64,000 bases of DNA from a virus, in IMG/VR virus record IMGVR_UViG_3300042301_002170; one strand, 5' to 3'. Positions 1-64,000 of this stretch are shown one piece after another. How positions within the stretch are numbered: position 1 is the first letter of the stretch; every line of letters starts with the position of its first letter. The notes under the pieces were generated by a model. That model saw only the letters and a program-made list of their open reading frames with translations, was not told where the DNA came from and did no database searches. The position numbers and the translations under genes were made by a program.

Positions 1-2
1 TG

Positions 3-563
3 TTAAAATTAAAAATAAAATATAAAACACAATCACCTGTTTGTTCATTTAATATTTTAAGATTCCCATCATTTCAATCAATTGTAACTTTACCGAAAGA
101 AATTCGTTTAGAAAGAGCGGATGCAATTGAAGCATGGATTAATAAAAATTGGGATGACGAAAAGAATGGATTTATTGCTTGGGAAAAAGATAGTATGACC
201 CGATTAGTCACATATATTAGACAAATAGAAACCGGTCACGCTTTCACTTCATCTATACAAACTAGAGAAAGAGATTTTAAATCATTTTATACTCAATATG
301 ATGTTAGAAGAAAGAAAAACTTCATTGAAACGTTTCCACAATTAAAAGAATGGTGGGATTCTATTCCAGAAACTGTTATCAAACCACTTTCAAAAGCATT
401 AGATGGTGATGATGCTAAATCAAATCGATATGTTGATGAAGTAATGAAAACTGCCAAAAAAGAAGGTTGGGTATTAAATCCACAATGGCATAATCCAGGT
501 TCTCAAGAATATATTGAACCGGATATTCAAGATGATGTGTTAGATTATATTAAAAATTCATAA
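3..563 (+). CDS. Radical SAM family protein, C-terminal part (5' truncated by window edge)
   Basis: Frame is open from base 3 (LKLKIKYK...NILRFPSFQSIVTLPKEIR...), upstream of the tracked ATG at 195. The C-terminal DFKSFYTQYDVRRKKNFIETFPQL resembles tails of phage radical SAM proteins. Two radical SAM genes follow. The CxxxCxxC motif is not inside the window. Confidence 0.55.
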   Translation, partial: LKLKIKYKTQSPVCSFNILRFPSFQSIVTLPKEIRLERADAIEAWINKNWDDEKNGFIAWEKDSMTRLVTYIRQIETGHAFTSSIQTRERDFKSFYTQYDVRRKKNFIETFPQLKEWWDSIPETVIKPLSKALDGDDAKSNRYVDEVMKTAKKEGWVLNPQWHNPGSQEYIEPDIQDDVLDYIKNS

Positions 564-580
564 GCTAAAAAATATTTTAA

Positions 581-1789
581 TTGATGGAATTAAGTAATTT
601 GATAACATGTTTGGATTTTGAAATATCATCCATATGTAACGCCGGTTGTTCAGTTTGCCCTCGTGGCAGTATTGGATTTTATCAGCCATTTACCCAAACG
701 TATTGGCGAATTGAAGAAGTAAAGGCTCATATTGATTTAGAAATAATTCAAAATTTAAAAAATCTCATTCTATGTGGTAATTTTGGAGACCCTATGGGAA
801 ATCCTGATATTGTTAAAATAGTTAGATATTTTAAAGAAATTAATCCAAGTATAAATGTCAATATTAGTACAAATGGTAGTATTGGTAATTCTGCAGATTA
901 CGCAGAACTAGCAGAACTTGGTGTTGGAATGCGAGTTGGATTAGATGGTGTAGGTGAATTTAATGAATTGTATAGAGTAAATACTAAATGGGATAAAATA
1001 TTAGAAAATTTAAATTCATTTGCATCAAAATCTCCCAAACAGCATCAATTAGAAATACAATTTCTTATGTGGGCCGAAACAACAAATCAAATTATTCCAA
1101 TGATTGATTTTATAAAATCTATTGGATTTGGTAGATTGTCGTTAAGAAAACCAATAACAATAGGAATTAAAACAGAGGTATTTGATATACATGGTGCATC
1201 AACTCATTTTTTGACGGAAATAAAAAATATTAAATTAAAAAAATATTTAGATACTAATTGGAAGTTTAATGAATTAGATAAACTTAAATTAGAATTATCT
1301 AAAATAGATTCAATAGAATCTTCATTAGAAATGGGTAATTTTTTAATAAAAAAAACCAAAAATCAATGGCCAAAAAATGATTATAAAAAAAGTGATGTAA
1401 TATTTAAAGAAGAAGATATTATTAAATTTAATTCTACAACAAATCAAACTTGCTTTTCAAAAAACAGAAGAAATCCTTATAATTTATCAGATAATGACTT
1501 TAATATATTTATAACACATGATAAATTATTAATGCCATGTTGTATGATACCACCACAAATTTCAACATCAATACACCACCATACTGGACAAGAATCACCA
1601 ATACAAAAAGAAGTTTTAAATAAAATGTTAGAAATTGGTTTTGAAAAATTTTCACTAAAAAATACAACATTAAAAAATATATTTAATAGCGGTGTGTTAC
1701 ATGAATTTGTATATAATGATTTAGTAAATGAGACACCATTAAAAATATGTAAAACTATTTGTGGAAAATGTGAACCAAAATTAATATGA
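581..1789 (+). CDS. Radical SAM protein with C-terminal Cys-rich (SPASM/twitch-like) region
   Basis: CNAGCSVC (CxxxCxxC), CGNFGDP, STNGS; C-terminal C..PCC and CKTICGKC. Likely ATG start at 584. Confidence 0.85.
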   Translation: MMELSNLITCLDFEISSICNAGCSVCPRGSIGFYQPFTQTYWRIEEVKAHIDLEIIQNLKNLILCGNFGDPMGNPDIVKIVRYFKEINPSINVNISTNGSIGNSADYAELAELGVGMRVGLDGVGEFNELYRVNTKWDKILENLNSFASKSPKQHQLEIQFLMWAETTNQIIPMIDFIKSIGFGRLSLRKPITIGIKTEVFDIHGASTHFLTEIKNIKLKKYLDTNWKFNELDKLKLELSKIDSIESSLEMGNFLIKKTKNQWPKNDYKKSDVIFKEEDIIKFNSTTNQTCFSKNRRNPYNLSDNDFNIFITHDKLLMPCCMIPPQISTSIHHHTGQESPIQKEVLNKMLEIGFEKFSLKNTTLKNIFNSGVLHEFVYNDLVNETPLKICKTICGKCEPKLI

Positions 1790-2997
1790 AAATAAAACCA
1801 TCGGAAGGTAATAACGCATTTTGTACATTACCATTTATACATTTAGCTACACACCCAATTGGAACAGTAACACCCTGTTGTATTACTGATATGAAAAATG
1901 GTGTCAGTACTGCAAAGAAAGCAGATGGTATTAATCTATTTTTAAATAACGATAAATTAGAAGATATAACAAATTCAAAACTATTCAATGATATTAGAAA
2001 ACAAATGATTAGTAATGAATATCCTAATGTTTGTAAAGGGTGTTATAAATATGAAAACGATGGAGTTACTAGTAGAAGAATACAAAGTAATTTACAATTT
2101 AAAAATATAATAGATGCTTCATATGCAAATACAAACGAAGATGGTTCATTAAAAGAATTAGATTATCGATATATTGAATTAAGATTGGGTACTATTTGTA
2201 ATTTAAAATGTATAACTTGTAATCCATTTAGTAGCAATAAATGGAATGAGGATGTTGGTATTTTTAAAGGTACTGAATTTGAATTGGATTATTTTAAAAA
2301 TGAAGTTAAAACAGAATGGTATAGAAATTCAAATTTTTATGATGAGTTGTTTGAAAAATGCACGAATTTAGAAGAAATTTGGGTAAATGGTGGTGAACCA
2401 ACGTTGATTAGAGAACATGGTTATTTTTTAAAAAAATTAATTAATAGTGGTAGAGCTAAAAATATTAATTTACATTATAGTATAAATGCTACAAATATAC
2501 CAGATGAACTCATTGAAATTTGGAAACAATTTAAAAATACCAAATTGCAATTATCCGTAGATGACCTTTATAAAAGAAATGATTATATTAGGACGGGTTC
2601 TAAATGGGATGTTATACATAGCAATATTTTAAAAATGGCTAAATATAAAAATATTTTTAGAATTGAAATTTGTCAAACGGTTAGTATGTTAAATGCTCAT
2701 AATGTAGATAATTTTAAAAAATACGTTATTGATTTAGATTTAATAATTGCATATAACTATGTACACCATCCACTATTTTTTCATATATCAAATCTGCCAA
2801 AAGAATTAAAAGAAAATATTTTAAGTAATATAAAATATTTAACAAACGAAGAATTAGTTAGGTTTGAATCAGAAATTAATACAAATGGTAGTATTGAAAA
2901 TTTTAAAAAATTTAAAACTTTTATTTCAATCTTGGATAAAAAACGAAATGTTTATATTGGAGACTATTTAAAAGAATGGGATATTTATTTTAAATAA
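1786..2997 (+). CDS. Twitch/SPASM-domain radical SAM protein
   Basis: N-terminal CTLPF...PCC...CKGC auxiliary cluster motif, then CNLKCITC and NGGEP. ATGA overlap with the upstream gene. Confidence 0.88.
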   Translation: MKIKPSEGNNAFCTLPFIHLATHPIGTVTPCCITDMKNGVSTAKKADGINLFLNNDKLEDITNSKLFNDIRKQMISNEYPNVCKGCYKYENDGVTSRRIQSNLQFKNIIDASYANTNEDGSLKELDYRYIELRLGTICNLKCITCNPFSSNKWNEDVGIFKGTEFELDYFKNEVKTEWYRNSNFYDELFEKCTNLEEIWVNGGEPTLIREHGYFLKKLINSGRAKNINLHYSINATNIPDELIEIWKQFKNTKLQLSVDDLYKRNDYIRTGSKWDVIHSNILKMAKYKNIFRIEICQTVSMLNAHNVDNFKKYVIDLDLIIAYNYVHHPLFFHISNLPKELKENILSNIKYLTNEELVRFESEINTNGSIENFKKFKTFISILDKKRNVYIGDYLKEWDIYFK

Positions 2998-3009
2998 CAA
3001 ATATAGTTT

Positions 3010-4035
3010 ATGACACATTTAATTACATCAGGTTGTTCTTTTACATCCCATTATAGAGTAAATATTCAGAGAAAAGAAGATGAATTTTTAACAGATGCAT
3101 CTGAATTTTGGTATTACACACATTGGATTAAAACATTAAGACCTAAATTTAATGTTTTTAATATGGGTAGTCCGGGTAGCGGTAATTTATTAATTGCAAG
3201 GTCTGCAATATACAAAGCAAAACAATTATTAAAATCTGGAATAAAAGGAGAAGATATATCAATTATAGTTGAATGGTCTAATTTTCATAGAAAAAGTAAT
3301 TTTGTATCTAACGATATTATAGATAGAATGCCTTTAGAAACACATGAAAATTACGCAATAGATTTTATAAATGAAAAAGAATATCCTGGACAAAAAGGAT
3401 ACTGGTTAACTTTTGCAAATCCAGATATGAGTCAATCTTCTTTTGTAAAATTAAATAGAAAGGTATATGATTATACTAAAATTTATTTAAATACATTATA
3501 CAATGATGAAGAAAGATTTATAGAATGGTTAGAATATTTTGATTATTTAATAACATTTTGTGAATTGCATAAAATAAAATTAAAATCATTTTTTATGCAT
3601 AATCCGTTTTCGTTAGCATACAAATACGGCCTGGTCCCGTATGATTACAACACACCGGAAGAAATGATAGACGGTTTATTTGTACAAAGAAAAATTCATA
3701 ATACTTGGAGTGATACGGAAGATAAAATACTAAATAAATTTCCATGGGCAGCTCATTTATATAAAGGAATAGATTGGGAAAAATATTGTTGGTTCTATAA
3801 TGAAGAACAAATGCATAGAAACGGTGGAGTATTAGAATGGGCAGTTAGAAATCAATTAAAGAGTTCGGATGAGGAATTTAATCCATTATTTCAAGAATAT
3901 GAACAATATGGCTCTCAAACGGAAATTGAAAATAAATTAAAAGAAGGACATGCAAGTTGTTGGGGGCACGTTAGTAGTTGTAATTATAAAAAATTTACAG
4001 AAGAAATAATTTTAAATTGGGAAATGTTTAAATAA
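3010..4035 (+). CDS. SGNH/GDSL-like hydrolase or acyltransferase (phage hypothetical)
   Basis: N-terminal ITSGCSFT (block I-like), GSPGSGN oxyanion-like segment, C-terminal WGHVS His. Confidence 0.5.
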   Translation: MTHLITSGCSFTSHYRVNIQRKEDEFLTDASEFWYYTHWIKTLRPKFNVFNMGSPGSGNLLIARSAIYKAKQLLKSGIKGEDISIIVEWSNFHRKSNFVSNDIIDRMPLETHENYAIDFINEKEYPGQKGYWLTFANPDMSQSSFVKLNRKVYDYTKIYLNTLYNDEERFIEWLEYFDYLITFCELHKIKLKSFFMHNPFSLAYKYGLVPYDYNTPEEMIDGLFVQRKIHNTWSDTEDKILNKFPWAAHLYKGIDWEKYCWFYNEEQMHRNGGVLEWAVRNQLKSSDEEFNPLFQEYEQYGSQTEIENKLKEGHASCWGHVSSCNYKKFTEEIILNWEMFK

Positions 4036-5126
4036 TGGTAGGTATAATATATAAAAATGATGGAGAGAATATATCAATTGTAGAAGATATTGAATGCAAC
4101 ATACCTAAAAATGATATATTTAAAAATATACCAAATAATACATTATTAGTTAGTACGGTGAATTCATTTGGGTTTGCATTTACAGAATTTAAAAATATAG
4201 AAAAATTTTGTGAGGTAATAAATGAATATGAATCAAAATATAACAAAGTAGATAATATATTAATTGACTTTAATGAAATTATGGTAGATGAATCTGGTAT
4301 AGATTCATTTTCTAATACCATAAATAAAAAATGTTATTATTCAAATTTTGATATGATTCATTCAAATGGTATTAATAAATTTTATATTCCATGTTCTTTA
4401 TATTCTCAACTTGAATTTTTATTATCTACTGATTATTTGAATGCCAAATCTTTTTTGGAAAAAATGAATAGAATTTATAAGGAATTTAGAAAACCTCATA
4501 AATTAATATTTTATTCAAACCATATTAGTCCAGTTAGAATTGATATTTTTAATATTTTAAAAGAAACTGATAATTTAAAAAATAATATATGGTCATTTAC
4601 AGGTGTAAAAGAATATTATTCAGATAGAAAACACAATATTGAAGAGTTTCTTAAAGAAAATGAAGGTATAATTCCATTTTCATACGATAAATTTAATCAA
4701 GAAACAATAATATTAAAACACACATATATTTCTCAATTTTTAGCATATTTTGAAATAGTAACGGAATCTTATTTTTTTAAAGATGTAAAAAACATTAATA
4801 ATTATTGCCCAGTTACTGAAAAAATATTAAAACCAATTGCTTCGTTTTTACCTTTTATACATTTTGGTTCTTCAAATTTAAAAAAATGTTTAGAAGAAAT
4901 AGGAATGACATTTTACTCACCTTTATATGGATTCTATGATATAACAGATGAAGAAGATACACAAAGAGGATTAGAGCATGTTAAAAAATATTCTGAAAAA
5001 AGCATAGATGAATTACATGAAATATATTATATATTCTTACATGAATATTATAATAACTCAAATAAATTTTTAAATTATTTTAATAATAATACAAACCATA
5101 TTTTAAATGTTTTAAATAATGAATAA
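4035..5126 (+). CDS. Putative glycosyltransferase (GT10/fucosyltransferase-like C-terminal motif)
   Basis: FEIVTES...VTEKILKPIASFLPFIHFG resembles the GT10 E-N/S...TEK nucleotide-sugar motif. Paralogous to 10236 and 11420 genes. Confidence 0.45.
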   Translation: MVGIIYKNDGENISIVEDIECNIPKNDIFKNIPNNTLLVSTVNSFGFAFTEFKNIEKFCEVINEYESKYNKVDNILIDFNEIMVDESGIDSFSNTINKKCYYSNFDMIHSNGINKFYIPCSLYSQLEFLLSTDYLNAKSFLEKMNRIYKEFRKPHKLIFYSNHISPVRIDIFNILKETDNLKNNIWSFTGVKEYYSDRKHNIEEFLKENEGIIPFSYDKFNQETIILKHTYISQFLAYFEIVTESYFFKDVKNINNYCPVTEKILKPIASFLPFIHFGSSNLKKCLEEIGMTFYSPLYGFYDITDEEDTQRGLEHVKKYSEKSIDELHEIYYIFLHEYYNNSNKFLNYFNNNTNHILNVLNNE

Positions 5127-6228
5127 TAAAATACATATTATATTTGCCGGCTGTTCTTTTTCCGATGATGGAAGGCACTATCTTTCAAACTTTGATATAG
5201 ATTCTTTAAATAAAAATAATCCAAATTATTTAGAACATTTAGGATTACCAAATACTATAAAATTACAAAAATTTTTAGCATTAGATTTGATTAATCAAAA
5301 TATAACAAATATACATATACACCCAATAGCAAGGGGTTCATACGGAAACCATGTAATATACGATAAATTAAAACAAAAAATAAATGAATTAAAAGAATCT
5401 AATCCAAATGAAAAAATATACGCAGTTATACAATTAAGTGCATTTTTAAGAAGAACTCCACATAATAGTATTCAACTTGGATTAGATATTAATATAGAAG
5501 ATTATCCATATGATTATATGGATTTAGTTACAGAAATTACAAACTTAGGATGCAGAGATATATTTGTAAAACATTTTCAGAATATAGAAAACATATCAAA
5601 TTTTTGTAAAGAAAACGATGTTGAAAATTATATGTTTTTTGGTTGGGCAAATATTTTTACATATGACGTAACTAAGTATGGTTTTAAAAATGAAATAGAA
5701 CGATTGCAAAAAATTGTAAATTTTTATCCATATAAAGAAAGTAATGATGAAATTGCCAATTATTGCGCAGGACAAAAAGAATTAAAAAAAGTTAAAGATG
5801 AAACTGGCAAAACGTTATACATTACACCACCAGACAATTATGGAGGACTTACGGAATATACTAGAGAACGATTAAACGTTGGTGAAAGATATTTTTTTGA
5901 TAAAGACCCACACCCAAGTACTGCTGCTTATAATTTATTTTACAATGAATTATTAAAAAAATGGTTTATTGAAAAAAACATAATAAATGATATAGAATTG
6001 GATGAATTTAATAAACAAACTATAGAGTCTGTTTTATATTACGAATATAATAGATACGTTAATTTATTTAATTATACACATGAAAATGTTGGAGAAATAT
6101 GTTTTGAAACGCATAATTTTTTAAGAGAAAAAGAATTTAATAAAAAAAATATAAAAGAATTTATAATGTATTTAAACGATAATAGTAAAACTATAATACT
6201 TAATAATAAACAAAACAGGTTATCATGA
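5119..6228 (+). CDS. SGNH/GDSL-like hydrolase or acyltransferase (phage hypothetical)
   Basis: FAGCSFS near the N-terminus, ARGSYGN, DPHPS near the C-terminus. Confidence 0.5.
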   Translation: MNNKIHIIFAGCSFSDDGRHYLSNFDIDSLNKNNPNYLEHLGLPNTIKLQKFLALDLINQNITNIHIHPIARGSYGNHVIYDKLKQKINELKESNPNEKIYAVIQLSAFLRRTPHNSIQLGLDINIEDYPYDYMDLVTEITNLGCRDIFVKHFQNIENISNFCKENDVENYMFFGWANIFTYDVTKYGFKNEIERLQKIVNFYPYKESNDEIANYCAGQKELKKVKDETGKTLYITPPDNYGGLTEYTRERLNVGERYFFDKDPHPSTAAYNLFYNELLKKWFIEKNIINDIELDEFNKQTIESVLYYEYNRYVNLFNYTHENVGEICFETHNFLREKEFNKKNIKEFIMYLNDNSKTIILNNKQNRLS

Positions 6229-6998
6229 AACACCTTACAAATGAAGAAATCCAACAAATAACATTTGATTGGAGATACAGAGGATTTACTGTATTAGAAT
6301 TATTAACCGAAGATGAATGTGATGAAATTAATGAAGAATTAGATTCATTAAGAGTAGCAAGAATCGGCACTACAACTGATGATGGTAAATTATGGGGAGA
6401 TTATGACCCATTTGCATATCCACACAAATTATCACCAAAGTTAGAAAAATTATTTGTACATCCCAAATTAATAGAGGCTTGTGAATTCTTAATGGAAGAT
6501 AAAATTGATGGAATGCAAACATGGAGTTATTTCAAACCACCGGGACAATTGGGTAGAGATATGCATCAAAACGCATTCTACACAGGGTGCGGACACAATG
6601 AAATTATCAATACTGCATTAGCATTGGATAATCACGACTCTGAAAATGGAGCAGTTTGGAATTATGAAGGTTCGCATCGTTTACCAACATTACCAATTGA
6701 AGTAGATAATGAAAGAACAAAAACAAATCCATCATTTTGGAGAAATGAGAGAGGTAAACCGTGTATTATGCCAACAGGACATGATTTCCGTAAAGCAGAA
6801 GGTTACTTAAAAAAAGGACAAGTTGCATTACTACATTCTCACGTTGTACATGGTTCTGAAACAAATAACTCAAACAGATTCAGAAGAAACTTTTTAGGAG
6901 GATATTTAAAACAAGGGGCATACTTTAATCAGGGTAGTCATATGAAAAGAGAACCAATTAATATTTACGAATTACGTGAAAAACATTGGGGAATTTAA
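6225..6998 (+). CDS. Phytanoyl-CoA dioxygenase family (PhyH-like) Fe(II)/2-oxoglutarate dioxygenase
   Basis: FKPPG...HQN, ALALD...ENGAVWNYEGSH, HSHVVHGS..N.SNRFRR: the PhyH HxD/N...H...R layout. Confidence 0.85.
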   Translation: MKHLTNEEIQQITFDWRYRGFTVLELLTEDECDEINEELDSLRVARIGTTTDDGKLWGDYDPFAYPHKLSPKLEKLFVHPKLIEACEFLMEDKIDGMQTWSYFKPPGQLGRDMHQNAFYTGCGHNEIINTALALDNHDSENGAVWNYEGSHRLPTLPIEVDNERTKTNPSFWRNERGKPCIMPTGHDFRKAEGYLKKGQVALLHSHVVHGSETNNSNRFRRNFLGGYLKQGAYFNQGSHMKREPINIYELREKHWGI

Positions 6999-7543
6999 TT
7001 AATATAATACAATTCGGGGTATTCAACTAAACAATGGATACCCCCATTTGTATAAGCATTTTTATAAGCAGGTTCAATATCTTCCCATTTAGTTAAATCA
7101 ACAAAATTTATGTTTTTACACATAGATTTGAATTGCTCAAAGTAGTTTCCTTTATGTTGATGACCGGGGTCTAATGGTTTATCACTACCTTTACCTAATC
7201 TAATAATCATATTTGTTTTCCAATTACCACCACTCATTAGTTCTAATTTATCAACGTGGTTTATAAGTTGATTTGCGGCACATATAATAAAATCCCAACG
7301 AGGGTAGAAAGTAATAACAAATTCATTTGTCATTGCTAATCCTAAACTCATTCCCATTTGAGATTCTTCCATTACTGGAACTTCAATCATTTTTTCTTTA
7401 GGAACTTCTCCTAATGTTGTACTCATAGGATTACCCGCCCATAAAACTTGTTGTCCTATAAATGTGGTGTTAGATTGCTCACCTAAAAATTTCATTGAAT
7501 TTGTAAGTGCATCTTTGTATGGTGTATATTCTGGTTGTGCCAT
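6995..7543 (-). CDS. ThDP-dependent enzyme, E1-beta/transketolase pyrimidine-binding subunit (short, no C-terminal domain)
   Basis: EVPVMEESQMGMSLGLA, QLINH..K, DPGHQH; only 182 aa. Confidence 0.8.
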   Translation of the reverse strand: MAQPEYTPYKDALTNSMKFLGEQSNTTFIGQQVLWAGNPMSTTLGEVPKEKMIEVPVMEESQMGMSLGLAMTNEFVITFYPRWDFIICAANQLINHVDKLELMSGGNWKTNMIIRLGKGSDKPLDPGHQHKGNYFEQFKSMCKNINFVDLTKWEDIEPAYKNAYTNGGIHCLVEYPELYYIN

Positions 7544-7546
7544 ATT

Positions 7547-8524
7547 TTATTTAAATTCGTTTTTGTGTTCTAAATACCAATTATAAGCAAGTTTTAATCC
7601 ATCTTTTAATGGTGTAGTTGCACTCCATCCTAAATTATTATAAATTTTATTAGAATCTATTTTTCTTGTTGGAATCATAGATGGTTTGCCACTAATAAAT
7701 TCAGTTGGTGCATCATAGTTGGCAACTTGTTTCATAATATCTAATACTTCTAATACAGAATATACTGAATTAGAACCAACATTATAAACTTCAAAACCAT
7801 CTTTGATTTCTTTTTCTAAAACAACTTGCAATGCTTCAACAAAATCTTCAATATAAAGTAAATCTCTTAACTCAGAACCATCACCCCAAACAGGAATAGG
7901 ATTCATTTCATCTGCAACTTTTCTAATAGTTGCAGGAGTAACGTGGCATTTATTAAAGTCATATTTGTCGTGAGGACCGTATAAATTGGCAGGTCTTATT
8001 ACAGTTGTTTTCATAGTACGAGGTAGGTGTTTTGCATATAGTTCACATTGAACTTCTGCATATCTTTTCATCCAACCAACTGGAAAATAAACTGGATATG
8101 GTTCATTAAATAAGAAATCAGTTTCAATAACTGCTTCATCTCCCTTTGGTGGATATACAGTATTTGAAGAAATAAAAATATAATGTTTAACAAAGTTTCT
8201 CCAAGCCGCATCAATTAAAAAATTATTCATTGATACGTTGGGTGTAACGTGTGCTAATGGGTCATCTACCGTATCAACTGCGTTTGATGTAGTTGCTGCA
8301 CAATGAAACACAACTTCAACTCCATTAGCAGCATTTAAACAACCATCGTATGTTTGTAAATCAAAGTGAGTATATTCTACAGAATTTATAGATTTTCTTA
8401 CACCTCTTTTGTGTAGATTGACTCTAATATTTGTATAACCTTCTTTTATCAATCTATTTGTTAGATTTTGACCAACCAAACCAGAACCACCTGTGATAAG
8501 GATTTTTGAACTTTTATTTATCAT
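7547..8524 (-). CDS. NAD-dependent epimerase/reductase (GDP-L-fucose synthase-like extended SDR)
   Basis: ITGGSGLVG Rossmann motif, YFPVGWMKR (YxxxK-like), RPANLYGPHD, VWGDGSELRDLLYIEDF. Confidence 0.88.
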   Translation of the reverse strand: MINKSSKILITGGSGLVGQNLTNRLIKEGYTNIRVNLHKRGVRKSINSVEYTHFDLQTYDGCLNAANGVEVVFHCAATTSNAVDTVDDPLAHVTPNVSMNNFLIDAAWRNFVKHYIFISSNTVYPPKGDEAVIETDFLFNEPYPVYFPVGWMKRYAEVQCELYAKHLPRTMKTTVIRPANLYGPHDKYDFNKCHVTPATIRKVADEMNPIPVWGDGSELRDLLYIEDFVEALQVVLEKEIKDGFEVYNVGSNSVYSVLEVLDIMKQVANYDAPTEFISGKPSMIPTRKIDSNKIYNNLGWSATTPLKDGLKLAYNWYLEHKNEFK

Positions 8525-9294
8525 AATATTTTATTGTTTTTTATGTAACCGTATAACTCTTCACTTATTAATTTATAACCTTCCAAATTTGGATGTCTGG
8601 ATGCTTTTGATTCAAATTGTGTATCTTGATTTTCCCAAACATTAACTTCTTTAATTTTATTTAAATAATCTCCAAATGCTTGTTTATTAAATTCCCAATA
8701 TTTTGATTTATCTATTAGGTTGGTAATATCATCTTTTTTATCTAAATCAATTAACATACTTTCAAAACTATCACACATTATGTAATTAATATTATAATGC
8801 TTAAATAATTTTTGAATAAAAATAATGTAATTTTGGTTTACAATATTATAGTAGTTCTGATTAAACATTTCTCCAATAAAAAATTGTTTATATTTTGTAA
8901 AAAAAGAATCATATAATGTATTACCACTACTGTATGAATTGATAAATTTATGTGGTTCTTCAATTAGGTGTTTAACAGACCATGTAATCCACTCACCATC
9001 TGGTAAAAATGGAACATAATCTCTTAGAGAAGAACTCCACATTATAACAACAAAATCATTATTTTTTATTTTTTCGGATTGAACATCTGAAACAATTTGA
9101 TTAAATATTTTATTATTAGCATTACCACTAACTCCGTTGTTTATAAACGGCACATTTAGTTTATCTGCTAAAAATTTAACCCAACTATTTTCTTTACGAT
9201 ATGCTGGTCTTTCTTCTTTAGATAACGAATCTTCAACTAATCTATTACATCCTTGTCCTTCCGTCCAACTATCGCCATATACGTGTAATATCAT
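8521..9294 (-). CDS. SGNH/GDSL-like hydrolase or acyltransferase
   Basis: VYGDSWTEG (GDS motif), NNGVSGNAN, C-terminal RHPNLEGY. Confidence 0.65.
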   Translation of the reverse strand: MILHVYGDSWTEGQGCNRLVEDSLSKEERPAYRKENSWVKFLADKLNVPFINNGVSGNANNKIFNQIVSDVQSEKIKNNDFVVIMWSSSLRDYVPFLPDGEWITWSVKHLIEEPHKFINSYSSGNTLYDSFFTKYKQFFIGEMFNQNYYNIVNQNYIIFIQKLFKHYNINYIMCDSFESMLIDLDKKDDITNLIDKSKYWEFNKQAFGDYLNKIKEVNVWENQDTQFESKASRHPNLEGYKLISEELYGYIKNNKIL

Positions 9295-10226
9295 AATAAC
9301 TTATTTATATAGTAATCATATGTAATTTCCAATGCTTTTTCAAAACCAAGAACTGGAAGTAATCCTATTTGGGTTTGTTTAGTAATATCCATCTGTCTTC
9401 TTAAATCTCCATTTGGTTTACTACTATCCCAATTTATAGATATTGGTTTTTTACTTATTTTGATTAAAGTTTCAATCATTTGTTTTATGGTAATTTCTTC
9501 ACCTGCACCGAAGTTAATTGTAGTGTGAATTTTATCCGTATATAGTTTTAAAATAGCATCGGCAACATCACCTGCATAAACAAAATCTCTAATAGGAGAA
9601 CCATCACCCCATGCTTCAATTGAATGGGTTGCTTCATAAATCTTTTTTATAGTTGATGAAATAACCGTACCATTACCACTAAAATCATCGTATTCACCAA
9701 ATATATTAGCAGGTCTTATAATACTCCATTTATCATATCCATATTGAACTTTATATGATTCTAATAAAATTTCACCCATTCTTTTACTCCAAGATGGAAA
9801 CCAATCGGATTCACTTGGTAATGATTTCCAAACATCATCTTCTACAAATTTTTCTGATGGAGAATAAACACCAACTGAACTTACAAATATTAACCATATA
9901 TTATGTTTAGAACATTGGTTAATTATTTCAGTATTAATTTTAAATGATGGGTATAAAAAATCAACAGGTTTTTCTTTTGCTCTAATTGGAGAACCCTTTA
10001 TACCAAAGCAATTAAAAACAACATCAGGAGATTCATAAAAAAATAAATTCTTTATATTTTCTTCTATTGTTAAATCTAATTCGTAAAATGTAAATTTATC
10101 AGATATTGGTAAATTATTGGAATATTTAACATCAACTCCAATTACATCATAACCATCATTTAAACATTTTTTTACTAAATGGACACCAACTAAACCACTA
10201 CAACCTGTTATTAAAACTTTTTTCAT
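9291..10226 (-). CDS. NAD-dependent epimerase/reductase (GDP-L-fucose synthase-like extended SDR)
   Basis: ITGCSGLVG, SSVGVY, WSKRMGE, RPANIFGEYD, WGDGSPIRDFVYAGDVA. Confidence 0.88.
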   Translation of the reverse strand: MKKVLITGCSGLVGVHLVKKCLNDGYDVIGVDVKYSNNLPISDKFTFYELDLTIEENIKNLFFYESPDVVFNCFGIKGSPIRAKEKPVDFLYPSFKINTEIINQCSKHNIWLIFVSSVGVYSPSEKFVEDDVWKSLPSESDWFPSWSKRMGEILLESYKVQYGYDKWSIIRPANIFGEYDDFSGNGTVISSTIKKIYEATHSIEAWGDGSPIRDFVYAGDVADAILKLYTDKIHTTINFGAGEEITIKQMIETLIKISKKPISINWDSSKPNGDLRRQMDITKQTQIGLLPVLGFEKALEITYDYYINKLL

Positions 10227-10235
10227 ATTATATTT

Positions 10236-11423
10236 TTAAGGAATTATTTTTAAATCTCTAATTGTATCATTTACCAAATTATTTATATCATATGTAAAAA
10301 ATACTCTTTGATTTTCTTGTATTTTTTCTATATTATTTTTATACCATTCTTCTATATGTTCTTTACCCAAAGAATGTATTCGTTTTAATTCAATTAGTGT
10401 TTGATTTAATCTTTCTTCATTATTTGATATTTTATCAAATGAGTAATCTATTAAATCATTATACAATGTAAATCCATAATTTTTTAATTGAGTGTTTGTA
10501 AATACATCGCCTATTATTAAAAATGGGTGGCAATTTGCAAGTGGTTTAAAACTCTTTTCTGTTAAATTTAAACTTTCGGAATTGAAACCTGACTCTAATA
10601 TTATGCTAAAATTTGTTTTTGAATAAATTAATTTAGTAGATAGTGGTTGAACTTCAATGTTTGGATAATCCCAATCTATTATAGTATGTGGTAATTCATC
10701 AAATTTAGAATAGTATTTCCACAAATCTTTTAATTCTTCTTTTTTTGAAATTAATAAATTTAAATCAATATCATCATTTTTTATTAAACATGAAAATTTT
10801 GTGTCATTTATTAATCCTGTTTTTAACAACCACAACATAGCTTGAACTCTAAATGTTTTTGTAGAATTACGATTATATAATAAAAAAAATGAATCTTTTT
10901 CACCAGTAACATAATCATTTGGTCCACAAGTTATAGTTGTAATTTGCTCTGCTTCACTAAATACATTAGGTAATGTTAATTTCTTATAATGACTAGCCCA
11001 CCATCCTAACAAATATGGTTTTGCTATAACTAATATTTCATTTGTAAAATTTTTAAAATAATTATTAATTGTAATTAAAATAATTTGATTTGATTTTAAT
11101 TTGTAATTATTTTTTAATTGTATTAATTTTAAAACAAATTCTGTCATATTATTTCCCTCGTGAAAAGAAGAAAATACTAATTTTACGTTTGGTTTGTTTG
11201 ATACTAATTCAAATACATTTTTAAAATAATCAATATTTTCTTTCAATACTGTATATGTCATTTCTCTATTAAATGTAAAATTCCAAATTATGTGTTCGGT
11301 TTGATTTAATTCAAATGTATGAAATTTAAATCCATAATTTACATCTAAGTAATCAATTTTACAAGTACCATTACCATTTGGGACATTTTTAAAGTCAATA
11401 TTTTCATAATAAAACTTCATCAT
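10236..11423 (-). CDS. Putative glycosyltransferase (GT10-like motif)
   Basis: FLLYNRNS..FRV, FSIILES...LTEKSFKPLANCHPFLIIG...GFTLY.DLIDYSFD. Confidence 0.5.
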   Translation of the reverse strand: MMKFYYENIDFKNVPNGNGTCKIDYLDVNYGFKFHTFELNQTEHIIWNFTFNREMTYTVLKENIDYFKNVFELVSNKPNVKLVFSSFHEGNNMTEFVLKLIQLKNNYKLKSNQIILITINNYFKNFTNEILVIAKPYLLGWWASHYKKLTLPNVFSEAEQITTITCGPNDYVTGEKDSFFLLYNRNSTKTFRVQAMLWLLKTGLINDTKFSCLIKNDDIDLNLLISKKEELKDLWKYYSKFDELPHTIIDWDYPNIEVQPLSTKLIYSKTNFSIILESGFNSESLNLTEKSFKPLANCHPFLIIGDVFTNTQLKNYGFTLYNDLIDYSFDKISNNEERLNQTLIELKRIHSLGKEHIEEWYKNNIEKIQENQRVFFTYDINNLVNDTIRDLKIIP

Positions 11424-12682
11424 ATTAAATTATAAAAATAGTTATCTTTTTCTTTTTTTAAATGATATGCACTAACGTATTCGTGGTTTTTAATAAATCT
11501 ATCTTTATTATTTACATAATAATTTTTTATTTCTTTTTTTAATTTTGATAATCTTACAATTTCATCCAAAACCATATGTAATCTTTTTTTAGCATCAATT
11601 TCTAAATCATAATCATGATTTATAATATCTTCAAATAAATCTAAATCAGGATGTTCTTTTTTTAATATTTCAACATGCCTATATGATGCTAAAAAAATTG
11701 GTAATTGATAAAAATAAAATGGTTTAAATGATTTTTCGGTCATATGAACATCTTTTATTTCATAGTGCGATTCAGTAACTATATTAATATAACTATTTTC
11801 GTATGATTTACATTCTATGTGTAAAAAATGTAAATAATTATCTGGGTTATCAAACCAATCTTTACCGGTTTCGTAAAAACTTAATTTTGGTTTAGAACAA
11901 ATTTCATAATAACTGTGTAGTAATTTTTTATCATTTGAACCGTCTATAAAAAATTGTTCTCCATATGTGGCTAATAGTGGATGATTCATTAATCCATATG
12001 TTAAAGACCAATCTATTAATCCAGAATCTAATAATTCATTATTTTTAAGTAATGTTAATATTGCAATTCTATGAGTCTTTGGTCTTCTATTTAAACATAG
12101 AAATAAAAACTCTTTATCTTCTACAAATGGAATTTTATATGGATTTTCAACTAATGAACTTGTACATAATTCTAATAAAAAATTTGATTTATATAAGTTA
12201 ATTGGTGTATTTTTTTTTATATCATTAGCTAATGAGTTATTATTTACAATATGAAATTGTTTTGGATTTAATTCTTTTTTATCAATTACTTTTGATAGAT
12301 TTTCTACATCAATACTAAGATTCATATAACTTTCGTGTTCACTTAAAAAAATTACTTTTAAATTTTTATTTCTAACACAATATTCAACTTCTTCCGATAG
12401 CTGCCATTCATTTTCATTGAACAAATTATTATATGAACAATAGTGTACAACGATATAATAATAATTTTCATTTGGGCTTATATCCGATAATTTACAATAA
12501 TTTTTTTCGTAATTATTATCCACCAAATCTTTACCTAAATTTGTAAAAAAATGCATAGGAGCTCCAACCTCAATATTGGGTATTGCTTCACAATTCAATT
12601 TTTCATTTAAAAAGATTAAATTAGGTATGGGTTTTCCATTATCATCCCACTTATCAAAAACTAAATTTAAAATACTACCCAT
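11420..12682 (-). CDS. Putative glycosyltransferase (GT10-like motif)
   Basis: FLCLNRRPKTHR, INIVTES...MTEKSFKPFYFYQLPIFLA...INHDYD. Start placed at the ATG at 12682 (MGSILNL), which overlaps the upstream stop region, instead of 12706. Confidence 0.5.
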   Translation of the reverse strand: MGSILNLVFDKWDDNGKPIPNLIFLNEKLNCEAIPNIEVGAPMHFFTNLGKDLVDNNYEKNYCKLSDISPNENYYYIVVHYCSYNNLFNENEWQLSEEVEYCVRNKNLKVIFLSEHESYMNLSIDVENLSKVIDKKELNPKQFHIVNNNSLANDIKKNTPINLYKSNFLLELCTSSLVENPYKIPFVEDKEFLFLCLNRRPKTHRIAILTLLKNNELLDSGLIDWSLTYGLMNHPLLATYGEQFFIDGSNDKKLLHSYYEICSKPKLSFYETGKDWFDNPDNYLHFLHIECKSYENSYINIVTESHYEIKDVHMTEKSFKPFYFYQLPIFLASYRHVEILKKEHPDLDLFEDIINHDYDLEIDAKKRLHMVLDEIVRLSKLKKEIKNYYVNNKDRFIKNHEYVSAYHLKKEKDNYFYNLI

Positions 12683-13296
12683 TTTCCTGTTCCGTAATGT
12701 GGCCAAACTTTTTCATACTCATACCAAATAATATCATTTGGAATTTCACTTTTAACATTCCAAGTTTCAACCGTTGGTGTGTATGTTGAAACTCCATTAT
12801 CTTCTACAACAAATGTAATTGGTAAATCAAAGTTTTTTGCATATTTGTAATTTTCCATAAAAGCACCCGTCTCAAATGCCATATCTCCAACAAAACACCA
12901 TACTTTATCTTGAGAACCATTTCTTTTGTTTGCCATAGCAACTCCCATTGCAATTGAAATCGTTCCACCAACTATTGCTGAAGAATAAAATTTTTCATCT
13001 TTATTTACAATAGTGATACTTCTACCAGCGAGAATCTCATCTTCTAACCATTTTGAATCAACTCCTTTTACTAATGCGTGATAATGAGAACGCCAAGTAC
13101 TAAATACCCAATCGGTTGATTTAATTCTTTTTCCAATTTCAATTATTTGTTCTTCATTTCCACCACTTAAATGTATAGGACCTCGTATGTTACCACCCTC
13201 CCATGCATCTGCTATTCTTCTTTCAAAATCAATTAATCCTTCTTTATCCCATAACGATTCCTTAACGATTGGGAAATTTTCTATGTTTTTTATCAT
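12667..13296 (-). CDS. ThDP-dependent enzyme, E1-alpha-like subunit (short)
   Basis: RGPIHLSGGNEE, STWRSHYHAL, SAIVGG, ThDP motif GDMAFETG...EDN; 209 aa, shorter than a full PDH E1-alpha. Confidence 0.85.
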   Translation of the reverse strand: MIKNIENFPIVKESLWDKEGLIDFERRIADAWEGGNIRGPIHLSGGNEEQIIEIGKRIKSTDWVFSTWRSHYHALVKGVDSKWLEDEILAGRSITIVNKDEKFYSSAIVGGTISIAMGVAMANKRNGSQDKVWCFVGDMAFETGAFMENYKYAKNFDLPITFVVEDNGVSTYTPTVETWNVKSEIPNDIIWYEYEKVWPHYGTGKWVVF

Positions 13297-13829
13297 CTGT
13301 CTCTTTTTTGTAAGATTGGGTTTTCAGTCGGCCATTCCATTTGAAACTCCGGGTCATTCCATTTAATTACACCTTGCTCATTTGCATCTACATATTGACC
13401 ATCATAAAATAAATTATAATGAAACATGCAATCAGTAAGTGCATAGTGGCCATTTGCAAACCCAGGAGGAACTAATACCTGTTGTCTGTTACGTTCAGAT
13501 ATGATGAATGATTCCCAATCCCCATAGGTAGGAGAATCTTCTCTTACATCCAAAACAATAAGGTATATATCACCAACCGCAGCCTGAACTAACTTCCAAG
13601 TTTTAGTATCATAGTGTAATCCTCTCAATACTCCTTTGTATGATTTTGAAAATCTACCATGTACCGAAACATATGGTGTAAGTTTTAACATTACAGGGTG
13701 TTCCTCTGAATGAAATGTTGTAAATATCTCACCTCTGTATTCTCTATAAATTGATGGTGTGTATATTTCTACTTCGTTTCCGAATTTGTTTGATGGCGTT
13801 ACATCAAACTGTTTCCAATTTGAACTCAT
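13293..13829 (-). CDS. rfbC: dTDP-4-dehydrorhamnose 3,5-epimerase family (RmlC/RfbC cupin)
   Basis: SKSYKGVLRGLHY, KLVQAAVGDIYLIVLDVR..SPTYG.W, VLVPPGFANGH, IKWNDP. Confidence 0.92.
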   Translation of the reverse strand: MSSNWKQFDVTPSNKFGNEVEIYTPSIYREYRGEIFTTFHSEEHPVMLKLTPYVSVHGRFSKSYKGVLRGLHYDTKTWKLVQAAVGDIYLIVLDVREDSPTYGDWESFIISERNRQQVLVPPGFANGHYALTDCMFHYNLFYDGQYVDANEQGVIKWNDPEFQMEWPTENPILQKRDR

Positions 13830-13879
13830 ATTAATTTTTTTACTTATTTTTTTATAAAAATTTAATTATTTCAAATACA

Positions 13880-14878
13880 TTATTTGGTTTGCCATGTATC
13901 CATAACACCACATATCTTATCATAATAACTTTTACTATTATGTCTATAATCATAGTATTTTGTAGTACCATTTGGTAGTTCTATACCATAAAAATCATCA
14001 TATTCTTCTAATAAAGTTTGACATTCTTCGTAGTTTGCAATTGGTATTCCACCAACATCGTTTATTTGTCCAATAGGACAATATCCAATTGCCAAATTTG
14101 GGTCATTCCAATCAAACCCCTTATCACTTATATATTTTTTAAATCCGTTATCCATATTAAATTCAAATTGTGGTCCAATATGAGCACTAAATTCTCCACT
14201 TATTAATCGGTGTTCGGATATTCCATCATCCGTTACATCTTCATCTTGGTCACAATATGCTTCATACCAAGTTTTACCTGTTTGTGCATAATGTAAATAA
14301 ATCATACCATTACCCACAGTTCTACTAAATTGTAATTTATCTTCCAAAGATATTTCTTGAAAACTCGGAGTTCCACAAATTGAATAATAAAAATAAAGAC
14401 TTTTACCAATACCTATATTAGTTCTTTTTATAGAATCATAATATGCTTCTAACGAATGGCAACTTAAATTTAATTTAGATATTGCAAATCTCTCCTCACC
14501 AGTTGCTCTTGCTAAAAAGCTAGATGGATTCCAAATTTGTCCTTGTAATGTTTCAAAATGTAAATGTAATTTATTTAATAACTCTCTATCAAATTCAGTT
14601 ACCAATGTTTCAAAAGGTTCATTTATTTTATCATAATCCGAATACCAATCGGCTGCTTTTAATAATCTAATACCCTCTACTAATTCTTCGCTAATCATTT
14701 GCGGAGTTCTATTTTTTGAAAACCCACCAACTAATGCAAAAGTTTTAACATATGCAATAAAATCGTTTTTTATAACATTTTCTAGCATTTTGTACCACTT
14801 TTCTTTAATCTTACTATCAAATAATGTAGTATTTACTTCTATAACATTATTATCAATATTTCTAAAATATAGTTTCAT
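13880..14878 (-). CDS. Hypothetical protein within the sugar operon
   Basis: 332-aa ORF in frame with the operon; His-containing motifs LNKLHLHFE, CHSLE, YLHYAQTGK; no family recognised. Confidence 0.6.
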   Translation of the reverse strand: MKLYFRNIDNNVIEVNTTLFDSKIKEKWYKMLENVIKNDFIAYVKTFALVGGFSKNRTPQMISEELVEGIRLLKAADWYSDYDKINEPFETLVTEFDRELLNKLHLHFETLQGQIWNPSSFLARATGEERFAISKLNLSCHSLEAYYDSIKRTNIGIGKSLYFYYSICGTPSFQEISLEDKLQFSRTVGNGMIYLHYAQTGKTWYEAYCDQDEDVTDDGISEHRLISGEFSAHIGPQFEFNMDNGFKKYISDKGFDWNDPNLAIGYCPIGQINDVGGIPIANYEECQTLLEEYDDFYGIELPNGTTKYYDYRHNSKSYYDKICGVMDTWQTK

Positions 14879-14911
14879 AATTAATTAATTTGTTTTTTTA
14901 TATTTTAATTA

Positions 14912-15883
14912 CTATGTATTATTTGCGTAACCTAATGGAAATCCGTTTCTAAATTCTGCTCCCATTCTTGGTACTATCATTTGATATGCTTCTATAAGTT
15001 GTTCAATACCCGCATCTAAACTCCAAGTTGGTTTCCAACCAGTTGCTTCGATTTTGGCATTAGAAACAATATAATCTCTTTTATCGGGGTCTTCGTAATA
15101 ATCATCATAAACTATTGCAAATTTTGGAACTTGTAATTTTATCTTTTCCAATAATTGTTGTTTATTTAAATTTGAATCACTTAAACCAACATTAAATACT
15201 TCACCTTTGTGTGTATCATAGTTGTGTAACATAAATACAAACGCATTAGCTACATCTTCTATATGAATAAAGTTTCTTTTAAAGTTTTTCTCAAATACTA
15301 CGATGTATTTATCAGTAATTGCTTTATAAGTAAAATCATTTACTAATAAATCTGTTCTCATTCTTGCAGATACTCCAAAGACGGTTGCTAATCTAAAAAT
15401 GATTGCATCTGTATGTTCTTTTAGAAGTCTTTCTGCTTCAACCTTAGTAGAACCATAAACCGATATTGGATTTAATGGAGATTCTTCAGTACATTCCGAT
15501 TGACCTTCCGCAATCCCATATCCACTATTTGTATTTGGATATAAAATCTTTTTACCTTTACCTTTTGTAAATTTTATTATGTTTTGAATTTGAATTAAAT
15601 TTAATTCTTTTGCCAATTGAGGTTCGGCATCGCAAGCAGGAAATCCTACAATGGCTGCTAATGGAATTATTACATCTGCCTGATTGCAAAGTTTTTCCAA
15701 TAGTTTTTCATTACGAACATCTCCGTATATAAACTTGAATTCAGAATGATGTGTGTATTGTAGTAAAGAAGTTTGATTGAATAGTAGTTTATCTAAAACT
15801 ATAACGGAATGCCCTTCTTGCAACATTCTACCAACTATAACAGAACCCAAATAACCGGCTCCACCTGTAATTAATATCTTCAT
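14912..15883 (-). CDS. NAD-dependent epimerase/dehydratase (extended SDR)
   Basis: ITGGAGYLGS, LAAIVG, YGSTK (YxxxK), FRLATVFG.S.RMR.DLLVNDF, RNFIHIEDVA. Confidence 0.9.
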   Translation of the reverse strand: MKILITGGAGYLGSVIVGRMLQEGHSVIVLDKLLFNQTSLLQYTHHSEFKFIYGDVRNEKLLEKLCNQADVIIPLAAIVGFPACDAEPQLAKELNLIQIQNIIKFTKGKGKKILYPNTNSGYGIAEGQSECTEESPLNPISVYGSTKVEAERLLKEHTDAIIFRLATVFGVSARMRTDLLVNDFTYKAITDKYIVVFEKNFKRNFIHIEDVANAFVFMLHNYDTHKGEVFNVGLSDSNLNKQQLLEKIKLQVPKFAIVYDDYYEDPDKRDYIVSNAKIEATGWKPTWSLDAGIEQLIEAYQMIVPRMGAEFRNGFPLGYANNT

Positions 15884-15903
15884 TTTTTATGTAACTTATA
15901 TAG

Positions 15904-15917
15904 TTATATATATCAAA
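15904..15917 (-). promoter_or_regulatory. Putative promoter for the minus-strand sugar operon (TTTGATATATATAA)
   Basis: Minus strand reads TTTGATATATATAActatataAGTTACATaaaaaATG. The same 14-mer occurs at 22101-22114 (+), also followed by AGTTACAT. Confidence 0.55.
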
Positions 15918-15933
15918 TATTTATATATTTATA
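15918..15933 (+). promoter_or_regulatory. Putative late promoter, tandem TATTTATA
   Basis: Two adjacent TATTTATA copies (15918-25, 15926-33) upstream of the ATG at 15949. Confidence 0.5.
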
Positions 15934-15948
15934 CACAAAAAGAAAAAT

Positions 15949-16074
15949 ATGAAGAATTTACCTATAATTTCATTTTTCGTAAAATTATACGAAGATTACC
16001 AAAGAAAGAAAAGATTTAAGAAAAAATTAGAAGAACTTAAAAAAAGAGACCCTTTTGTATATAAATCTTTCTAA
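15949..16074 (+). CDS. Small basic protein (41 aa), missed by the ORF track
   Basis: MKNLPIISFFVKLYEDYQRKKRFKKKLEELKKRDPFVYKSF*; has its own upstream promoter motif and A-rich leader. Confidence 0.6.
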   Translation: MKNLPIISFFVKLYEDYQRKKRFKKKLEELKKRDPFVYKSF

Positions 16075-16089
16075 TCTTAAATTTTGAGA

Positions 16090-16097
16090 TATTTATA
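16090..16097 (+). promoter_or_regulatory. Putative late promoter TATTTATA
   Basis: gaTATTTATAcatATG directly before the 1999-aa gene; same context as 41265. Confidence 0.55.
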
Positions 16098-16100
16098 CAT

Positions 16101-19100
16101 ATGAAATTAGAAGTAGATAAGCCGGAAGTAACGGGTTTAGTTGTAGTATATTCAGGACGTTTCCAACCATTTCACGCTGGACACTATGTATCCTATTTAA
16201 AACTTTGCAAAAAGTTTGGTAAGGAGAATGTATATATTGCAACATCTAATAGTACATCTGGTCCAAAATCTCCATTTGATTTTAAAGAAAAGAAAGAAAT
16301 TGCAACAAAAATGTTCAATGTTCCTTCTGATAGATTTATACAAGTTTCAAATCCATACGCACCCAAAGAAGTACTACAAGGTTTTGATGGAAAAACTACT
16401 GCTTATATTGCAGCAGTTGGTGAAAAGGATGAAAGTAGATTAAGTGGTAAATACTTTAAACCATACAAAGGTAAAACCGGATATGGATATGATGAAATAG
16501 GATACACATACGCAGTTCCTGCCGAATCAAACCCAATTAGTGGAACAGATGTTCGTAATTGGTTAGGTAGTGGAGATGATGAATCTAAAAAGAAAGGATT
16601 CTTAAAAGCATATCCAAAGTTCAATGCAGATATTTTTAAAATGATAACAAACAAATTAAACGAAGATGGTTTTCCAGGAGGAATTGGAACAGGATTGAAT
16701 CTTCCAGGTGGATATATTAATGGAGCACCAACGGGTTCTGCAAATGAATCAAATAATACAGAACCATCTTCTGCATTAAGACCTGAACCAAAACCAACAA
16801 GACATCAAATAGAACACCCATCAGACGAACCAAATTGGCATAAAAATGAAAGTTTATATGACCCAATTGGGCATATAATTGATAGAGTTCTTGCAGAACA
16901 AATGTTTAATGAATTTGTAGATTCGTATTTTACAGAAGCACCAAATCCTATAATGGATAAGGAGTTTGATTATACTGCAGCAGATGGAAGTAAGAAGAAA
17001 ATTAAAGTTAAGAGTGCATTAAGATTAGCAAAAGACCATCCTGCACACGTTCAAGCTTCCAAAATGGTTGGTAGTGATAAACCCAATGCAATGGCAAAAG
17101 GACCAACAGATGCACCTGCAAACGAACCAAATAAATTACCTGAACCTGGTAAAGCTGCAACTCAATCGGCAAAACCTTCTCAACCTGGACAACCGGTTAA
17201 GAAAGGACAAACTCAACAAGGTAAAGCAGATAAAGAAAAAGGAGAAGCACCTGCACCACAAGGAGCACAAGCTCCACCACCGGAACAAAAATTAAGTGGT
17301 GGTGAATTAAAAACGGCAGCTGAAAAAACACCAGAAGAAAAATCAAAAGAGAAAAAAGCTGAAAAACAAAATGCATTTAAATCATTTTTTAATGATGCAA
17401 GTGATTCTATTAAAAAAGAAGCATCGGCACTTTGGAAAGATTTTAATACAGAAGAACACCACGATGCACATGAAATGGCAAATCCTGAATCTGAAACTAG
17501 AAAAGGATTTATAGACCGTGCTGCAGATTTTATGGCAGAGTTTCCAGATAATATGGTAAAAGGTGCATATAATGTTGTAAAACACAAATATCACCAATTT
17601 AAAAATACTGCAAAAGGTGTAAAATCATTAGCAACTTCTTTATCACATGGTAAAGGGATTCAATTTGGCTATGAAAAAGGTAAAGATGGAAAGTGGGGAG
17701 TTAATAAAGATGAAGCAGAAAAACAGAAAAAAGCAGCTAAAGCAACGGCAATTGATGCAGCTAAAATAGCAGCAGCAGTTGTTACCGGTGGTGCAGTAAG
17801 TGGTGTAATGGGTCATTTAGCAGGAGGAGGAGCATTTGGTGGTTTAGGACAAGCTGCACTTAGTGGTGCGGGAGAAACACTTTCTCATGGAGTTACTGGA
17901 TTTGTAAGCCATATGGGAGTAGATTTTGCAAAACATTGCGGATTTGAAGCATTGGGATTAGGTGTAGGATTTGAGTTTGAGCAAGCTGAAAAAATAGCAG
18001 CAAGAGCAGGTGTTGCAACCGTAGGAGTTGTTCCACATATAGGTAAATTATTCCACAATGCAATGAGTTATGTTATGTCCGAAAATGCTACACCAGAAGA
18101 TGAAGAAAAGCAAAACGCAGATTTACTTATGAATTTGGTGGCAACTGTTTTGGAAAAAATGAAAGATTTCAAACCAACATCACAACAAATGTTTGAAACA
18201 ATGAAATCCTATTCAGAAGCTAAAAAAGAAAAGGAAGAAAAACAAAAAGGACTTGAAACGGCAAAATTATTAAAACCAATACAAGAACAAATTTCTCCAT
18301 TAAAAAGAGAAAATGTAAGTAATTTTGTAGAATACGCAACTAAAAGATTAAAATTAAAAGAACAACCAAAAGTAACATTAGTAGAAGACCCTGAGTTTTC
18401 AAGACAAAACCATTCATTGGGTGGATACAATGTTGATTCTAAAGAAATATTTGTAGCAACTGAAGGTAGATTAACTGCTGATATTTTAAGAACTATTGCA
18501 CATGAAATGGTTCATAGAAAGCAAGATGAAATGGGATTGATTGGTGATTCAGTAAAAGATGGAGCAACTGGTTCAACTGTTGAAAACAAAGCAAATTCAA
18601 TAGCAGCAATATTACTAAGAGAATATGGTAAGTTAAATAAAACAATTTACAATGAAGACATCAATATAGATGTTGATAAGGGTGATACTGTTTTAATGGG
18701 TAAATTCAAAAACAAAAAAGTTGTAGCAAAAGATTTTGGTACTGATGACCACGGAATGCCAACAATCAACGGTAAAGTTGCAACCACATTTAGAATACCA
18801 AGAGGAGAAAAGGCAAAACCAAATCCACAATCTGTATTTGATGAAGTTGGTTCAAATGATTGGCACTTCAAAGCAATTATGAAATTGTGGGATAAAGCAA
18901 ATTCGTATGGTAAAAAGAAAATTGGAGTAGCAGTTTGTAATGACCCAAATGCAAGTAAAAGAGAAATCGAAGCCCAATTGAGAGATACTGATTACGAAGA
19001 GGTAACTGATATGACCGATAAATTGGGATTAAAAGAATATATCGAAAAAAAAAAGTTAAATAAAATTGGTGAATCGGTTAATACAAAAAATCACAAACCT

Positions 19101-22100
19101 CACGGAACTCTTGACCATAATTTTAATCATCACCATAAATCATCTGCATACGCACCTGATTATGGGTATCCTGCTGAGTTAGATACAATAGATTTTGATG
19201 ATAAAAGAAAAAAACAACCAGGACATCAAGTAACCACAAAAGATACAGAGGATAGAGGATACGAACCTGTTAAAACTGAAAAATTAACACAATCTAATTT
19301 AGATAGTGTTGAAAGATATGCAGATAGAGAATTAGACCCTGCTGACATAGAGTTTAGTAATCACTTTTTTGATAGAGTTAATGATACTCGTAATGGTAAA
19401 GAAATATCCGAACCAGAACTAACTGGTTTCTTTAAGAGATTGGGAAGACACAAAAAACAATTCATAGATTTTTTAGAAAAGTACAATCAAATTGTAGTTA
19501 AAGACGATAGAAGTAATATCAATATTCCATTTGTAAAGATGGCAAATAAAGTTATTGCTAAAACTGTAATGAGAAAAGGTGATTTTCAAACCAATTCTCC
19601 TACAATCGTAAACGAAGAAACTCCATCAGAAATCATAAAAGATTTAGATAAGGTAAGACATGATTTGATTAAAAAAGTAGATGTTCTAATTGCTAAAAAG
19701 AAAAAACTTTACTCTAATGTTGATATTGAATCACCAATGAGTGCAGATGAAAAACAATTGGATAAAGATATACAATCTATATTTTCACAAATTCAACAAA
19801 TAATTCTTAAAAAAAGAACTTTAAAAGAATCTTTAAACGAAAATTCACAAGATAATATTGAAAAATTTGTTTTTTCGGTAGAAGATTTACCAAATGTAAA
19901 ATTTCATCATTTTAAAAATGGTTCATTATTTATTATAAATCATGAAAAATACCCATCGGAAGCGAGAAAAATTGCTAAATTAATTGAAAAATATAAAGTA
20001 AAACCTGAACTTATTCTTGATTATGATAAAAAATCAGGTGGTTGGATAAAGAAAGATGAAATTGGGTGGTATCTTCCTCATAATATATGGGAGCCACGTC
20101 AAAATAAATCTTTAAACGAAGTTAAATGGGAGGGTGATACATTCACTCGTTGTATGCAAGGTCAATTACCTCTTTCACTTAATATTGTTAAACAATTAGT
20201 TGAACCAATAAAAACAACTTCATTGCATGTAACTACAATTGAAAATTTATCAAAAGTTGCGGCATTAGAAGGAACTAAAAAATCAATTTCCACATTTAAT
20301 AAAATTGATAAATACTCAAAGATTGTACAAAATGGAAAAGGAGTAGATACCGATGGTGGTGTATTTGTATTAGTATCAGGAGTAGTATTGGCACAAAGTA
20401 TAATGGACTTATGGACTGCACCTGATAAGCAAGGTAGAAGATGGGTAAATCCTGGAACTGTAATAGATGGGTTAGGAAGAGAAACGGATATAGTTTTTAA
20501 TTTTGCACCACATTTAAAACCATTTAAGAAAAGATGGTTAGAAGACCCTTTAAACGAATTTACACCGGCTGAAAAGAATGAATTCATACGACTTTATTAT
20601 AAAGAGGCAGAGAAGTTTATGTTGAGTAAGAAAAAAGAGTTTCAAGATAAATATTTGAATTCAAACCAACTATACTATGAATCAGATTGGAATGAGGTTG
20701 TTCTTAATCAAATTAAAATTGAAAAGATTTTAGCTATTCCTAGTAATTGGGGTGGAGATGAAGCTGAAAATCAAAAAACATTAGAAAAACTTAAACAAAA
20801 ATATCCAAAAGTAGAAATTGGAAAAAATACTACTGACATTCAAAACTTTATTAAAAATAATGGTGGAAGTATCAGAGAATCTATAAACCAAAACAAATCT
20901 GTAATATCAGAAGGTGGTGCATACGGACACATGTCTCACCCGTTTGATGATATGAATTTAACATTTGGTGATTTAAAAAATATTATTACAGGAGCATTAA
21001 CTGGTAAATTAGAATTGACAAGAGAAAAAACCGATGGACAAGCTCTTGCAATTAGTTGGAAAAATGGTAGATTGATTGCAGCAAGAAACAAAGGTAATTT
21101 AGCTAACGCAGGAGCAAACGCAATGGGTATTGAAGATGTTGCATCAAAGTTTGCGGGTAGAGGTGGATTAACCGATGCTTACAACTTTGCAATGAAAGAT
21201 TTATCAGCAGCAATTAGTTCATTATCCGAACCACAGAGAAAGAAGATATTTGATGAGGGTAAGTGTTTTATGAACTTAGAAGTTATCTGGCCTACATCGG
21301 TAAATGTGATACCTTACGGACAACCCCTATTGGTATTCCACAATACAACTTGTTATGATGAAACTGGCAAAGCAGTTGGGGCAAATCAAGGGGCAGCAAC
21401 GATGTTGGCAGGAATGATTAAACAAGTTAATGGAGATGTTCAATCTAAATATACAATTCAGGGACCTCCTGTAACTAGATTACCAAATAATGAAGAATTG
21501 GGTTCTAAACAAACTAAATATTTAACACAATTACAAAAATTGCAATTTCAATTCCAATTAAGTAATAGAGATGGTGTTGCAGAATATCATCAGGCTTGGT
21601 GGGCAGACTTTATAGATAAGAGTAAAGTTAAATTACAGAAATTAGAAAGAGATGCGTTAATTAACAGATGGGCTTTCGGTGATAAATCATTCCGTTTAAA
21701 TACTATTACTGATAAAGATGCTCAAAAGTGGGCAATAGATAATGATAAAGTAAATGTTGCAAAACAACAAAAAGAAAACATTAGACCATTTGAGGAGATA
21801 TTTTTAGGAGTTGGAGCAGATGTATTATCATTTATGGATTCGGTATTAACTGCAAATCCAAATGCAGCAGTTGCAAGCATGAAACAAAGATTGAGGGATA
21901 CTGCTGATAAAGTAAGAGGTAGTGGGGATATAACTAAAATATCTAAATTAAAATCAGAATTGGCAAGATTACAATCAATTGGTGGATTAGATAAAATTGT
22001 TCCAAATGAGGGTATTGTATTTATTTATAAAGGAAACACTTATAAACTTACAGGAACTTTTGCACCATTAAATCAGATTTTAGGTATTTTTTACGAATAG
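16101..22100 (+). CDS. Giant multidomain (polyvalent) protein: HxGH cytidylyltransferase-like, Gly/Ala hydrophobic region, HExxH zincin, RelE-like, ART-like and C-terminal ligase-like (DUF6267-like) domains; probable internal head polyprotein
   Basis: SGRFQPFHAGH (16173-84); HEMVH (18501-15); IEFSNHFFDRVNDTRN; LHVT..SIST..WNEVV; EKTDG (K at 21027) ...EGIV..YK. Domains are separated by LNE/LKE/ISE-type junctions. Confidence 0.75.
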   Translation: MKLEVDKPEVTGLVVVYSGRFQPFHAGHYVSYLKLCKKFGKENVYIATSNSTSGPKSPFDFKEKKEIATKMFNVPSDRFIQVSNPYAPKEVLQGFDGKTTAYIAAVGEKDESRLSGKYFKPYKGKTGYGYDEIGYTYAVPAESNPISGTDVRNWLGSGDDESKKKGFLKAYPKFNADIFKMITNKLNEDGFPGGIGTGLNLPGGYINGAPTGSANESNNTEPSSALRPEPKPTRHQIEHPSDEPNWHKNESLYDPIGHIIDRVLAEQMFNEFVDSYFTEAPNPIMDKEFDYTAADGSKKKIKVKSALRLAKDHPAHVQASKMVGSDKPNAMAKGPTDAPANEPNKLPEPGKAATQSAKPSQPGQPVKKGQTQQGKADKEKGEAPAPQGAQAPPPEQKLSGGELKTAAEKTPEEKSKEKKAEKQNAFKSFFNDASDSIKKEASALWKDFNTEEHHDAHEMANPESETRKGFIDRAADFMAEFPDNMVKGAYNVVKHKYHQFKNTAKGVKSLATSLSHGKGIQFGYEKGKDGKWGVNKDEAEKQKKAAKATAIDAAKIAAAVVTGGAVSGVMGHLAGGGAFGGLGQAALSGAGETLSHGVTGFVSHMGVDFAKHCGFEALGLGVGFEFEQAEKIAARAGVATVGVVPHIGKLFHNAMSYVMSENATPEDEEKQNADLLMNLVATVLEKMKDFKPTSQQMFETMKSYSEAKKEKEEKQKGLETAKLLKPIQEQISPLKRENVSNFVEYATKRLKLKEQPKVTLVEDPEFSRQNHSLGGYNVDSKEIFVATEGRLTADILRTIAHEMVHRKQDEMGLIGDSVKDGATGSTVENKANSIAAILLREYGKLNKTIYNEDINIDVDKGDTVLMGKFKNKKVVAKDFGTDDHGMPTINGKVATTFRIPRGEKAKPNPQSVFDEVGSNDWHFKAIMKLWDKANSYGKKKIGVAVCNDPNASKREIEAQLRDTDYEEVTDMTDKLGLKEYIEKKKLNKIGESVNTKNHKPHGTLDHNFNHHHKSSAYAPDYGYPAELDTIDFDDKRKKQPGHQVTTKDTEDRGYEPVKTEKLTQSNLDSVERYADRELDPADIEFSNHFFDRVNDTRNGKEISEPELTGFFKRLGRHKKQFIDFLEKYNQIVVKDDRSNINIPFVKMANKVIAKTVMRKGDFQTNSPTIVNEETPSEIIKDLDKVRHDLIKKVDVLIAKKKKLYSNVDIESPMSADEKQLDKDIQSIFSQIQQIILKKRTLKESLNENSQDNIEKFVFSVEDLPNVKFHHFKNGSLFIINHEKYPSEARKIAKLIEKYKVKPELILDYDKKSGGWIKKDEIGWYLPHNIWEPRQNKSLNEVKWEGDTFTRCMQGQLPLSLNIVKQLVEPIKTTSLHVTTIENLSKVAALEGTKKSISTFNKIDKYSKIVQNGKGVDTDGGVFVLVSGVVLAQSIMDLWTAPDKQGRRWVNPGTVIDGLGRETDIVFNFAPHLKPFKKRWLEDPLNEFTPAEKNEFIRLYYKEAEKFMLSKKKEFQDKYLNSNQLYYESDWNEVVLNQIKIEKILAIPSNWGGDEAENQKTLEKLKQKYPKVEIGKNTTDIQNFIKNNGGSIRESINQNKSVISEGGAYGHMSHPFDDMNLTFGDLKNIITGALTGKLELTREKTDGQALAISWKNGRLIAARNKGNLANAGANAMGIEDVASKFAGRGGLTDAYNFAMKDLSAAISSLSEPQRKKIFDEGKCFMNLEVIWPTSVNVIPYGQPLLVFHNTTCYDETGKAVGANQGAATMLAGMIKQVNGDVQSKYTIQGPPVTRLPNNEELGSKQTKYLTQLQKLQFQFQLSNRDGVAEYHQAWWADFIDKSKVKLQKLERDALINRWAFGDKSFRLNTITDKDAQKWAIDNDKVNVAKQQKENIRPFEEIFLGVGADVLSFMDSVLTANPNAAVASMKQRLRDTADKVRGSGDITKISKLKSELARLQSIGGLDKIVPNEGIVFIYKGNTYKLTGTFAPLNQILGIFYE

Positions 22101-22114
22101 TTTGATATATATAA
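22101..22114 (+). promoter_or_regulatory. Putative promoter TTTGATATATATAA
   Basis: Intergenic, 30 nt upstream of ATG 22145; identical to the minus-strand motif at 15904-15917. Confidence 0.5.
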
Positions 22115-22144
22115 TAAATCAATTAGTTACATTAATATAGAATT

Positions 22145-22813
22145 ATGGCAAAGAGAAAATCCTTTGAAGAAAAAAACAAACACATACACAAATCTCGTCA
22201 ATTAATTATAGATACGGTATTTGGCAACACAGATGATAATCAGAATGTGTTTGGTTATGAAAAAGAAACAGAACAAAAAAGAGAAGTTGGTGAAAAGTGG
22301 GTTGATAAAGATGGTGTAGAATGGGAACAAAAAGAAGGGTTTAAAACAAACCTAACTAAGATGGACAAGGTAAGAGAATACTTACAAAAAATAAGTAGAT
22401 GTTCATCGGAAGATTGTAAAACCATAAAATATAGTACTGCCGATAAAAAGGCAATTGTTAAAACTACTCTTTGTATAAATTGTTTAACAAAACACGAAAC
22501 TAAATTAAAATTAGATGGTACTTGGGATTTTTACCAAGATTATAAAATAACATTAAATAAATTAGGTTATGTTAGAGATTTAAAAGTTCAATACGAAGAA
22601 GCATTGCAAGGTATTAAACAACAAGTTGAAATGGTAAATGAAAATGGTACTATTTCTAATTGGCAGTGGGATATTGATATTGAAAAAGTAAAAGAAGACA
22701 TTAGAACTGATATAGATGGGGCATATAATGCAATCGAATCTCTATTAGAAAGAAAATTAGCATTAGAAGAAAAACTGGTGGAATTAAACCATCCAGAACT
22801 TATAAAACAATAG
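22145..22813 (+). CDS. Conserved phage hypothetical protein with Cys pairs (possible Zn-binding)
   Basis: REVGEKWVDKDGVEWEQKEG motif; CSSEDC and CINC; lies two genes upstream of TerL. Confidence 0.6.
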   Translation: MAKRKSFEEKNKHIHKSRQLIIDTVFGNTDDNQNVFGYEKETEQKREVGEKWVDKDGVEWEQKEGFKTNLTKMDKVREYLQKISRCSSEDCKTIKYSTADKKAIVKTTLCINCLTKHETKLKLDGTWDFYQDYKITLNKLGYVRDLKVQYEEALQGIKQQVEMVNENGTISNWQWDIDIEKVKEDIRTDIDGAYNAIESLLERKLALEEKLVELNHPELIKQ

Positions 22814-22816
22814 ATT

Positions 22817-23443
22817 ATGGAAAAGATATTCTCATTCACAAACATTTTAATAATTGGTTTAGTTGCATTTATTGTATTTAAACAATGTAGTAGTGAGGAT
22901 AAATCTATTGAAACCATTAATGTTGATGGTAAAAAATACGAATTGTTAAAACATAAAATAGATACTTTTGTTGTTGAGCATACTCAAATCAAATACAAAA
23001 AAGGACAAGATATTTATCACGAAACAATTGTAGAAAAAGAAAAAAGAGTAGAAGTACCAGTTTATGTAAAAGCAGATAGTGAAAGAATTGTAAAAGAATA
23101 TCACACAAAAGTTTTGTATAAAGATAGATTGGTATTAAACGATGGGTTGGGTATTGTAGAAATAACCGATACTATCAGTAGAAATAAAATTATCGGTAGA
23201 AAATGGAATGCTCAGATAAATGAGAGAACTATTACCGATACTAAAATTGTAAAAGAACTTCCAAAAAACCAAGTTTATATAGGAGTAAATGGTATAGTGG
23301 GTAACTCATCTGCATTGATAGGACCACAACTTACTCTTAAAACTAAAAAAGATAATTTATACGGAGCAAATTTACTTATAGATGGAAACGGAAATAAGTA
23401 TTTTGGTGTATCGGTTGGTTGGAAGATTAAACTCAAAAAATAA
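22817..23443 (+). CDS. Membrane-anchored or lipoprotein-like protein with C-terminal beta-strand region (possible spanin-like)
   Basis: N-terminal hydrophobic helix ILIIGLVAFIVF then QCSSED; C-terminal amphipathic strands ending GVSVGWKIKLKK. Confidence 0.5.
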   Translation: MEKIFSFTNILIIGLVAFIVFKQCSSEDKSIETINVDGKKYELLKHKIDTFVVEHTQIKYKKGQDIYHETIVEKEKRVEVPVYVKADSERIVKEYHTKVLYKDRLVLNDGLGIVEITDTISRNKIIGRKWNAQINERTITDTKIVKELPKNQVYIGVNGIVGNSSALIGPQLTLKTKKDNLYGANLLIDGNGNKYFGVSVGWKIKLKK

Positions 23444-25050
23444 TGGCAGTTCAAGGGAAACCTAAGAAGTCTTTAAAAGAGATTATTGCAGAAGAATATC
23501 GTAAATGTGGGTTAGACCCAATTTACTTTATGAAAAAATATTGTGTTATACAACACCCAACAAGAGGTAAAATACCTTTTCACTTATATCCATTTCAGGA
23601 GAACTGTTTAACAGATTTTAAACAAGACCGTTTTAACATCATTCTTAAATCACGTCAGTTAGGTTTATCAACTCTTTCTGCGGGTTTTATTTTGTGGAAG
23701 ATGTTATTCAACGAAGATTTTAATGCATTGGTTATTGCAACTAAAGTAACAGTTGCAAAAAACTTAGTAGAGAAAGTAAGAGTAATGCACGATTTGTTAC
23801 CCGTTTGGTTAAGAGATGGTGGGAACTCTTCTGTTGAAGATAACAAACTATCACTTAAATTAAAGAACGGTTCTCAGGTCAAAGCAATAGCATCCTCACC
23901 CGATGCAGGACGTTCGGAAGCTCTATCCCTATTAGTAGTGGATGAGGCAGCATTCATTAGAGATATTGATGAGATTTGGTTATCGGCACAATCAACTCTA
24001 TCAACGGGTGGTAGTGCAATTGTATTATCTACTCCGAATGGTGTGGGTAACTGGTTTCATAAAATGTGGGTAGAAGGAGAAAGTGGTGCAAACGGATTCA
24101 ATCCTATAAATCTTCATTGGACAGTTCATCCAGAAAGAAATCAAACTTGGAGAGATGAACAAACTCGTATTTTGGGAGCAAAAGGAGCAGCACAAGAATG
24201 TGATTGCGACTTTGTTGGTTCCGGAGATACAGTAATAGACCCTGAGTTATTAACTTGGTATAAGAACACTTATGTAATGGAACCTGTTGAAAAAGCAGGA
24301 TTTGATAGAAACCTATGGAAATGGGAATATCCAAATTACAACAAACAATATATGGTTGTAGCTGACGTTGCAAGAGGAGATGCAGCCGATTATTCAACTG
24401 CACAAGTTTTAGATATTGAAGATTGTTCGCAAGTTGCTGAATATAGAGGAATGATTGATACCAAAGATTTTGGAAACTTTCTTACTGCATTAGCAACAGA
24501 ATACAACAATGCATTATTAGTAGTAGAAAACTCAAACGTAGGTTGGGCATGTATTCAACAAATTATAGATAGAGGATACCAAAATCTATTTTATATGAGT
24601 AACGACTTAAAATATATTGATGTTGAAAGACAAATGAGTAATAAGTTTTACAGAGATGAAAAACAAATGGTTGCAGGTTTCTCTACAACATCTAAAACAA
24701 GACCTTTGATTATTTCAGCATTGGATACATATATGAATGAAAAAGATATTCTTATTCGTAGTGGTAGATTAATAGATGAAATGTTTACATTTATTTGGCA
24801 TGGTGGTAGAGCAGAAGCAATGAAAGGATATAATGACGACTTAATTATGGCATTGGCAATTGGATTGTGGGTTCGTAATACTGCACTTCGTTTAAGACAA
24901 GAAGGAATTGATTTAACTAAAAATATGTTGAACTCATCGCACATAGCTAAATACGATGGATTTGTATCTACGGGTCATTTAACTAGAAATCCATATGAAA
25001 TGGAAGTGGGTAATAAAGAAATAGAAAGTTTAACTTGGTTACTTCAATAA
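23443..25050 (+). CDS. terL: Terminase large subunit (T4 gp17-like)
   Basis: Walker A KSRQLGLST, Walker B LLVVDEAAF, STPNG, nuclease VVADVARG and DDLIMALAI. Confidence 0.95.
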   Translation: MAVQGKPKKSLKEIIAEEYRKCGLDPIYFMKKYCVIQHPTRGKIPFHLYPFQENCLTDFKQDRFNIILKSRQLGLSTLSAGFILWKMLFNEDFNALVIATKVTVAKNLVEKVRVMHDLLPVWLRDGGNSSVEDNKLSLKLKNGSQVKAIASSPDAGRSEALSLLVVDEAAFIRDIDEIWLSAQSTLSTGGSAIVLSTPNGVGNWFHKMWVEGESGANGFNPINLHWTVHPERNQTWRDEQTRILGAKGAAQECDCDFVGSGDTVIDPELLTWYKNTYVMEPVEKAGFDRNLWKWEYPNYNKQYMVVADVARGDAADYSTAQVLDIEDCSQVAEYRGMIDTKDFGNFLTALATEYNNALLVVENSNVGWACIQQIIDRGYQNLFYMSNDLKYIDVERQMSNKFYRDEKQMVAGFSTTSKTRPLIISALDTYMNEKDILIRSGRLIDEMFTFIWHGGRAEAMKGYNDDLIMALAIGLWVRNTALRLRQEGIDLTKNMLNSSHIAKYDGFVSTGHLTRNPYEMEVGNKEIESLTWLLQ

Positions 25051-25058
25051 TTTTTATA

Positions 25059-25066
25059 TATTTATA
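25059..25066 (+). promoter_or_regulatory. Putative late promoter TATTTATA
   Basis: Intergenic, 24 nt upstream of ATG 25091. Confidence 0.5.
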
Positions 25067-25090
25067 TGTTGGATACAAAATATTTTTAAA

Positions 25091-25588
25091 ATGAATTTAA
25101 CTAAAATCATAAAAGAATTAGAAAACCCTTGCTGGAAAGGGTACGAAATGGTTGGAATGAAAGACAAAGATGGAAGAGAAGTTCCTAATTGTGTTCCTGT
25201 GAAAGAAGATATTGATAGTGATGATGATGTAAACTATGGTTTAGTTGAACCAGAAGAATATGATGTTGAGGATGAAGATATGGAGGATTTTATTGCTTTT
25301 ATGAGAGGATATGATAAAAACCTAAACGAAGGTTGTCAATGTTTAAGAGAAGCAGAATATCAAGGTAGAGAAGTGAAATTGGGTAAACCAATGCAAGGTG
25401 ATGTTAAAAAGTTCAAAGTATATGTTAAGAATCCACAAGGAAATGTTGTTAAAGTAAACTTTGGACAAAAAGGAATGAAAATTAGAAAATCAAATCCTGC
25501 TGCGAGAAAATCTTTTAGAGCAAGAATGAATTGTGACCAACCAGGACCAAGACACAAAGCAAACTATTGGAGTTGCAGAAAGTGGTAA
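25091..25588 (+). CDS. Head-module hypothetical protein (CWKGY..VPNCVP module plus DUF6321-like domain)
   Basis: PCWKGYEMVGMKDKDGREVPNCVP; RKSFRARMNCD.PGPRHKANYWSCRKW; modules separated by xxE. Confidence 0.6.
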   Translation: MNLTKIIKELENPCWKGYEMVGMKDKDGREVPNCVPVKEDIDSDDDVNYGLVEPEEYDVEDEDMEDFIAFMRGYDKNLNEGCQCLREAEYQGREVKLGKPMQGDVKKFKVYVKNPQGNVVKVNFGQKGMKIRKSNPAARKSFRARMNCDQPGPRHKANYWSCRKW

Positions 25589-25647
25589 TAAAGTTTGGAA
25601 ATTACAAAAAAATTTATTATCTTTATAGATACTTTACAAATTAAAAA

Positions 25648-27399
25648 ATGGCAGATAAATCAGTATTAGGTAGGTTACAGAAATTATTTTCAACAAACAC
25701 CATTGTTCGTAAAACGGAAACAGGAACAAAGGTAATTGACACAGATGAGTGGCAAAATATGACCACGAATTTGGTTGACAGATTCACAAAGTTAAAAGTA
25801 ACTAACTATGGAACTGGTCAAATAGAATCTGCAATGGCGTACCAACAAGTTCGTATAGATTTATTTAGAGATTACGATTCAATGGATACTGACCCAATTA
25901 TGGCATCGGCATTGGATATTTACGCAGATGAATGTACTGCAAAGAATGAACAAGGTAATATCCTAAAGATACATCACGAAGATGATAATATCAAACAAAT
26001 ATTAGAAAACTTATTTTATGATATTTTAAATGTTGAGTTTAATCTTTGGCCTTGGACTAGAAACTTAGTTAAATACGGAGATTTTTTCTTACATTTAGAA
26101 ATTGCAGAAGAAGAAGGTATTGGTATTATAAATGTAATGCCGTTATCAGCATACGAAGTTAGTAGAATGGAAGGTTTTGACCAAGCCAATCCACAAAGAG
26201 TTAAATTTGTGTATGCACCTTATCAAAACCCATATGGGGCATTTGGGCAATCTCCTAAAAAAGAATTTGAAAACTATGAGATGGCTCATATGAGATTAAA
26301 CTCTGATTCAAACTTTTTACCTTACGGAAAATCTATGATTGAGGGTGGTAGGAGAGTTTGGAAACAATTAATGTTGATGGAAGATGCAATGTTAATCCAC
26401 AGAGTAATGAGAGCACCTGAAAAGAGAATCTTTAAAATTGATGTAGGTAATATTCCACCAAATGAGGTAGATAATTATATGCAGAAAATTATCAACAACT
26501 CTAAAAAAGTTCCTTTTGTTGATGAAAGAACGGGTGAATATAATTTAAAATACAACGTTCAAAACCTTATTGAAGATTATTATATGCCAGTTCGTGGTAA
26601 TGATAATGGTACATCTATTGATACCTTAAAAGGTTTAGAATATAATATGATTGATGACATCAATTATTTAAAAAATAAAATGATGGCATCTTTAAAGATT
26701 CCAAAAGCATATTTAGGATACGAAGAAGATACTAATGGTAAAGCAACATTAGCATCTATGGATATTCGATTTGCTAAAACAATCGAAAGAGTTCAAAGAG
26801 TATTGATTTCAGAATTAACTAAAATTGCAATCGTTCACTTATATGCACAAGGTATAAATGATGACCGTTTAACTAATTTTACATTAGAATTAACTGTCCC
26901 ATCTAAAATATACGAACAAGAGCAAGTTGAATTATATACTTCAAAGGTAGCTTTAATTCAACAAATGCAACAAACAAAAATGTTCTCTAAAGAATGGATG
27001 TACGAATCCGTAATGAAGATGGCAAAAGATGAGCAAGATGAATTAACATTGGGAGTATTGGAAGATACAAAGCAAGCATTCCGTTTAACATCAATTGAAA
27101 CACAAGGAACAGACCCTGCTAAACCAACCGGTGTAGAAGGAAGTGAAACTACAAATGTTGAAGAAGAATTGGATAGATTAAAATCTGAATTATCAACAAA
27201 CGGAGTGGGAAGACCAAAAGACCCTGTTAGATATGGACACGATGACCATCCAGAGGGCAGAGACCCATTAGGAATTAAAACTCTTAAAACAAAAGAAGGT
27301 TCTGTAAAATATAAACCAAGAAACTCATACCAGGAAATATTTAAGGATATGGATGGTAACAAAAAAACTATTTTAACAGAAGATTTAGATAAAGAGTAA
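25648..27399 (+). CDS. gp20: Portal protein (T4 gp20-like)
   Basis: YGKSMIE..RRVWKQLMLMEDAMLIHRVMRAPEKRIFKIDVGNIP; EDYYMPVRG..GTSIDTLKG. Confidence 0.95.
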   Translation: MADKSVLGRLQKLFSTNTIVRKTETGTKVIDTDEWQNMTTNLVDRFTKLKVTNYGTGQIESAMAYQQVRIDLFRDYDSMDTDPIMASALDIYADECTAKNEQGNILKIHHEDDNIKQILENLFYDILNVEFNLWPWTRNLVKYGDFFLHLEIAEEEGIGIINVMPLSAYEVSRMEGFDQANPQRVKFVYAPYQNPYGAFGQSPKKEFENYEMAHMRLNSDSNFLPYGKSMIEGGRRVWKQLMLMEDAMLIHRVMRAPEKRIFKIDVGNIPPNEVDNYMQKIINNSKKVPFVDERTGEYNLKYNVQNLIEDYYMPVRGNDNGTSIDTLKGLEYNMIDDINYLKNKMMASLKIPKAYLGYEEDTNGKATLASMDIRFAKTIERVQRVLISELTKIAIVHLYAQGINDDRLTNFTLELTVPSKIYEQEQVELYTSKVALIQQMQQTKMFSKEWMYESVMKMAKDEQDELTLGVLEDTKQAFRLTSIETQGTDPAKPTGVEGSETTNVEEELDRLKSELSTNGVGRPKDPVRYGHDDHPEGRDPLGIKTLKTKEGSVKYKPRNSYQEIFKDMDGNKKTILTEDLDKE

Positions 27400-27417
27400 T
27401 AAACTAATATAAAACTA

Positions 27418-27425
27418 TATTTATA
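27418..27425 (+). promoter_or_regulatory. Putative late promoter TATTTATA
   Basis: Intergenic, upstream of ATG 27447. Confidence 0.5.
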
Positions 27426-27446
27426 TCTGACAAATTACAAAAATTA

Positions 27447-28319
27447 ATGAAAAAAATTAAGCATTCGAAATTTAAAAATACTGGATTCATATTTGAACTA
27501 TTAGTAAGACAAATTACTTCGGAAATTATGTCTTCAGATAATTCGGTAGCAGAAAAGATTTTAAAAGAAAACTTTAATTCAAAAAAAGAACTTTCAAAAG
27601 AATTAAAATTATATCAATATCTTAGTAATGAGAAGTATAATTCAGAATCAAAAGCTGAACAATTTATTAATACGATTTGTGAAGCAAGAAAACGATTAGA
27701 TGAAAAAAAACTTACAAAAGAAAAATATAATTTAATTAAACAATTAAAAGAAACTTATAATATTGATGAGTTTATTAAATCATCAGTATCTAATTACAAA
27801 ACACTTGCTTCAATTTACAAAATATTTGAAGTAGTAAGTACAGAAGAACAGTATGACCCAACAGATATTGTTAGTTCTCGTTTCACTATTGCAGAAAATA
27901 TCATTAACACATCTATTCAAAATAAAGATTCTAAAATCAAAAATGCAGTTTTAGAAGAATACAAAAAACAAGATGAAGATTTAAGAGCAATTTCATACAA
28001 ATTTTTAGTAGAAAACTTTAACAAAAAATATAAAAATTTAACAAATGACCAAAAGGGATTATTGAGAGAGTATATCAACAACATCAATAATACAGGTAAG
28101 TTAAATGCATATGTTTCGGAAGAAATTTCTAAATTAGTTGGTGGATTAAAAGAAGTTGGTTCTAAAATTACAGATAAAGTAACTAAGATTAAATTGGCAG
28201 AAACAATTGCTAATATTAGAAAAATAAAATCTGCAAAAAGAGTTAAAGAAGAGCATCTTTCGGCAATGATGATGACTTATGAATTATTAGGTGAATTAAA
28301 GAATAGTTTAAAGAAATAA
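27447..28319 (+). CDS. Conserved head-module hypothetical protein
   Basis: Helical 290-aa ORF (KIKHSKFKNTGFIFELLVRQITSE) directly after the portal gene. Confidence 0.6.
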   Translation: MKKIKHSKFKNTGFIFELLVRQITSEIMSSDNSVAEKILKENFNSKKELSKELKLYQYLSNEKYNSESKAEQFINTICEARKRLDEKKLTKEKYNLIKQLKETYNIDEFIKSSVSNYKTLASIYKIFEVVSTEEQYDPTDIVSSRFTIAENIINTSIQNKDSKIKNAVLEEYKKQDEDLRAISYKFLVENFNKKYKNLTNDQKGLLREYINNINNTGKLNAYVSEEISKLVGGLKEVGSKITDKVTKIKLAETIANIRKIKSAKRVKEEHLSAMMMTYELLGELKNSLKK

Positions 28320-28320
28320 A

Positions 28321-29088
28321 ATGCCAGCACAATCTAAAGCACAACAACGATTTATGGGAATGGTTCATGCAACTCAAAAAGGTGATATGGAAAACCCATC
28401 TCCGGAAGTTGAGAAAGCAGCTAATTCAATGTCTGACAAAGATGCTAAAGATTTTGCATCAACATCTCACGATGGTTTACCTGATAAAATAAAAGAACTA
28501 ATTATTAAAGAAGCAAGAGGTCTTAAAACTATTCACAAAGAATATGGTGAGGTTGTAGACCAAATTCAAAAAGAATTAGAATCATACAAACAATCAAAAG
28601 GAACTCCACAAGAAAAACAATACGTTCAAAAATTAAAACAACTTAACGATAAAAAGAAAGCATTAGCAGCTGAGTTAGACCAAAAAATTAGTGGTATTTA
28701 CAAAGATGCTGAATTGAAAGTTGATGAAATGAATGTTACTGGTAATGTAGATGGATATGGTACTCCATTTGCGTTTGGTAAAGGTGAAGATGAAAAAACT
28801 AAAGGTAAAAGACAAGCCGATTTAACTGGATATACAGTAGTAAAAGAAAACCGTTGGGTAGCATTGAAAAAAGAAGATTCAACACCAACTCAAAAGATAG
28901 GTAGAGGGATGTCAAACATACATAAACAACTTAGAGAAATGGAACAATTTTTAAGTTGGTATGGTAAGATTAAGAATGAAAACGGAGTTTCTAATAAAAA
29001 TTTCTGGAAAAGAACAAATTCTCATATTTATAGTATAAAAGAGAGATTGTTAAAATTAGACCAACAAATTCGTAAAATATCTGAATAA
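28321..29088 (+). CDS. Putative internal head protein, N-terminal DUF3008-like module
   Basis: MPAQSKAQQRFMGMVHA...DFASTSHDGLP; further modules follow IIKE, KVDE and VVKE junctions. Confidence 0.5.
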   Translation: MPAQSKAQQRFMGMVHATQKGDMENPSPEVEKAANSMSDKDAKDFASTSHDGLPDKIKELIIKEARGLKTIHKEYGEVVDQIQKELESYKQSKGTPQEKQYVQKLKQLNDKKKALAAELDQKISGIYKDAELKVDEMNVTGNVDGYGTPFAFGKGEDEKTKGKRQADLTGYTVVKENRWVALKKEDSTPTQKIGRGMSNIHKQLREMEQFLSWYGKIKNENGVSNKNFWKRTNSHIYSIKERLLKLDQQIRKISE

Positions 29089-29699
29089 TGAAATTAAATC
29101 AATTAAAGGAGCTTGTTAGACAAGTTGTAAGAGAGGAGCAAGATTACCAACAACTTTTCAAACATATATTGGATAAATCGGGTAAATCAATTCCATCTAT
29201 GTCTGACGATGACAAGAAGAAATTCTTTAATGCAGTAGATACGGCATACAAAGCAAAATCAGAAGGTAGATTAAGAGGATATAATGAAAACTTACCTGGA
29301 AATCAAGAGAAGTTAGATACTGATAAAGATGGTGAAATTGAAGCAAGTGATTTAGCAAAATTAAGAGCTAGTAAAAACGAATCATTAAAAGAAGAAAATC
29401 CTGGTCTATGGGCAAATATAAGAGCTAAGCAAGATAGAGGTGAAAAACCGGCACATGGTAATTCGGATGCACATAAAGACGCAGTTAAAGCAGCTAAATC
29501 AATAAATAAAGGAGAATCGGTAAACGAAGAAGAAATTAAATGGAATGCAGTTGAAAATGCAATCATTAACTTTCTAAAAATGAATACAAAGATTTTAGAT
29601 AAAAGAGTTAAGGATAGAGATACTGATGGTGTTAAAGGTGGATTACAATCAATAATTGATGGTTTAACTAACGCACAACGTAGTTTAAAATTAAAGTAA
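29088..29699 (+). CDS. Putative internal head protein (EF-hand-like loop module)
   Basis: MKLNQLKELVRQVVRE leader; LDTDKDGEIEASDLAKLR (DxDxDG loop); GLWANIRAK module. Confidence 0.5.
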   Translation: MKLNQLKELVRQVVREEQDYQQLFKHILDKSGKSIPSMSDDDKKKFFNAVDTAYKAKSEGRLRGYNENLPGNQEKLDTDKDGEIEASDLAKLRASKNESLKEENPGLWANIRAKQDRGEKPAHGNSDAHKDAVKAAKSINKGESVNEEEIKWNAVENAIINFLKMNTKILDKRVKDRDTDGVKGGLQSIIDGLTNAQRSLKLK

Positions 29700-30289
29700 T
29701 GAGCAAAGGATTATTGATAGAAACTCATTTGTTTGAAGCAAAGATACAAGAAGAATCTAACGGTACTTTACTTGTTAAAGGTGTTTTGCAAAGAGCGGGT
29801 GCTGAAAATCAAAATGGTAGAAGATACCCTAAAGAAATTCTTGAAAGAGAATGTAAAAAATATCAACAACTTATTAATGAAAGAAGAGCATTGGGTGAAT
29901 TAGACCATCCAGATTCTCCAGTTATTAACTTAAAGAATGTATCACATAACGTTAGAGAAATCTATTGGGAAGGTGATGATGTATGTGGTACGGTTGAAAT
30001 CCTTTCTACACCATCAGGAAACATTCTCAAAGAATTATTAAAGAACAACATCCGTTTAGGTATTTCATCAAGAGGATTGGGTTCAGTAAAAGAATTAAGA
30101 GATGGAACTGTAATGGTTCAAGAAGATTTTGAGTTAGTAGGTTGGGATTTTGTTTCAAACCCATCTACGCATGGAGCATTTATGGCACCTGTAAACGAAT
30201 CTAAACAATGGAAGAAGATTGCAGATGAGTGTGGTAAATGGTGTAAAGCACAAGATTTAATGAGAGAAATATTAATAGAATTAAACTAA
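29699..30289 (+). CDS. gp21: Prohead core protease (T4 gp21-like)
   Basis: NQNGRRYP, ALGELDHP, VSH, LGISSRGLGS, DFVSNPSTHGA. Confidence 0.93.
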   Translation: MSKGLLIETHLFEAKIQEESNGTLLVKGVLQRAGAENQNGRRYPKEILERECKKYQQLINERRALGELDHPDSPVINLKNVSHNVREIYWEGDDVCGTVEILSTPSGNILKELLKNNIRLGISSRGLGSVKELRDGTVMVQEDFELVGWDFVSNPSTHGAFMAPVNESKQWKKIADECGKWCKAQDLMREILIELN

Positions 30290-30296
30290 TACAAAT

Positions 30297-30548
30297 ATGA
30301 AACTAGTAGATTTAGTACCTGGTAAACAAATCAATGTTAAAGAATCTTTAGAAGATTTGGATACCAATTTACCCGTATCAGTTGAAAGATATTTGGATAA
30401 GATGGTTTCTCAAATTAAAGGAATGAGTCTTAGCCGTAAGAAAGAAATGCTTGTACTTGCTAAAGTAATTGAGGCAATGGGAATGGATAAACAAGAATTG
30501 ATGAGATATATCCAAAAAATTAAAAAGAATGATATTTTAGCTAAATAA
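30297..30548 (+). CDS. Small head-module hypothetical protein
   Basis: 83 aa, tight spacing within the head operon; leader MKLVDL...VKE. Confidence 0.55.
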   Translation: MKLVDLVPGKQINVKESLEDLDTNLPVSVERYLDKMVSQIKGMSLSRKKEMLVLAKVIEAMGMDKQELMRYIQKIKKNDILAK

Positions 30549-30549
30549 T

Positions 30550-30984
30550 ATGATACGTTTAAAAGACTTACTTAAAGAATCGGAAGAATTTCAACAACTT
30601 CCAACTGAATTAAAAAGACACTTTTTAGAAATTATTTCTACATATGGACAACATAGAGAAGGAATGACTAGAAAATCTGACATCAGACAAGTTGCAGAAA
30701 CTTTAGGTGGTATTGCTGATGCAGCACAAGAATATACTTTAAGAGAAGGTGGTGATTGGTTTGATAGAGTTACTATTAAACGTAATATGGGTGAGTTAAA
30801 GAAACTACAATCTGCTTTCGAAAAAGAATCATTGGAAGCAAAAGCACAAGAACAAAGATTGGAATCTCTATACGAAGATATGGGACACGTTTTGGGAAGA
30901 TATTTTGAAATTGCAGATGTATCAGAAGATGTAATGAAGAGCAGATTAGGATTGAGAGAGTGCAAATCTTGCAAAACAAAATAA
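30550..30984 (+). CDS. Head-module hypothetical protein
   Basis: 144 aa helical; leader MIRLKDLLKE. Confidence 0.6.
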   Translation: MIRLKDLLKESEEFQQLPTELKRHFLEIISTYGQHREGMTRKSDIRQVAETLGGIADAAQEYTLREGGDWFDRVTIKRNMGELKKLQSAFEKESLEAKAQEQRLESLYEDMGHVLGRYFEIADVSEDVMKSRLGLRECKSCKTK

Positions 30985-31356
30985 ATGGAAGAGTTAGCAT
31001 CATTATTACTACAAAGTAGAACACAAGCTCACTCATTTCATTTAGGTGTTAAAGGAGTTGGAGCACACTCCGCACATAAAGCATTGGCAAAATACTACGA
31101 TTCAATTGGGGATTTAATAGACCCGATTGTTGAAGCATATCAAGGTAAGGAGGGGTTAATACAAATTTCAGGAATTGGAACATTAGATAAAAATAATGAT
31201 ATTAAAAATATTATTAATTATTTTGAAACTCTTTGTAATTTAGTTGCAAAATTAAGAACAAATCCTAAATTACAAGATAGTTGGATACAGAATGATATTG
31301 ATACGGTTGTATCTTTATTATATAAAACTAAGTACAAATTGGTAAATCACCAATAA
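30985..31356 (+). CDS. Ferritin/Dps-like four-helix protein (DUF5856-like)
   Basis: QAHSFHL...AHKALAKYYD.IGDLID..VEAYQG...IQND...LLYKTKYKL. Confidence 0.6.
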   Translation: MEELASLLLQSRTQAHSFHLGVKGVGAHSAHKALAKYYDSIGDLIDPIVEAYQGKEGLIQISGIGTLDKNNDIKNIINYFETLCNLVAKLRTNPKLQDSWIQNDIDTVVSLLYKTKYKLVNHQ

Positions 31357-31382
31357 AATCTACAAATATACAAAAAAATATT

Positions 31383-31412
31383 GAGAATCCCAAATAAATT
31401 TGGGATTTTTCT
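31383..31412 (+). terminator. Intrinsic terminator
   Basis: Hairpin AATCCCAAA-taaa-TTTGGGATT followed by a T-rich run, after the last small head gene. Confidence 0.7.
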
Positions 31413-31433
31413 TTAGTTTTCTAAAAAGTTATA

Positions 31434-31441
31434 TACTTATT
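31434..31441 (+). promoter_or_regulatory. Putative late promoter variant TACTTATT
   Basis: aagttataTACTTATTat just after the terminator, upstream of the scaffold and capsid genes. Confidence 0.45.
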
Positions 31442-31581
31442 ATCAAATATCCCATTCATTATGGGATTACTTTTTATAGTTGATTAATGAATACCCTTCC
31501 TTATAAGGCGTGACCGAACAATCAACAGAATATCATTGGAGTTGTAATCAATAACTTCACAAGTAAATCAAAAAAATATAA

Positions 31582-32913
31582 ATGGCAAACTCAAAATTGT
31601 TAAAAGAAGCAATCGCCGATGCTAAAGCCGTAAAGGAAACTGCATTAGCAAACGCAAAATTAGCTCTTGAAGAAGCATTTACTCCACGCTTACAATCTAT
31701 CTTATCTCAAAAGATGAGAGCAGAAGCTGAAGAAATGGAAGCAGATGATGACCAAGAGGCTACAAATGAAGAATTGGATTCTACTGGTATTGGTTCTAAA
31801 GTTGGAACAGATGCAGCAGAAACACCGGGTTCTCAACCATCATTGTATGCAGATACTGATTTATCAGTAGGTGTTGCAAAAGACGGTGGTAAACCAGAAC
31901 AATCGGGAACTGACTACGAAAAAGTAGCAGACATAAACGAAGAAGATGATTATGACTTCGGTGGTGAAGAAGAAGAAGACCCTAATGCAGGAGAAATAGC
32001 TGAATTAAGAGCTAGATTGGCTGAATTAGAAGGTGGACCAGATGGTGAAGAAGATGAAAATCCTTTTGCAGCTACTGAAGAAGAAGACCCATACGCAATG
32101 GCAGGTGGTGAAGAAGAAGAAAATCCGTTTGGTGAAGAAGAAGACCCATATGCGGGTGAAGAAGAAGGTGAAATGGGATTAGAAGCCATTATCAGAGAAT
32201 TAGAAGCACAATTAGGTGAAGAAGATGGCGAAGAAGAAGCAGGTGAAGAAATTCCAGCAGAAGACCCTAACGCAGCACAAATTGCAGAATTAAGAAGACA
32301 ATTAGCTGAATTAGAAAATGGTGAAGAAGCTCCAGCGGCAGAAGAAGAACCAAAAACGGAATCTAAAAGATTAAGAGAATCACGTAGAAAATTGAGAGAA
32401 GATTATACTGACGGAGCTGAGGCAGGAACTGACCCAGATGGTGAGAAAGTAATCGACTTAGAAGAAATTCTTCGTGAAATGGAAGATGATTTGAAAGATA
32501 AAGTTGAAGAAGGTGAAGAAGAGGATGCGGAAGAATTGAAAGCAGACTTAAACGAAGCTTACAAAACTATCAAATCATTACAAAGAACAATTAACGAAGT
32601 GAACTTATTGAACGCTAAGTTATTATTCGCAAACAAATTATTCAGAGCTCATAACATGACTAACGAACAGAAAGTTAAAGTTATTGAAACTTTGGATAGA
32701 ACAAAATCAGTAAGAGAAGTTAAATTGGTTTACTCTACATTAGCAGAGAATTTCAAATACACTTCATCAAACAGAATTGCTAAGAAATCAATCGCAGAAG
32801 GAATTGCAAGTAAAGTAGTTAAATCTACAAAACCATCAGCTCAGAAGCAAGTGATTTCAGAATCTACTACAATTTCTAATAGATTCAAAAAATTAGCTGG
32901 TATTATTAAATAA
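31582..32913 (+). CDS. Prohead core/scaffolding protein (T4 gp22-like)
   Basis: Highly acidic, coiled-coil rich, directly upstream of the capsid gene; C-terminal MRFKKLAGI-type motif (RFKKLAGIIK); internal repeat DPNAxxIAELRxxLAELE twice. Confidence 0.8.
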   Translation: MANSKLLKEAIADAKAVKETALANAKLALEEAFTPRLQSILSQKMRAEAEEMEADDDQEATNEELDSTGIGSKVGTDAAETPGSQPSLYADTDLSVGVAKDGGKPEQSGTDYEKVADINEEDDYDFGGEEEEDPNAGEIAELRARLAELEGGPDGEEDENPFAATEEEDPYAMAGGEEEENPFGEEEDPYAGEEEGEMGLEAIIRELEAQLGEEDGEEEAGEEIPAEDPNAAQIAELRRQLAELENGEEAPAAEEEPKTESKRLRESRRKLREDYTDGAEAGTDPDGEKVIDLEEILREMEDDLKDKVEEGEEEDAEELKADLNEAYKTIKSLQRTINEVNLLNAKLLFANKLFRAHNMTNEQKVKVIETLDRTKSVREVKLVYSTLAENFKYTSSNRIAKKSIAEGIASKVVKSTKPSAQKQVISESTTISNRFKKLAGIIK

Positions 32914-32933
32914 TAAAAACAATTAAATTCAAA

Positions 32934-34559
32934 ATGAACTTAAAAAAATTAATGACAGGTGCTAACCCACAGAGCGTAATGCTTGAGCAAACTAGAGGTT
33001 TGAAAGGCAAGTGGGAAAAAACAGGATTACTTGAAGGAGTAGGTTCTGAAACAACTAAGCATGGTATGGCAGTAATGTTAGAAAACCAAGCTAAGCAATT
33101 ATTGGACGAGGCAACTCGTACAGGTACATCTTCTGGTTCAGAAGAGTGGGCAGGTGTTGCTCTTCCATTGGTACGTCGTATCTTCGGTTCTATCGCAGCG
33201 AAAGAATTCGTTTCGGTTCAACCAATGAACTTACCATCAGGACTTATTTTCTATATGGATTTCAAATATGGTACTGATACTACAGTAGGTAGACCAGCTT
33301 CTGGTTCTTCTATGTTCGGTAACGGTGGAACTTTTGGTAAAGATTCTTTATCTCCAGATGGTAACAAATTGGGTTCTACTCAAGCTACTGAAGGTGGTCT
33401 TTACGGAGCAGGACGTTTCGGATATACAATCAATGATTCAGACGTTGCAAAATCAGCTACGTTAGCATCTGCATCTTTAGCAAGTATTTCATTTGATTTA
33501 TCTGATTCTACTATTTCTTCATCTTATGCAGCAGGTAAACTTAAAAAATTAACTGTAGCATTACCAGATGATGCAGATTTTAGTGGTGTAAGAGCATTTG
33601 ATTTTGTACAATCAGGTTCTGGATTTACATTATATCCTCAATTTACTGTTAAAGATGGTTCAAACGTAGTATTCGTAGCAGGAGTTACTGCAGAAAGTAC
33701 TTACGCAGGAGCAACTACGGTAGGTGGTACTTTAGCATACCACAAACAACCAACTGACATCTCTAGAGGTGACTTTGAAGATAGAGGAGCTGATTTAGCG
33801 ATTCCAGAAATCGAATTAGAATTGAAATCTGAGCCTATCGTGGCTAAGACTCGTAAATTGAAAGCAATCTGGACTCCAGAATTAGCGCAAGATTTAAATG
33901 CATACCACTCAGTAGATGCAGAAGCTGAATTAACTCAAATGTTATCTGAGTATATCTCATTAGAGATTGACTTAGAAATCTTAGAGATGTTGCAGCAAAA
34001 CGCATTCACAACTGATTACTGGTCTGCAAGAGTTGGATACGATTACAATTCTGGAAACGGAACATTTGCAATCGATGCTAACGCAGCAGCAGCTTCAGCA
34101 TACACAAAATCAACTTGGTATCAAACTTTAGGTATCAAATTGCAAAAAGTATCTAACAAGATTCACCAATTGACTATGAGAGGTGGAGCAAACTTCTTAG
34201 TTGTTTCTCCAAACGTAGCTACAATCTTAGAATCAATGAACGGATTCTCTGCAAACCCTGGTAAAGATGCTTTAACTTTTGCAGCAGGTGTAACTAACAT
34301 CGGTTCTATCTCAAACAGATATGATGTTTACAAAAACCCTTATATGACTGAGAACGTTATCTTATTAGGTTTCAAAGGTTCTAACTTCTTCGAGACAGGT
34401 GCGGTTTACGCTCCATATGTACCGTTGATTATGACTCCATTAGTGTACGACCCAACTAACTTCACTCCAAGACGTGGTGTTATGACTCGTTACGCTAAGA
34501 AAATCGTTAGACCAGAATTCTACGGTAAAATCTTAGTTGAAGGATTAGAGACTCTTTAA
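32934..34559 (+). CDS. gp23: Major capsid protein (T4 gp23-like)
   Basis: VSVQPMNLPSGLIF, AKTRKLKAIWTPELAQDLNAYH..DAEAEL, YAPYVPL, RRGVMTRY. Confidence 0.96.
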   Translation: MNLKKLMTGANPQSVMLEQTRGLKGKWEKTGLLEGVGSETTKHGMAVMLENQAKQLLDEATRTGTSSGSEEWAGVALPLVRRIFGSIAAKEFVSVQPMNLPSGLIFYMDFKYGTDTTVGRPASGSSMFGNGGTFGKDSLSPDGNKLGSTQATEGGLYGAGRFGYTINDSDVAKSATLASASLASISFDLSDSTISSSYAAGKLKKLTVALPDDADFSGVRAFDFVQSGSGFTLYPQFTVKDGSNVVFVAGVTAESTYAGATTVGGTLAYHKQPTDISRGDFEDRGADLAIPEIELELKSEPIVAKTRKLKAIWTPELAQDLNAYHSVDAEAELTQMLSEYISLEIDLEILEMLQQNAFTTDYWSARVGYDYNSGNGTFAIDANAAAASAYTKSTWYQTLGIKLQKVSNKIHQLTMRGGANFLVVSPNVATILESMNGFSANPGKDALTFAAGVTNIGSISNRYDVYKNPYMTENVILLGFKGSNFFETGAVYAPYVPLIMTPLVYDPTNFTPRRGVMTRYAKKIVRPEFYGKILVEGLETL

Positions 34560-34583
34560 TCTTAATCAATTAGAGTAATCATT

Positions 34584-34612
34584 AAGGGAGGACAGAAATG
34601 TTCTCCCTTTTT
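34584..34612 (+). terminator. Intrinsic terminator after the capsid gene
   Basis: AAGGGAGGAC-agaaat-GTTCTCCCTT followed by TTTG. Confidence 0.8.
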
Positions 34613-34647
34613 GTTTTATAGGAATATCAGTTCTTTTTTATTTCTTA

Positions 34648-34655
34648 TATTTATA
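34648..34655 (+). promoter_or_regulatory. Putative late promoter TATTTATA
   Basis: Between the terminator and the neck gene ATG at 34680. Confidence 0.55.
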
Positions 34656-34679
34656 GGTGTAAAACTATAAATTTTCATT

Positions 34680-35876
34680 ATGTCTGTAAACACATACTGG
34701 TCAGGTTCAGTATCTGGCTCATTTATATCGGGTTCATCTACTCCTTTTGGAATTTACGATTCAGATACTGAGTTTAGAATTGATGCACCCAAAACTGCAA
34801 CATGGGTAGCAAAACGATTGGGTTGGCCAATTGTAAATATTGAATTGGATAATGACCAAATATTTACTTGTTTTGAAGAATCTGTTTCAGAGTATTCGGC
34901 ACAAATAAACCAATTTAATCTTCGTAATAACCTTGATATTTTAAGAGGACAACCAAAGGGGAGAGTTGCAAACTTTTCTCAAACACTTGTAGATGGTTCA
35001 TTTTTACCTACTGCAGTTCGTATGGCACAACAATATGGAACTTTGGCAGGAGTTGGAGGTTCAACATCTATTAAGAAAGCATATGTAACTCTAACATCAT
35101 CGGTTCAAATATATGATATAATGGAAGGTGCAACTGATGTAGAATCGGGTCTTTCTTTTGGAGCAATATTTAGTGGTTCATCCACAATTGATGTTACAAG
35201 AGTTTATCACGAAGCAGTTCCTGCAATTACTCGTTTCTTTGACCCATATTCAGTTGGAGCTCAAGGTACATTGAATTTAATGAGTGAGTTAGGATTTGGT
35301 AATTACTCTCCTGCGGCACAATTCTTAATGATGCCTTTATATGAGGATGTTCTAAGAATGCAACATATTGAATTTAATGACCACATTCGTAAATCGGCAC
35401 ATTCATTTAATATAGTAGATAATAAATTAGAAATATTCCCCGTTCCTTCTATAAATCATCCAGAAAGAATATACTTTGAGTATATTAGTAGAGATGAATT
35501 TGAACATGATTCTCAAACAATTCAAGCAGATTCACTTTCGGATTATTCAGATATTCCATACGATTTCATTCAATATTCAAACATAAATGATGTTGGTAAA
35601 CAATGGATTCGTAAGTACACGTTGGCTCTCTCTAAAGAGTTACTAGGGGCAATTAGAGAGAAGTATTCATCTATCCCTATACCTGATGCAGAAATCTCTT
35701 TAGATGGGGCAGCATTGAGAGCAGAGGCACAGGTAGAGAAAGATATGCTAATTACCCAATTAAGAGAAAACTTAGATGAGATGAGTAGAAAGAATGTGAT
35801 GGAAAATAAAGCACATGAATCCACTCACCATCAGGAAATGCTAAGAAAAGTTCCTTTAAGATTATATGTAGGATAA
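34680..35876 (+). CDS. gp13: Neck protein (T4 gp13-like)
   Basis: VAKRLGWPIVNIELDNDQI..CFEE; WIRKYTLALSKELLG.IR.KY; LDGAALRAEA; position after the capsid gene. Confidence 0.8.
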   Translation: MSVNTYWSGSVSGSFISGSSTPFGIYDSDTEFRIDAPKTATWVAKRLGWPIVNIELDNDQIFTCFEESVSEYSAQINQFNLRNNLDILRGQPKGRVANFSQTLVDGSFLPTAVRMAQQYGTLAGVGGSTSIKKAYVTLTSSVQIYDIMEGATDVESGLSFGAIFSGSSTIDVTRVYHEAVPAITRFFDPYSVGAQGTLNLMSELGFGNYSPAAQFLMMPLYEDVLRMQHIEFNDHIRKSAHSFNIVDNKLEIFPVPSINHPERIYFEYISRDEFEHDSQTIQADSLSDYSDIPYDFIQYSNINDVGKQWIRKYTLALSKELLGAIREKYSSIPIPDAEISLDGAALRAEAQVEKDMLITQLRENLDEMSRKNVMENKAHESTHHQEMLRKVPLRLYVG

Positions 35877-35877
35877 T

Positions 35878-36333
35878 ATGCCAAAGTTTTCAATAGGTAG
35901 AGATTTAGATTTTTTTCATAGTATTGCCAGAGAATTGGTAGATACTGTGATAGAAAATACTTTTGTATTGTTTAAAATAGATTTAAATTCTACAACAGTA
36001 AATATTTACGGAGAATCGTTAAACAAAACTTGGCATCCTGGTGTTGAACTATTTGGTTTAGTAGATAAAGACCCGGAAGGAGTTACATATGAGGGATTTG
36101 GTTCTGAAGCCACTCAAACTATGACTTTTAAAGTTGATAGAGAATTGTGTGAAGAACGAAAAGTATATCCGGAAATTGGTGATGTTATATATTACGATGA
36201 TTCTTATTATGAAATTGATAATACAAATGAAATTCAGTTTGTAGCAGGTTCTCCTGATAATAATTGGAGTATTGTAATATCATCATTTGAAGTAAGTAAA
36301 TCGAATCTAAACATAGAAAAAAGAATAGATTAA
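35878..36333 (+). CDS. gp14: Neck/head-closure protein (T4 gp14-like)
   Basis: ARELVDTVI...NIYGES..K; PEIGDVIYY....YEI; synteny after gp13. Confidence 0.7.
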   Translation: MPKFSIGRDLDFFHSIARELVDTVIENTFVLFKIDLNSTTVNIYGESLNKTWHPGVELFGLVDKDPEGVTYEGFGSEATQTMTFKVDRELCEERKVYPEIGDVIYYDDSYYEIDNTNEIQFVAGSPDNNWSIVISSFEVSKSNLNIEKRID

Positions 36334-36334
36334 T

Positions 36335-37444
36335 ATGTCTACTAACCCATTAAAAAAAACAGATAGGATTCTGCAATCAAAATCTACAAAAGGAGACTTA
36401 AAACAAAGTATCTCTCTTTTTGATATAGATTATGCAATGATGTCTTATTTAGAAGATACTGCATTACCTACATTGGATAATAATGGAGTAGCAGTTAAAA
36501 TACCTGTAATTTATGGTAATTCCGAAAGATGGAATGGAGCTAGAAGACAGGGTGTTTTTAGAGATAATAAAGGTAAAATACAATTACCAATAATGATGAT
36601 TCGTAGAACATCTATTGCAAAAGATGACCAAATGCCAATGAACAATAGGCATGTTTCATATCAAGGTATTACAAAATATTCAAAAGATAATAGATACGAT
36701 AGATTTACATTATTGGGTAAAAATGTACAACCTAAATATGAAATTTATAAAATACAAATGCCAGAATATGTTGAATTAAACTATGATTGCATGGTTTGGA
36801 CTTCATATACAGAACATTTGAATTCAGTAATAGAACAATTACAATATACTGGAACATATTGGGGTGATAAGGATAAGTTTAAATTTAGAACATCGTTAGG
36901 TGATTTCAATGTTGTAAACGAAGTAGGAGAAGGAACGGAAAGAATTAACAGAGTTGAATTTAGTTTAACAGTTAAAGCATATTTACTACCTGAAAAATTT
37001 GATGGTGATACTAATATTAAAAAATCATTTTCTACAAAAAGAATTATTGTTGCAACTGAAACGGATGTAACTGCAAATGGTAGATTAGAAGGAATGCTTA
37101 CAACTCCATCTCCATATTATGATAACAAAGATTTAATTGATTTTCTTTCAATAAACAATAGTAAAGTAGTAGATGGGGGAACAAATTCGGCAACATTTGA
37201 AAATGTAAAGTTAATACAAGCACCCCCACAATTAGTATCTGTAATTAGTACTGGATTAACATATGGAGAAAACTCATATGATGTTAAGTTGTATATAAAT
37301 GGTGTAAGATATTATCAAACAACACATTTTACTGTAACATCATATACAAACAACATACTAACATTAGCGTTATCCCCTGGATTTCCAGTAGATAATAATG
37401 ATGAAATTACTATTACAGGTAAATTTATTGAAATTCTTCCATAA
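36335..37444 (+). CDS. gp15: Tail terminator (T4 gp15-like) with C-terminal beta-sandwich extension
   Basis: KIPVIYGNSERW, LPIMMIRR, PEYVELNY..MVWT..EHLNSVIEQL; extra C-terminal KLYINGV...DEITITG domain. Confidence 0.7.
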   Translation: MSTNPLKKTDRILQSKSTKGDLKQSISLFDIDYAMMSYLEDTALPTLDNNGVAVKIPVIYGNSERWNGARRQGVFRDNKGKIQLPIMMIRRTSIAKDDQMPMNNRHVSYQGITKYSKDNRYDRFTLLGKNVQPKYEIYKIQMPEYVELNYDCMVWTSYTEHLNSVIEQLQYTGTYWGDKDKFKFRTSLGDFNVVNEVGEGTERINRVEFSLTVKAYLLPEKFDGDTNIKKSFSTKRIIVATETDVTANGRLEGMLTTPSPYYDNKDLIDFLSINNSKVVDGGTNSATFENVKLIQAPPQLVSVISTGLTYGENSYDVKLYINGVRYYQTTHFTVTSYTNNILTLALSPGFPVDNNDEITITGKFIEILP

Positions 37445-37773
37445 TGAAAAGAAGCCTTTTAGATATAACACAAAAAATCAGTAGAAAACCTGGCAAAGCG
37501 GTTTTAACTCCAAAGGATTTAACAAATTCTACTCATTTTATTTATGAAGCAACGGGTTGGAGATTTGTGAGTATATTAAGAGAAATTGAATACAGAACTA
37601 CGCAAGACAGATTGCAAGTTTATATTAATACACAGACAATAAGTGGAACAGATTATATAGTTGAAGAAGGTGGGAATGGTTTATTAATTAAATTTATTAG
37701 AAGTGAATTTCAATATAATTTAGATTCACAGGATTACATAGAAATAAAAGGAGATATAGAACAATATGCTTAA
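37444..37773 (+). CDS. Virion structural protein, small beta-sandwich
   Basis: LQVYINTQ..SGTDYIV...LIKF...LDSQDYIEIKG; similar to the gp15 extension. Confidence 0.5.
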   Translation: MKRSLLDITQKISRKPGKAVLTPKDLTNSTHFIYEATGWRFVSILREIEYRTTQDRLQVYINTQTISGTDYIVEEGGNGLLIKFIRSEFQYNLDSQDYIEIKGDIEQYA

Positions 37774-38317
37774 AAGATTTTCATCAAATACACGAAAATT
37801 AAATAGAATCATTCCAAAAGTTAATACTAACAATTTGAATGATAATTCGTATTTGACAGGAAGTTTGTTAAATATAGAACTACCAACTACTCGTTCTTTT
37901 GATTCACATACTCGTTCTAATCCAAATCCAATAAAAGTTGTAAATAACAAAACAATTATATCCGACTTTTATCAAGAAATATTAGAACATAGTGCAAGAT
38001 ACAATCAAAGAGTAATTGATGAATTTGATAATAATTTAAATACATTAACGATATATAATGTTACATTAGATTATGGAACAGAAGGAGCATCTGCTGATAA
38101 TTTTGAAGTATTAGTTTATGGATTACATATTCCAGGAAACTATACAATAAAAGAAGTTGGAAATGATGTAGTAATAACATTAAACGAACAATACATAGAT
38201 TATGATAATGTGACTATTAATGATATTTATGTTATAGGTAAATTGGTGGATATAGAATTAGATACGGAAAATGATATAGATATATTAACCGAAAACGATG
38301 AAAATATAATAATATAA
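37766..38317 (+). CDS. Virion structural protein, beta-sandwich with acidic TE(N)D tail
   Basis: FEVLVYG...YTI...VVITL...DIYVIG; C-terminal LDTENDIDILTENDENIII. Confidence 0.5.
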   Translation: MLKRFSSNTRKLNRIIPKVNTNNLNDNSYLTGSLLNIELPTTRSFDSHTRSNPNPIKVVNNKTIISDFYQEILEHSARYNQRVIDEFDNNLNTLTIYNVTLDYGTEGASADNFEVLVYGLHIPGNYTIKEVGNDVVITLNEQYIDYDNVTINDIYVIGKLVDIELDTENDIDILTENDENIII

Positions 38318-38318
38318 A

Positions 38319-39119
38319 ATGGCAATAAATAGAGGTAAACGAATATCAGAATTAACGGAATTAACTTCGGCATCATTAAATACTACAATTGTTGGTGTTG
38401 ATAATGGTACTACTTATAAAATTGAGTTGGATACTCTTGCGGATGCAGTTACTTCCAGAGTAAATACATTGGATAGAGAGAGATTACAATCTTTAGAGTC
38501 CGTAACATCTTCATTTGAAACCAAAGGTAGAAGTGTCGTATCGGGGTCATCTCAATTAACTTCTTCATTTGATACAAGATATACATTGAGTGGTAGTGTT
38601 CAGCCATTACCTTCAAATTTATTAAGTTCATCTGCACAAATAACGGCATTTGGATTTATCAGTTCGTCAACAACAATAAACACATCATCATTTGCAACAA
38701 CGGGTTCAAACTCATTTAACGGAAACCAAAATATTACGGGTTCATTAGTAGTAAGTGCAATGGCAGTTGTAGTGGGTGCAGTAACTATACCATCAGCATC
38801 GGTAATATCTTTGACAAGTGGTAGTAGTATTTCGGTAGATGCAAGTGGAGCAATCACAGGTTCATTAACTGGTTCTGTTTTTGGAATTGGTGATGTTGTA
38901 GCATTTAGTGCATCACTTAATAGTAGAATTATTAGTGGTAGTGCGGTAGCAGGAACTATTAGTGGTTCATCACAATTAACATCTTCGTTTGATACAAGAT
39001 ATGCAATTAGTGCTAGTTTTGTTAGTTCATCAAATCTATCATCAATACAAACTATAACATCGGCTTCATACGCAGCATTGACACCGGTAAGTGGAACTCT
39101 TTACATTATAATAGGATAA
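38319..39119 (+). CDS. Ser/Thr-rich fibre/appendage protein
   Basis: N-terminal KRISEL module, SGSSQ repeats, ATTGSNSFNGNQ.ITGS fibre motif, C-terminal TLYII. Confidence 0.6.
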   Translation: MAINRGKRISELTELTSASLNTTIVGVDNGTTYKIELDTLADAVTSRVNTLDRERLQSLESVTSSFETKGRSVVSGSSQLTSSFDTRYTLSGSVQPLPSNLLSSSAQITAFGFISSSTTINTSSFATTGSNSFNGNQNITGSLVVSAMAVVVGAVTIPSASVISLTSGSSISVDASGAITGSLTGSVFGIGDVVAFSASLNSRIISGSAVAGTISGSSQLTSSFDTRYAISASFVSSSNLSSIQTITSASYAALTPVSGTLYIIIG

Positions 39120-39122
39120 GTT

Positions 39123-40565
39123 ATGCCAGTATTTGGAAATGCAACTTCAATAAGGTTAAATGGGAATTCCGCAACAAAGGCATTTTTGAATAATAATCAA
39201 ATTTGGCCAACAACATCCGCAGTAGTTACTGAAAATTTACTTTTACATTATAACACATTTAATACATCATCATATAATGGTAGTGGGGTAACTATTGCCG
39301 ATATAAGTGGTAATAGTAGAAATGGAACAATTACAGGTTCTCCAACTTGGACTGGTAATTATTTTACTTTTAGTGATGATTATATAACAACACCAAATTT
39401 AAGTTCGGCAATACCTATATCTAATGAAGTTCATTCAGTAGAATTGTGGGTATATCCAACTGATAATGGAGTATTAGTTCAGTATAATGGTACTACAACT
39501 CCAAATGCATCGTATCACTTTTCAGCAATAGAAATAGTTGGTGGTAATTTGGAGGTTGGACTATGGACTGGTGTTGGTGGATTGGCATCAACTGGAAATA
39601 TAGGTGCAGTTTCATTTAATCAATGGCATCAAATAGTTTTAACTTATAATGGTTCAGTATGTAGGGGATACCTTGATGGGGTATTTAAGGGTTCGGTAAA
39701 CTTAACTTTTCAATCACCGATGGATGATTCTCTACTATTTTATATGAACTTTGGTTTTAGAACTGCTACAAGTCAAGGTGATGCAACTAATTTCGATGGT
39801 AGATTTGGTATAATGAGAGTATATAACAAATCATTGACAGATGCAGAAGTTTTAAGTAATTATAATTCTACTTTACCAACAATAGTTAATTTAACCACAA
39901 GTGGGTTGGTATTGTATTACGACCCATCAAGTGTATCTTCATACCCAGGTAGTGGAACAACTATTACGGATTTAAGTGGTAATGGTAGAAATGGAACTAT
40001 GAGTAATATTACATATACATATCCATACTTTACATACAATGGGTCTTCATCACAAATTTCAGTTGCAGATAATGCACTATTAGAACCGGGAAGTGGTGAT
40101 TGGACAATGGAAGTTTGGGTTAATCAATCAGTAGCAGGTAACGATGTTGTATTAGGAAAATTCCCCGCAGGTGGCACACAGGTAAGTTATAGTATTAGAA
40201 CATCTACTTCTACATATTATGCACAAATGGGTTCGGGTATTGGTTCTGGTGCAACCCTATTCCAAAATAGCACATTTCAAGTTGGAACAATTGGAACATG
40301 GTATCAGTTAGTTTATGTATTTACTAATGTCGCTGCTAATACACTCCAAACATTTGTTAATGGTAGTAGTATCGGTAGTGTAGGACATAGTTTGGCAAGT
40401 ATATTAAACACAACCACAGATTTATACATTGGTTCATACAATAATGGTGAATACGCACAATGGTTTGATGGTAAAATTGGAATAACCCGTTTATATAATA
40501 GAGCATTGACATCAGCAGAAGTTTTGAATAATTATAATACAGACAAATCTAAATACGGACTATAA
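39123..40565 (+). CDS. Tandem LamG/concanavalin-A-like lectin domain virion protein
   Basis: Two DISGNxRNGT...WHQIV.TY...Y.DG...FDG.FG.MRVYNK.LT.AEV..NYN units. Confidence 0.8.
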   Translation: MPVFGNATSIRLNGNSATKAFLNNNQIWPTTSAVVTENLLLHYNTFNTSSYNGSGVTIADISGNSRNGTITGSPTWTGNYFTFSDDYITTPNLSSAIPISNEVHSVELWVYPTDNGVLVQYNGTTTPNASYHFSAIEIVGGNLEVGLWTGVGGLASTGNIGAVSFNQWHQIVLTYNGSVCRGYLDGVFKGSVNLTFQSPMDDSLLFYMNFGFRTATSQGDATNFDGRFGIMRVYNKSLTDAEVLSNYNSTLPTIVNLTTSGLVLYYDPSSVSSYPGSGTTITDLSGNGRNGTMSNITYTYPYFTYNGSSSQISVADNALLEPGSGDWTMEVWVNQSVAGNDVVLGKFPAGGTQVSYSIRTSTSTYYAQMGSGIGSGATLFQNSTFQVGTIGTWYQLVYVFTNVAANTLQTFVNGSSIGSVGHSLASILNTTTDLYIGSYNNGEYAQWFDGKIGITRLYNRALTSAEVLNNYNTDKSKYGL

Positions 40566-41254
40566 TGCCAATTTCATTTTCAAAAGGATTTAGTATAACA
40601 CCAAATGTGGTATCCAATAATATTGTATCATCTGGATTATTACTCCAATTGGACGCAAATAGTTTAACAAGTTATCCTGGTAGTGGAACAACTGTTTATG
40701 ATTTAACTAATTCATATAACCATACATTGATTGGTGCTACATTTACTACATTGAATGGAATAAAATGTTTTGATTGTACAACCGGAACTAATAGAGTTGA
40801 TGTAAACGGAACAGGTCCAACTTTACCATCAACGGGATATACCTATGTTACTTGGGCGAGAATAATTCCAAGCTCTACCAATTGGAGGTCTTTATTAAGA
40901 ACAACCAATAACGTACCAATTTTAGTTCAAATTGGAACTGATGATTTGGGTTACTACGGAAGTGGAGGTATCGTATTTCAAGACTCAGGATATAATGTTA
41001 CATCGGATGAAGATGTGTGGGTACAATATGCAATAGTTGGGGATAATGTATCTCAAACATTCTACATAAATGGTTCACAAGTAGGAACGGTTGCGTATGG
41101 AGCAGGTGGAGATACTCATTTTGGGTGGGGTAATAACCAAACCGCCGGACAACCTTTTGGACATGTTGCAAATCTTTATTTGTATAATAGAAAATTATCA
41201 ATTGCGGAAATAACACAAAATTATAATGCAATAAAACCGACTTACGGATTATAA
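40565..41254 (+). CDS. LamG/concanavalin-A-like domain virion protein
   Basis: LLLQLDA...SYPGSG..VYDL, FYINGSQV, LYLYNRKLS.AEITQNYNA. Confidence 0.75.
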   Translation: MPISFSKGFSITPNVVSNNIVSSGLLLQLDANSLTSYPGSGTTVYDLTNSYNHTLIGATFTTLNGIKCFDCTTGTNRVDVNGTGPTLPSTGYTYVTWARIIPSSTNWRSLLRTTNNVPILVQIGTDDLGYYGSGGIVFQDSGYNVTSDEDVWVQYAIVGDNVSQTFYINGSQVGTVAYGAGGDTHFGWGNNQTAGQPFGHVANLYLYNRKLSIAEITQNYNAIKPTYGL

Positions 41255-41264
41255 GAATAAAACA

Positions 41265-41272
41265 TATTTATA
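41265..41272 (+). promoter_or_regulatory. Putative late promoter TATTTATA
   Basis: caTATTTATAcatATG, 3 nt before the start at 41276. Confidence 0.55.
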
Positions 41273-41275
41273 CAT

Positions 41276-41635
41276 ATGGCAAACTTAATAAGATTAAAAC
41301 AAATAGAAAGTGGTTCGGCATTGAGTACCGCAGCATCGGTTGGACAAGACTTTAGTGCATCGGTATATGAAATTATAGATGCAGCAGGACTTATTTCGTC
41401 ATCTGCACAAGTTTTACTAATATCAGCATCAGGATATAATCAATTAGCAACCGATTTAGAAGTATCTGTAATAAGTTCTTCAATTGCAGCAACCATTAAT
41501 GTAGTTGCAGCAGGAACGGGATTTGTAACAACTGGTTCATTTAATTCATATACTGCATCTTTAGGAGATACATTTGCAACCGATGTAGAGGTTTATCTTA
41601 CTGCTTCGAACATTATAGACCAGGGAGAGTTTTAA
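41276..41635 (+). CDS. Small fibre-associated protein ending IDQGEF
   Basis: Ser/Ala-rich; ATDxEV repeats shared with the 41684 gene. Confidence 0.55.
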   Translation: MANLIRLKQIESGSALSTAASVGQDFSASVYEIIDAAGLISSSAQVLLISASGYNQLATDLEVSVISSSIAATINVVAAGTGFVTTGSFNSYTASLGDTFATDVEVYLTASNIIDQGEF

Positions 41636-41646
41636 TTAAAAAGTTA

Positions 41647-41654
41647 TACTTATA
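41647..41654 (+). promoter_or_regulatory. Putative late promoter variant TACTTATA
   Basis: Intergenic, upstream of ATG 41684. Confidence 0.45.
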
Positions 41655-41683
41655 GATAATAAAGTAAATTAAGAAGAATATAG

Positions 41684-42481
41684 ATGGCTCAGTTAATACA
41701 ACATAAAAGAGGTAGATTAGAAAGATTATCGGTAATTACGGGTTCTTTACAAAAAGGAGAAATCTTAATTGTAACCGGTTCATCTAATATTACATCTTCA
41801 AACGGCTCATCTATTTTATTTGCAGCAACCGAAAGTGGTTCAGTTCAAGCTACCAATAGATTTATAATAGGCAGTTCAGCACCAAATGTATTTACTGCAT
41901 CTATTTATGGTGGTTTAGTAAATGGAGTTCCTTATTACGATAGTGGTAGTGGAACTTTATATTTGTTAGGAAGTGATAGTAATACTGCAATTAACCTAAC
42001 AGGTAACATTAGTGCATTTAGTTCATCGGTAGCAACATCATTTAGTGCAAGTAATGCAAGTATAGCAAGTGTAACTGGTGATTTTAGTTCTTCAGTAGCT
42101 CAAACATTTGCAACACAAAGTTTAAACTTATCAAATTTAAGTTCTTCTATTTCTCAATCTATTATTGATATTGTAAGTGCATCATTAAGTAGTTCTTTAT
42201 CAGTTATAGCAACCGATATAGAAGTTTCAATTATTAGTGCATCACTATCATCATCACAAGCTTTAATATCATCATCAATTAGTACATCATTATATAATGC
42301 GTTGGATAATATTGAAACATATTTTCCTTTGGGTGTAATATCATCTTCACAACAAGTCATTGATATATTTAACGCAAACTTCCTATCTGGTTCTACAATG
42401 GCAACCACAGTAGATACTACATTTGCAACCGATGCAGAGTTATTTGTTACTTCTTCTAACTTAGATGCAGGAGAGTTTTAA
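41684..42481 (+). CDS. Fibre protein with Mtd-N-like N-terminus, ends LDAGEF
   Basis: MAQLIQHKRG...LQKGE; first ~130 aa paralogous to the 42574 gene. Confidence 0.6.
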   Translation: MAQLIQHKRGRLERLSVITGSLQKGEILIVTGSSNITSSNGSSILFAATESGSVQATNRFIIGSSAPNVFTASIYGGLVNGVPYYDSGSGTLYLLGSDSNTAINLTGNISAFSSSVATSFSASNASIASVTGDFSSSVAQTFATQSLNLSNLSSSISQSIIDIVSASLSSSLSVIATDIEVSIISASLSSSQALISSSISTSLYNALDNIETYFPLGVISSSQQVIDIFNANFLSGSTMATTVDTTFATDAELFVTSSNLDAGEF

Positions 42482-42532
42482 AAAATATATAAAATATAAT
42501 ACACTTTAGTTATCGGTTACATAAAAAAACAA

Positions 42533-42540
42533 TATTTATA
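42533..42540 (+). promoter_or_regulatory. Putative late promoter TATTTATA
   Basis: Intergenic, upstream of ATG 42574. Confidence 0.5.
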
Positions 42541-42573
42541 GATTGAGTAACATAGAATAATCAAACCCAAAAT

Positions 42574-45500
42574 ATGGCACAAATAATTAGACACAGACGT
42601 GGTAGTTTAGAATCCCTTTCAGCAGCAACGGCATCGTTTCAAAAAGGTGAATTAATAATTGTATCCGGCTCATCAAATCTTACCACAACAAATGGTTCAT
42701 CCATTTTATTTGCAGCAACTGAAAGTGGTTCAGTACAAGCGGTAAATAGATTTTTAATTGGAGATGCTGCACCAAACGTATTTAGTTCATCTACTTATAA
42801 TGGTTTAGTTAAAGGTGTTCCTTACTATGCAAGTGGTAGTTCAACTTTATACTTACTTGGTTCTGACCAAAATGATATTCCAGATTTAACGGGTAACATT
42901 AGTAACTTTAGTGCATCAGTTGCAACTTCATTCTCAGCAAGTAATGCAAGTGTAACTGCATTATCTGCATCAGTTTCATCGGTAACGGGTGAGTTCAGTT
43001 CTTCAGTAGCAACTTCATTTAGTGCAAGTAATGCAAGTATCACTTCATTATCGGCAAGTGTTGCAAGTGTAACTGGTGATTTCAGTTCTTCAGTTGCACA
43101 AACATTTACAACTCAAAGTGCTAGAATTTCTTCATTAGAATCATTTAGTGGTTCTGCTTTAGGTAGATTATCTAACTTAGAATTAACTTCGGCAAGTGTA
43201 AATAATTCAGTAACTGCTTTAAATACTTCATCGGCATCTCAACAAACAAGTATAGATGCATTAAATAGTTATACTTCTTCAAACACATCAACAACTGCAT
43301 TAAACGAATTTACGGCTTCTGCAAATGGTAGATTTACAAACTTAGAAACAACTTCTGCAAGTGTAAATACATCGGTTGCAGCTTTAAACACTTCTTCTGC
43401 ATCACAACAAATTAGTATTGACGCATTAAATACGGTAAGTGCTTCAAACTTAGGAAGATTAAGTAACTTAGAAGCAACTTCGGCAAGTGTAAATACTTCG
43501 GTAGCAGCTTTAAATGTTTCATCGGCATCTTTAAATTCATTTACTTCATCATTACTTCAAGCATTAACTGCAAGTGGTGTAGATTTAACTGCAAATGGTA
43601 ATTTAAGTGTACTAGGTAACTTAACAGTAGCAGGAACAACAACTGCAGTAAACTCTACTACAATTCAATTAGGAGATAATATAATTGAATTAAATGGTAC
43701 GGGTGTTGCAAATGGAGGTTTATTAGTTAAAGACCCAACTGCACCAAATACTGTTTCCGGTTCATTATTGTGGGATTCTACAAATGACTACTGGAAAGCA
43801 GGAGCATTGGGAGCTGAAAGTAAATTATTGAGAGCAGGTGGCGATAATGTTGTTACAGAATCGGCACAAATACTTTTCACCGGAATTACCGGATACGACA
43901 CATATAGTGGTTCGGTTTCGGCATCATTTGCAGAAGTAATTGCAAACGTAGGTTCTGGTGTTGGAGTTTCAATTTCAAACTTAAATTCATTCAGTTCTTC
44001 TACATTAGGAAGATTAACAAATATTGAAGCAACTTCTGCAAGTGTAAATAATTCGGTATCAGCATTAAACACTTCGACTGCATCACAACAAATTAGCATT
44101 GATGCATTAAACGTAGTAAGTGCTTCAAACTTAGGAAGATTAACAAACTTAGAAGCAACTTCTGCAAGTGTAAATACTTCAGTAGCAGCTTTAAATACGG
44201 CAAGTGGTAATTTAATATTATCAGCATCGGCAATTGTAACAGTAAATAATACACAAGGTGGTAGATTAGATAATTTAGAAGCAACTTCTGCAAGTGTAAA
44301 TAATTCAGTAACGGCATTAAATACATCATCTGCTTCTCAACAAATTAGTATAGATGGATTAAATGTTGTATCTGCATCTTTAAATACATTTAGTGGTTCT
44401 ACTTTAGGAAGATTAACAAATATTGAAGCAACTTCTGCAAGTGTAAACAATTCTGTATCAGCATTAAATACTTCATCCGCATCTCAGCAAGTAAGTATTG
44501 ATGCATTGAACGCTTATACTTCTTCAAATACTTCAACAACTGCTTTAAATACATTCACTGCATCTGCGGATGGTAGATTAACCAACTTAGAAAGTACATC
44601 AGCGAGTGTAAATATTTCAGTAACTGCTTTAAATACTTCTTCGGCATCACAACAAATTAGTATCGATGCATTGAATGTTACATCTGCAAGTGTAAATGAA
44701 TTTAGTAGTTCTACTTTAGGTAGATTAACCAACTTAGAAAGTACATCAGCAAGTGTAAACAATTCAGTAACTGCTTTAAACACTTCAACTTCTTCTCAAC
44801 AAATTAGCATTGATGCATTAAATGTTGTAAGTGCTTCAAACTTAGGAAGATTAACAAACTTAGAAGCAACTTCAGCAAGTGTAAATAATTCAGTAACTTC
44901 TTTAAACACATCAACTGCATCTCAACAAATTAGTATAGATGCGTTGAATAGTTATACTTCTTCAAACACTTCAACAACTGCCTTAAACGCATTTACTGCA
45001 TCTGCAGACGGAAGATTAACAAACTTAGAAGCAACTTCGGCAAGTGTAAATAATTCAGTAACTTCTTTAAACACATCAACTGCATCTCAACAAATTAGTA
45101 TAGACGCATTAAATGTAGTTAGTGGTTCAAACTTAGGTAGATTATCTAACTTAGAATTAACTTCTGCAAGTGTAAATACTTCAATAACTAATTTAAATAC
45201 AGTAAGTAGTTCAAACTTAGGAAGATTATCTAACTTAGAATTAACTTCTGCAAGTGTAAATACTTCAATAGGAGCATTAAACACTTCTTCTGCATCACAA
45301 CAAATTAGTATTGACGCATTAAATGTTGTAAGTGCTTCGAACTTAGCAAGATTATCTAATTTAGAATCTACATCAGCAAGTGTTAATGTATCAGTAGCAG
45401 CATTAAACTCATATTCATCTTCATTAAAGACGGCATTTGAATTAACTGGTTCTAATGTTGTAGTATTAGGTGATTTAACTGTTAAAGGTACAACTACATC

Positions 45501-46275
45501 GGTAGAATCTAATACAATTCAATTAGGTGATAATATTATCGAATTGAATGGTACTGGAGCAGCAAATGGTGGATTATTGGTTAAAGACCCAACTGCACCA
45601 AATACGGTAAGTGGTTCTTTACTTTGGGATTCAACAAACGATTATTGGAAAGGTGGAGCTTTAGGAGATGAATCTAAATTATTAAGAGCAGGTGGTGATA
45701 ATGTTGTTACCGCTTCTGCACAAATACTTTTCACCGGAATTAACGGATACGAAACATATAGTGGTTCGGTAGCAACTTCGTTCTCAGCAAGTAATGCAAG
45801 TATCACTTCATTATCTGCGAGTGTATCAAGTGTAACAGGTGAATTTAGTAGTTCGGTTGCAACTTCATTTAGTGCAAGTGCAGCATCTCAATTATCATTA
45901 AGTTCTTCATTCGCATCTTCACAAACTGCACAAAATGATAGATTAGGTTTAATAGAAGCATCGACAGGAAGTTTAAATTCATTTACTTCTTCGATTGATA
46001 CTACTATTAAAACTAAATTGAATCTTGAAACGGTAGTTAGTGGTTCATCTCAAATTGATATAACATCAACAACTAACTATACAACATTTAGTAGTTCGAT
46101 TGCAACATCAATAAGTGCATCAACCGCAGCAGCGACTTGGGAAAATCTTAATGGTAAACCATCTGGCATTGTAAGTGGTTCAGTTCAAGTTGATATTACA
46201 CAAACAACTGGATTCAGTACATTTAGTGGTTCAATTGCTACTTCATTCGCAACAATAGATGGTGGAACTTATTAA
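42574..46275 (+). CDS. Long coiled-coil fibre protein (1233 aa) with 14-residue repeats, ends IDGGTY
   Basis: MAQIIRHRRG N-terminus; repeated LGRLxNLExTSASV / NxSVxALNTSSASQ / QISIDALN modules; duplicated globular insert. Confidence 0.75.
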   Translation: MAQIIRHRRGSLESLSAATASFQKGELIIVSGSSNLTTTNGSSILFAATESGSVQAVNRFLIGDAAPNVFSSSTYNGLVKGVPYYASGSSTLYLLGSDQNDIPDLTGNISNFSASVATSFSASNASVTALSASVSSVTGEFSSSVATSFSASNASITSLSASVASVTGDFSSSVAQTFTTQSARISSLESFSGSALGRLSNLELTSASVNNSVTALNTSSASQQTSIDALNSYTSSNTSTTALNEFTASANGRFTNLETTSASVNTSVAALNTSSASQQISIDALNTVSASNLGRLSNLEATSASVNTSVAALNVSSASLNSFTSSLLQALTASGVDLTANGNLSVLGNLTVAGTTTAVNSTTIQLGDNIIELNGTGVANGGLLVKDPTAPNTVSGSLLWDSTNDYWKAGALGAESKLLRAGGDNVVTESAQILFTGITGYDTYSGSVSASFAEVIANVGSGVGVSISNLNSFSSSTLGRLTNIEATSASVNNSVSALNTSTASQQISIDALNVVSASNLGRLTNLEATSASVNTSVAALNTASGNLILSASAIVTVNNTQGGRLDNLEATSASVNNSVTALNTSSASQQISIDGLNVVSASLNTFSGSTLGRLTNIEATSASVNNSVSALNTSSASQQVSIDALNAYTSSNTSTTALNTFTASADGRLTNLESTSASVNISVTALNTSSASQQISIDALNVTSASVNEFSSSTLGRLTNLESTSASVNNSVTALNTSTSSQQISIDALNVVSASNLGRLTNLEATSASVNNSVTSLNTSTASQQISIDALNSYTSSNTSTTALNAFTASADGRLTNLEATSASVNNSVTSLNTSTASQQISIDALNVVSGSNLGRLSNLELTSASVNTSITNLNTVSSSNLGRLSNLELTSASVNTSIGALNTSSASQQISIDALNVVSASNLARLSNLESTSASVNVSVAALNSYSSSLKTAFELTGSNVVVLGDLTVKGTTTSVESNTIQLGDNIIELNGTGAANGGLLVKDPTAPNTVSGSLLWDSTNDYWKGGALGDESKLLRAGGDNVVTASAQILFTGINGYETYSGSVATSFSASNASITSLSASVSSVTGEFSSSVATSFSASAASQLSLSSSFASSQTAQNDRLGLIEASTGSLNSFTSSIDTTIKTKLNLETVVSGSSQIDITSTTNYTTFSSSIATSISASTAAATWENLNGKPSGIVSGSVQVDITQTTGFSTFSGSIATSFATIDGGTY
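43100..45420 (+). repeat. Coding tandem repeats (42-nt modules in ~126-nt units)
   Basis: Recurrent TTAGGAAGATTAACAAACTTAGAAGCAACTTCxGCAAGTGTAAA-type units within the fibre ORF. Confidence 0.8.
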
Positions 46276-46310
46276 TAACAACAAAATAAAAATATAAATA
46301 ATAATATATT

Positions 46311-46856
46311 ATGGCAGTAAATAACACAACTTCATCGATTTTATTAAAACGTTCAGGCGTTGCAGGTTCAAAACCAACAACTGATTCGTTAAAGGTAGGT
46401 GAAATCGCATTAAACACCTATGATGGTAAAGCGTTTTTACACAAATCTGGTTCAACCGATGAGGTAGTAGAAATCGTAGTTACGGGTGCGGGTATAACGG
46501 GTTCAATCAATCTTAGTGGAGCAGTAACTGCATCAGCCTTTGCAGGTTATGGTGGGGCATTGACGGGTGTTACGGCATCAATGAGACCTGATGATTTTGA
46601 TTTTAACTCTGACCCGTTTGCAGGAACAATTGGATACATACAAGCAAGTGGTTCTCTTTACAAAGTAGCAACTACAGTTGGTTCAGTTGATTTTAGATAT
46701 AACGATGTAACAATCGCAACTATTACAACAGGTTCTGGATTTAGTGGTTCTCTTTACGGAATTGGAGATGTATTAGCATTTAGTGGTTCAGTAGCAGGTA
46801 GATTATTCAACTTAGAAATATCAGCATCACTTGGTCCAGATGGTGGAGAAATTTAA
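46311..46856 (+). CDS. Short fibre/adaptor protein with Mtd-N-like domain, ends PDGGEI
   Basis: ILLKRSGVAG.KP...LKVGEIALNTYDGKAF. Confidence 0.6.
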   Translation: MAVNNTTSSILLKRSGVAGSKPTTDSLKVGEIALNTYDGKAFLHKSGSTDEVVEIVVTGAGITGSINLSGAVTASAFAGYGGALTGVTASMRPDDFDFNSDPFAGTIGYIQASGSLYKVATTVGSVDFRYNDVTIATITTGSGFSGSLYGIGDVLAFSGSVAGRLFNLEISASLGPDGGEI

Positions 46857-46876
46857 TAAAAAATAAAAATTATAAT

Positions 46877-46904
46877 AAAAACCCCTCTTAGTAGGGGTTT
46901 TTTT
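46877..46904 (+). terminator. Intrinsic terminator
   Basis: AAAAACCCCT-cttagt-AGGGGTTTTT followed by further Ts. Confidence 0.8.
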
Positions 46905-46915
46905 GTTTTAAGTTA

Positions 46916-46923
46916 TATTTATA
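46916..46923 (+). promoter_or_regulatory. Putative late promoter TATTTATA
   Basis: After the terminator, upstream of ATG 46975; followed by a perfect 14-bp palindrome. Confidence 0.55.
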
Positions 46924-46974
46924 TTCGTAGTATATACTACATTTGTTGTTAGATAACTTTAAAAACTTAGCCAC

Positions 46975-49791
46975 ATGGCATCGACTATTCAATTAAAACG
47001 CTCTGCCCAAACGGGTAAAGTACCTGATACTGGTTCCCTTAATTTAGGAGAATTAGCAATTAATACCTATGATGGTAAGATTTATTTTAAAAAATCAGGT
47101 TCGATTGAATCAGTTGAAAGTGTATTAACAACAAATTCTGTAGTAACAGGTTCCATTAGATTAGAAGGAACTGGTTCTTTTGGTTCTCTAAAAGTAAACG
47201 ATACTCTCACAATAAATCACGGTGAAGCAATAATTAGTGGTTCGGCATTAGTAACATCGGACTTAACTATATTAGGAGCAGTTAATGCAAGACAATTTAA
47301 TATTTCAGTAATTTCCTCATCTGTCCTTTTTGAAAGTGGTAGTTCTAGATTTGGTAATACAACAGACGATACACATCAATTTACAGGTTCAGTTAATCTA
47401 ACGGGTTCGTTATATTTAAATGGTGTAGCCGTTGGTGGTTCATCTAATAGTGGTTCATTTACAGGTTCATTTACAGGTTCATTTAGTGGAGATGGTAGCG
47501 GATTAAGGGGTGTGGTTAGTGATGATATACCGAGAGATGGTTGGGATTATGATTCAAACAGTTCAGCATCTATAAGTGATTTTAATGATGTATCAGACAA
47601 GTATTTTATAGATTTTGAACAATCGCAATCAACTGCAGTAGGTACACCTGTTGGATTTAAAGGATTTTTAACAAATGTATCAGGTAGTACACAAATATTA
47701 CCTACATTAGATAGTATTAATTTTATAGTTAGAGATAGTTTAGTTGCATCAATTGGTGTGGGTGGTATTATAGCACAACCAACTGCAGGAACTGTTAGTG
47801 GTTCTTCACAATTAACATCATCATACGATAGTAGATATGTTTTAAGTGGTTCAATTACTCAAACAACTTGGGATAATATTGCATCCAAACCAGGTGGAAT
47901 TATAAGTGGTTCTTCGCAATTAACATCATCGGTATTAGCAACAACAGGTTCGAATACATTTGTAGGAACTCAAACTTTAAGTGGTTCAATTATACCTGCA
48001 ATCGATAATACATACGATTTAGGTTCGGCAACTTATCAATGGAGAGATATTTATGTTTCTTCTGGTTCACTTTATATAGATGGAACAAAGGTATTAGGTT
48101 CAACGGGAAATGAATTACAAATCACAACCGATGCAGGGCAATCAATAAAAATTTTAGAAGAGGGCAGTGATAGTATTATTTTACAATCAGCGGATGGAGA
48201 TATTCAATTAAAAACATCAGGTGGTGGTAATTTATTATTTGACCCAACAACTGGTTTAATTGATGTTAGAGGAACTTTGCAAATACAAGATGGATTTAAG
48301 ATAACATCATCTGGTGGTAACTCAATTCAATTTGGAAATGATTTAGGAATTACAGGTTCAATAAACACAACGGGAAATGTTAATGGTATAAACCTTACAA
48401 CATTTAGTTCATCTATTGCATCTACTTTTTTAAATCAAAATAGTGCAACTTCATCTTATGAAACAAAAGGTAGTGGAATTGTTAGTGGTTCTTCACAAAT
48501 AACTTTTAGTGGAATTAGTTCACTACCTACTTTAGTTAGTGGTAGTTCACAGATAGATGTAATGTCTACAACAAACATTGCAAGGTTAGCAACTACCGGT
48601 TCTAATACATTCTTTGGAACTCAAACATTTAGTGGTTCAGTTTATATTGCAAATGATTTAATTGTACAAGGTAGTTCATCGATTCAATATATTTCCGCAT
48701 CATCTGTATCAATTGGAACTAATATTATTCAATTAAATACGGCAAACCCATCGGTAAGATTTGCAGGTTTAACTATAATAGATAGTGGTTCAGTTGGTGG
48801 TTCAGGTTCATTCCTTTACGATTCGGTACAAGATGAATTCATTTTTGTACATAGAGGAAATGGTACAAATATAACATCTTCTCATTTCATTTTAGGACCA
48901 GAAACATACGATAATTTAGGTAATGAAGCATATTTAACAAATAATAGAATACCAAAAGGAACTGGAATAGAACATCTTAATGATTCTAATATTTCAGATA
49001 CGGGTACATTAATTACTTTGGGTTCAAACACAGTTGTAAACGGTACATTATTAGCAACCGGAACAACATTGGTTTCATCTTCGGCACAAGTAGATGTATT
49101 ATCTACAACAAACATTGCAAGATTAGCAACTACTGGTTCTAATACATTTAACGGAAATCAAACCGTAACTGGTTCATTTACTGTTACAAATAATACCTTT
49201 TCAATTGGAGCAACTGCAAATACTTATGTAGGACCTACTCAATATGGTGGTATAGTATTCCCAAGAGGACAAATATTATATTCAAATACTAATAATCAAA
49301 ATCAATTTTATTTATCATCAAACGCATATACAAATGCAAGTGGTGTATATGCATATAAAAATTCATCCCAACCCGCCGTTGCATTGGGATTAGATAATGG
49401 TGCATTTACATTGCAAACGGCAGGAAACGGAACGGCAGACGCTACCATTACTTGGACAACCGCGATAACCGTTACAAATGCGGGTAATACTACATTTGGT
49501 GGAACGATTACTGAAAATTCATCAATACGATATAAAGAAAATGTTGAAACTATAAATAATGGTTTAGATAAAGTTCTTCAAATGAGAGGTGTTACTTATG
49601 ATAAAAAAGATAGTGGAGTAAAAGAAATCGGTGTGATAGCTGAAGAAATATATGAAGTTTTACCAGAAGTAATTTTAAAAAATGAAGAAGGTGAAGTAGA
49701 TTCAGTTTCATATGGTAGAATTACCGCAGTATTAATCGAAGCAATAAAAGATTTAAAAAAAGAAATTGAAGAATTAAAGGCAAATAAATAA
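46975..49791 (+). CDS. Tail/appendage fibre protein with C-terminal intramolecular chaperone (peptidase S74)
   Basis: IQLKRS...GELAINTYDGK N-terminus; SGSSQ and ATTGSNTF repeats; SSIRYKENV....GLDKVLQMRGVTY...IGVIAEE...PEV. Confidence 0.85.
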   Translation: MASTIQLKRSAQTGKVPDTGSLNLGELAINTYDGKIYFKKSGSIESVESVLTTNSVVTGSIRLEGTGSFGSLKVNDTLTINHGEAIISGSALVTSDLTILGAVNARQFNISVISSSVLFESGSSRFGNTTDDTHQFTGSVNLTGSLYLNGVAVGGSSNSGSFTGSFTGSFSGDGSGLRGVVSDDIPRDGWDYDSNSSASISDFNDVSDKYFIDFEQSQSTAVGTPVGFKGFLTNVSGSTQILPTLDSINFIVRDSLVASIGVGGIIAQPTAGTVSGSSQLTSSYDSRYVLSGSITQTTWDNIASKPGGIISGSSQLTSSVLATTGSNTFVGTQTLSGSIIPAIDNTYDLGSATYQWRDIYVSSGSLYIDGTKVLGSTGNELQITTDAGQSIKILEEGSDSIILQSADGDIQLKTSGGGNLLFDPTTGLIDVRGTLQIQDGFKITSSGGNSIQFGNDLGITGSINTTGNVNGINLTTFSSSIASTFLNQNSATSSYETKGSGIVSGSSQITFSGISSLPTLVSGSSQIDVMSTTNIARLATTGSNTFFGTQTFSGSVYIANDLIVQGSSSIQYISASSVSIGTNIIQLNTANPSVRFAGLTIIDSGSVGGSGSFLYDSVQDEFIFVHRGNGTNITSSHFILGPETYDNLGNEAYLTNNRIPKGTGIEHLNDSNISDTGTLITLGSNTVVNGTLLATGTTLVSSSAQVDVLSTTNIARLATTGSNTFNGNQTVTGSFTVTNNTFSIGATANTYVGPTQYGGIVFPRGQILYSNTNNQNQFYLSSNAYTNASGVYAYKNSSQPAVALGLDNGAFTLQTAGNGTADATITWTTAITVTNAGNTTFGGTITENSSIRYKENVETINNGLDKVLQMRGVTYDKKDSGVKEIGVIAEEIYEVLPEVILKNEEGEVDSVSYGRITAVLIEAIKDLKKEIEELKANK

Positions 49792-50621
49792 TGGCTAATC
49801 TTATAAATCTTACTGTAAATGATACCGGTTTTATGGGATTACCAAGTGGAACATTAGCACAAAGACCGGCTTCACCTGTAATGGGTTATACCAGATTTAA
49901 TACTACATTGGGTGTAACTGAATATTATAATGGGACACGTTGGATAGACCCATCAACCGAAAGAGCAGCGGAAGGACCAATAATTACAGCAAATCAATTA
50001 TTTCACGTAGATGCTGCAAAACCATCAAGTTATGCGAAAAATAGAAATTTATGGTATGATATAAGTGGAAATGGTAGACATTTTTTATTAAACGGAACTA
50101 CTTCATTTAATACATCAAATGATGGTTCGATAAATTTTGGTGATAATCAAGGATATGCATCTATCCAATCATTAAATCTTCAACAAAATTTTACATTGGA
50201 AATATGGTGTTTTATAATTGGAAATAGTGCGGGATTATTTGGACAAGGTCCAACTGCAGTATCACAAGGATTACACATACTTTGGGATGCAACCAGAGGT
50301 ATTGTTTTTGGTTTATATGCAAATGATTTAGATACACCATCATATAGTCTAACATACAATACATGGCATCAATTTGCGTTTACACATAATAATAGTAATG
50401 CCGTAAAACAATTTTACGCAGATGGTGCATTAATAAACTCACACACAGGTTCCGCAGTATATACTGGTAGTGGGCAATTTAATATAGGAAGTACATATAG
50501 TAATCCGATTTACGCAAATATGAGAGGAAGAATATCAATAGCAAGAGGATACAGTACAATTTTATCCGCAAATGATATATTACAAAATTTTAATGCACAA
50601 AGAAGTAGATATAATTTATAA
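49791..50621 (+). CDS. Fibre-tip adhesin, LamG-like domain
   Basis: Shared N-terminal LPxGTxxQRP..G..R(F/Y)N module; VDAAKPSSY...WYDISGNG, WHQFAFT, ILQNFNAQRSRY. Confidence 0.7.
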   Translation: MANLINLTVNDTGFMGLPSGTLAQRPASPVMGYTRFNTTLGVTEYYNGTRWIDPSTERAAEGPIITANQLFHVDAAKPSSYAKNRNLWYDISGNGRHFLLNGTTSFNTSNDGSINFGDNQGYASIQSLNLQQNFTLEIWCFIIGNSAGLFGQGPTAVSQGLHILWDATRGIVFGLYANDLDTPSYSLTYNTWHQFAFTHNNSNAVKQFYADGALINSHTGSAVYTGSGQFNIGSTYSNPIYANMRGRISIARGYSTILSANDILQNFNAQRSRYNL

Positions 50622-51337
50622 TGGCAACATTTAAAAATGTAACAATTAACGATACGGGATTTTTAAAATTACCAACGGGTACAACGGCAGAAAGACCTTC
50701 TCCATCTACTGGGTATTTAAGATATAATACAACTTTAAATAGACCAGAAGTTTATTATAATAGTAATTGGGCAAATGTTGCTACAAAAAATGAAAGTTAT
50801 TTGTATTACTATGAAGGTAGGGATGCAAATTTATATACCGGAAATTGGAATAACTCAACAACTTTTTCAATGTTAAATTTTGGTGGGTTAGGACATGTTA
50901 CTGCTCATGGTTGGACAACAGGTCCATCAACATATACATTAACATTGGGTTCTATACCAACTCACACTCAAGTTAGATATGTAGTTTTTTGGCATTTAAT
51001 AGATTCATTAGATACTGAAACTAGTAATCTATTTTTAATGAATTCATCTGAAACCGAAACTGAATTTTTAAGATTTACAAAAATATGGAGTGGAGCTCCA
51101 TCTACCGTAGTATTACAATCAGGTGCATCTGCAACATGGAGTGGTTCTAAAACATATACATATACACCTTGGACAACTTCTACGGGTAATCCAACTATAC
51201 ATGGTTATTATGTATTTGATAGTGGATATTATTCACACACATCTACTTCGTTTACTGCAAGACATATATTGGGAGCAGACCAAGCAGCTGCAGATGAGGC
51301 AATGTATCTTTCACACGTTCAATTATGGATAAGATAA
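50621..51337 (+). CDS. Fibre-tip adhesin with unassigned beta-rich domain
   Basis: Same N-terminal LPTGTTAERP..GYLRYN module; C-terminal IPTHTQVRYVVFWHLIDSLDTE beta domain. Confidence 0.6.
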   Translation: MATFKNVTINDTGFLKLPTGTTAERPSPSTGYLRYNTTLNRPEVYYNSNWANVATKNESYLYYYEGRDANLYTGNWNNSTTFSMLNFGGLGHVTAHGWTTGPSTYTLTLGSIPTHTQVRYVVFWHLIDSLDTETSNLFLMNSSETETEFLRFTKIWSGAPSTVVLQSGASATWSGSKTYTYTPWTTSTGNPTIHGYYVFDSGYYSHTSTSFTARHILGADQAAADEAMYLSHVQLWIR

Positions 51338-51338
51338 A

Positions 51339-52982
51339 ATGGCAACACTTAAAAATACATCAATAACAAGTTCAACCGGATTTATATCGTTACCATCCGG
51401 AACAGGTACACAACGACCAACGCCATCAACTGGAATGATACGATATAATTCTTCTCGTTTAGAATTTGAAACTTATGATGGTAGTAAATGGATTAGTGCA
51501 CAAAAGCAAAAAGAAAATTATAGTACATCTGGATTGGTGTGTTATATAGATGCGGGAAACCCACAATGTTATAGTGGAAATGGAAGTACATTAACCGATT
51601 TATCAGGTAATTCAAATAATTTAACTTTACCTGGTTCTGGTGTAGTTTTTAATTCTACGGGAGGAGGTTCTCTATATTTTGATGGAACTGCTAGAGCAAA
51701 CGTAGCACATAGTAGTACATTGGATTTTACAGGTACTCAACAATATACTGCATTAGTTTGGGTTAGACCATCTTTGGGTGGTGGAGTTTGGCATGGATTA
51801 ATAAGTAAAGGAGACGGCCAGCAGTATGCTGCAACTATATATAGTCCAACTAAATATATTCATTACGAAACAAATACTTCGTTGGGACCAATGGATACAC
51901 CTACCAATTCAATAGAGGGAAATAAATGGCAACAAGTCGTTATTAGAAGTAATGGTTCATCAAAAGCAACTTTTATTAATACAATACGGTGTGCATATGT
52001 AACTGGTGCAGTTAATTCAACTTCCAATACTGAAACATTAAGATTTGGTGAAGGAAATGCTGGTGAATTATTAATAGGTTATATGGGTGCAGTAATGATT
52101 TACAATAGAGCATTAAGTGATGAAGAAATAGGAAACTTATTTAATGAACAAAGAGGTAGATATGAGGTAGATGCACCATTGGGTTCTGCATTTAATCCTG
52201 CCGATTCTGCTGCAACAATTAAAGCAATGAATACCAACGCACCTGATGGTGTATATTATATAAATTTACCAACAGTAGGTCCGAAAAAAACATATTGTAT
52301 TATGAATAGTGCGTTTGATGGAGGAGGATGGATGCTAACAATGAAAGCAACAAGAGGAACTACATTTAGTTATGCTTCAAGTTATTGGACTACGAGAAAT
52401 TTATTAAATGAAGCAAATTTACATCAAGATGATGGGGATGCTAAATATGATGCATTTAATTATTTTGAAGGTTCTGATTTGATGGCAAGATGGCCTGATA
52501 TTGGAACAAGTGGTGGTAGTATAGCTGGAACAGGAACTTGGACGTGGTTAGAAAGAAGTTTTAATAGTGGTAGGGCTAGTACAAGAACAAATTTAGTAGA
52601 TTTTTTTACAAATGCAGGAACTTACCAAAGTGGATATGGTGGTTATTTTTTGAGAGATGCAAAAACATTTAGTGGTTGGGCAAATGGAGTATTCTCAAGT
52701 CAAGTAGATATTAGGTTTTATGGATTTAATTTTATTAATCATCCAAATTATGGATTATTTGCAAAATGCAGATGGGGGTTTGGATGGAATGAAAATAGTG
52801 AAGGATTATATTCATCACCTGCAACATTAGCAACTGGTGGAGCACCTGGTTCAGATGACGTTTCAGGTGGTATTGGAATGGATACATCATTTGGAAGTTA
52901 TTCAGCAGGTGATAGAATTAACTGTTGCAACGATACGACTGGTATCAACAGAACGGCAAGAGTTGAGATATATATTAGATAA
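51339..52982 (+). CDS. Fibre-tip adhesin: LamG plus fibrinogen-C-like domain
   Basis: Shared N-terminal module; LamG (YIDAGN..CYSG...WQQV...IYNRALS.EEI); APDGVYYI...TYC.M...DGGGWML fibrinogen-like motif. Confidence 0.7.
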   Translation: MATLKNTSITSSTGFISLPSGTGTQRPTPSTGMIRYNSSRLEFETYDGSKWISAQKQKENYSTSGLVCYIDAGNPQCYSGNGSTLTDLSGNSNNLTLPGSGVVFNSTGGGSLYFDGTARANVAHSSTLDFTGTQQYTALVWVRPSLGGGVWHGLISKGDGQQYAATIYSPTKYIHYETNTSLGPMDTPTNSIEGNKWQQVVIRSNGSSKATFINTIRCAYVTGAVNSTSNTETLRFGEGNAGELLIGYMGAVMIYNRALSDEEIGNLFNEQRGRYEVDAPLGSAFNPADSAATIKAMNTNAPDGVYYINLPTVGPKKTYCIMNSAFDGGGWMLTMKATRGTTFSYASSYWTTRNLLNEANLHQDDGDAKYDAFNYFEGSDLMARWPDIGTSGGSIAGTGTWTWLERSFNSGRASTRTNLVDFFTNAGTYQSGYGGYFLRDAKTFSGWANGVFSSQVDIRFYGFNFINHPNYGLFAKCRWGFGWNENSEGLYSSPATLATGGAPGSDDVSGGIGMDTSFGSYSAGDRINCCNDTTGINRTARVEIYIR

Positions 52983-53004
52983 TCAAAGAAAAAAGATATT
53001 ATTA

Positions 53005-53012
53005 TATTTATA
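53005..53012 (+). promoter_or_regulatory. Putative late promoter TATTTATA
   Basis: Intergenic, upstream of ATG 53033. Confidence 0.5.
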
Positions 53013-53032
53013 AGAAAACATAACAGATTTAA

Positions 53033-55972
53033 ATGGCAGCTATATTTCAAATTAGAAGAGGAACAACTGATATATCATCTTCAATAGTAGATGGTGAATT
53101 ATATTTACATAAAGGAAAAAACTCTTTACAAGTGGCAATTGGTGATGGAAATCCTATCACATTACTTGCATTAAATACATCCTCAGTTGGTAATATTAAC
53201 TTAACAGGAGATGTATCAGCATCTAATATGTTTGTTAGTGAAAATTTAACCGTTTCTGGTAATTTATTTTTAGGAAATCAAACAACAGATACTATAACTG
53301 CAACGGGTGAGTTTACATCAAACTTAATCCCCAATCCATCAAATACATATTCAATTGGTTCTACTTCAAAAGTTTGGAAAGAAATACACGCAACTTCTTT
53401 TTCAGGTTCATTTAGTGGTTCTATTAATGGTATAAACGAAGGAATTTCAGCATTTAGTGAATCGGTAGATAGTAGATTAGACCAATTGCAATTAGCATCG
53501 GCATCTTTACAATTATTTACATCATCACAAGAAACGAAAAATGTAACTATTGGAGAACATACTTCTTCAATAAATTCATTTACTCAATCACAAGAATCAA
53601 AAGATGTAGTTATTTCTGCTTATACGGCATCAATGAATACGTTTAGTGCTTCAATATATCAACATTCGGCATCTATAAACTCATTTACATCATCACAAGA
53701 AACAAAAGATATAGTAATTGCATCATATACTGGTTCAATGAATACCTTTACTCAATCTGTATATGAGCACACATCTTCTATTAACGAATATACTCAATCT
53801 TTAAGAACGGCAATTGATGTAACTGATGGAAATACAAGAATAATAGGAAACTTAATTGTAGATGGTACACAAACATCATTAAATACAACTGAAACTTTTG
53901 TTGAAGATAAATCAATTACTTTAGCAAGTGGTTCTACAACTTCTGCTATTGCGGATGGTGCAGGTTTAAATATAGCAGGTGCAAATGTTTCAATGAGTTG
54001 GGAAGATTCTAATCAAAGATTATATTTTAATACAAGTATAGCAGCATTAGGTTCAATTAGTTCATCTACAGTTGTTGGTTTAAATGGTGATAGTGTAACT
54101 GTATATTCAACATCGGTAGATAGTAGATTAAGTAACTTACAAAGTAAATCTGCAAGTGTAGATAATTCTATTTTATTATTAGGACAATTTACTCAATCTC
54201 AAGAAAACAAAAATACCACATTAGCTACTTATACTTCATCATTAGAATTATATACGGCATCGGTAAATAGTGATTTAGCAAGTATTCATCAAACTACTTC
54301 TTCATTAAATGCATTTACTGCAAGTATATTTGGAACAAATGAATTTACTGCATCTACTAAAATTAGATTAGATAATTTAGAAAGTACATCTGCATCAATT
54401 AGTTCTTCAGTTGGACAATTGAATTTAGTAACTTCATCTTTACATTCATATACATCATCTACAAATGTTAGATTAGATAATATAGAATTAACTACTTCTA
54501 GTTTAAATTCTTCGATTCTACAAATAAATTCAGTAACTACATCATTAAATTTATGGACGGGTTCTGGATTCTTTAATGCATATTCAACTTCAGTAGATAA
54601 TTTATTAGATGGATTAAGATATGATTTAGATTTATTAACTCCTGCAGGATTAACTGCGGCATTTGATAATTTAAATTTATTTACATCATCTGCAAATAGT
54701 AGATTAAATAGTATAGAAGCGGCAACTTCATCATACGAAACAAATGGTAGAGGAATTGTAAGTGGTAGTTCTCAAATAACTCCATTATTACCAACGGGTG
54801 TAATTAGTGGTTCATCTCAAATTACATTAATATTACCAACAGGAGTAGTATCTGGCTCATCTCAAATTACATATGCAAGTATCTCATCTATACCAGCAGG
54901 TATTGTAAGTGGTTCATCACAAGTTGATATTACGGCAACAACTAACTATTCAACATTTAGTAGTTCGGTAGCAAATGATATTACATCGTTAAACTCATAT
55001 ACTTCATCTCTAAGAGGGGCAATTACTATAAGTGGTACAGATGTTTCTTTAGCAGGAAATTTAACAGTATTAGGAACTACAACTATTATAGATAGTACGG
55101 TTGTTAATATTAAAGATAATATTATTCAATTAAATGGAGCAGGTTCGGCAAATGCAGGTTTAGTAGTAAGAGATGCAACTGGCACAACAACTTCTGGCTC
55201 ATTGTTATGGGATACAGATAACGATTATTGGAAAGCAGGACCATTGGATGCTGAATCCAAATTGCTAAGAGCAGGTGGAGACAATGTGATTTCTGCTTCA
55301 TCACAAATTACTTATTCAAATATTTCTTCAATACCAGCGGGAATTATAAGTAGTTCTACTCAAATAGATGCATTATTTAATATTGATGGATTAGTTTCAG
55401 GTTCATCTCAAATTACATATGCAAGTATTAGTTCAATACCAGGTGGGATAGTTAGTGGTTCATCTCAAATTACGGCGGGTTCAACTACAAACTTCGCAAC
55501 AGATGTAAAAACTCAATTAAACTCTAGCACAGTAATTAGTGGTTCATCTCAAGTAACGTTATCATCTACAACAGGTGGTGGTACAACTTCAAATGTACAA
55601 CATGGTTCTTTAGGAATTGGATTAGCAGCTACTGGAGTAAGTGGTGAAATTGTAGCAAGTGCTGATATTGTGGCTTTTGCATCATCCGATATTAGATTAA
55701 AAGAAAATATTCAACCAATTCAAAATGCATTAGAAAAAGTTGAATCGATTAGTGGTAACACATACGATTGGAAAGAAGGATATGATGAAATTCACTCTCA
55801 CAAAGGAAATGATGTTGGAGTAATTGCACAAGAAATTGAATCAATATTACCACAAATTGTAACAAATAGAGATAACGGATACAAAGCAGTTCAATATGAA
55901 AAAATAGTTCCATTATTAATTGAAGCAATAAAAGAATTATCAGCAAAAATTAAACTATTAGAAAATAAATAG
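53033..55972 (+). CDS. Fibre protein with coiled coil and C-terminal peptidase S74 chaperone
   Basis: MAAIFQIRRG...GELY; multiple SGSSQ; SSDIRLKENI.PI.NALEKV..ISG.TYDW...DVGVIAQE. Confidence 0.85.
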   Translation: MAAIFQIRRGTTDISSSIVDGELYLHKGKNSLQVAIGDGNPITLLALNTSSVGNINLTGDVSASNMFVSENLTVSGNLFLGNQTTDTITATGEFTSNLIPNPSNTYSIGSTSKVWKEIHATSFSGSFSGSINGINEGISAFSESVDSRLDQLQLASASLQLFTSSQETKNVTIGEHTSSINSFTQSQESKDVVISAYTASMNTFSASIYQHSASINSFTSSQETKDIVIASYTGSMNTFTQSVYEHTSSINEYTQSLRTAIDVTDGNTRIIGNLIVDGTQTSLNTTETFVEDKSITLASGSTTSAIADGAGLNIAGANVSMSWEDSNQRLYFNTSIAALGSISSSTVVGLNGDSVTVYSTSVDSRLSNLQSKSASVDNSILLLGQFTQSQENKNTTLATYTSSLELYTASVNSDLASIHQTTSSLNAFTASIFGTNEFTASTKIRLDNLESTSASISSSVGQLNLVTSSLHSYTSSTNVRLDNIELTTSSLNSSILQINSVTTSLNLWTGSGFFNAYSTSVDNLLDGLRYDLDLLTPAGLTAAFDNLNLFTSSANSRLNSIEAATSSYETNGRGIVSGSSQITPLLPTGVISGSSQITLILPTGVVSGSSQITYASISSIPAGIVSGSSQVDITATTNYSTFSSSVANDITSLNSYTSSLRGAITISGTDVSLAGNLTVLGTTTIIDSTVVNIKDNIIQLNGAGSANAGLVVRDATGTTTSGSLLWDTDNDYWKAGPLDAESKLLRAGGDNVISASSQITYSNISSIPAGIISSSTQIDALFNIDGLVSGSSQITYASISSIPGGIVSGSSQITAGSTTNFATDVKTQLNSSTVISGSSQVTLSSTTGGGTTSNVQHGSLGIGLAATGVSGEIVASADIVAFASSDIRLKENIQPIQNALEKVESISGNTYDWKEGYDEIHSHKGNDVGVIAQEIESILPQIVTNRDNGYKAVQYEKIVPLLIEAIKELSAKIKLLENK

Positions 55973-55973
55973 A

Positions 55974-55981
55974 TATTTATA
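55974..55981 (+). promoter_or_regulatory. Putative late promoter TATTTATA
   Basis: Immediately after the stop at 55972, upstream of ATG 56033. Confidence 0.5.
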
Positions 55982-56032
55982 AGGGTATAAGGAATTTCTT
56001 ATATTTTAAACTAAAAAAAAGAGTAAACTAAA

Positions 56033-57604
56033 ATGGGACTTAAATTTAGACGTGGGACGAACGCACAAAAATCTGGTTCGTTAGCATTCGGAGAGCCGTA
56101 TGTAAATACAGACTTAGGAACATTACAAATTGGAGGAGCAACCGGTGATATTACACTAGGAGCTTCCGGAACAGGAAGTCAGGGTTCATTCGCCGGAATT
56201 TCAGGTTCATCATTGGACATTACCGGAAACGCAAAAATTGACGGTAACTTAACATTGGGTGGTAACATTACAATTGGTGATAACACATCCGATAGTGTAA
56301 ATGTTGTAGCATCTTTAAGTTCATCACTTATTCCACAAACAACCAATATATTTGATTTAGGTTCAGAGACTAAATTTTGGAGAGATTTATATATCTCAAC
56401 AGGTTCAATCAAAATGGTTAATCCTGCAAACAATCAAGTAGTAACAACAATTACTGCGGTAGCAGGTGGTGGTATTCAAATTGGTAATGTACAAATTTCA
56501 ACTGCATCAATTTCATTTGTAGATAATAGTGGTAATATTACACAAAATGTTGCACAATCTTCTTCGGTAGGTTCAACGAGTAATTTTACAACAACATCTT
56601 CATTTAACTCATTTACAAGTTCAATCGATACAACGATTAAAACTAAAATAAATACGGATGGTGTAGTATCAGGTTCTTCACAAATATCACATGATTCAAC
56701 AACGGGATATTCTGCAAACAAACACGTTGACCATACATCTGTATTAATTAGTGCAGGTAATGGTTTGAGTGGTGGGGGTGATATTTCATCAACAAGAACA
56801 TTAGCATTAGATAGTGGTTCTGCACACTTTACAGGTGGTGTTAAATCTGCATTAAATACAAATACTGTAGTAAGTGGCTCATCTCAAATTACATACGCAA
56901 GTATTTCTTCTATACCAGCAGGAATAGTAAGTGGTTCTTCACAAGTAACAGGAATTGGAAATGCACAATTAACAAACTCTACAATTAGTGGTATTTCATT
57001 AGGTTCTAACTTAGCAACTTTAACAATTGGTACGGGATTAAGTGGAACATCTTACAACGGTAGTGGTGCAGTAACAATTGCAAACACCGGTGTAACTTCA
57101 AACGTAGCAGGAACTGGTGTAACAGTATCTGGAGCAACTGGGGCAGTAACAATATCAATTGGACAATCGGTAGCAACAAACGCAACTCCAACATTTGGTA
57201 ACTTAACCATCAATGGAACGATAACTGCAACTGGTGATATTACGGCATTCTTTACTTCGGATATTAGACATAAAAACAATGTTCAATTAATAGATAACGC
57301 ATTAGATAAAGTAAATGCATTGAATGGTGTAACTTGGGAATGGAATGATGATGTAGATGAAGTAACTAAACAAACTCCAAAAACTGGTTTAATTGCACAA
57401 GATGTTTTAGATGTTTTACCTGAAGTAGTTAAGACAAGAGAAAATGGTTTCTTAGCATTGGATTATTCTAAAATGATTGGTTTGTTAGTAGAAGCAATCA
57501 AAGAGCAAGATATTGTTATACAAAAATTAAAATCAGATATGGTTGGATTGAGTACAACAATTACCGTTTTTGAAGATAGAATGAAAGAAAAAGGTTTATT
57601 ATAA
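56033..57604 (+). CDS. Fibre protein with C-terminal peptidase S74 chaperone
   Basis: MGLKFRRG...FGEPY; SDIRHKNNV..I.NALDKV..LNGVTWEW...GLIAQDV..VLPEVV. Confidence 0.85.
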   Translation: MGLKFRRGTNAQKSGSLAFGEPYVNTDLGTLQIGGATGDITLGASGTGSQGSFAGISGSSLDITGNAKIDGNLTLGGNITIGDNTSDSVNVVASLSSSLIPQTTNIFDLGSETKFWRDLYISTGSIKMVNPANNQVVTTITAVAGGGIQIGNVQISTASISFVDNSGNITQNVAQSSSVGSTSNFTTTSSFNSFTSSIDTTIKTKINTDGVVSGSSQISHDSTTGYSANKHVDHTSVLISAGNGLSGGGDISSTRTLALDSGSAHFTGGVKSALNTNTVVSGSSQITYASISSIPAGIVSGSSQVTGIGNAQLTNSTISGISLGSNLATLTIGTGLSGTSYNGSGAVTIANTGVTSNVAGTGVTVSGATGAVTISIGQSVATNATPTFGNLTINGTITATGDITAFFTSDIRHKNNVQLIDNALDKVNALNGVTWEWNDDVDEVTKQTPKTGLIAQDVLDVLPEVVKTRENGFLALDYSKMIGLLVEAIKEQDIVIQKLKSDMVGLSTTITVFEDRMKEKGLL

Positions 57605-57609
57605 TATAA

Positions 57610-58608
57610 ATGTACGATGTTTATTACACAACCGCAGGAGGACCTTGGTTCAATAGTGGTGCAGATATGTGGGTAACACAATGGATAAAAGAAGTGGCTC
57701 CTCATTTAGAAGTGAAGCCACTTCTTCTTTTCCATAGACACAAACCTCAGAATTATGAGGATTTTGAAATCAATATTGACCATATTTGGGAAACATCTGA
57801 AGATGAAATTATAAAACATTTGGAAGGTGCAAGACGAATTCATATTCTACACGGTCATTATACTCCAACCAGAGCTATTCATCAAAATTTGGAAAAGATT
57901 GATTCAATCGTTTTTCATAATTTAACAAGAGTGTCTTTAATGGCACAAATGGAAAAAGAAGAATACTTACATTGGTACGGCAATTGGGAATATGAATCAG
58001 AAATGATTGATAAAATTAAACATAAAGTTTGGGTAGGATTATATCATTTTCCATATAAAACGGATAATTTACATCACATACCAAACTGTTACGAATTTAC
58101 AGTAAATAAAGAAGTTTCGGAGTCATTGAAAATTGGTTTTGCCGCAAGAGCGGAAGGTAGAAAAAATTTAGAGTTCATAGAACCATTTGAAAATTATATT
58201 TCTACTAATTCAGAAACATTTAACAAATATTACCGAAAGAAGTATGGACACAAATTCGAAAAAAGTAAAATTTATAAATTTGATTACAAATATAAAGAAA
58301 GGTTCTACGGACTTGATTGGGGTATATCTCACTCGTGTTTTGAAAATGAACCATTCGGATATGGAATATTTGAAGCAGTTGATTGGGGTAAAGTACCAAT
58401 ACTACATGAAAACTGGTGTATTCCCCTTGACTACAAATATAAAGCAAAAGATGCAGAAACTTTTAAGGAAACCTATGAGCAAATCTGTAAAGATAGTTAT
58501 GAAGAAAGAAAAACAGAACATCACAAACTAAAAGATTGGATGAAAACACATTTTGGAAATAAAGATGTATGGAAAGAAAAACTTTTAGATATTTATAACG
58601 GAGAATAA
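57610..58608 (+). CDS. GT-B glycosyltransferase (GT4-like)
   Basis: N-terminal SGAD.WV, IGFAARAEGRKN, NEPFGYGIFEAVDWGKVPI (E-x7-E motif). Confidence 0.8.
   Translation: MYDVYYTTAGGPWFNSGADMWVTQWIKEVAPHLEVKPLLLFHRHKPQNYEDFEINIDHIWETSEDEIIKHLEGARRIHILHGHYTPTRAIHQNLEKIDSIVFHNLTRVSLMAQMEKEEYLHWYGNWEYESEMIDKIKHKVWVGLYHFPYKTDNLHHIPNCYEFTVNKEVSESLKIGFAARAEGRKNLEFIEPFENYISTNSETFNKYYRKKYGHKFEKSKIYKFDYKYKERFYGLDWGISHSCFENEPFGYGIFEAVDWGKVPILHENWCIPLDYKYKAKDAETFKETYEQICKDSYEERKTEHHKLKDWMKTHFGNKDVWKEKLLDIYNGE
58590..58597 (+). promoter_or_regulatory. Putative late promoter TATTTATA embedded in the GT gene 3' end
   Basis: Encoded by the ...LDIYNGE codons; 22 nt upstream of ATG 58620. Confidence 0.4.
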
Positions 58609-58619
58609 CACATACTAAT

Positions 58620-60371
58620 ATGCCAAAAACTAATTTATCTTTAGGAAATTTATACAGAGCAACTGTAGGTTCAGCAAGAACTTCACAAGCATCATCATTA
58701 AATGCAAGAAATGCATCTGCAGGAACTTCAATTTCCATTGGAGCATTTGCAATTGATTCGGTAACAGTAACTCCACCAACTTTTACATATATTGTAGAAT
58801 CTACATCTGAAAATGCTACATTTACATTTGGAAGTGCGGGTGCTGCTCATACTGCAAGAGTTGCTAGTGTAGCTGCAAACTATACAGTATCATTTAATAA
58901 TGCAAACTTTACAGTTGGTGGTGCAACATTAGGAGCTACTTCAACGTTTCCAGTAACACCTGCATCCATCGCAGTATCAACGTATTCAGAAGCACAATCT
59001 ACGTTATCAATGACGTATAACGATGGGTTTAATACTGCGGCAACAAATTATAACTCTACTGTTACAAAAATTTTATACGCAGTTGATGTTTATAATACAA
59101 TTAACCAACCAGATTTCTGTTTATTATTTGATACTCCGGTAACAAAAGCAGACAATACTATTGTAAATGTAGAAGATTTGGCAGTTGGTGATGTTATTAA
59201 AGCATGGGTGCCAGCGGGATTGCCTGATGAATCATTGGATGGGACAGATACAGAAGCAACAGAATGGAGAATGTTTAATTCAGATACCGCTGCAGGTGAA
59301 TACCAGGATGTAACTGTATCTGATATTACATTTAACTTTGCAAGTGGGTATTACAATATTAATAATGGTTTAATAAAGGCAACTGGAACTCACCCATTAT
59401 ATGTGTTTGATTTTGAAACACAAAAATATCACTTTAAATTAGTAGAAACTATATTACCAGGAGATTCAATATTAACTTATGATGAAACCGATGGTTTAGT
59501 TGAAGTTTTGGTATATGATGTTGCTAAAATAATAGAAGATGTTGAAATTGTAACACTCAACGTAGAAAATGCTGACGTTTATTTGGCAAATGGTACAATA
59601 TCACACAACAAAGGAACAACTACACAACCATCTATTCCTGCATCTGGATTAAGAATGTATTTAGAACCTGCTAAAACTGCATCATTTGCAGCAGGTTCTT
59701 TACCTGCAACTGGTACACCAACGGTAGATTTGTTGGATATGAGTGGGTATGGTACGGGTGTTAGACCTGGAGCACAGGGACCTTTATCATTGGCAAGTGG
59801 AAATCCATCATACAATAATGGTGGAAGTAGAAACGAAAGATACTATTCATTTAATGGAACATCTAACTTATTCTATAAAGATACTGCATCTAATATTAAT
59901 GGTGGTATATCTCAATTTAATACTAATACAGGTACAATTCACGTTTGGATTAGACCTACAACTACATTAGGTGTTGCATCAAGACCTATATTTGATTATG
60001 CGGGTTTTTATAAATTATCAATTGAATCAACAAACAGTTCTACATTAAATAGAGTACAATTTACAGGTAGTTCTTTGGGAAGTTCCGGTCAATTAACAAC
60101 ATCATTATCATCAAATGTATGGTATATGATTTCAGCGGCATTCCAACCAAGTGGTACTTGTACAATTTATGTAGATGGAGTATCTGTTGGTACATTTTCA
60201 TCATCAGCATTCACTGCACCATCATCTACAAACTATGTAACAATTGGTTCAAATACAGGTAGAACGTTATTTTGGAATGGACAAATCGGACCAGTATTGT
60301 TTTATAACACATTACAAACTTTAGCCTTAGTAGACCAGGTATATGATTATTTCTCTCCAAACTACAAATAA
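58620..60371 (+). CDS. Virion protein with Hint (intein-like) domain and C-terminal LamG domain
   Basis: F|CLLFDTPV (Cys at 59118), IKATGTHP block B, VTLNVE..DVYLANGTISHN|K (Asn at 59607); then HVWIRP...WYMISA...IYVDG...GQIGPV.FYN LamG. Confidence 0.8.
   Translation: MPKTNLSLGNLYRATVGSARTSQASSLNARNASAGTSISIGAFAIDSVTVTPPTFTYIVESTSENATFTFGSAGAAHTARVASVAANYTVSFNNANFTVGGATLGATSTFPVTPASIAVSTYSEAQSTLSMTYNDGFNTAATNYNSTVTKILYAVDVYNTINQPDFCLLFDTPVTKADNTIVNVEDLAVGDVIKAWVPAGLPDESLDGTDTEATEWRMFNSDTAAGEYQDVTVSDITFNFASGYYNINNGLIKATGTHPLYVFDFETQKYHFKLVETILPGDSILTYDETDGLVEVLVYDVAKIIEDVEIVTLNVENADVYLANGTISHNKGTTTQPSIPASGLRMYLEPAKTASFAAGSLPATGTPTVDLLDMSGYGTGVRPGAQGPLSLASGNPSYNNGGSRNERYYSFNGTSNLFYKDTASNINGGISQFNTNTGTIHVWIRPTTTLGVASRPIFDYAGFYKLSIESTNSSTLNRVQFTGSSLGSSGQLTTSLSSNVWYMISAAFQPSGTCTIYVDGVSVGTFSSSAFTAPSSTNYVTIGSNTGRTLFWNGQIGPVLFYNTLQTLALVDQVYDYFSPNYK
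59118..59609 (+). other. Hint auto-processing domain (164 aa, no endonuclease, +1 residue Lys)
   Basis: C1, TxxH and terminal HN motifs read directly; the next residue is K rather than C/S/T. Confidence 0.8.
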
Positions 60372-60399
60372 TAAATTGTTGTTTTGAAAATAATTTTTA

Positions 60400-60407
60400 T
60401 ATTTATA
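60400..60407 (+). promoter_or_regulatory. Putative late promoter TATTTATA
   Basis: Intergenic, upstream of the sheath ATG at 60441. Confidence 0.55.
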
Positions 60408-60440
60408 TTAAGATAATAAAATTTTTAAATTAGAATACAA

Positions 60441-62672
60441 ATGGCAGACAAAATAGTATCACCAGGTGTTTTTACAAAAGAAAACGACCTTTCATTTTTA
60501 CAACAAGGTGTAGCTGATATTGGTGCAGCTTTCATCGGACCTTTTAAAGAAGGACCATTAGTTCCAACAATCGTTAATTCTCAAGCAGAATTCGAAACTT
60601 TGTTTGGAACAGTTGATGATACATACTACACACCTTTAGCAGTACAATCATATTTAAGAGAAGCAGGAACTGCTACAATTTGTAGAGTTGCGGGTATCGG
60701 CGGATATACTGAAACTGCTCCTTTATTATTAACAGTAACTTCTGGTTCAATATCGGCATCTGTTGGTATTTTATTTAATACGGCAAGTGGTTCAAACGCA
60801 GGTTTTGCAGGAACAACTGTAACAGTCGGTTCATCTGGTCAATTTTTAATTTCGGGTTCAAACGCAGGATTGTTATCCGCATCTTTGGAAGCATCTGATA
60901 CGGATGATATTGAATCTGTATTTGGATTATCTGCTTTTGGAGCAAAAAAACCTTATGTTTATGGATTTTTTAAAAATCATAATGTTCCATTTGTATCAGC
61001 TACAAGTGCAAGTGTAACGGTATTAGCAGACCAAGCATATACATTTGATGCACAAGAAGCATTGACACCATTTATCCAATCACAATTGATTTCTGGAGAA
61101 AGAACAAATCTTTTCCGTTTTGAAACAATTGGTGCAGGAAATGCAGCAAATACTAAAGTTAAAATCGGTATTACAAACATTAAAGCAGCAGGTTCAGTAA
61201 ACGGTACTGATTATGGTACATTTACAGTTGTTGTTAGAGATGGAGCCGATACAAACAAAAAGAAAGTAGTATTAGAAACTTATTCTAATGTAAACTTAGA
61301 CCCTAACTCTCCTAACTACATCGCAAGAGTAATTGGTGATAGAAAGAGAACAATTGCATCAGATGGTAAAGTAACTGAAAATGGTGATTGGGTTAATAAC
61401 TCAAAATATATTAGAATTTCTGAATTAAACGAAAACTCACCAGTTCAAGCAGTTCCTTTTGGACATGGAGCTTATACATTACCAATCTCAGCATCAGCAG
61501 GAATTGGTTCATTAATTCCTTCAGTAACTTATGTTAGTTCTTCGGCAACTGTATATGGTGGTATTGATTTGGATGGTAATATTGATAACTCAATTTACTT
61601 AAAGCCAATTCCTAACGGAGCAGGTGTAGGTGCTAACGTAGCATTTGGAGTAGATGTGGCAAACGGAGGAGCATTATCTGTTGGTAATTCAGCAGCACAA
61701 TTCTTAGTAGCATTCCAAGAAGGTTTTGATGGTATGAGTCCGGCAACACCTATCTACAAAGGAGATAGTATTATAGCAGGAAACTCACAAGGATTTAACC
61801 TTACTAACTCATTATCATCTGGCTCTGTTGCTTACGGAAAGCATGTATCTGCATTATCTAACCAAGATGAATACGATGTTAATATGATTGTAACTCCTGG
61901 TGTTATTAGAAGATTGCACACCGCAGTAACAACTGATATTTTAGATATGGTTGAAGAAAGAAGTGATTGTTTCTACATAATGGACACAACAACATATTCG
62001 GATTCAATAACAAACGCAGTAGGACAAGCAAATGATATTGATTCTAACTACGCAGCAACTTACTACCCTTGGATTAAAACAATTGATGTTAATACTAATA
62101 AGTTAATTGCAGTACCACCATCAGTATTATTACCTGGTGTATTTGCATCTAACGATAGAGTAGCAGCAGAATGGTTCGCACCAGCAGGTTTGAATAGAGG
62201 TGGTTTGATTGGAGCAGTAGCAGTTCAAAATCGTTTAACTCAATCGGAAAAAGATACATTATATGAAGGAAAGGTAAATCCAATCGTTCAGTTCCCAGGA
62301 CAAGGTATCGTAGTATTCGGACAAAAAACATTACAAGATAAACCATCTGCATTAGATAGAATTAATGTAAGAAGATTATTATTAACTGTTAGAAAATACA
62401 TCGCATCTACTTCAAGATATTTAGTATTCGAACAAAATACTTCTGAAACTAGAAACAGATTCTTAAACATCGTAAACCCTTACTTAGAAGCAATTCAACA
62501 AAGACAAGGACTTTACGCATTTAGAGTTGTGATGGATGATTCAAACAACACACCAGATGTAATTGATAGAAACATTATGAAAGGAGCTATCTACTTACAA
62601 CCAACTAAGACAGCTGAATTCATTCAAATTGATTTCAACATCTTACCAACTGGCGCGGCGTTTAACGGATAA
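60441..62672 (+). CDS. gp18: Tail sheath protein (T4 gp18-like)
   Basis: SPGVFTKEND, FIGPFKEGP, YYPWI, EWFAPAGLNRG, VNPIVQFPGQG.VVFGQKTLQ....ALDRINVRRLL. Confidence 0.95.
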   Translation: MADKIVSPGVFTKENDLSFLQQGVADIGAAFIGPFKEGPLVPTIVNSQAEFETLFGTVDDTYYTPLAVQSYLREAGTATICRVAGIGGYTETAPLLLTVTSGSISASVGILFNTASGSNAGFAGTTVTVGSSGQFLISGSNAGLLSASLEASDTDDIESVFGLSAFGAKKPYVYGFFKNHNVPFVSATSASVTVLADQAYTFDAQEALTPFIQSQLISGERTNLFRFETIGAGNAANTKVKIGITNIKAAGSVNGTDYGTFTVVVRDGADTNKKKVVLETYSNVNLDPNSPNYIARVIGDRKRTIASDGKVTENGDWVNNSKYIRISELNENSPVQAVPFGHGAYTLPISASAGIGSLIPSVTYVSSSATVYGGIDLDGNIDNSIYLKPIPNGAGVGANVAFGVDVANGGALSVGNSAAQFLVAFQEGFDGMSPATPIYKGDSIIAGNSQGFNLTNSLSSGSVAYGKHVSALSNQDEYDVNMIVTPGVIRRLHTAVTTDILDMVEERSDCFYIMDTTTYSDSITNAVGQANDIDSNYAATYYPWIKTIDVNTNKLIAVPPSVLLPGVFASNDRVAAEWFAPAGLNRGGLIGAVAVQNRLTQSEKDTLYEGKVNPIVQFPGQGIVVFGQKTLQDKPSALDRINVRRLLLTVRKYIASTSRYLVFEQNTSETRNRFLNIVNPYLEAIQQRQGLYAFRVVMDDSNNTPDVIDRNIMKGAIYLQPTKTAEFIQIDFNILPTGAAFNG

Positions 62673-62685
62673 TTTTAAAAAACCA

Positions 62686-62693
62686 TATTTATT
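62686..62693 (+). promoter_or_regulatory. Putative late promoter variant TATTTATT
   Basis: Intergenic, upstream of the tube ATG at 62721. Confidence 0.45.
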
Positions 62694-62720
62694 AGAGAAT
62701 AACATTTAAATAAAAAGAAA

Positions 62721-63209
62721 ATGCCAGAAATATTAGAATTTGACAAGATATTTTATAAGAATTTTGAACCAAAGCTTGGTAATAGATTCATTATGGAAAT
62801 CAATGGTATCGAATCATACATCATCAAAACTGCAAGTAGACCAACATTTACTTCGGAAATAGTTGAATTAGACCATATCAACGTAAAGCGTAAGATAAAG
62901 GGAAAATCTAACTGGGATGATATGAATATCACACTTTATGACCCAATCGTTCCATCAGGAGCACAACAAGTTATGGAGTGGATTAGAACATCACACGAAT
63001 CATTAACGGGTAGAGATGGATACGCAGCGTTCTATAAGAAGGATATTACTTTCTATTTGTTAGGACCAGTTGGTGATAAAGTAGAACAATGGACAATCAA
63101 AGGAGCATTCATTACATCGGCAAACTTTGGTGAGTTGGATTGGGCTTCAAACGACCCTGTATCAATTGAATTAACTTTAACATTTGATTACGCAGTATTA
63201 GAGTACTAA
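62721..63209 (+). CDS. gp19: Tail tube protein (T4 gp19-like)
   Basis: FEPKLGNRF, W.DMNITLYDP, W..KGAF.TSANFGELDW...IELTLTFDYA; follows the sheath. Confidence 0.9.
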   Translation: MPEILEFDKIFYKNFEPKLGNRFIMEINGIESYIIKTASRPTFTSEIVELDHINVKRKIKGKSNWDDMNITLYDPIVPSGAQQVMEWIRTSHESLTGRDGYAAFYKKDITFYLLGPVGDKVEQWTIKGAFITSANFGELDWASNDPVSIELTLTFDYAVLEY

Positions 63210-63233
63210 GATTAAATAAAGTAATTGAAATAG

Positions 63234-63265
63234 AGGGGAGCAGAGATGTTCCCCTTTATTTTTTT
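63234..63265 (+). terminator. Intrinsic terminator after the tube gene
   Basis: AGGGGAGCA-gaga-TGTTCCCCT then TTATTTTTTT. Confidence 0.75.
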
Positions 63266-63270
63266 AAAAA

Positions 63271-63285
63271 TGTGATATATATTAA
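63271..63285 (+). promoter_or_regulatory. Putative promoter TGTGATATATATTAA
   Basis: Variant of the 22101 and 15904 motif; followed by AGTTATAT before ATG 63306. Confidence 0.45.
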
Positions 63286-63305
63286 TAAACACATTAAGTT
63301 ATATT

Positions 63306-64000
63306 ATGGAAGAACAATTAGAACAACAAGTTACGAGAGGTTTAGGGGCATCCCAAACTACAACTCAAAAAAACTTCCCATTTGCAACGGAAGTTATTTC
63401 ATTACCATCTAAAGGATTAGCATATCCAGAGAGTTCACCTTTATCAAGAGGAGAAATAACTCTTAAATTAATGACTGCAAAAGAAGAAGATATTTTAACT
63501 TCTACAAATTTAATCCGTAAAGGAATACATTTGGATAGATTATTAGAATCAATTGTAGTAGAACCTGGAGTTAATATCAATGACCTTTTAATTGGTGATA
63601 AAAACGCAATTTTGATTATCACAAGAATGTTAGCATTTGGAGCTGAATATGATATTACAGTAACAGATTCAATATCGGAAGAAGATGTGGTTGTAAAAGT
63701 TGATTTATCTAAATTAAAAACAAAAGAAATTGATTATTCTTTATTAAATAGAAACAACGAATACGAATTTACTTTACCAAAATCAAAAACTGAAATTAAA
63801 TTTAAATTACTTAATCATGGTGATGAACTTGCAATTCAAAAAGATGTTGAAGCAAGTGAAAAAATATTAAAACAAGGAAACGAAATTACTACTAGATTTA
63901 GAAGAATCATCACAGAGGTAGAAGGTAATAGAGATTTAGGATATATCAGTAACTTTGTTTCAAATAGATTGTTAGCAATGGATTCAAAAGCATTGAGAAA
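63306..64000 (+). CDS. Baseplate hub/tail assembly protein (T4 gp26-like), 3' truncated; missed by the ORF track
   Basis: Open from ATG 63306 to the window end: EVISLPSKG..YP...ITLKLMTAKEEDILT...LLIGDKNAILI..RMLAFG..Y...VDLSKL...EFTLPKSK..IKFKLL..GDE. Confidence 0.8.
   Translation, partial: MEEQLEQQVTRGLGASQTTTQKNFPFATEVISLPSKGLAYPESSPLSRGEITLKLMTAKEEDILTSTNLIRKGIHLDRLLESIVVEPGVNINDLLIGDKNAILIITRMLAFGAEYDITVTDSISEEDVVVKVDLSKLKTKEIDYSLLNRNNEYEFTLPKSKTEIKFKLLNHGDELAIQKDVEASEKILKQGNEITTRFRRIITEVEGNRDLGYISNFVSNRLLAMDSKALR

Follow-up and report, generated by a model that had tools for sequence, protein, structure and literature searches.

A putative, highly divergent RNA-ligase-type domain at the C-terminal end of a late phage polyprotein

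The C-terminal 395 aa (P0002) of a long open reading frame (P0001) carry the motifs and the predicted fold of a ligase, and are judged, with roughly even confidence, to form a very divergent ATP-dependent enzyme of the RNA-ligase type that is packaged in the phage head, released by a protease and used to seal RNA. Motifs, conservation, fold and gene linkage were established computationally; the activity, the substrate and the packaging are proposed from them. The window referred to below is the whole stretch of viral DNA that was analysed (64,000 nt), and the features discussed are listed with their positions in Table 1.

Table 1. Positions of the polyprotein ORF, its domains and motifs, and relevant downstream genes in the window.
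Feature	Position	Strand	Details
Polyprotein ORF P0001, both enzymes inside	16101..22100	+	Single open frame, 1999 codons/1999 aa
Leader MKLE, candidate capsid-targeting propeptide	16101..16112	+	Hydrophobic-x-Glu end
HIGH-motif nucleotidyltransferase (NTase) domain, NadM/NMNAT-like	16134..16670	+	Residues ~12-190
HxGH motif H25-A-G-H28	16173..16184	+	Within FQPFHAGH
ISGTDVR, second signature motif of HIGH nucleotidyltransferases	16536..16556	+	T149, R152 invariant
V-I-S-E, candidate prohead-protease cleavage site	20901..20912	+	Abuts the ligase-like domain
Ligase-like covalent nucleotidyltransferase domain P0002	20913..22097	+	395 aa, C-terminal end of P0001
Family-specific conserved N-terminal motif GGAYGHMSHPFD	20913..20948	+	Before motif I; the P0002 translation begins with it
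Motif I EKTDG	21024..21038	+	Lys codon 21027-21029; K39 of the domain is K1643 of the ORF
Motif Ia ARNK	21081..21092	+	A57, R58 invariant; N59, K60 nearly
Motif III NLEVI (E123)	21273..21287	+	E123 invariant; model strand 118-125
Motif IIIa LLVFH	21327..21341	+	F142, H143 nearly invariant; model strand 139-148
Helical insert, ~170 aa, between motifs IIIa and IV	21480..21992	+	Residues ~190-360; model helices 194-361
Motif IV EGIVF	22008..22022	+	E366, G367, F370 invariant; model strand 367-372
Motif V YKLTG, one lysine (K378)	22041..22055	+	K378, G381, F383 invariant; model strand 375-379
Terminase large subunit, conserved downstream neighbour	23443..25050	+	phrog_2 E 8e-46
T4-type prohead core serine protease, candidate processing enzyme	29699..30289	+	Pfam Peptidase_S77 E 7.6e-30

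Six ligase motifs (I, Ia, III, IIIa, IV and V) were located where the sequence-only reading had placed them, and their key residues were conserved in relatives. Conservation was scored in alignments of 16 and 40 sequences (relatives at 38-71% identity), and K39, D41, G42, A57, R58, E123, E366, G367, F370 and K378 were invariant in both. Judged from these alignments, the motif set exceeds chance, because the relatives keep its key residues unchanged or almost so and the model puts each motif on the strand where the ligase fold would have it. Motif I has the KxDG form of the superfamily with its lysine, K39, which is the predicted AMP acceptor, and motifs III, IIIa, IV and V come next in sequence, each on a strand of the nucleotide-binding pocket. 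In the hhalign alignment, NLEVI stands opposite NFEFV of T4 Rnl1, the segment with the motif III glutamate.

Residues G1, G2, A3, G5, H6 and H9 of the motif that opens the domain, GGAYGHMSHPFD, were nearly invariant in the alignment of relatives. The structural alignments begin at this motif, opposite the stretch of T4 Rnl1 that leads up to motif I (from residue 72), and it may take part in nucleotide binding. The helical insert (pI 9.25; R252 and G301 invariant, W253 nearly so) is bypassed by the ligase alignments, which span about 185 core residues. P0002 has no OB-fold domain with motif VI: just 17 residues follow motif V, and the model has only one helix there. An OB domain is typically lacking in RNA ligases, not in DNA ligases.

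The sequence-only reading had staked its case on a ligase fold, and the AlphaFold (AF2) model of P0002 (pLDDT 91.9, pTM 0.88) has the ligase-type nucleotidyltransferase fold. The label ATP-grasp that it had given to this fold was a loose one; the proper name is the covalent nucleotidyltransferase (ligase/capping) fold. The best structural matches (VIA-align) were NgrRnl (Z 9.1 over 187 aa, rmsd 4.1), REL1 (8.5), T4 Rnl1 (8.4), T4 Rnl2 (8.0) and Trl1 (7.8), the best Z being only moderately over the level that the tool calls common and the query being a predicted structure. DNA ligases followed at Z 5.6-7.3 and a capping enzyme at Z 5.0. Ligase domains made up 49 of the 50 top structural rows (among the matches listed), and RNA ligases ranked above DNA ligases in both structural searches; Foldseek E values for the P0002 model against ligases were only about 1e-2. 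The fold is thus predicted to be that of a ligase-type covalent nucleotidyltransferase, with RNA ligases nearest.

By sequence, homology to the ligases is barely detectable. K39 was paired by hhalign with K35 of T4 Rnl2 and K99 of T4 Rnl1 (E 0.0094-0.09), in alignments that cover little beyond motif I, plus motif III for Rnl1. P0002 was recognised by no Pfam, PHROG, NCBIfam or PDB sequence model. PF09414 (RNA_ligase) gave no match to P0002 and sub-threshold matches to 5 of 40 relatives (best E 0.0057), and Mel-JY01 scored 12.5 bits against it (cut-off 27).

P0002 is predicted to have, across some 175-200 residues (Z 8.0-9.1), the fold of the ATP-dependent RNA ligases Rnl5 (Naegleria NgrRnl, 5COT/6VT3), Rnl2 and REL1 (2HVQ, 1XDN) and Rnl1 (T4 gp63, 2C5U), and shares with them the order of the six motifs, the putative lysine nucleophile and the lack of an OB domain past motif V. 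Unlike these enzymes, to which it is only 9-15% identical, it falls below every Pfam ligase threshold and has no N- or C-terminal accessory domain, whose place is taken by the helical insert (about 170 aa). The family is further set apart from them by the one-lysine motif V, a GGAxGHxxHPFD head of its own and an origin at the end of a polyprotein.

P0001 is a multi-module polyprotein and not a two-domain enzyme. The earlier description of two enzymes in one late protein stands in that both lie in one ORF, but the product is a polyprotein of several modules that is probably cut apart. Frames of the P0001 type were found in 80 IMG/VR relatives (794-1945 aa), with constant ends (N-terminal NTase, C-terminal ligase-like domain) and a variable middle. 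Among 150 listed representatives, the order assigned by motif regex was NTase before ligase in 82 and the reverse in 5; in a relative of 30% identity the NTase and the ligase were unfused neighbours (NTase homology, hhalign E 4.8e-6). The + strand ORF is closely followed by the genes for terminase, portal, T4-type prohead protease and major head protein. A same-strand terminase match lay downstream in 78 of the 80 related loci, mostly 740-1433 nt past the stop codon, with the portal gene also directly downstream in most loci, and the same gene-terminase arrangement was present in L004 and in Mel-JY01, a cultured Microcystis phage whose related protein is WWT39297.

Like T4-type processing systems, the window combines a Peptidase_S77 gene with hydrophobic-x-Glu sequences at the leader and at module borders. 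A [LIVMF]xE site was present in the leader before the NTase in 58 of 64 full-length relatives, and [LIM]xE immediately preceded GGAYGH in 79 of the 80 IMG/VR loci; stand-alone ligase genes begin with M-GGAYGH, or with a leader of 2-40 aa that mostly ends in xE. Across the whole ORF [LIVMF]xE was not enriched (36 observed, 36 +/- 5 in shuffles). The T4 capsid-targeting sequence is about 10 aa long, and T4 proteins that are targeted to the capsid, trimmed by gp21 and injected are known (PMC9958956); by analogy, the MKLE leader may act as such a sequence. The gp21-type protease gene nearby, the short hydrophobic-x-Glu leaders and the location in the head module recall the T4 internal proteins IPI-III and Alt (PMC9958956), in contrast to which a single precursor here, reaching about 2000 aa, holds many enzymes, and its processing and packaging are predicted. 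These site patterns make it probable that the NTase and the ligase-like domain, as the conserved termini of the polyprotein, are separated by cleavage at hydrophobic-x-Glu sites and do not act as one bifunctional enzyme.

The motif FQPFHAGH, noticed before at the N-terminus of the same protein, was confirmed. The predicted fold supports the domain that carries it as a HIGH-motif nucleotidyltransferase, with NadM and archaeal NMNAT as its nearest matches. Its AF2 model (pLDDT 91.6) had NadM, NMNAT and NadD as top Foldseek matches (E 5e-6 to 1e-4, prob 1.00; NadM 5.4e-6), with TM-scores of only about 0.5 against NadM/NMNAT. In sequence searches, the domain just missed the cut-off of Pfam CTP_transf_like (E 1e-3, 19.7 bits; cut-off 21) and matched phrog_395 (E 3e-9), and the family profile matched MJ0541 NMNAT (8.4e-6) and F. 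tularensis NadM (1.5e-5) in the PDB; ISGTDVR was aligned with EYSGTEIRR of MJ0541. NadM and archaeal NMNATs (2QJO, 2QJT, 1F9A, 1EJ2) likewise have a Rossmann-like fold with GRFQPFHxGH and ISGTxxR motifs. Unlike in those enzymes, there is no Nudix partner, H25 and G27 are exchanged to G and H (GxHH) in about half of 28 relatives (H28 being invariant), and only the two motif regions align to NMNATs, the central NMN-binding segment being unaligned. Two complete relatives, a third at 77% completeness and Mel-JY01 yielded no Nampt or NAPRTase gene. These last three observations weaken the suggestion, made from the sequence at the outset, that NAD+ is restored by adenylylation of NMN.

The other suggestion made then, RNA repair, fared better in part: a P-loop kinase, HD, CCA-adding enzyme and 2H occur in the same or adjacent genes of relatives, but no end-healing kinase/phosphatase module was recognisable in P0001 by Pfam and other profile searches. 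In P0052 the modules run NTase, kinase (AAA_33), HD, CCA-adding enzyme and ligase; in L004, consecutive genes encode the NTase, a CCA-adding enzyme with 2H and a stand-alone ligase; Zeta/AAA_33 kinases were present in 4 of 34 long members. Such company is like that of the ligases of T4 tRNA repair (Pnkp and Rnl1) and of fungal and plant Trl1 (ligase-kinase-2H CPDase), and P0002 has Trl1-LIG and Rnl1 near the top of its structural matches (Z 7.8-8.4). Unlike in those systems, the healing modules are optional in the family, the phage enzymes are apparently virion cargo and not early products, and the constant NMNAT-like partner has no counterpart there. Complete relatives also carry a canonical Rnl2-type ligase adjoining an AAA_33 kinase, so that a second RNA ligase needs a rationale of its own.

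P0001 also resembles the polyvalent proteins of phages and conjugative elements (Iyer et al. 2017, PMC5512222) in being a multidomain late-gene product with a zincin-like HExxH module, disparate enzymes and a predicted injection. According to the same paper, polyvalent proteins join unrelated activities, so that fused neighbours are poor guides to a shared pathway, and their 2H domains never associate with RNA ligases; a term search of it returned no passage listing a ligase-superfamily or HIGH-motif NTase domain among them (PMC5512222).

Under the preferred explanation, the polyprotein, with the NMNAT-like HxGH NTase as its first module and the RNA-ligase-type domain as its last, would enter the prohead and be cut at hydrophobic-x-Glu sites by the T4-type prohead protease of the phage, which would release a ligase starting with GGAYGH. 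The pieces would then leave the head together with the phage DNA. In the cell, K1643 would take AMP and hand it to a 5'-phosphate end, which would be joined to a 3'-OH; most likely, the ligase would reseal RNAs, above all tRNAs, cut by host defence nucleases, and could do so ahead of any phage protein synthesis. We infer AMP transfer, the RNA substrate, cleavage, packaging and the role of the NTase partner from the features described above.

An unlikely alternative is that the domain acts as a DNA ligase on the phage genome, sealing its nicks or joining its ends, either during replication or immediately after injection. Such a ligase would share superfamily and chemistry with the domain; DNA ligases are among the structural matches, and a complete relative of 245 kb (G001) and Mel-JY01 have neither a PF01068 nor a PF01653 DNA ligase. 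However, RNA ligases score higher in both structural searches, G002 has a canonical DNA ligase alongside the ligase-like domain, its fusion partners belong to RNA metabolism (CCA-adding enzyme, 2H), and the gene lies within the late structural module, away from the replication genes. The lack of an OB domain past motif V also argues against this reading, as every ATP-dependent DNA ligase known to us has one.

It is improbable, too, that the domain is an end-modifying adenylyltransferase which, with its NMNAT-like partner, tags RNA or DNA 5' ends (App- or dinucleotide caps) or AMPylates a target, protecting phage nucleic acid or disabling host molecules. Simple sealing leaves the obligatory pairing of two nucleotidyl-transfer enzymes, fused or unfused, unexplained, and motif V has one lysine and not the usual two. 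The complete motif set is conserved, however, including the motif IV and V residues for later ligation steps, and capping enzymes are the lowest of the superfamily matches. To our knowledge, such a ligase/NMNAT enzyme pair is without precedent, which also counts against this reading. Ligases and NMNATs were proposed in a review as candidates for post-transcriptional capping, but E. coli NadD and NadR gave no RNA capping when assayed (PMC8131947).

That the NMNAT-like and ligase-like enzymes form a dedicated two-step pair, and are not separate cargos, is quite doubtful; in it, the adenylyl donor would be made or recycled by the HIGH-motif enzyme (an NAD+- or dinucleotide-dependent ligase with built-in NMN recycling), or a dinucleotide-type 5' cap (App- or NAD-like) would be installed on RNA post-transcriptionally. 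A cap-installing pair, if real, would give post-transcriptional cofactor capping its first enzyme system, one that the virion delivers ready-made.

Very unlikely is an NAD+-dependent ligase whose NMNAT-like partner remakes NAD+ from freed NMN and ATP and sustains ligation in cells stripped of NAD+ by defence systems. No LigA or other NAD+-dependent ligase was among the top 50 structural matches listed, a LigA-type Ia domain is not recognisable, and the NMN-binding centre of the NTase is the part unaligned to NMNATs. On the other side stand the nearness of the partner to NMN adenylyltransferases, the single-lysine motif V, which we take to resemble the LigA pattern, and weak matches around motif I to PF01653 (4 of 40 members) and TIGR00575 (E 0.095), those to PF01653 being limited to motif I and sub-threshold (best E 0.025). 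A catalytically dead ligase remnant kept for structure or scaffolding, as the great divergence of the family and its escape from curated models might suggest, is scarcely credible, because every catalytic motif residue is fixed, or almost fixed, even among relatives that are only 39% identical, in a family of 1817 representative clusters, which is the pattern of an active enzyme.

If active, the RNA-ligase-type domain would define a large RNA-ligase clade invisible to database models, with an unusual topology, the accessory helical domain being placed inside the catalytic domain, and with an NMNAT-like enzyme as its constant partner. Head loading and injection, if they do take place, would make it a ready RNA-repair enzyme that acts ahead of phage translation, a logical counter to tRNA-cutting defence nucleases; we know of no delivered RNA-repair kit of this kind that has been described experimentally. 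What the window by itself gains is one module with a firmer annotation. The family as a whole would be a source of new candidate ligases for biotechnology: it comprises at least 1817 representative clusters (50% identity) at E<=1e-3 and at least 590 IMG/VR loci, and its carriers are mostly aquatic T4-like and jumbo phages.

The open frame that carries the ligase domain runs for 1999 codons on the plus strand (window 16101-22100), with the domain at its 3' end, in AT-rich phage DNA (window G+C content about 30%). Translation of 20913-22097 gave 395 residues with the N-terminus GGAYGHMSHPFD. All ligase motifs named in the sequence-only reading were found at the positions assigned to them (e.g., EGIV at 22008 and, for motif I, the codon of the lysine at 21027), and residues 21-28 of the ORF were confirmed to read FQPFHAGH. 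Across two alignments, of 16 and 40 relatives (38-71% identity), K39, D41 and G42 (motif I), A57 and R58 (Ia), E123 (III), E366, G367 and F370 (IV) and K378, G381 and F383 (V) were invariant, and N59, K60, F142 and H143 nearly so.

The ligase-domain family comprised 1817 representative clusters at E ≤ 1e-3 (574 at E ≤ 1e-30) and at least 590 loci in IMG/VR. Among GenBank phages it was found in three records only, Microcystis phage Mel-JY01 being the sole cultured one, and 25 kb of the window had no megablast match, i.e., no close nucleotide relatives, among these phages. Every named member is labelled 'hypothetical protein' in public sources, and the literature search found no paper on the family and none naming Mel-JY01 or DUF6267 (see below). 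In bacterial and archaeal genomes the family was detected in five MAG contigs, two as partial matches; those of known length are short and probably phage-derived. Two short contigs of a Pelagibacteraceae MAG from Lake Baikal (freshwater; L088 and L089) carry a ligase-like gene with 67% and 37% identity; with the G+C content of the window, they hint at a SAR11-type host, or at mere binning by composition.

An AlphaFold2 model of the ligase domain, built on the 40-sequence alignment, had a mean pLDDT of 91.9 and a pTM of 0.88. In agreement with the ligase-like fold proposed earlier, every motif sat on the strand expected in the nucleotide-binding pocket of ligases, and Foldseek matches in the PDB were nearly all ligases, with weak E values (about 1e-2). 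An independent structural search against representatives ranked RNA ligases first: NgrRnl of Naegleria (Z 8.8, 187 residues, rmsd 4.2), T. brucei REL1 (Z 8.5), T4 Rnl2 (8.0), fungal Trl1 (7.8) and T4 Rnl1 (7.4). A second structural alignment gave Z scores of 9.1 for NgrRnl, 8.4 for T4 Rnl1, 5.6-7.3 for DNA ligases and 5.0 for the human capping enzyme. The aligned core of about 185 residues was drawn from residues 1-190 and 361-395; it is discontinuous on account of a helical insertion of about 170 residues that separates motifs IIIa and IV. Only 17 residues follow motif V, so an OB domain is lacking. The domain is very probably an RNA-ligase-type covalent nucleotidyltransferase.

Searches of Pfam, PHROGs and NCBIfam, and phmmer/hmmsearch against the PDB, returned nothing significant for the ligase domain; matches to eS6 and mS56 were dismissed as lysine-rich helical noise. 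Comparison of the family profile by hhalign gave E values of 0.09 against T4 Rnl2, 0.04 against T4 Rnl1 and 0.0094 against a four-sequence Rnl2-type profile, placing K39 opposite K35 of T4 Rnl2 and K99 of T4 Rnl1, and the motif III segment NLEVI opposite NFEFV of T4 Rnl1. Among the weak Pfam matches of 40 members, RNA_ligase (5) and DNA_ligase_aden (4) were the commonest after the NTase family. At the level of sequence, the support for kinship with ligases is thin but consistent. The ESM Atlas returned viral clusters, 24% of whose members bear DUF6267; the model of the latter (PF19782) had no match in Mel-JY01 or any control genome, and is not among the weak matches listed for the 40 family members. 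The ligase domain is predicted to work like the Rnl-type RNA ligases, yet scores below the threshold of every curated ligase family. What sets it apart is its topology (a helical insert inside the domain, without a terminal accessory domain), a single-lysine motif V, the GGAxGHxxHPFD head and the NMNAT-like NTase as constant partner; it is too divergent for any described Rnl clade.

Additional Pfam domains in 34 long relatives included P-loop kinases of the AAA_33/Zeta/KTI12 type (four relatives), the head of the CCA-adding enzyme with its RNA-binding domain (two), an HD domain (one) and a 2H phosphoesterase (one). In one relative (P0052) the order is NTase, DUF5661, kinase, HD, CCA-adding enzyme and ligase, and in a related locus (L004) a like order occurs as separate genes (NTase with cupin, CCA-adding enzyme with 2H, stand-alone ligase, two small ORFs, terminase and T4-type portal). 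Such activities make up heal-and-seal RNA repair, as in T4 Pnkp with Rnl1 and in Trl1. These modules, together with the lack of an OB domain and the order of the structural matches, point to RNA as the predicted substrate of the ligase domain. Two observations count against RNA as substrate. In the window's own polyprotein no healing module was recognisable with Pfam or NCBIfam, and a canonical Rnl2-type ligase (PF09414) is encoded beside an AAA_33 kinase elsewhere in complete relatives (Table), so that these phages have two RNA-ligase-type enzymes. A role as DNA ligase would suit the lack of a canonical DNA ligase in one complete relative and in Mel-JY01; it is disfavoured because the OB domain is missing, RNA ligases rank higher in the structural searches, the enzymes fused or adjacent in relatives are RNA enzymes and the gene occupies a late position.

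In the best 150 representatives, a motif regex located the NTase before the ligase in 82 and directly after it in 5. Of 80 IMG/VR loci, those that include the ORF's 5' end have the NTase in frame with the ligase in all but four cases; ORF length ranged from 794 to 1945 aa, which makes NTase and ligase constant bookends of a variable middle. The minimal form of about 600 aa consists of these two domains only (e.g., WWT39297 of Mel-JY01). On a MAG contig, a stand-alone relative (30% identical) is accompanied by a gene for a homologous HIGH-motif NTase, encoded on the opposite strand at a distance of 1.5 kb (hhalign E 4.8e-6, 153 columns). Fusion in both orders and this unfused neighbourhood argue for a functional tie between NTase and ligase; complex prediction for the two domains scored 0.00, which speaks neither for nor against contact.

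Assignment of the partner (residues ~12-190) to the HIGH-motif NTase fold is solid. The region matched CTP_transf_like just below the Pfam cut-off and phrog_395 ('cytidyltransferase', 3e-9), and the first matches of its family profile were the NMNAT of M. jannaschii (8.4e-6), NadM of F. tularensis (1.5e-5) and the NMNAT of M. thermoautotrophicum. The profile alignment to NMNATs covered GRFQPFHxGH and ISGTxxR; the centre of the domain, the NMN-binding region in NMNATs, did not align. The AlphaFold model (pLDDT 91.6) matched NadM, archaeal NMNAT and NadD in Foldseek (E 5e-6 to 1e-4), followed by PPAT. In about half of the relatives GxHH replaces HxGH (window 16173-16184; alignment A4) and only the final histidine is invariant; judged from the alignment, the signature histidine seems shifted by two positions rather than lost. 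The peptide LPGGYINGAP right behind the NTase (window 16701-16730) is near-identical in P0016, P0140 and P0145, relatives of very different architectures.

The obligatory pairing would be accounted for by a non-sealing adenylyltransferase or capping function exerted together with the NTase, or by an NAD+-dependent ligase whose NMN is recycled by the NTase; little speaks directly for either. Following cleavage of NAD+, an NMNAT would be supplied by Nampt or NAPRTase; no gene for these was found in Mel-JY01, in two complete relatives or in a further one that is 77% complete. A catalytically dead enzyme is unlikely because the catalytic residues are invariant. A role of the NTase in supplying a phage Tpt1 was rejected, as five related records yielded no Tpt1.

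The residues V-I-S-E immediately precede the domain start at 20913, and [LIM]-x-E abuts GGAYGH in 79 of 80 related loci. Stand-alone genes begin with M-GGAYGH or bear leaders of 2-40 residues, mostly with an x-E end, and the leader before the NTase has a hydrophobic-x-Glu site in 58 of 64 full-length relatives. Over the whole ORF such sites were not enriched (36, against 36 ± 5 in shuffles). The T4 prohead protease is specific for hydrophobic-x-Glu, and a T4-type prohead protease is encoded downstream (Table). T4 directs Alt and its internal proteins to the core; gp21 trims them, and they are injected (PMC9958956). Boundary sites, leaders, protease and T4 precedent together fit a candidate polyprotein that would be loaded into the head and cut apart at hydrophobic-x-Glu sites, the pieces then being ejected. 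In the polyvalent-protein survey (PMC5512222), no passage retrieved by term listed a ligase or HIGH-motif NTase as a domain.

Table. Coordinates of head-module genes in the window and of Rnl2-type ligase genes in relatives
Feature	Coordinates	Strand	Remark
Terminase large subunit	23443-25050	+	downstream of polyprotein ORF
T4-type portal	25648-27399	+	downstream of polyprotein ORF
Head-module ORF	28321-29088		matches DUF3008, 2.6e-6
Peptidase_S77 prohead protease, T4-type	29699-30289	+	downstream of polyprotein ORF
Head-module ORF	30985-31356		matches DUF5856, 1.7e-13
Major head protein	32934-34559	+	downstream of polyprotein ORF
Rnl2-type ligase + AAA_33 kinase	G001:C1:1692-3473		complete relative
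Rnl2-type ligase + AAA_33 kinase	G002:C1:174659-176158		complete relative
Rnl2-type ligase + AAA_33 kinase	Mel-JY01 67682-70896		Microcystis phage

Two small ORFs lie between the polyprotein ORF and the terminase, on the same strand. Immediately before the polyprotein there is a block of ten minus-strand ORFs (6995-15883), whose final member (14912-15883) matches a nucleotide-sugar epimerase (phrog_540, 2.9e-43); tRNA genes were absent from the window. In an ENA contig with a 90% identical ligase domain (L003), the frame is annotated as three separate genes (1448, 244 and 391 aa), reflecting either a true gene split or frameshifts; its terminase carries an intein.

Within the middle of the polyprotein, an Atlas search with residues 1341-1604 returned no match. 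The stretch at residues ~500-640 (window ~17600-18020) is hydrophobic and rich in Gly and Ala (39% G+A); it recurs in the relative P0145 (1693 aa) and may act on membranes or bind a scaffold. The short zincin-like HExxH motif HEMVH (residues 801-805, window 18501-18515; TIAHEMVHRKQDEMG) is kept in P0145, and one relative matches SprT-like. Residues ~1066-1170 (window ~19296-19610) matched phrog_14518 (6.7e-5) and, weakly, the T4 endoribonuclease RegB (Pfam E 0.059); this module, with an HFFDR...R motif and also present in P0047, may represent RNase cargo. A small module, GDTVLMGKFKNKKV...GMPTINGK (window 18681-18719 and beyond), is common to relatives P0016, P0020, P0078, P0089 and P0145 and behaves as a portable cassette.
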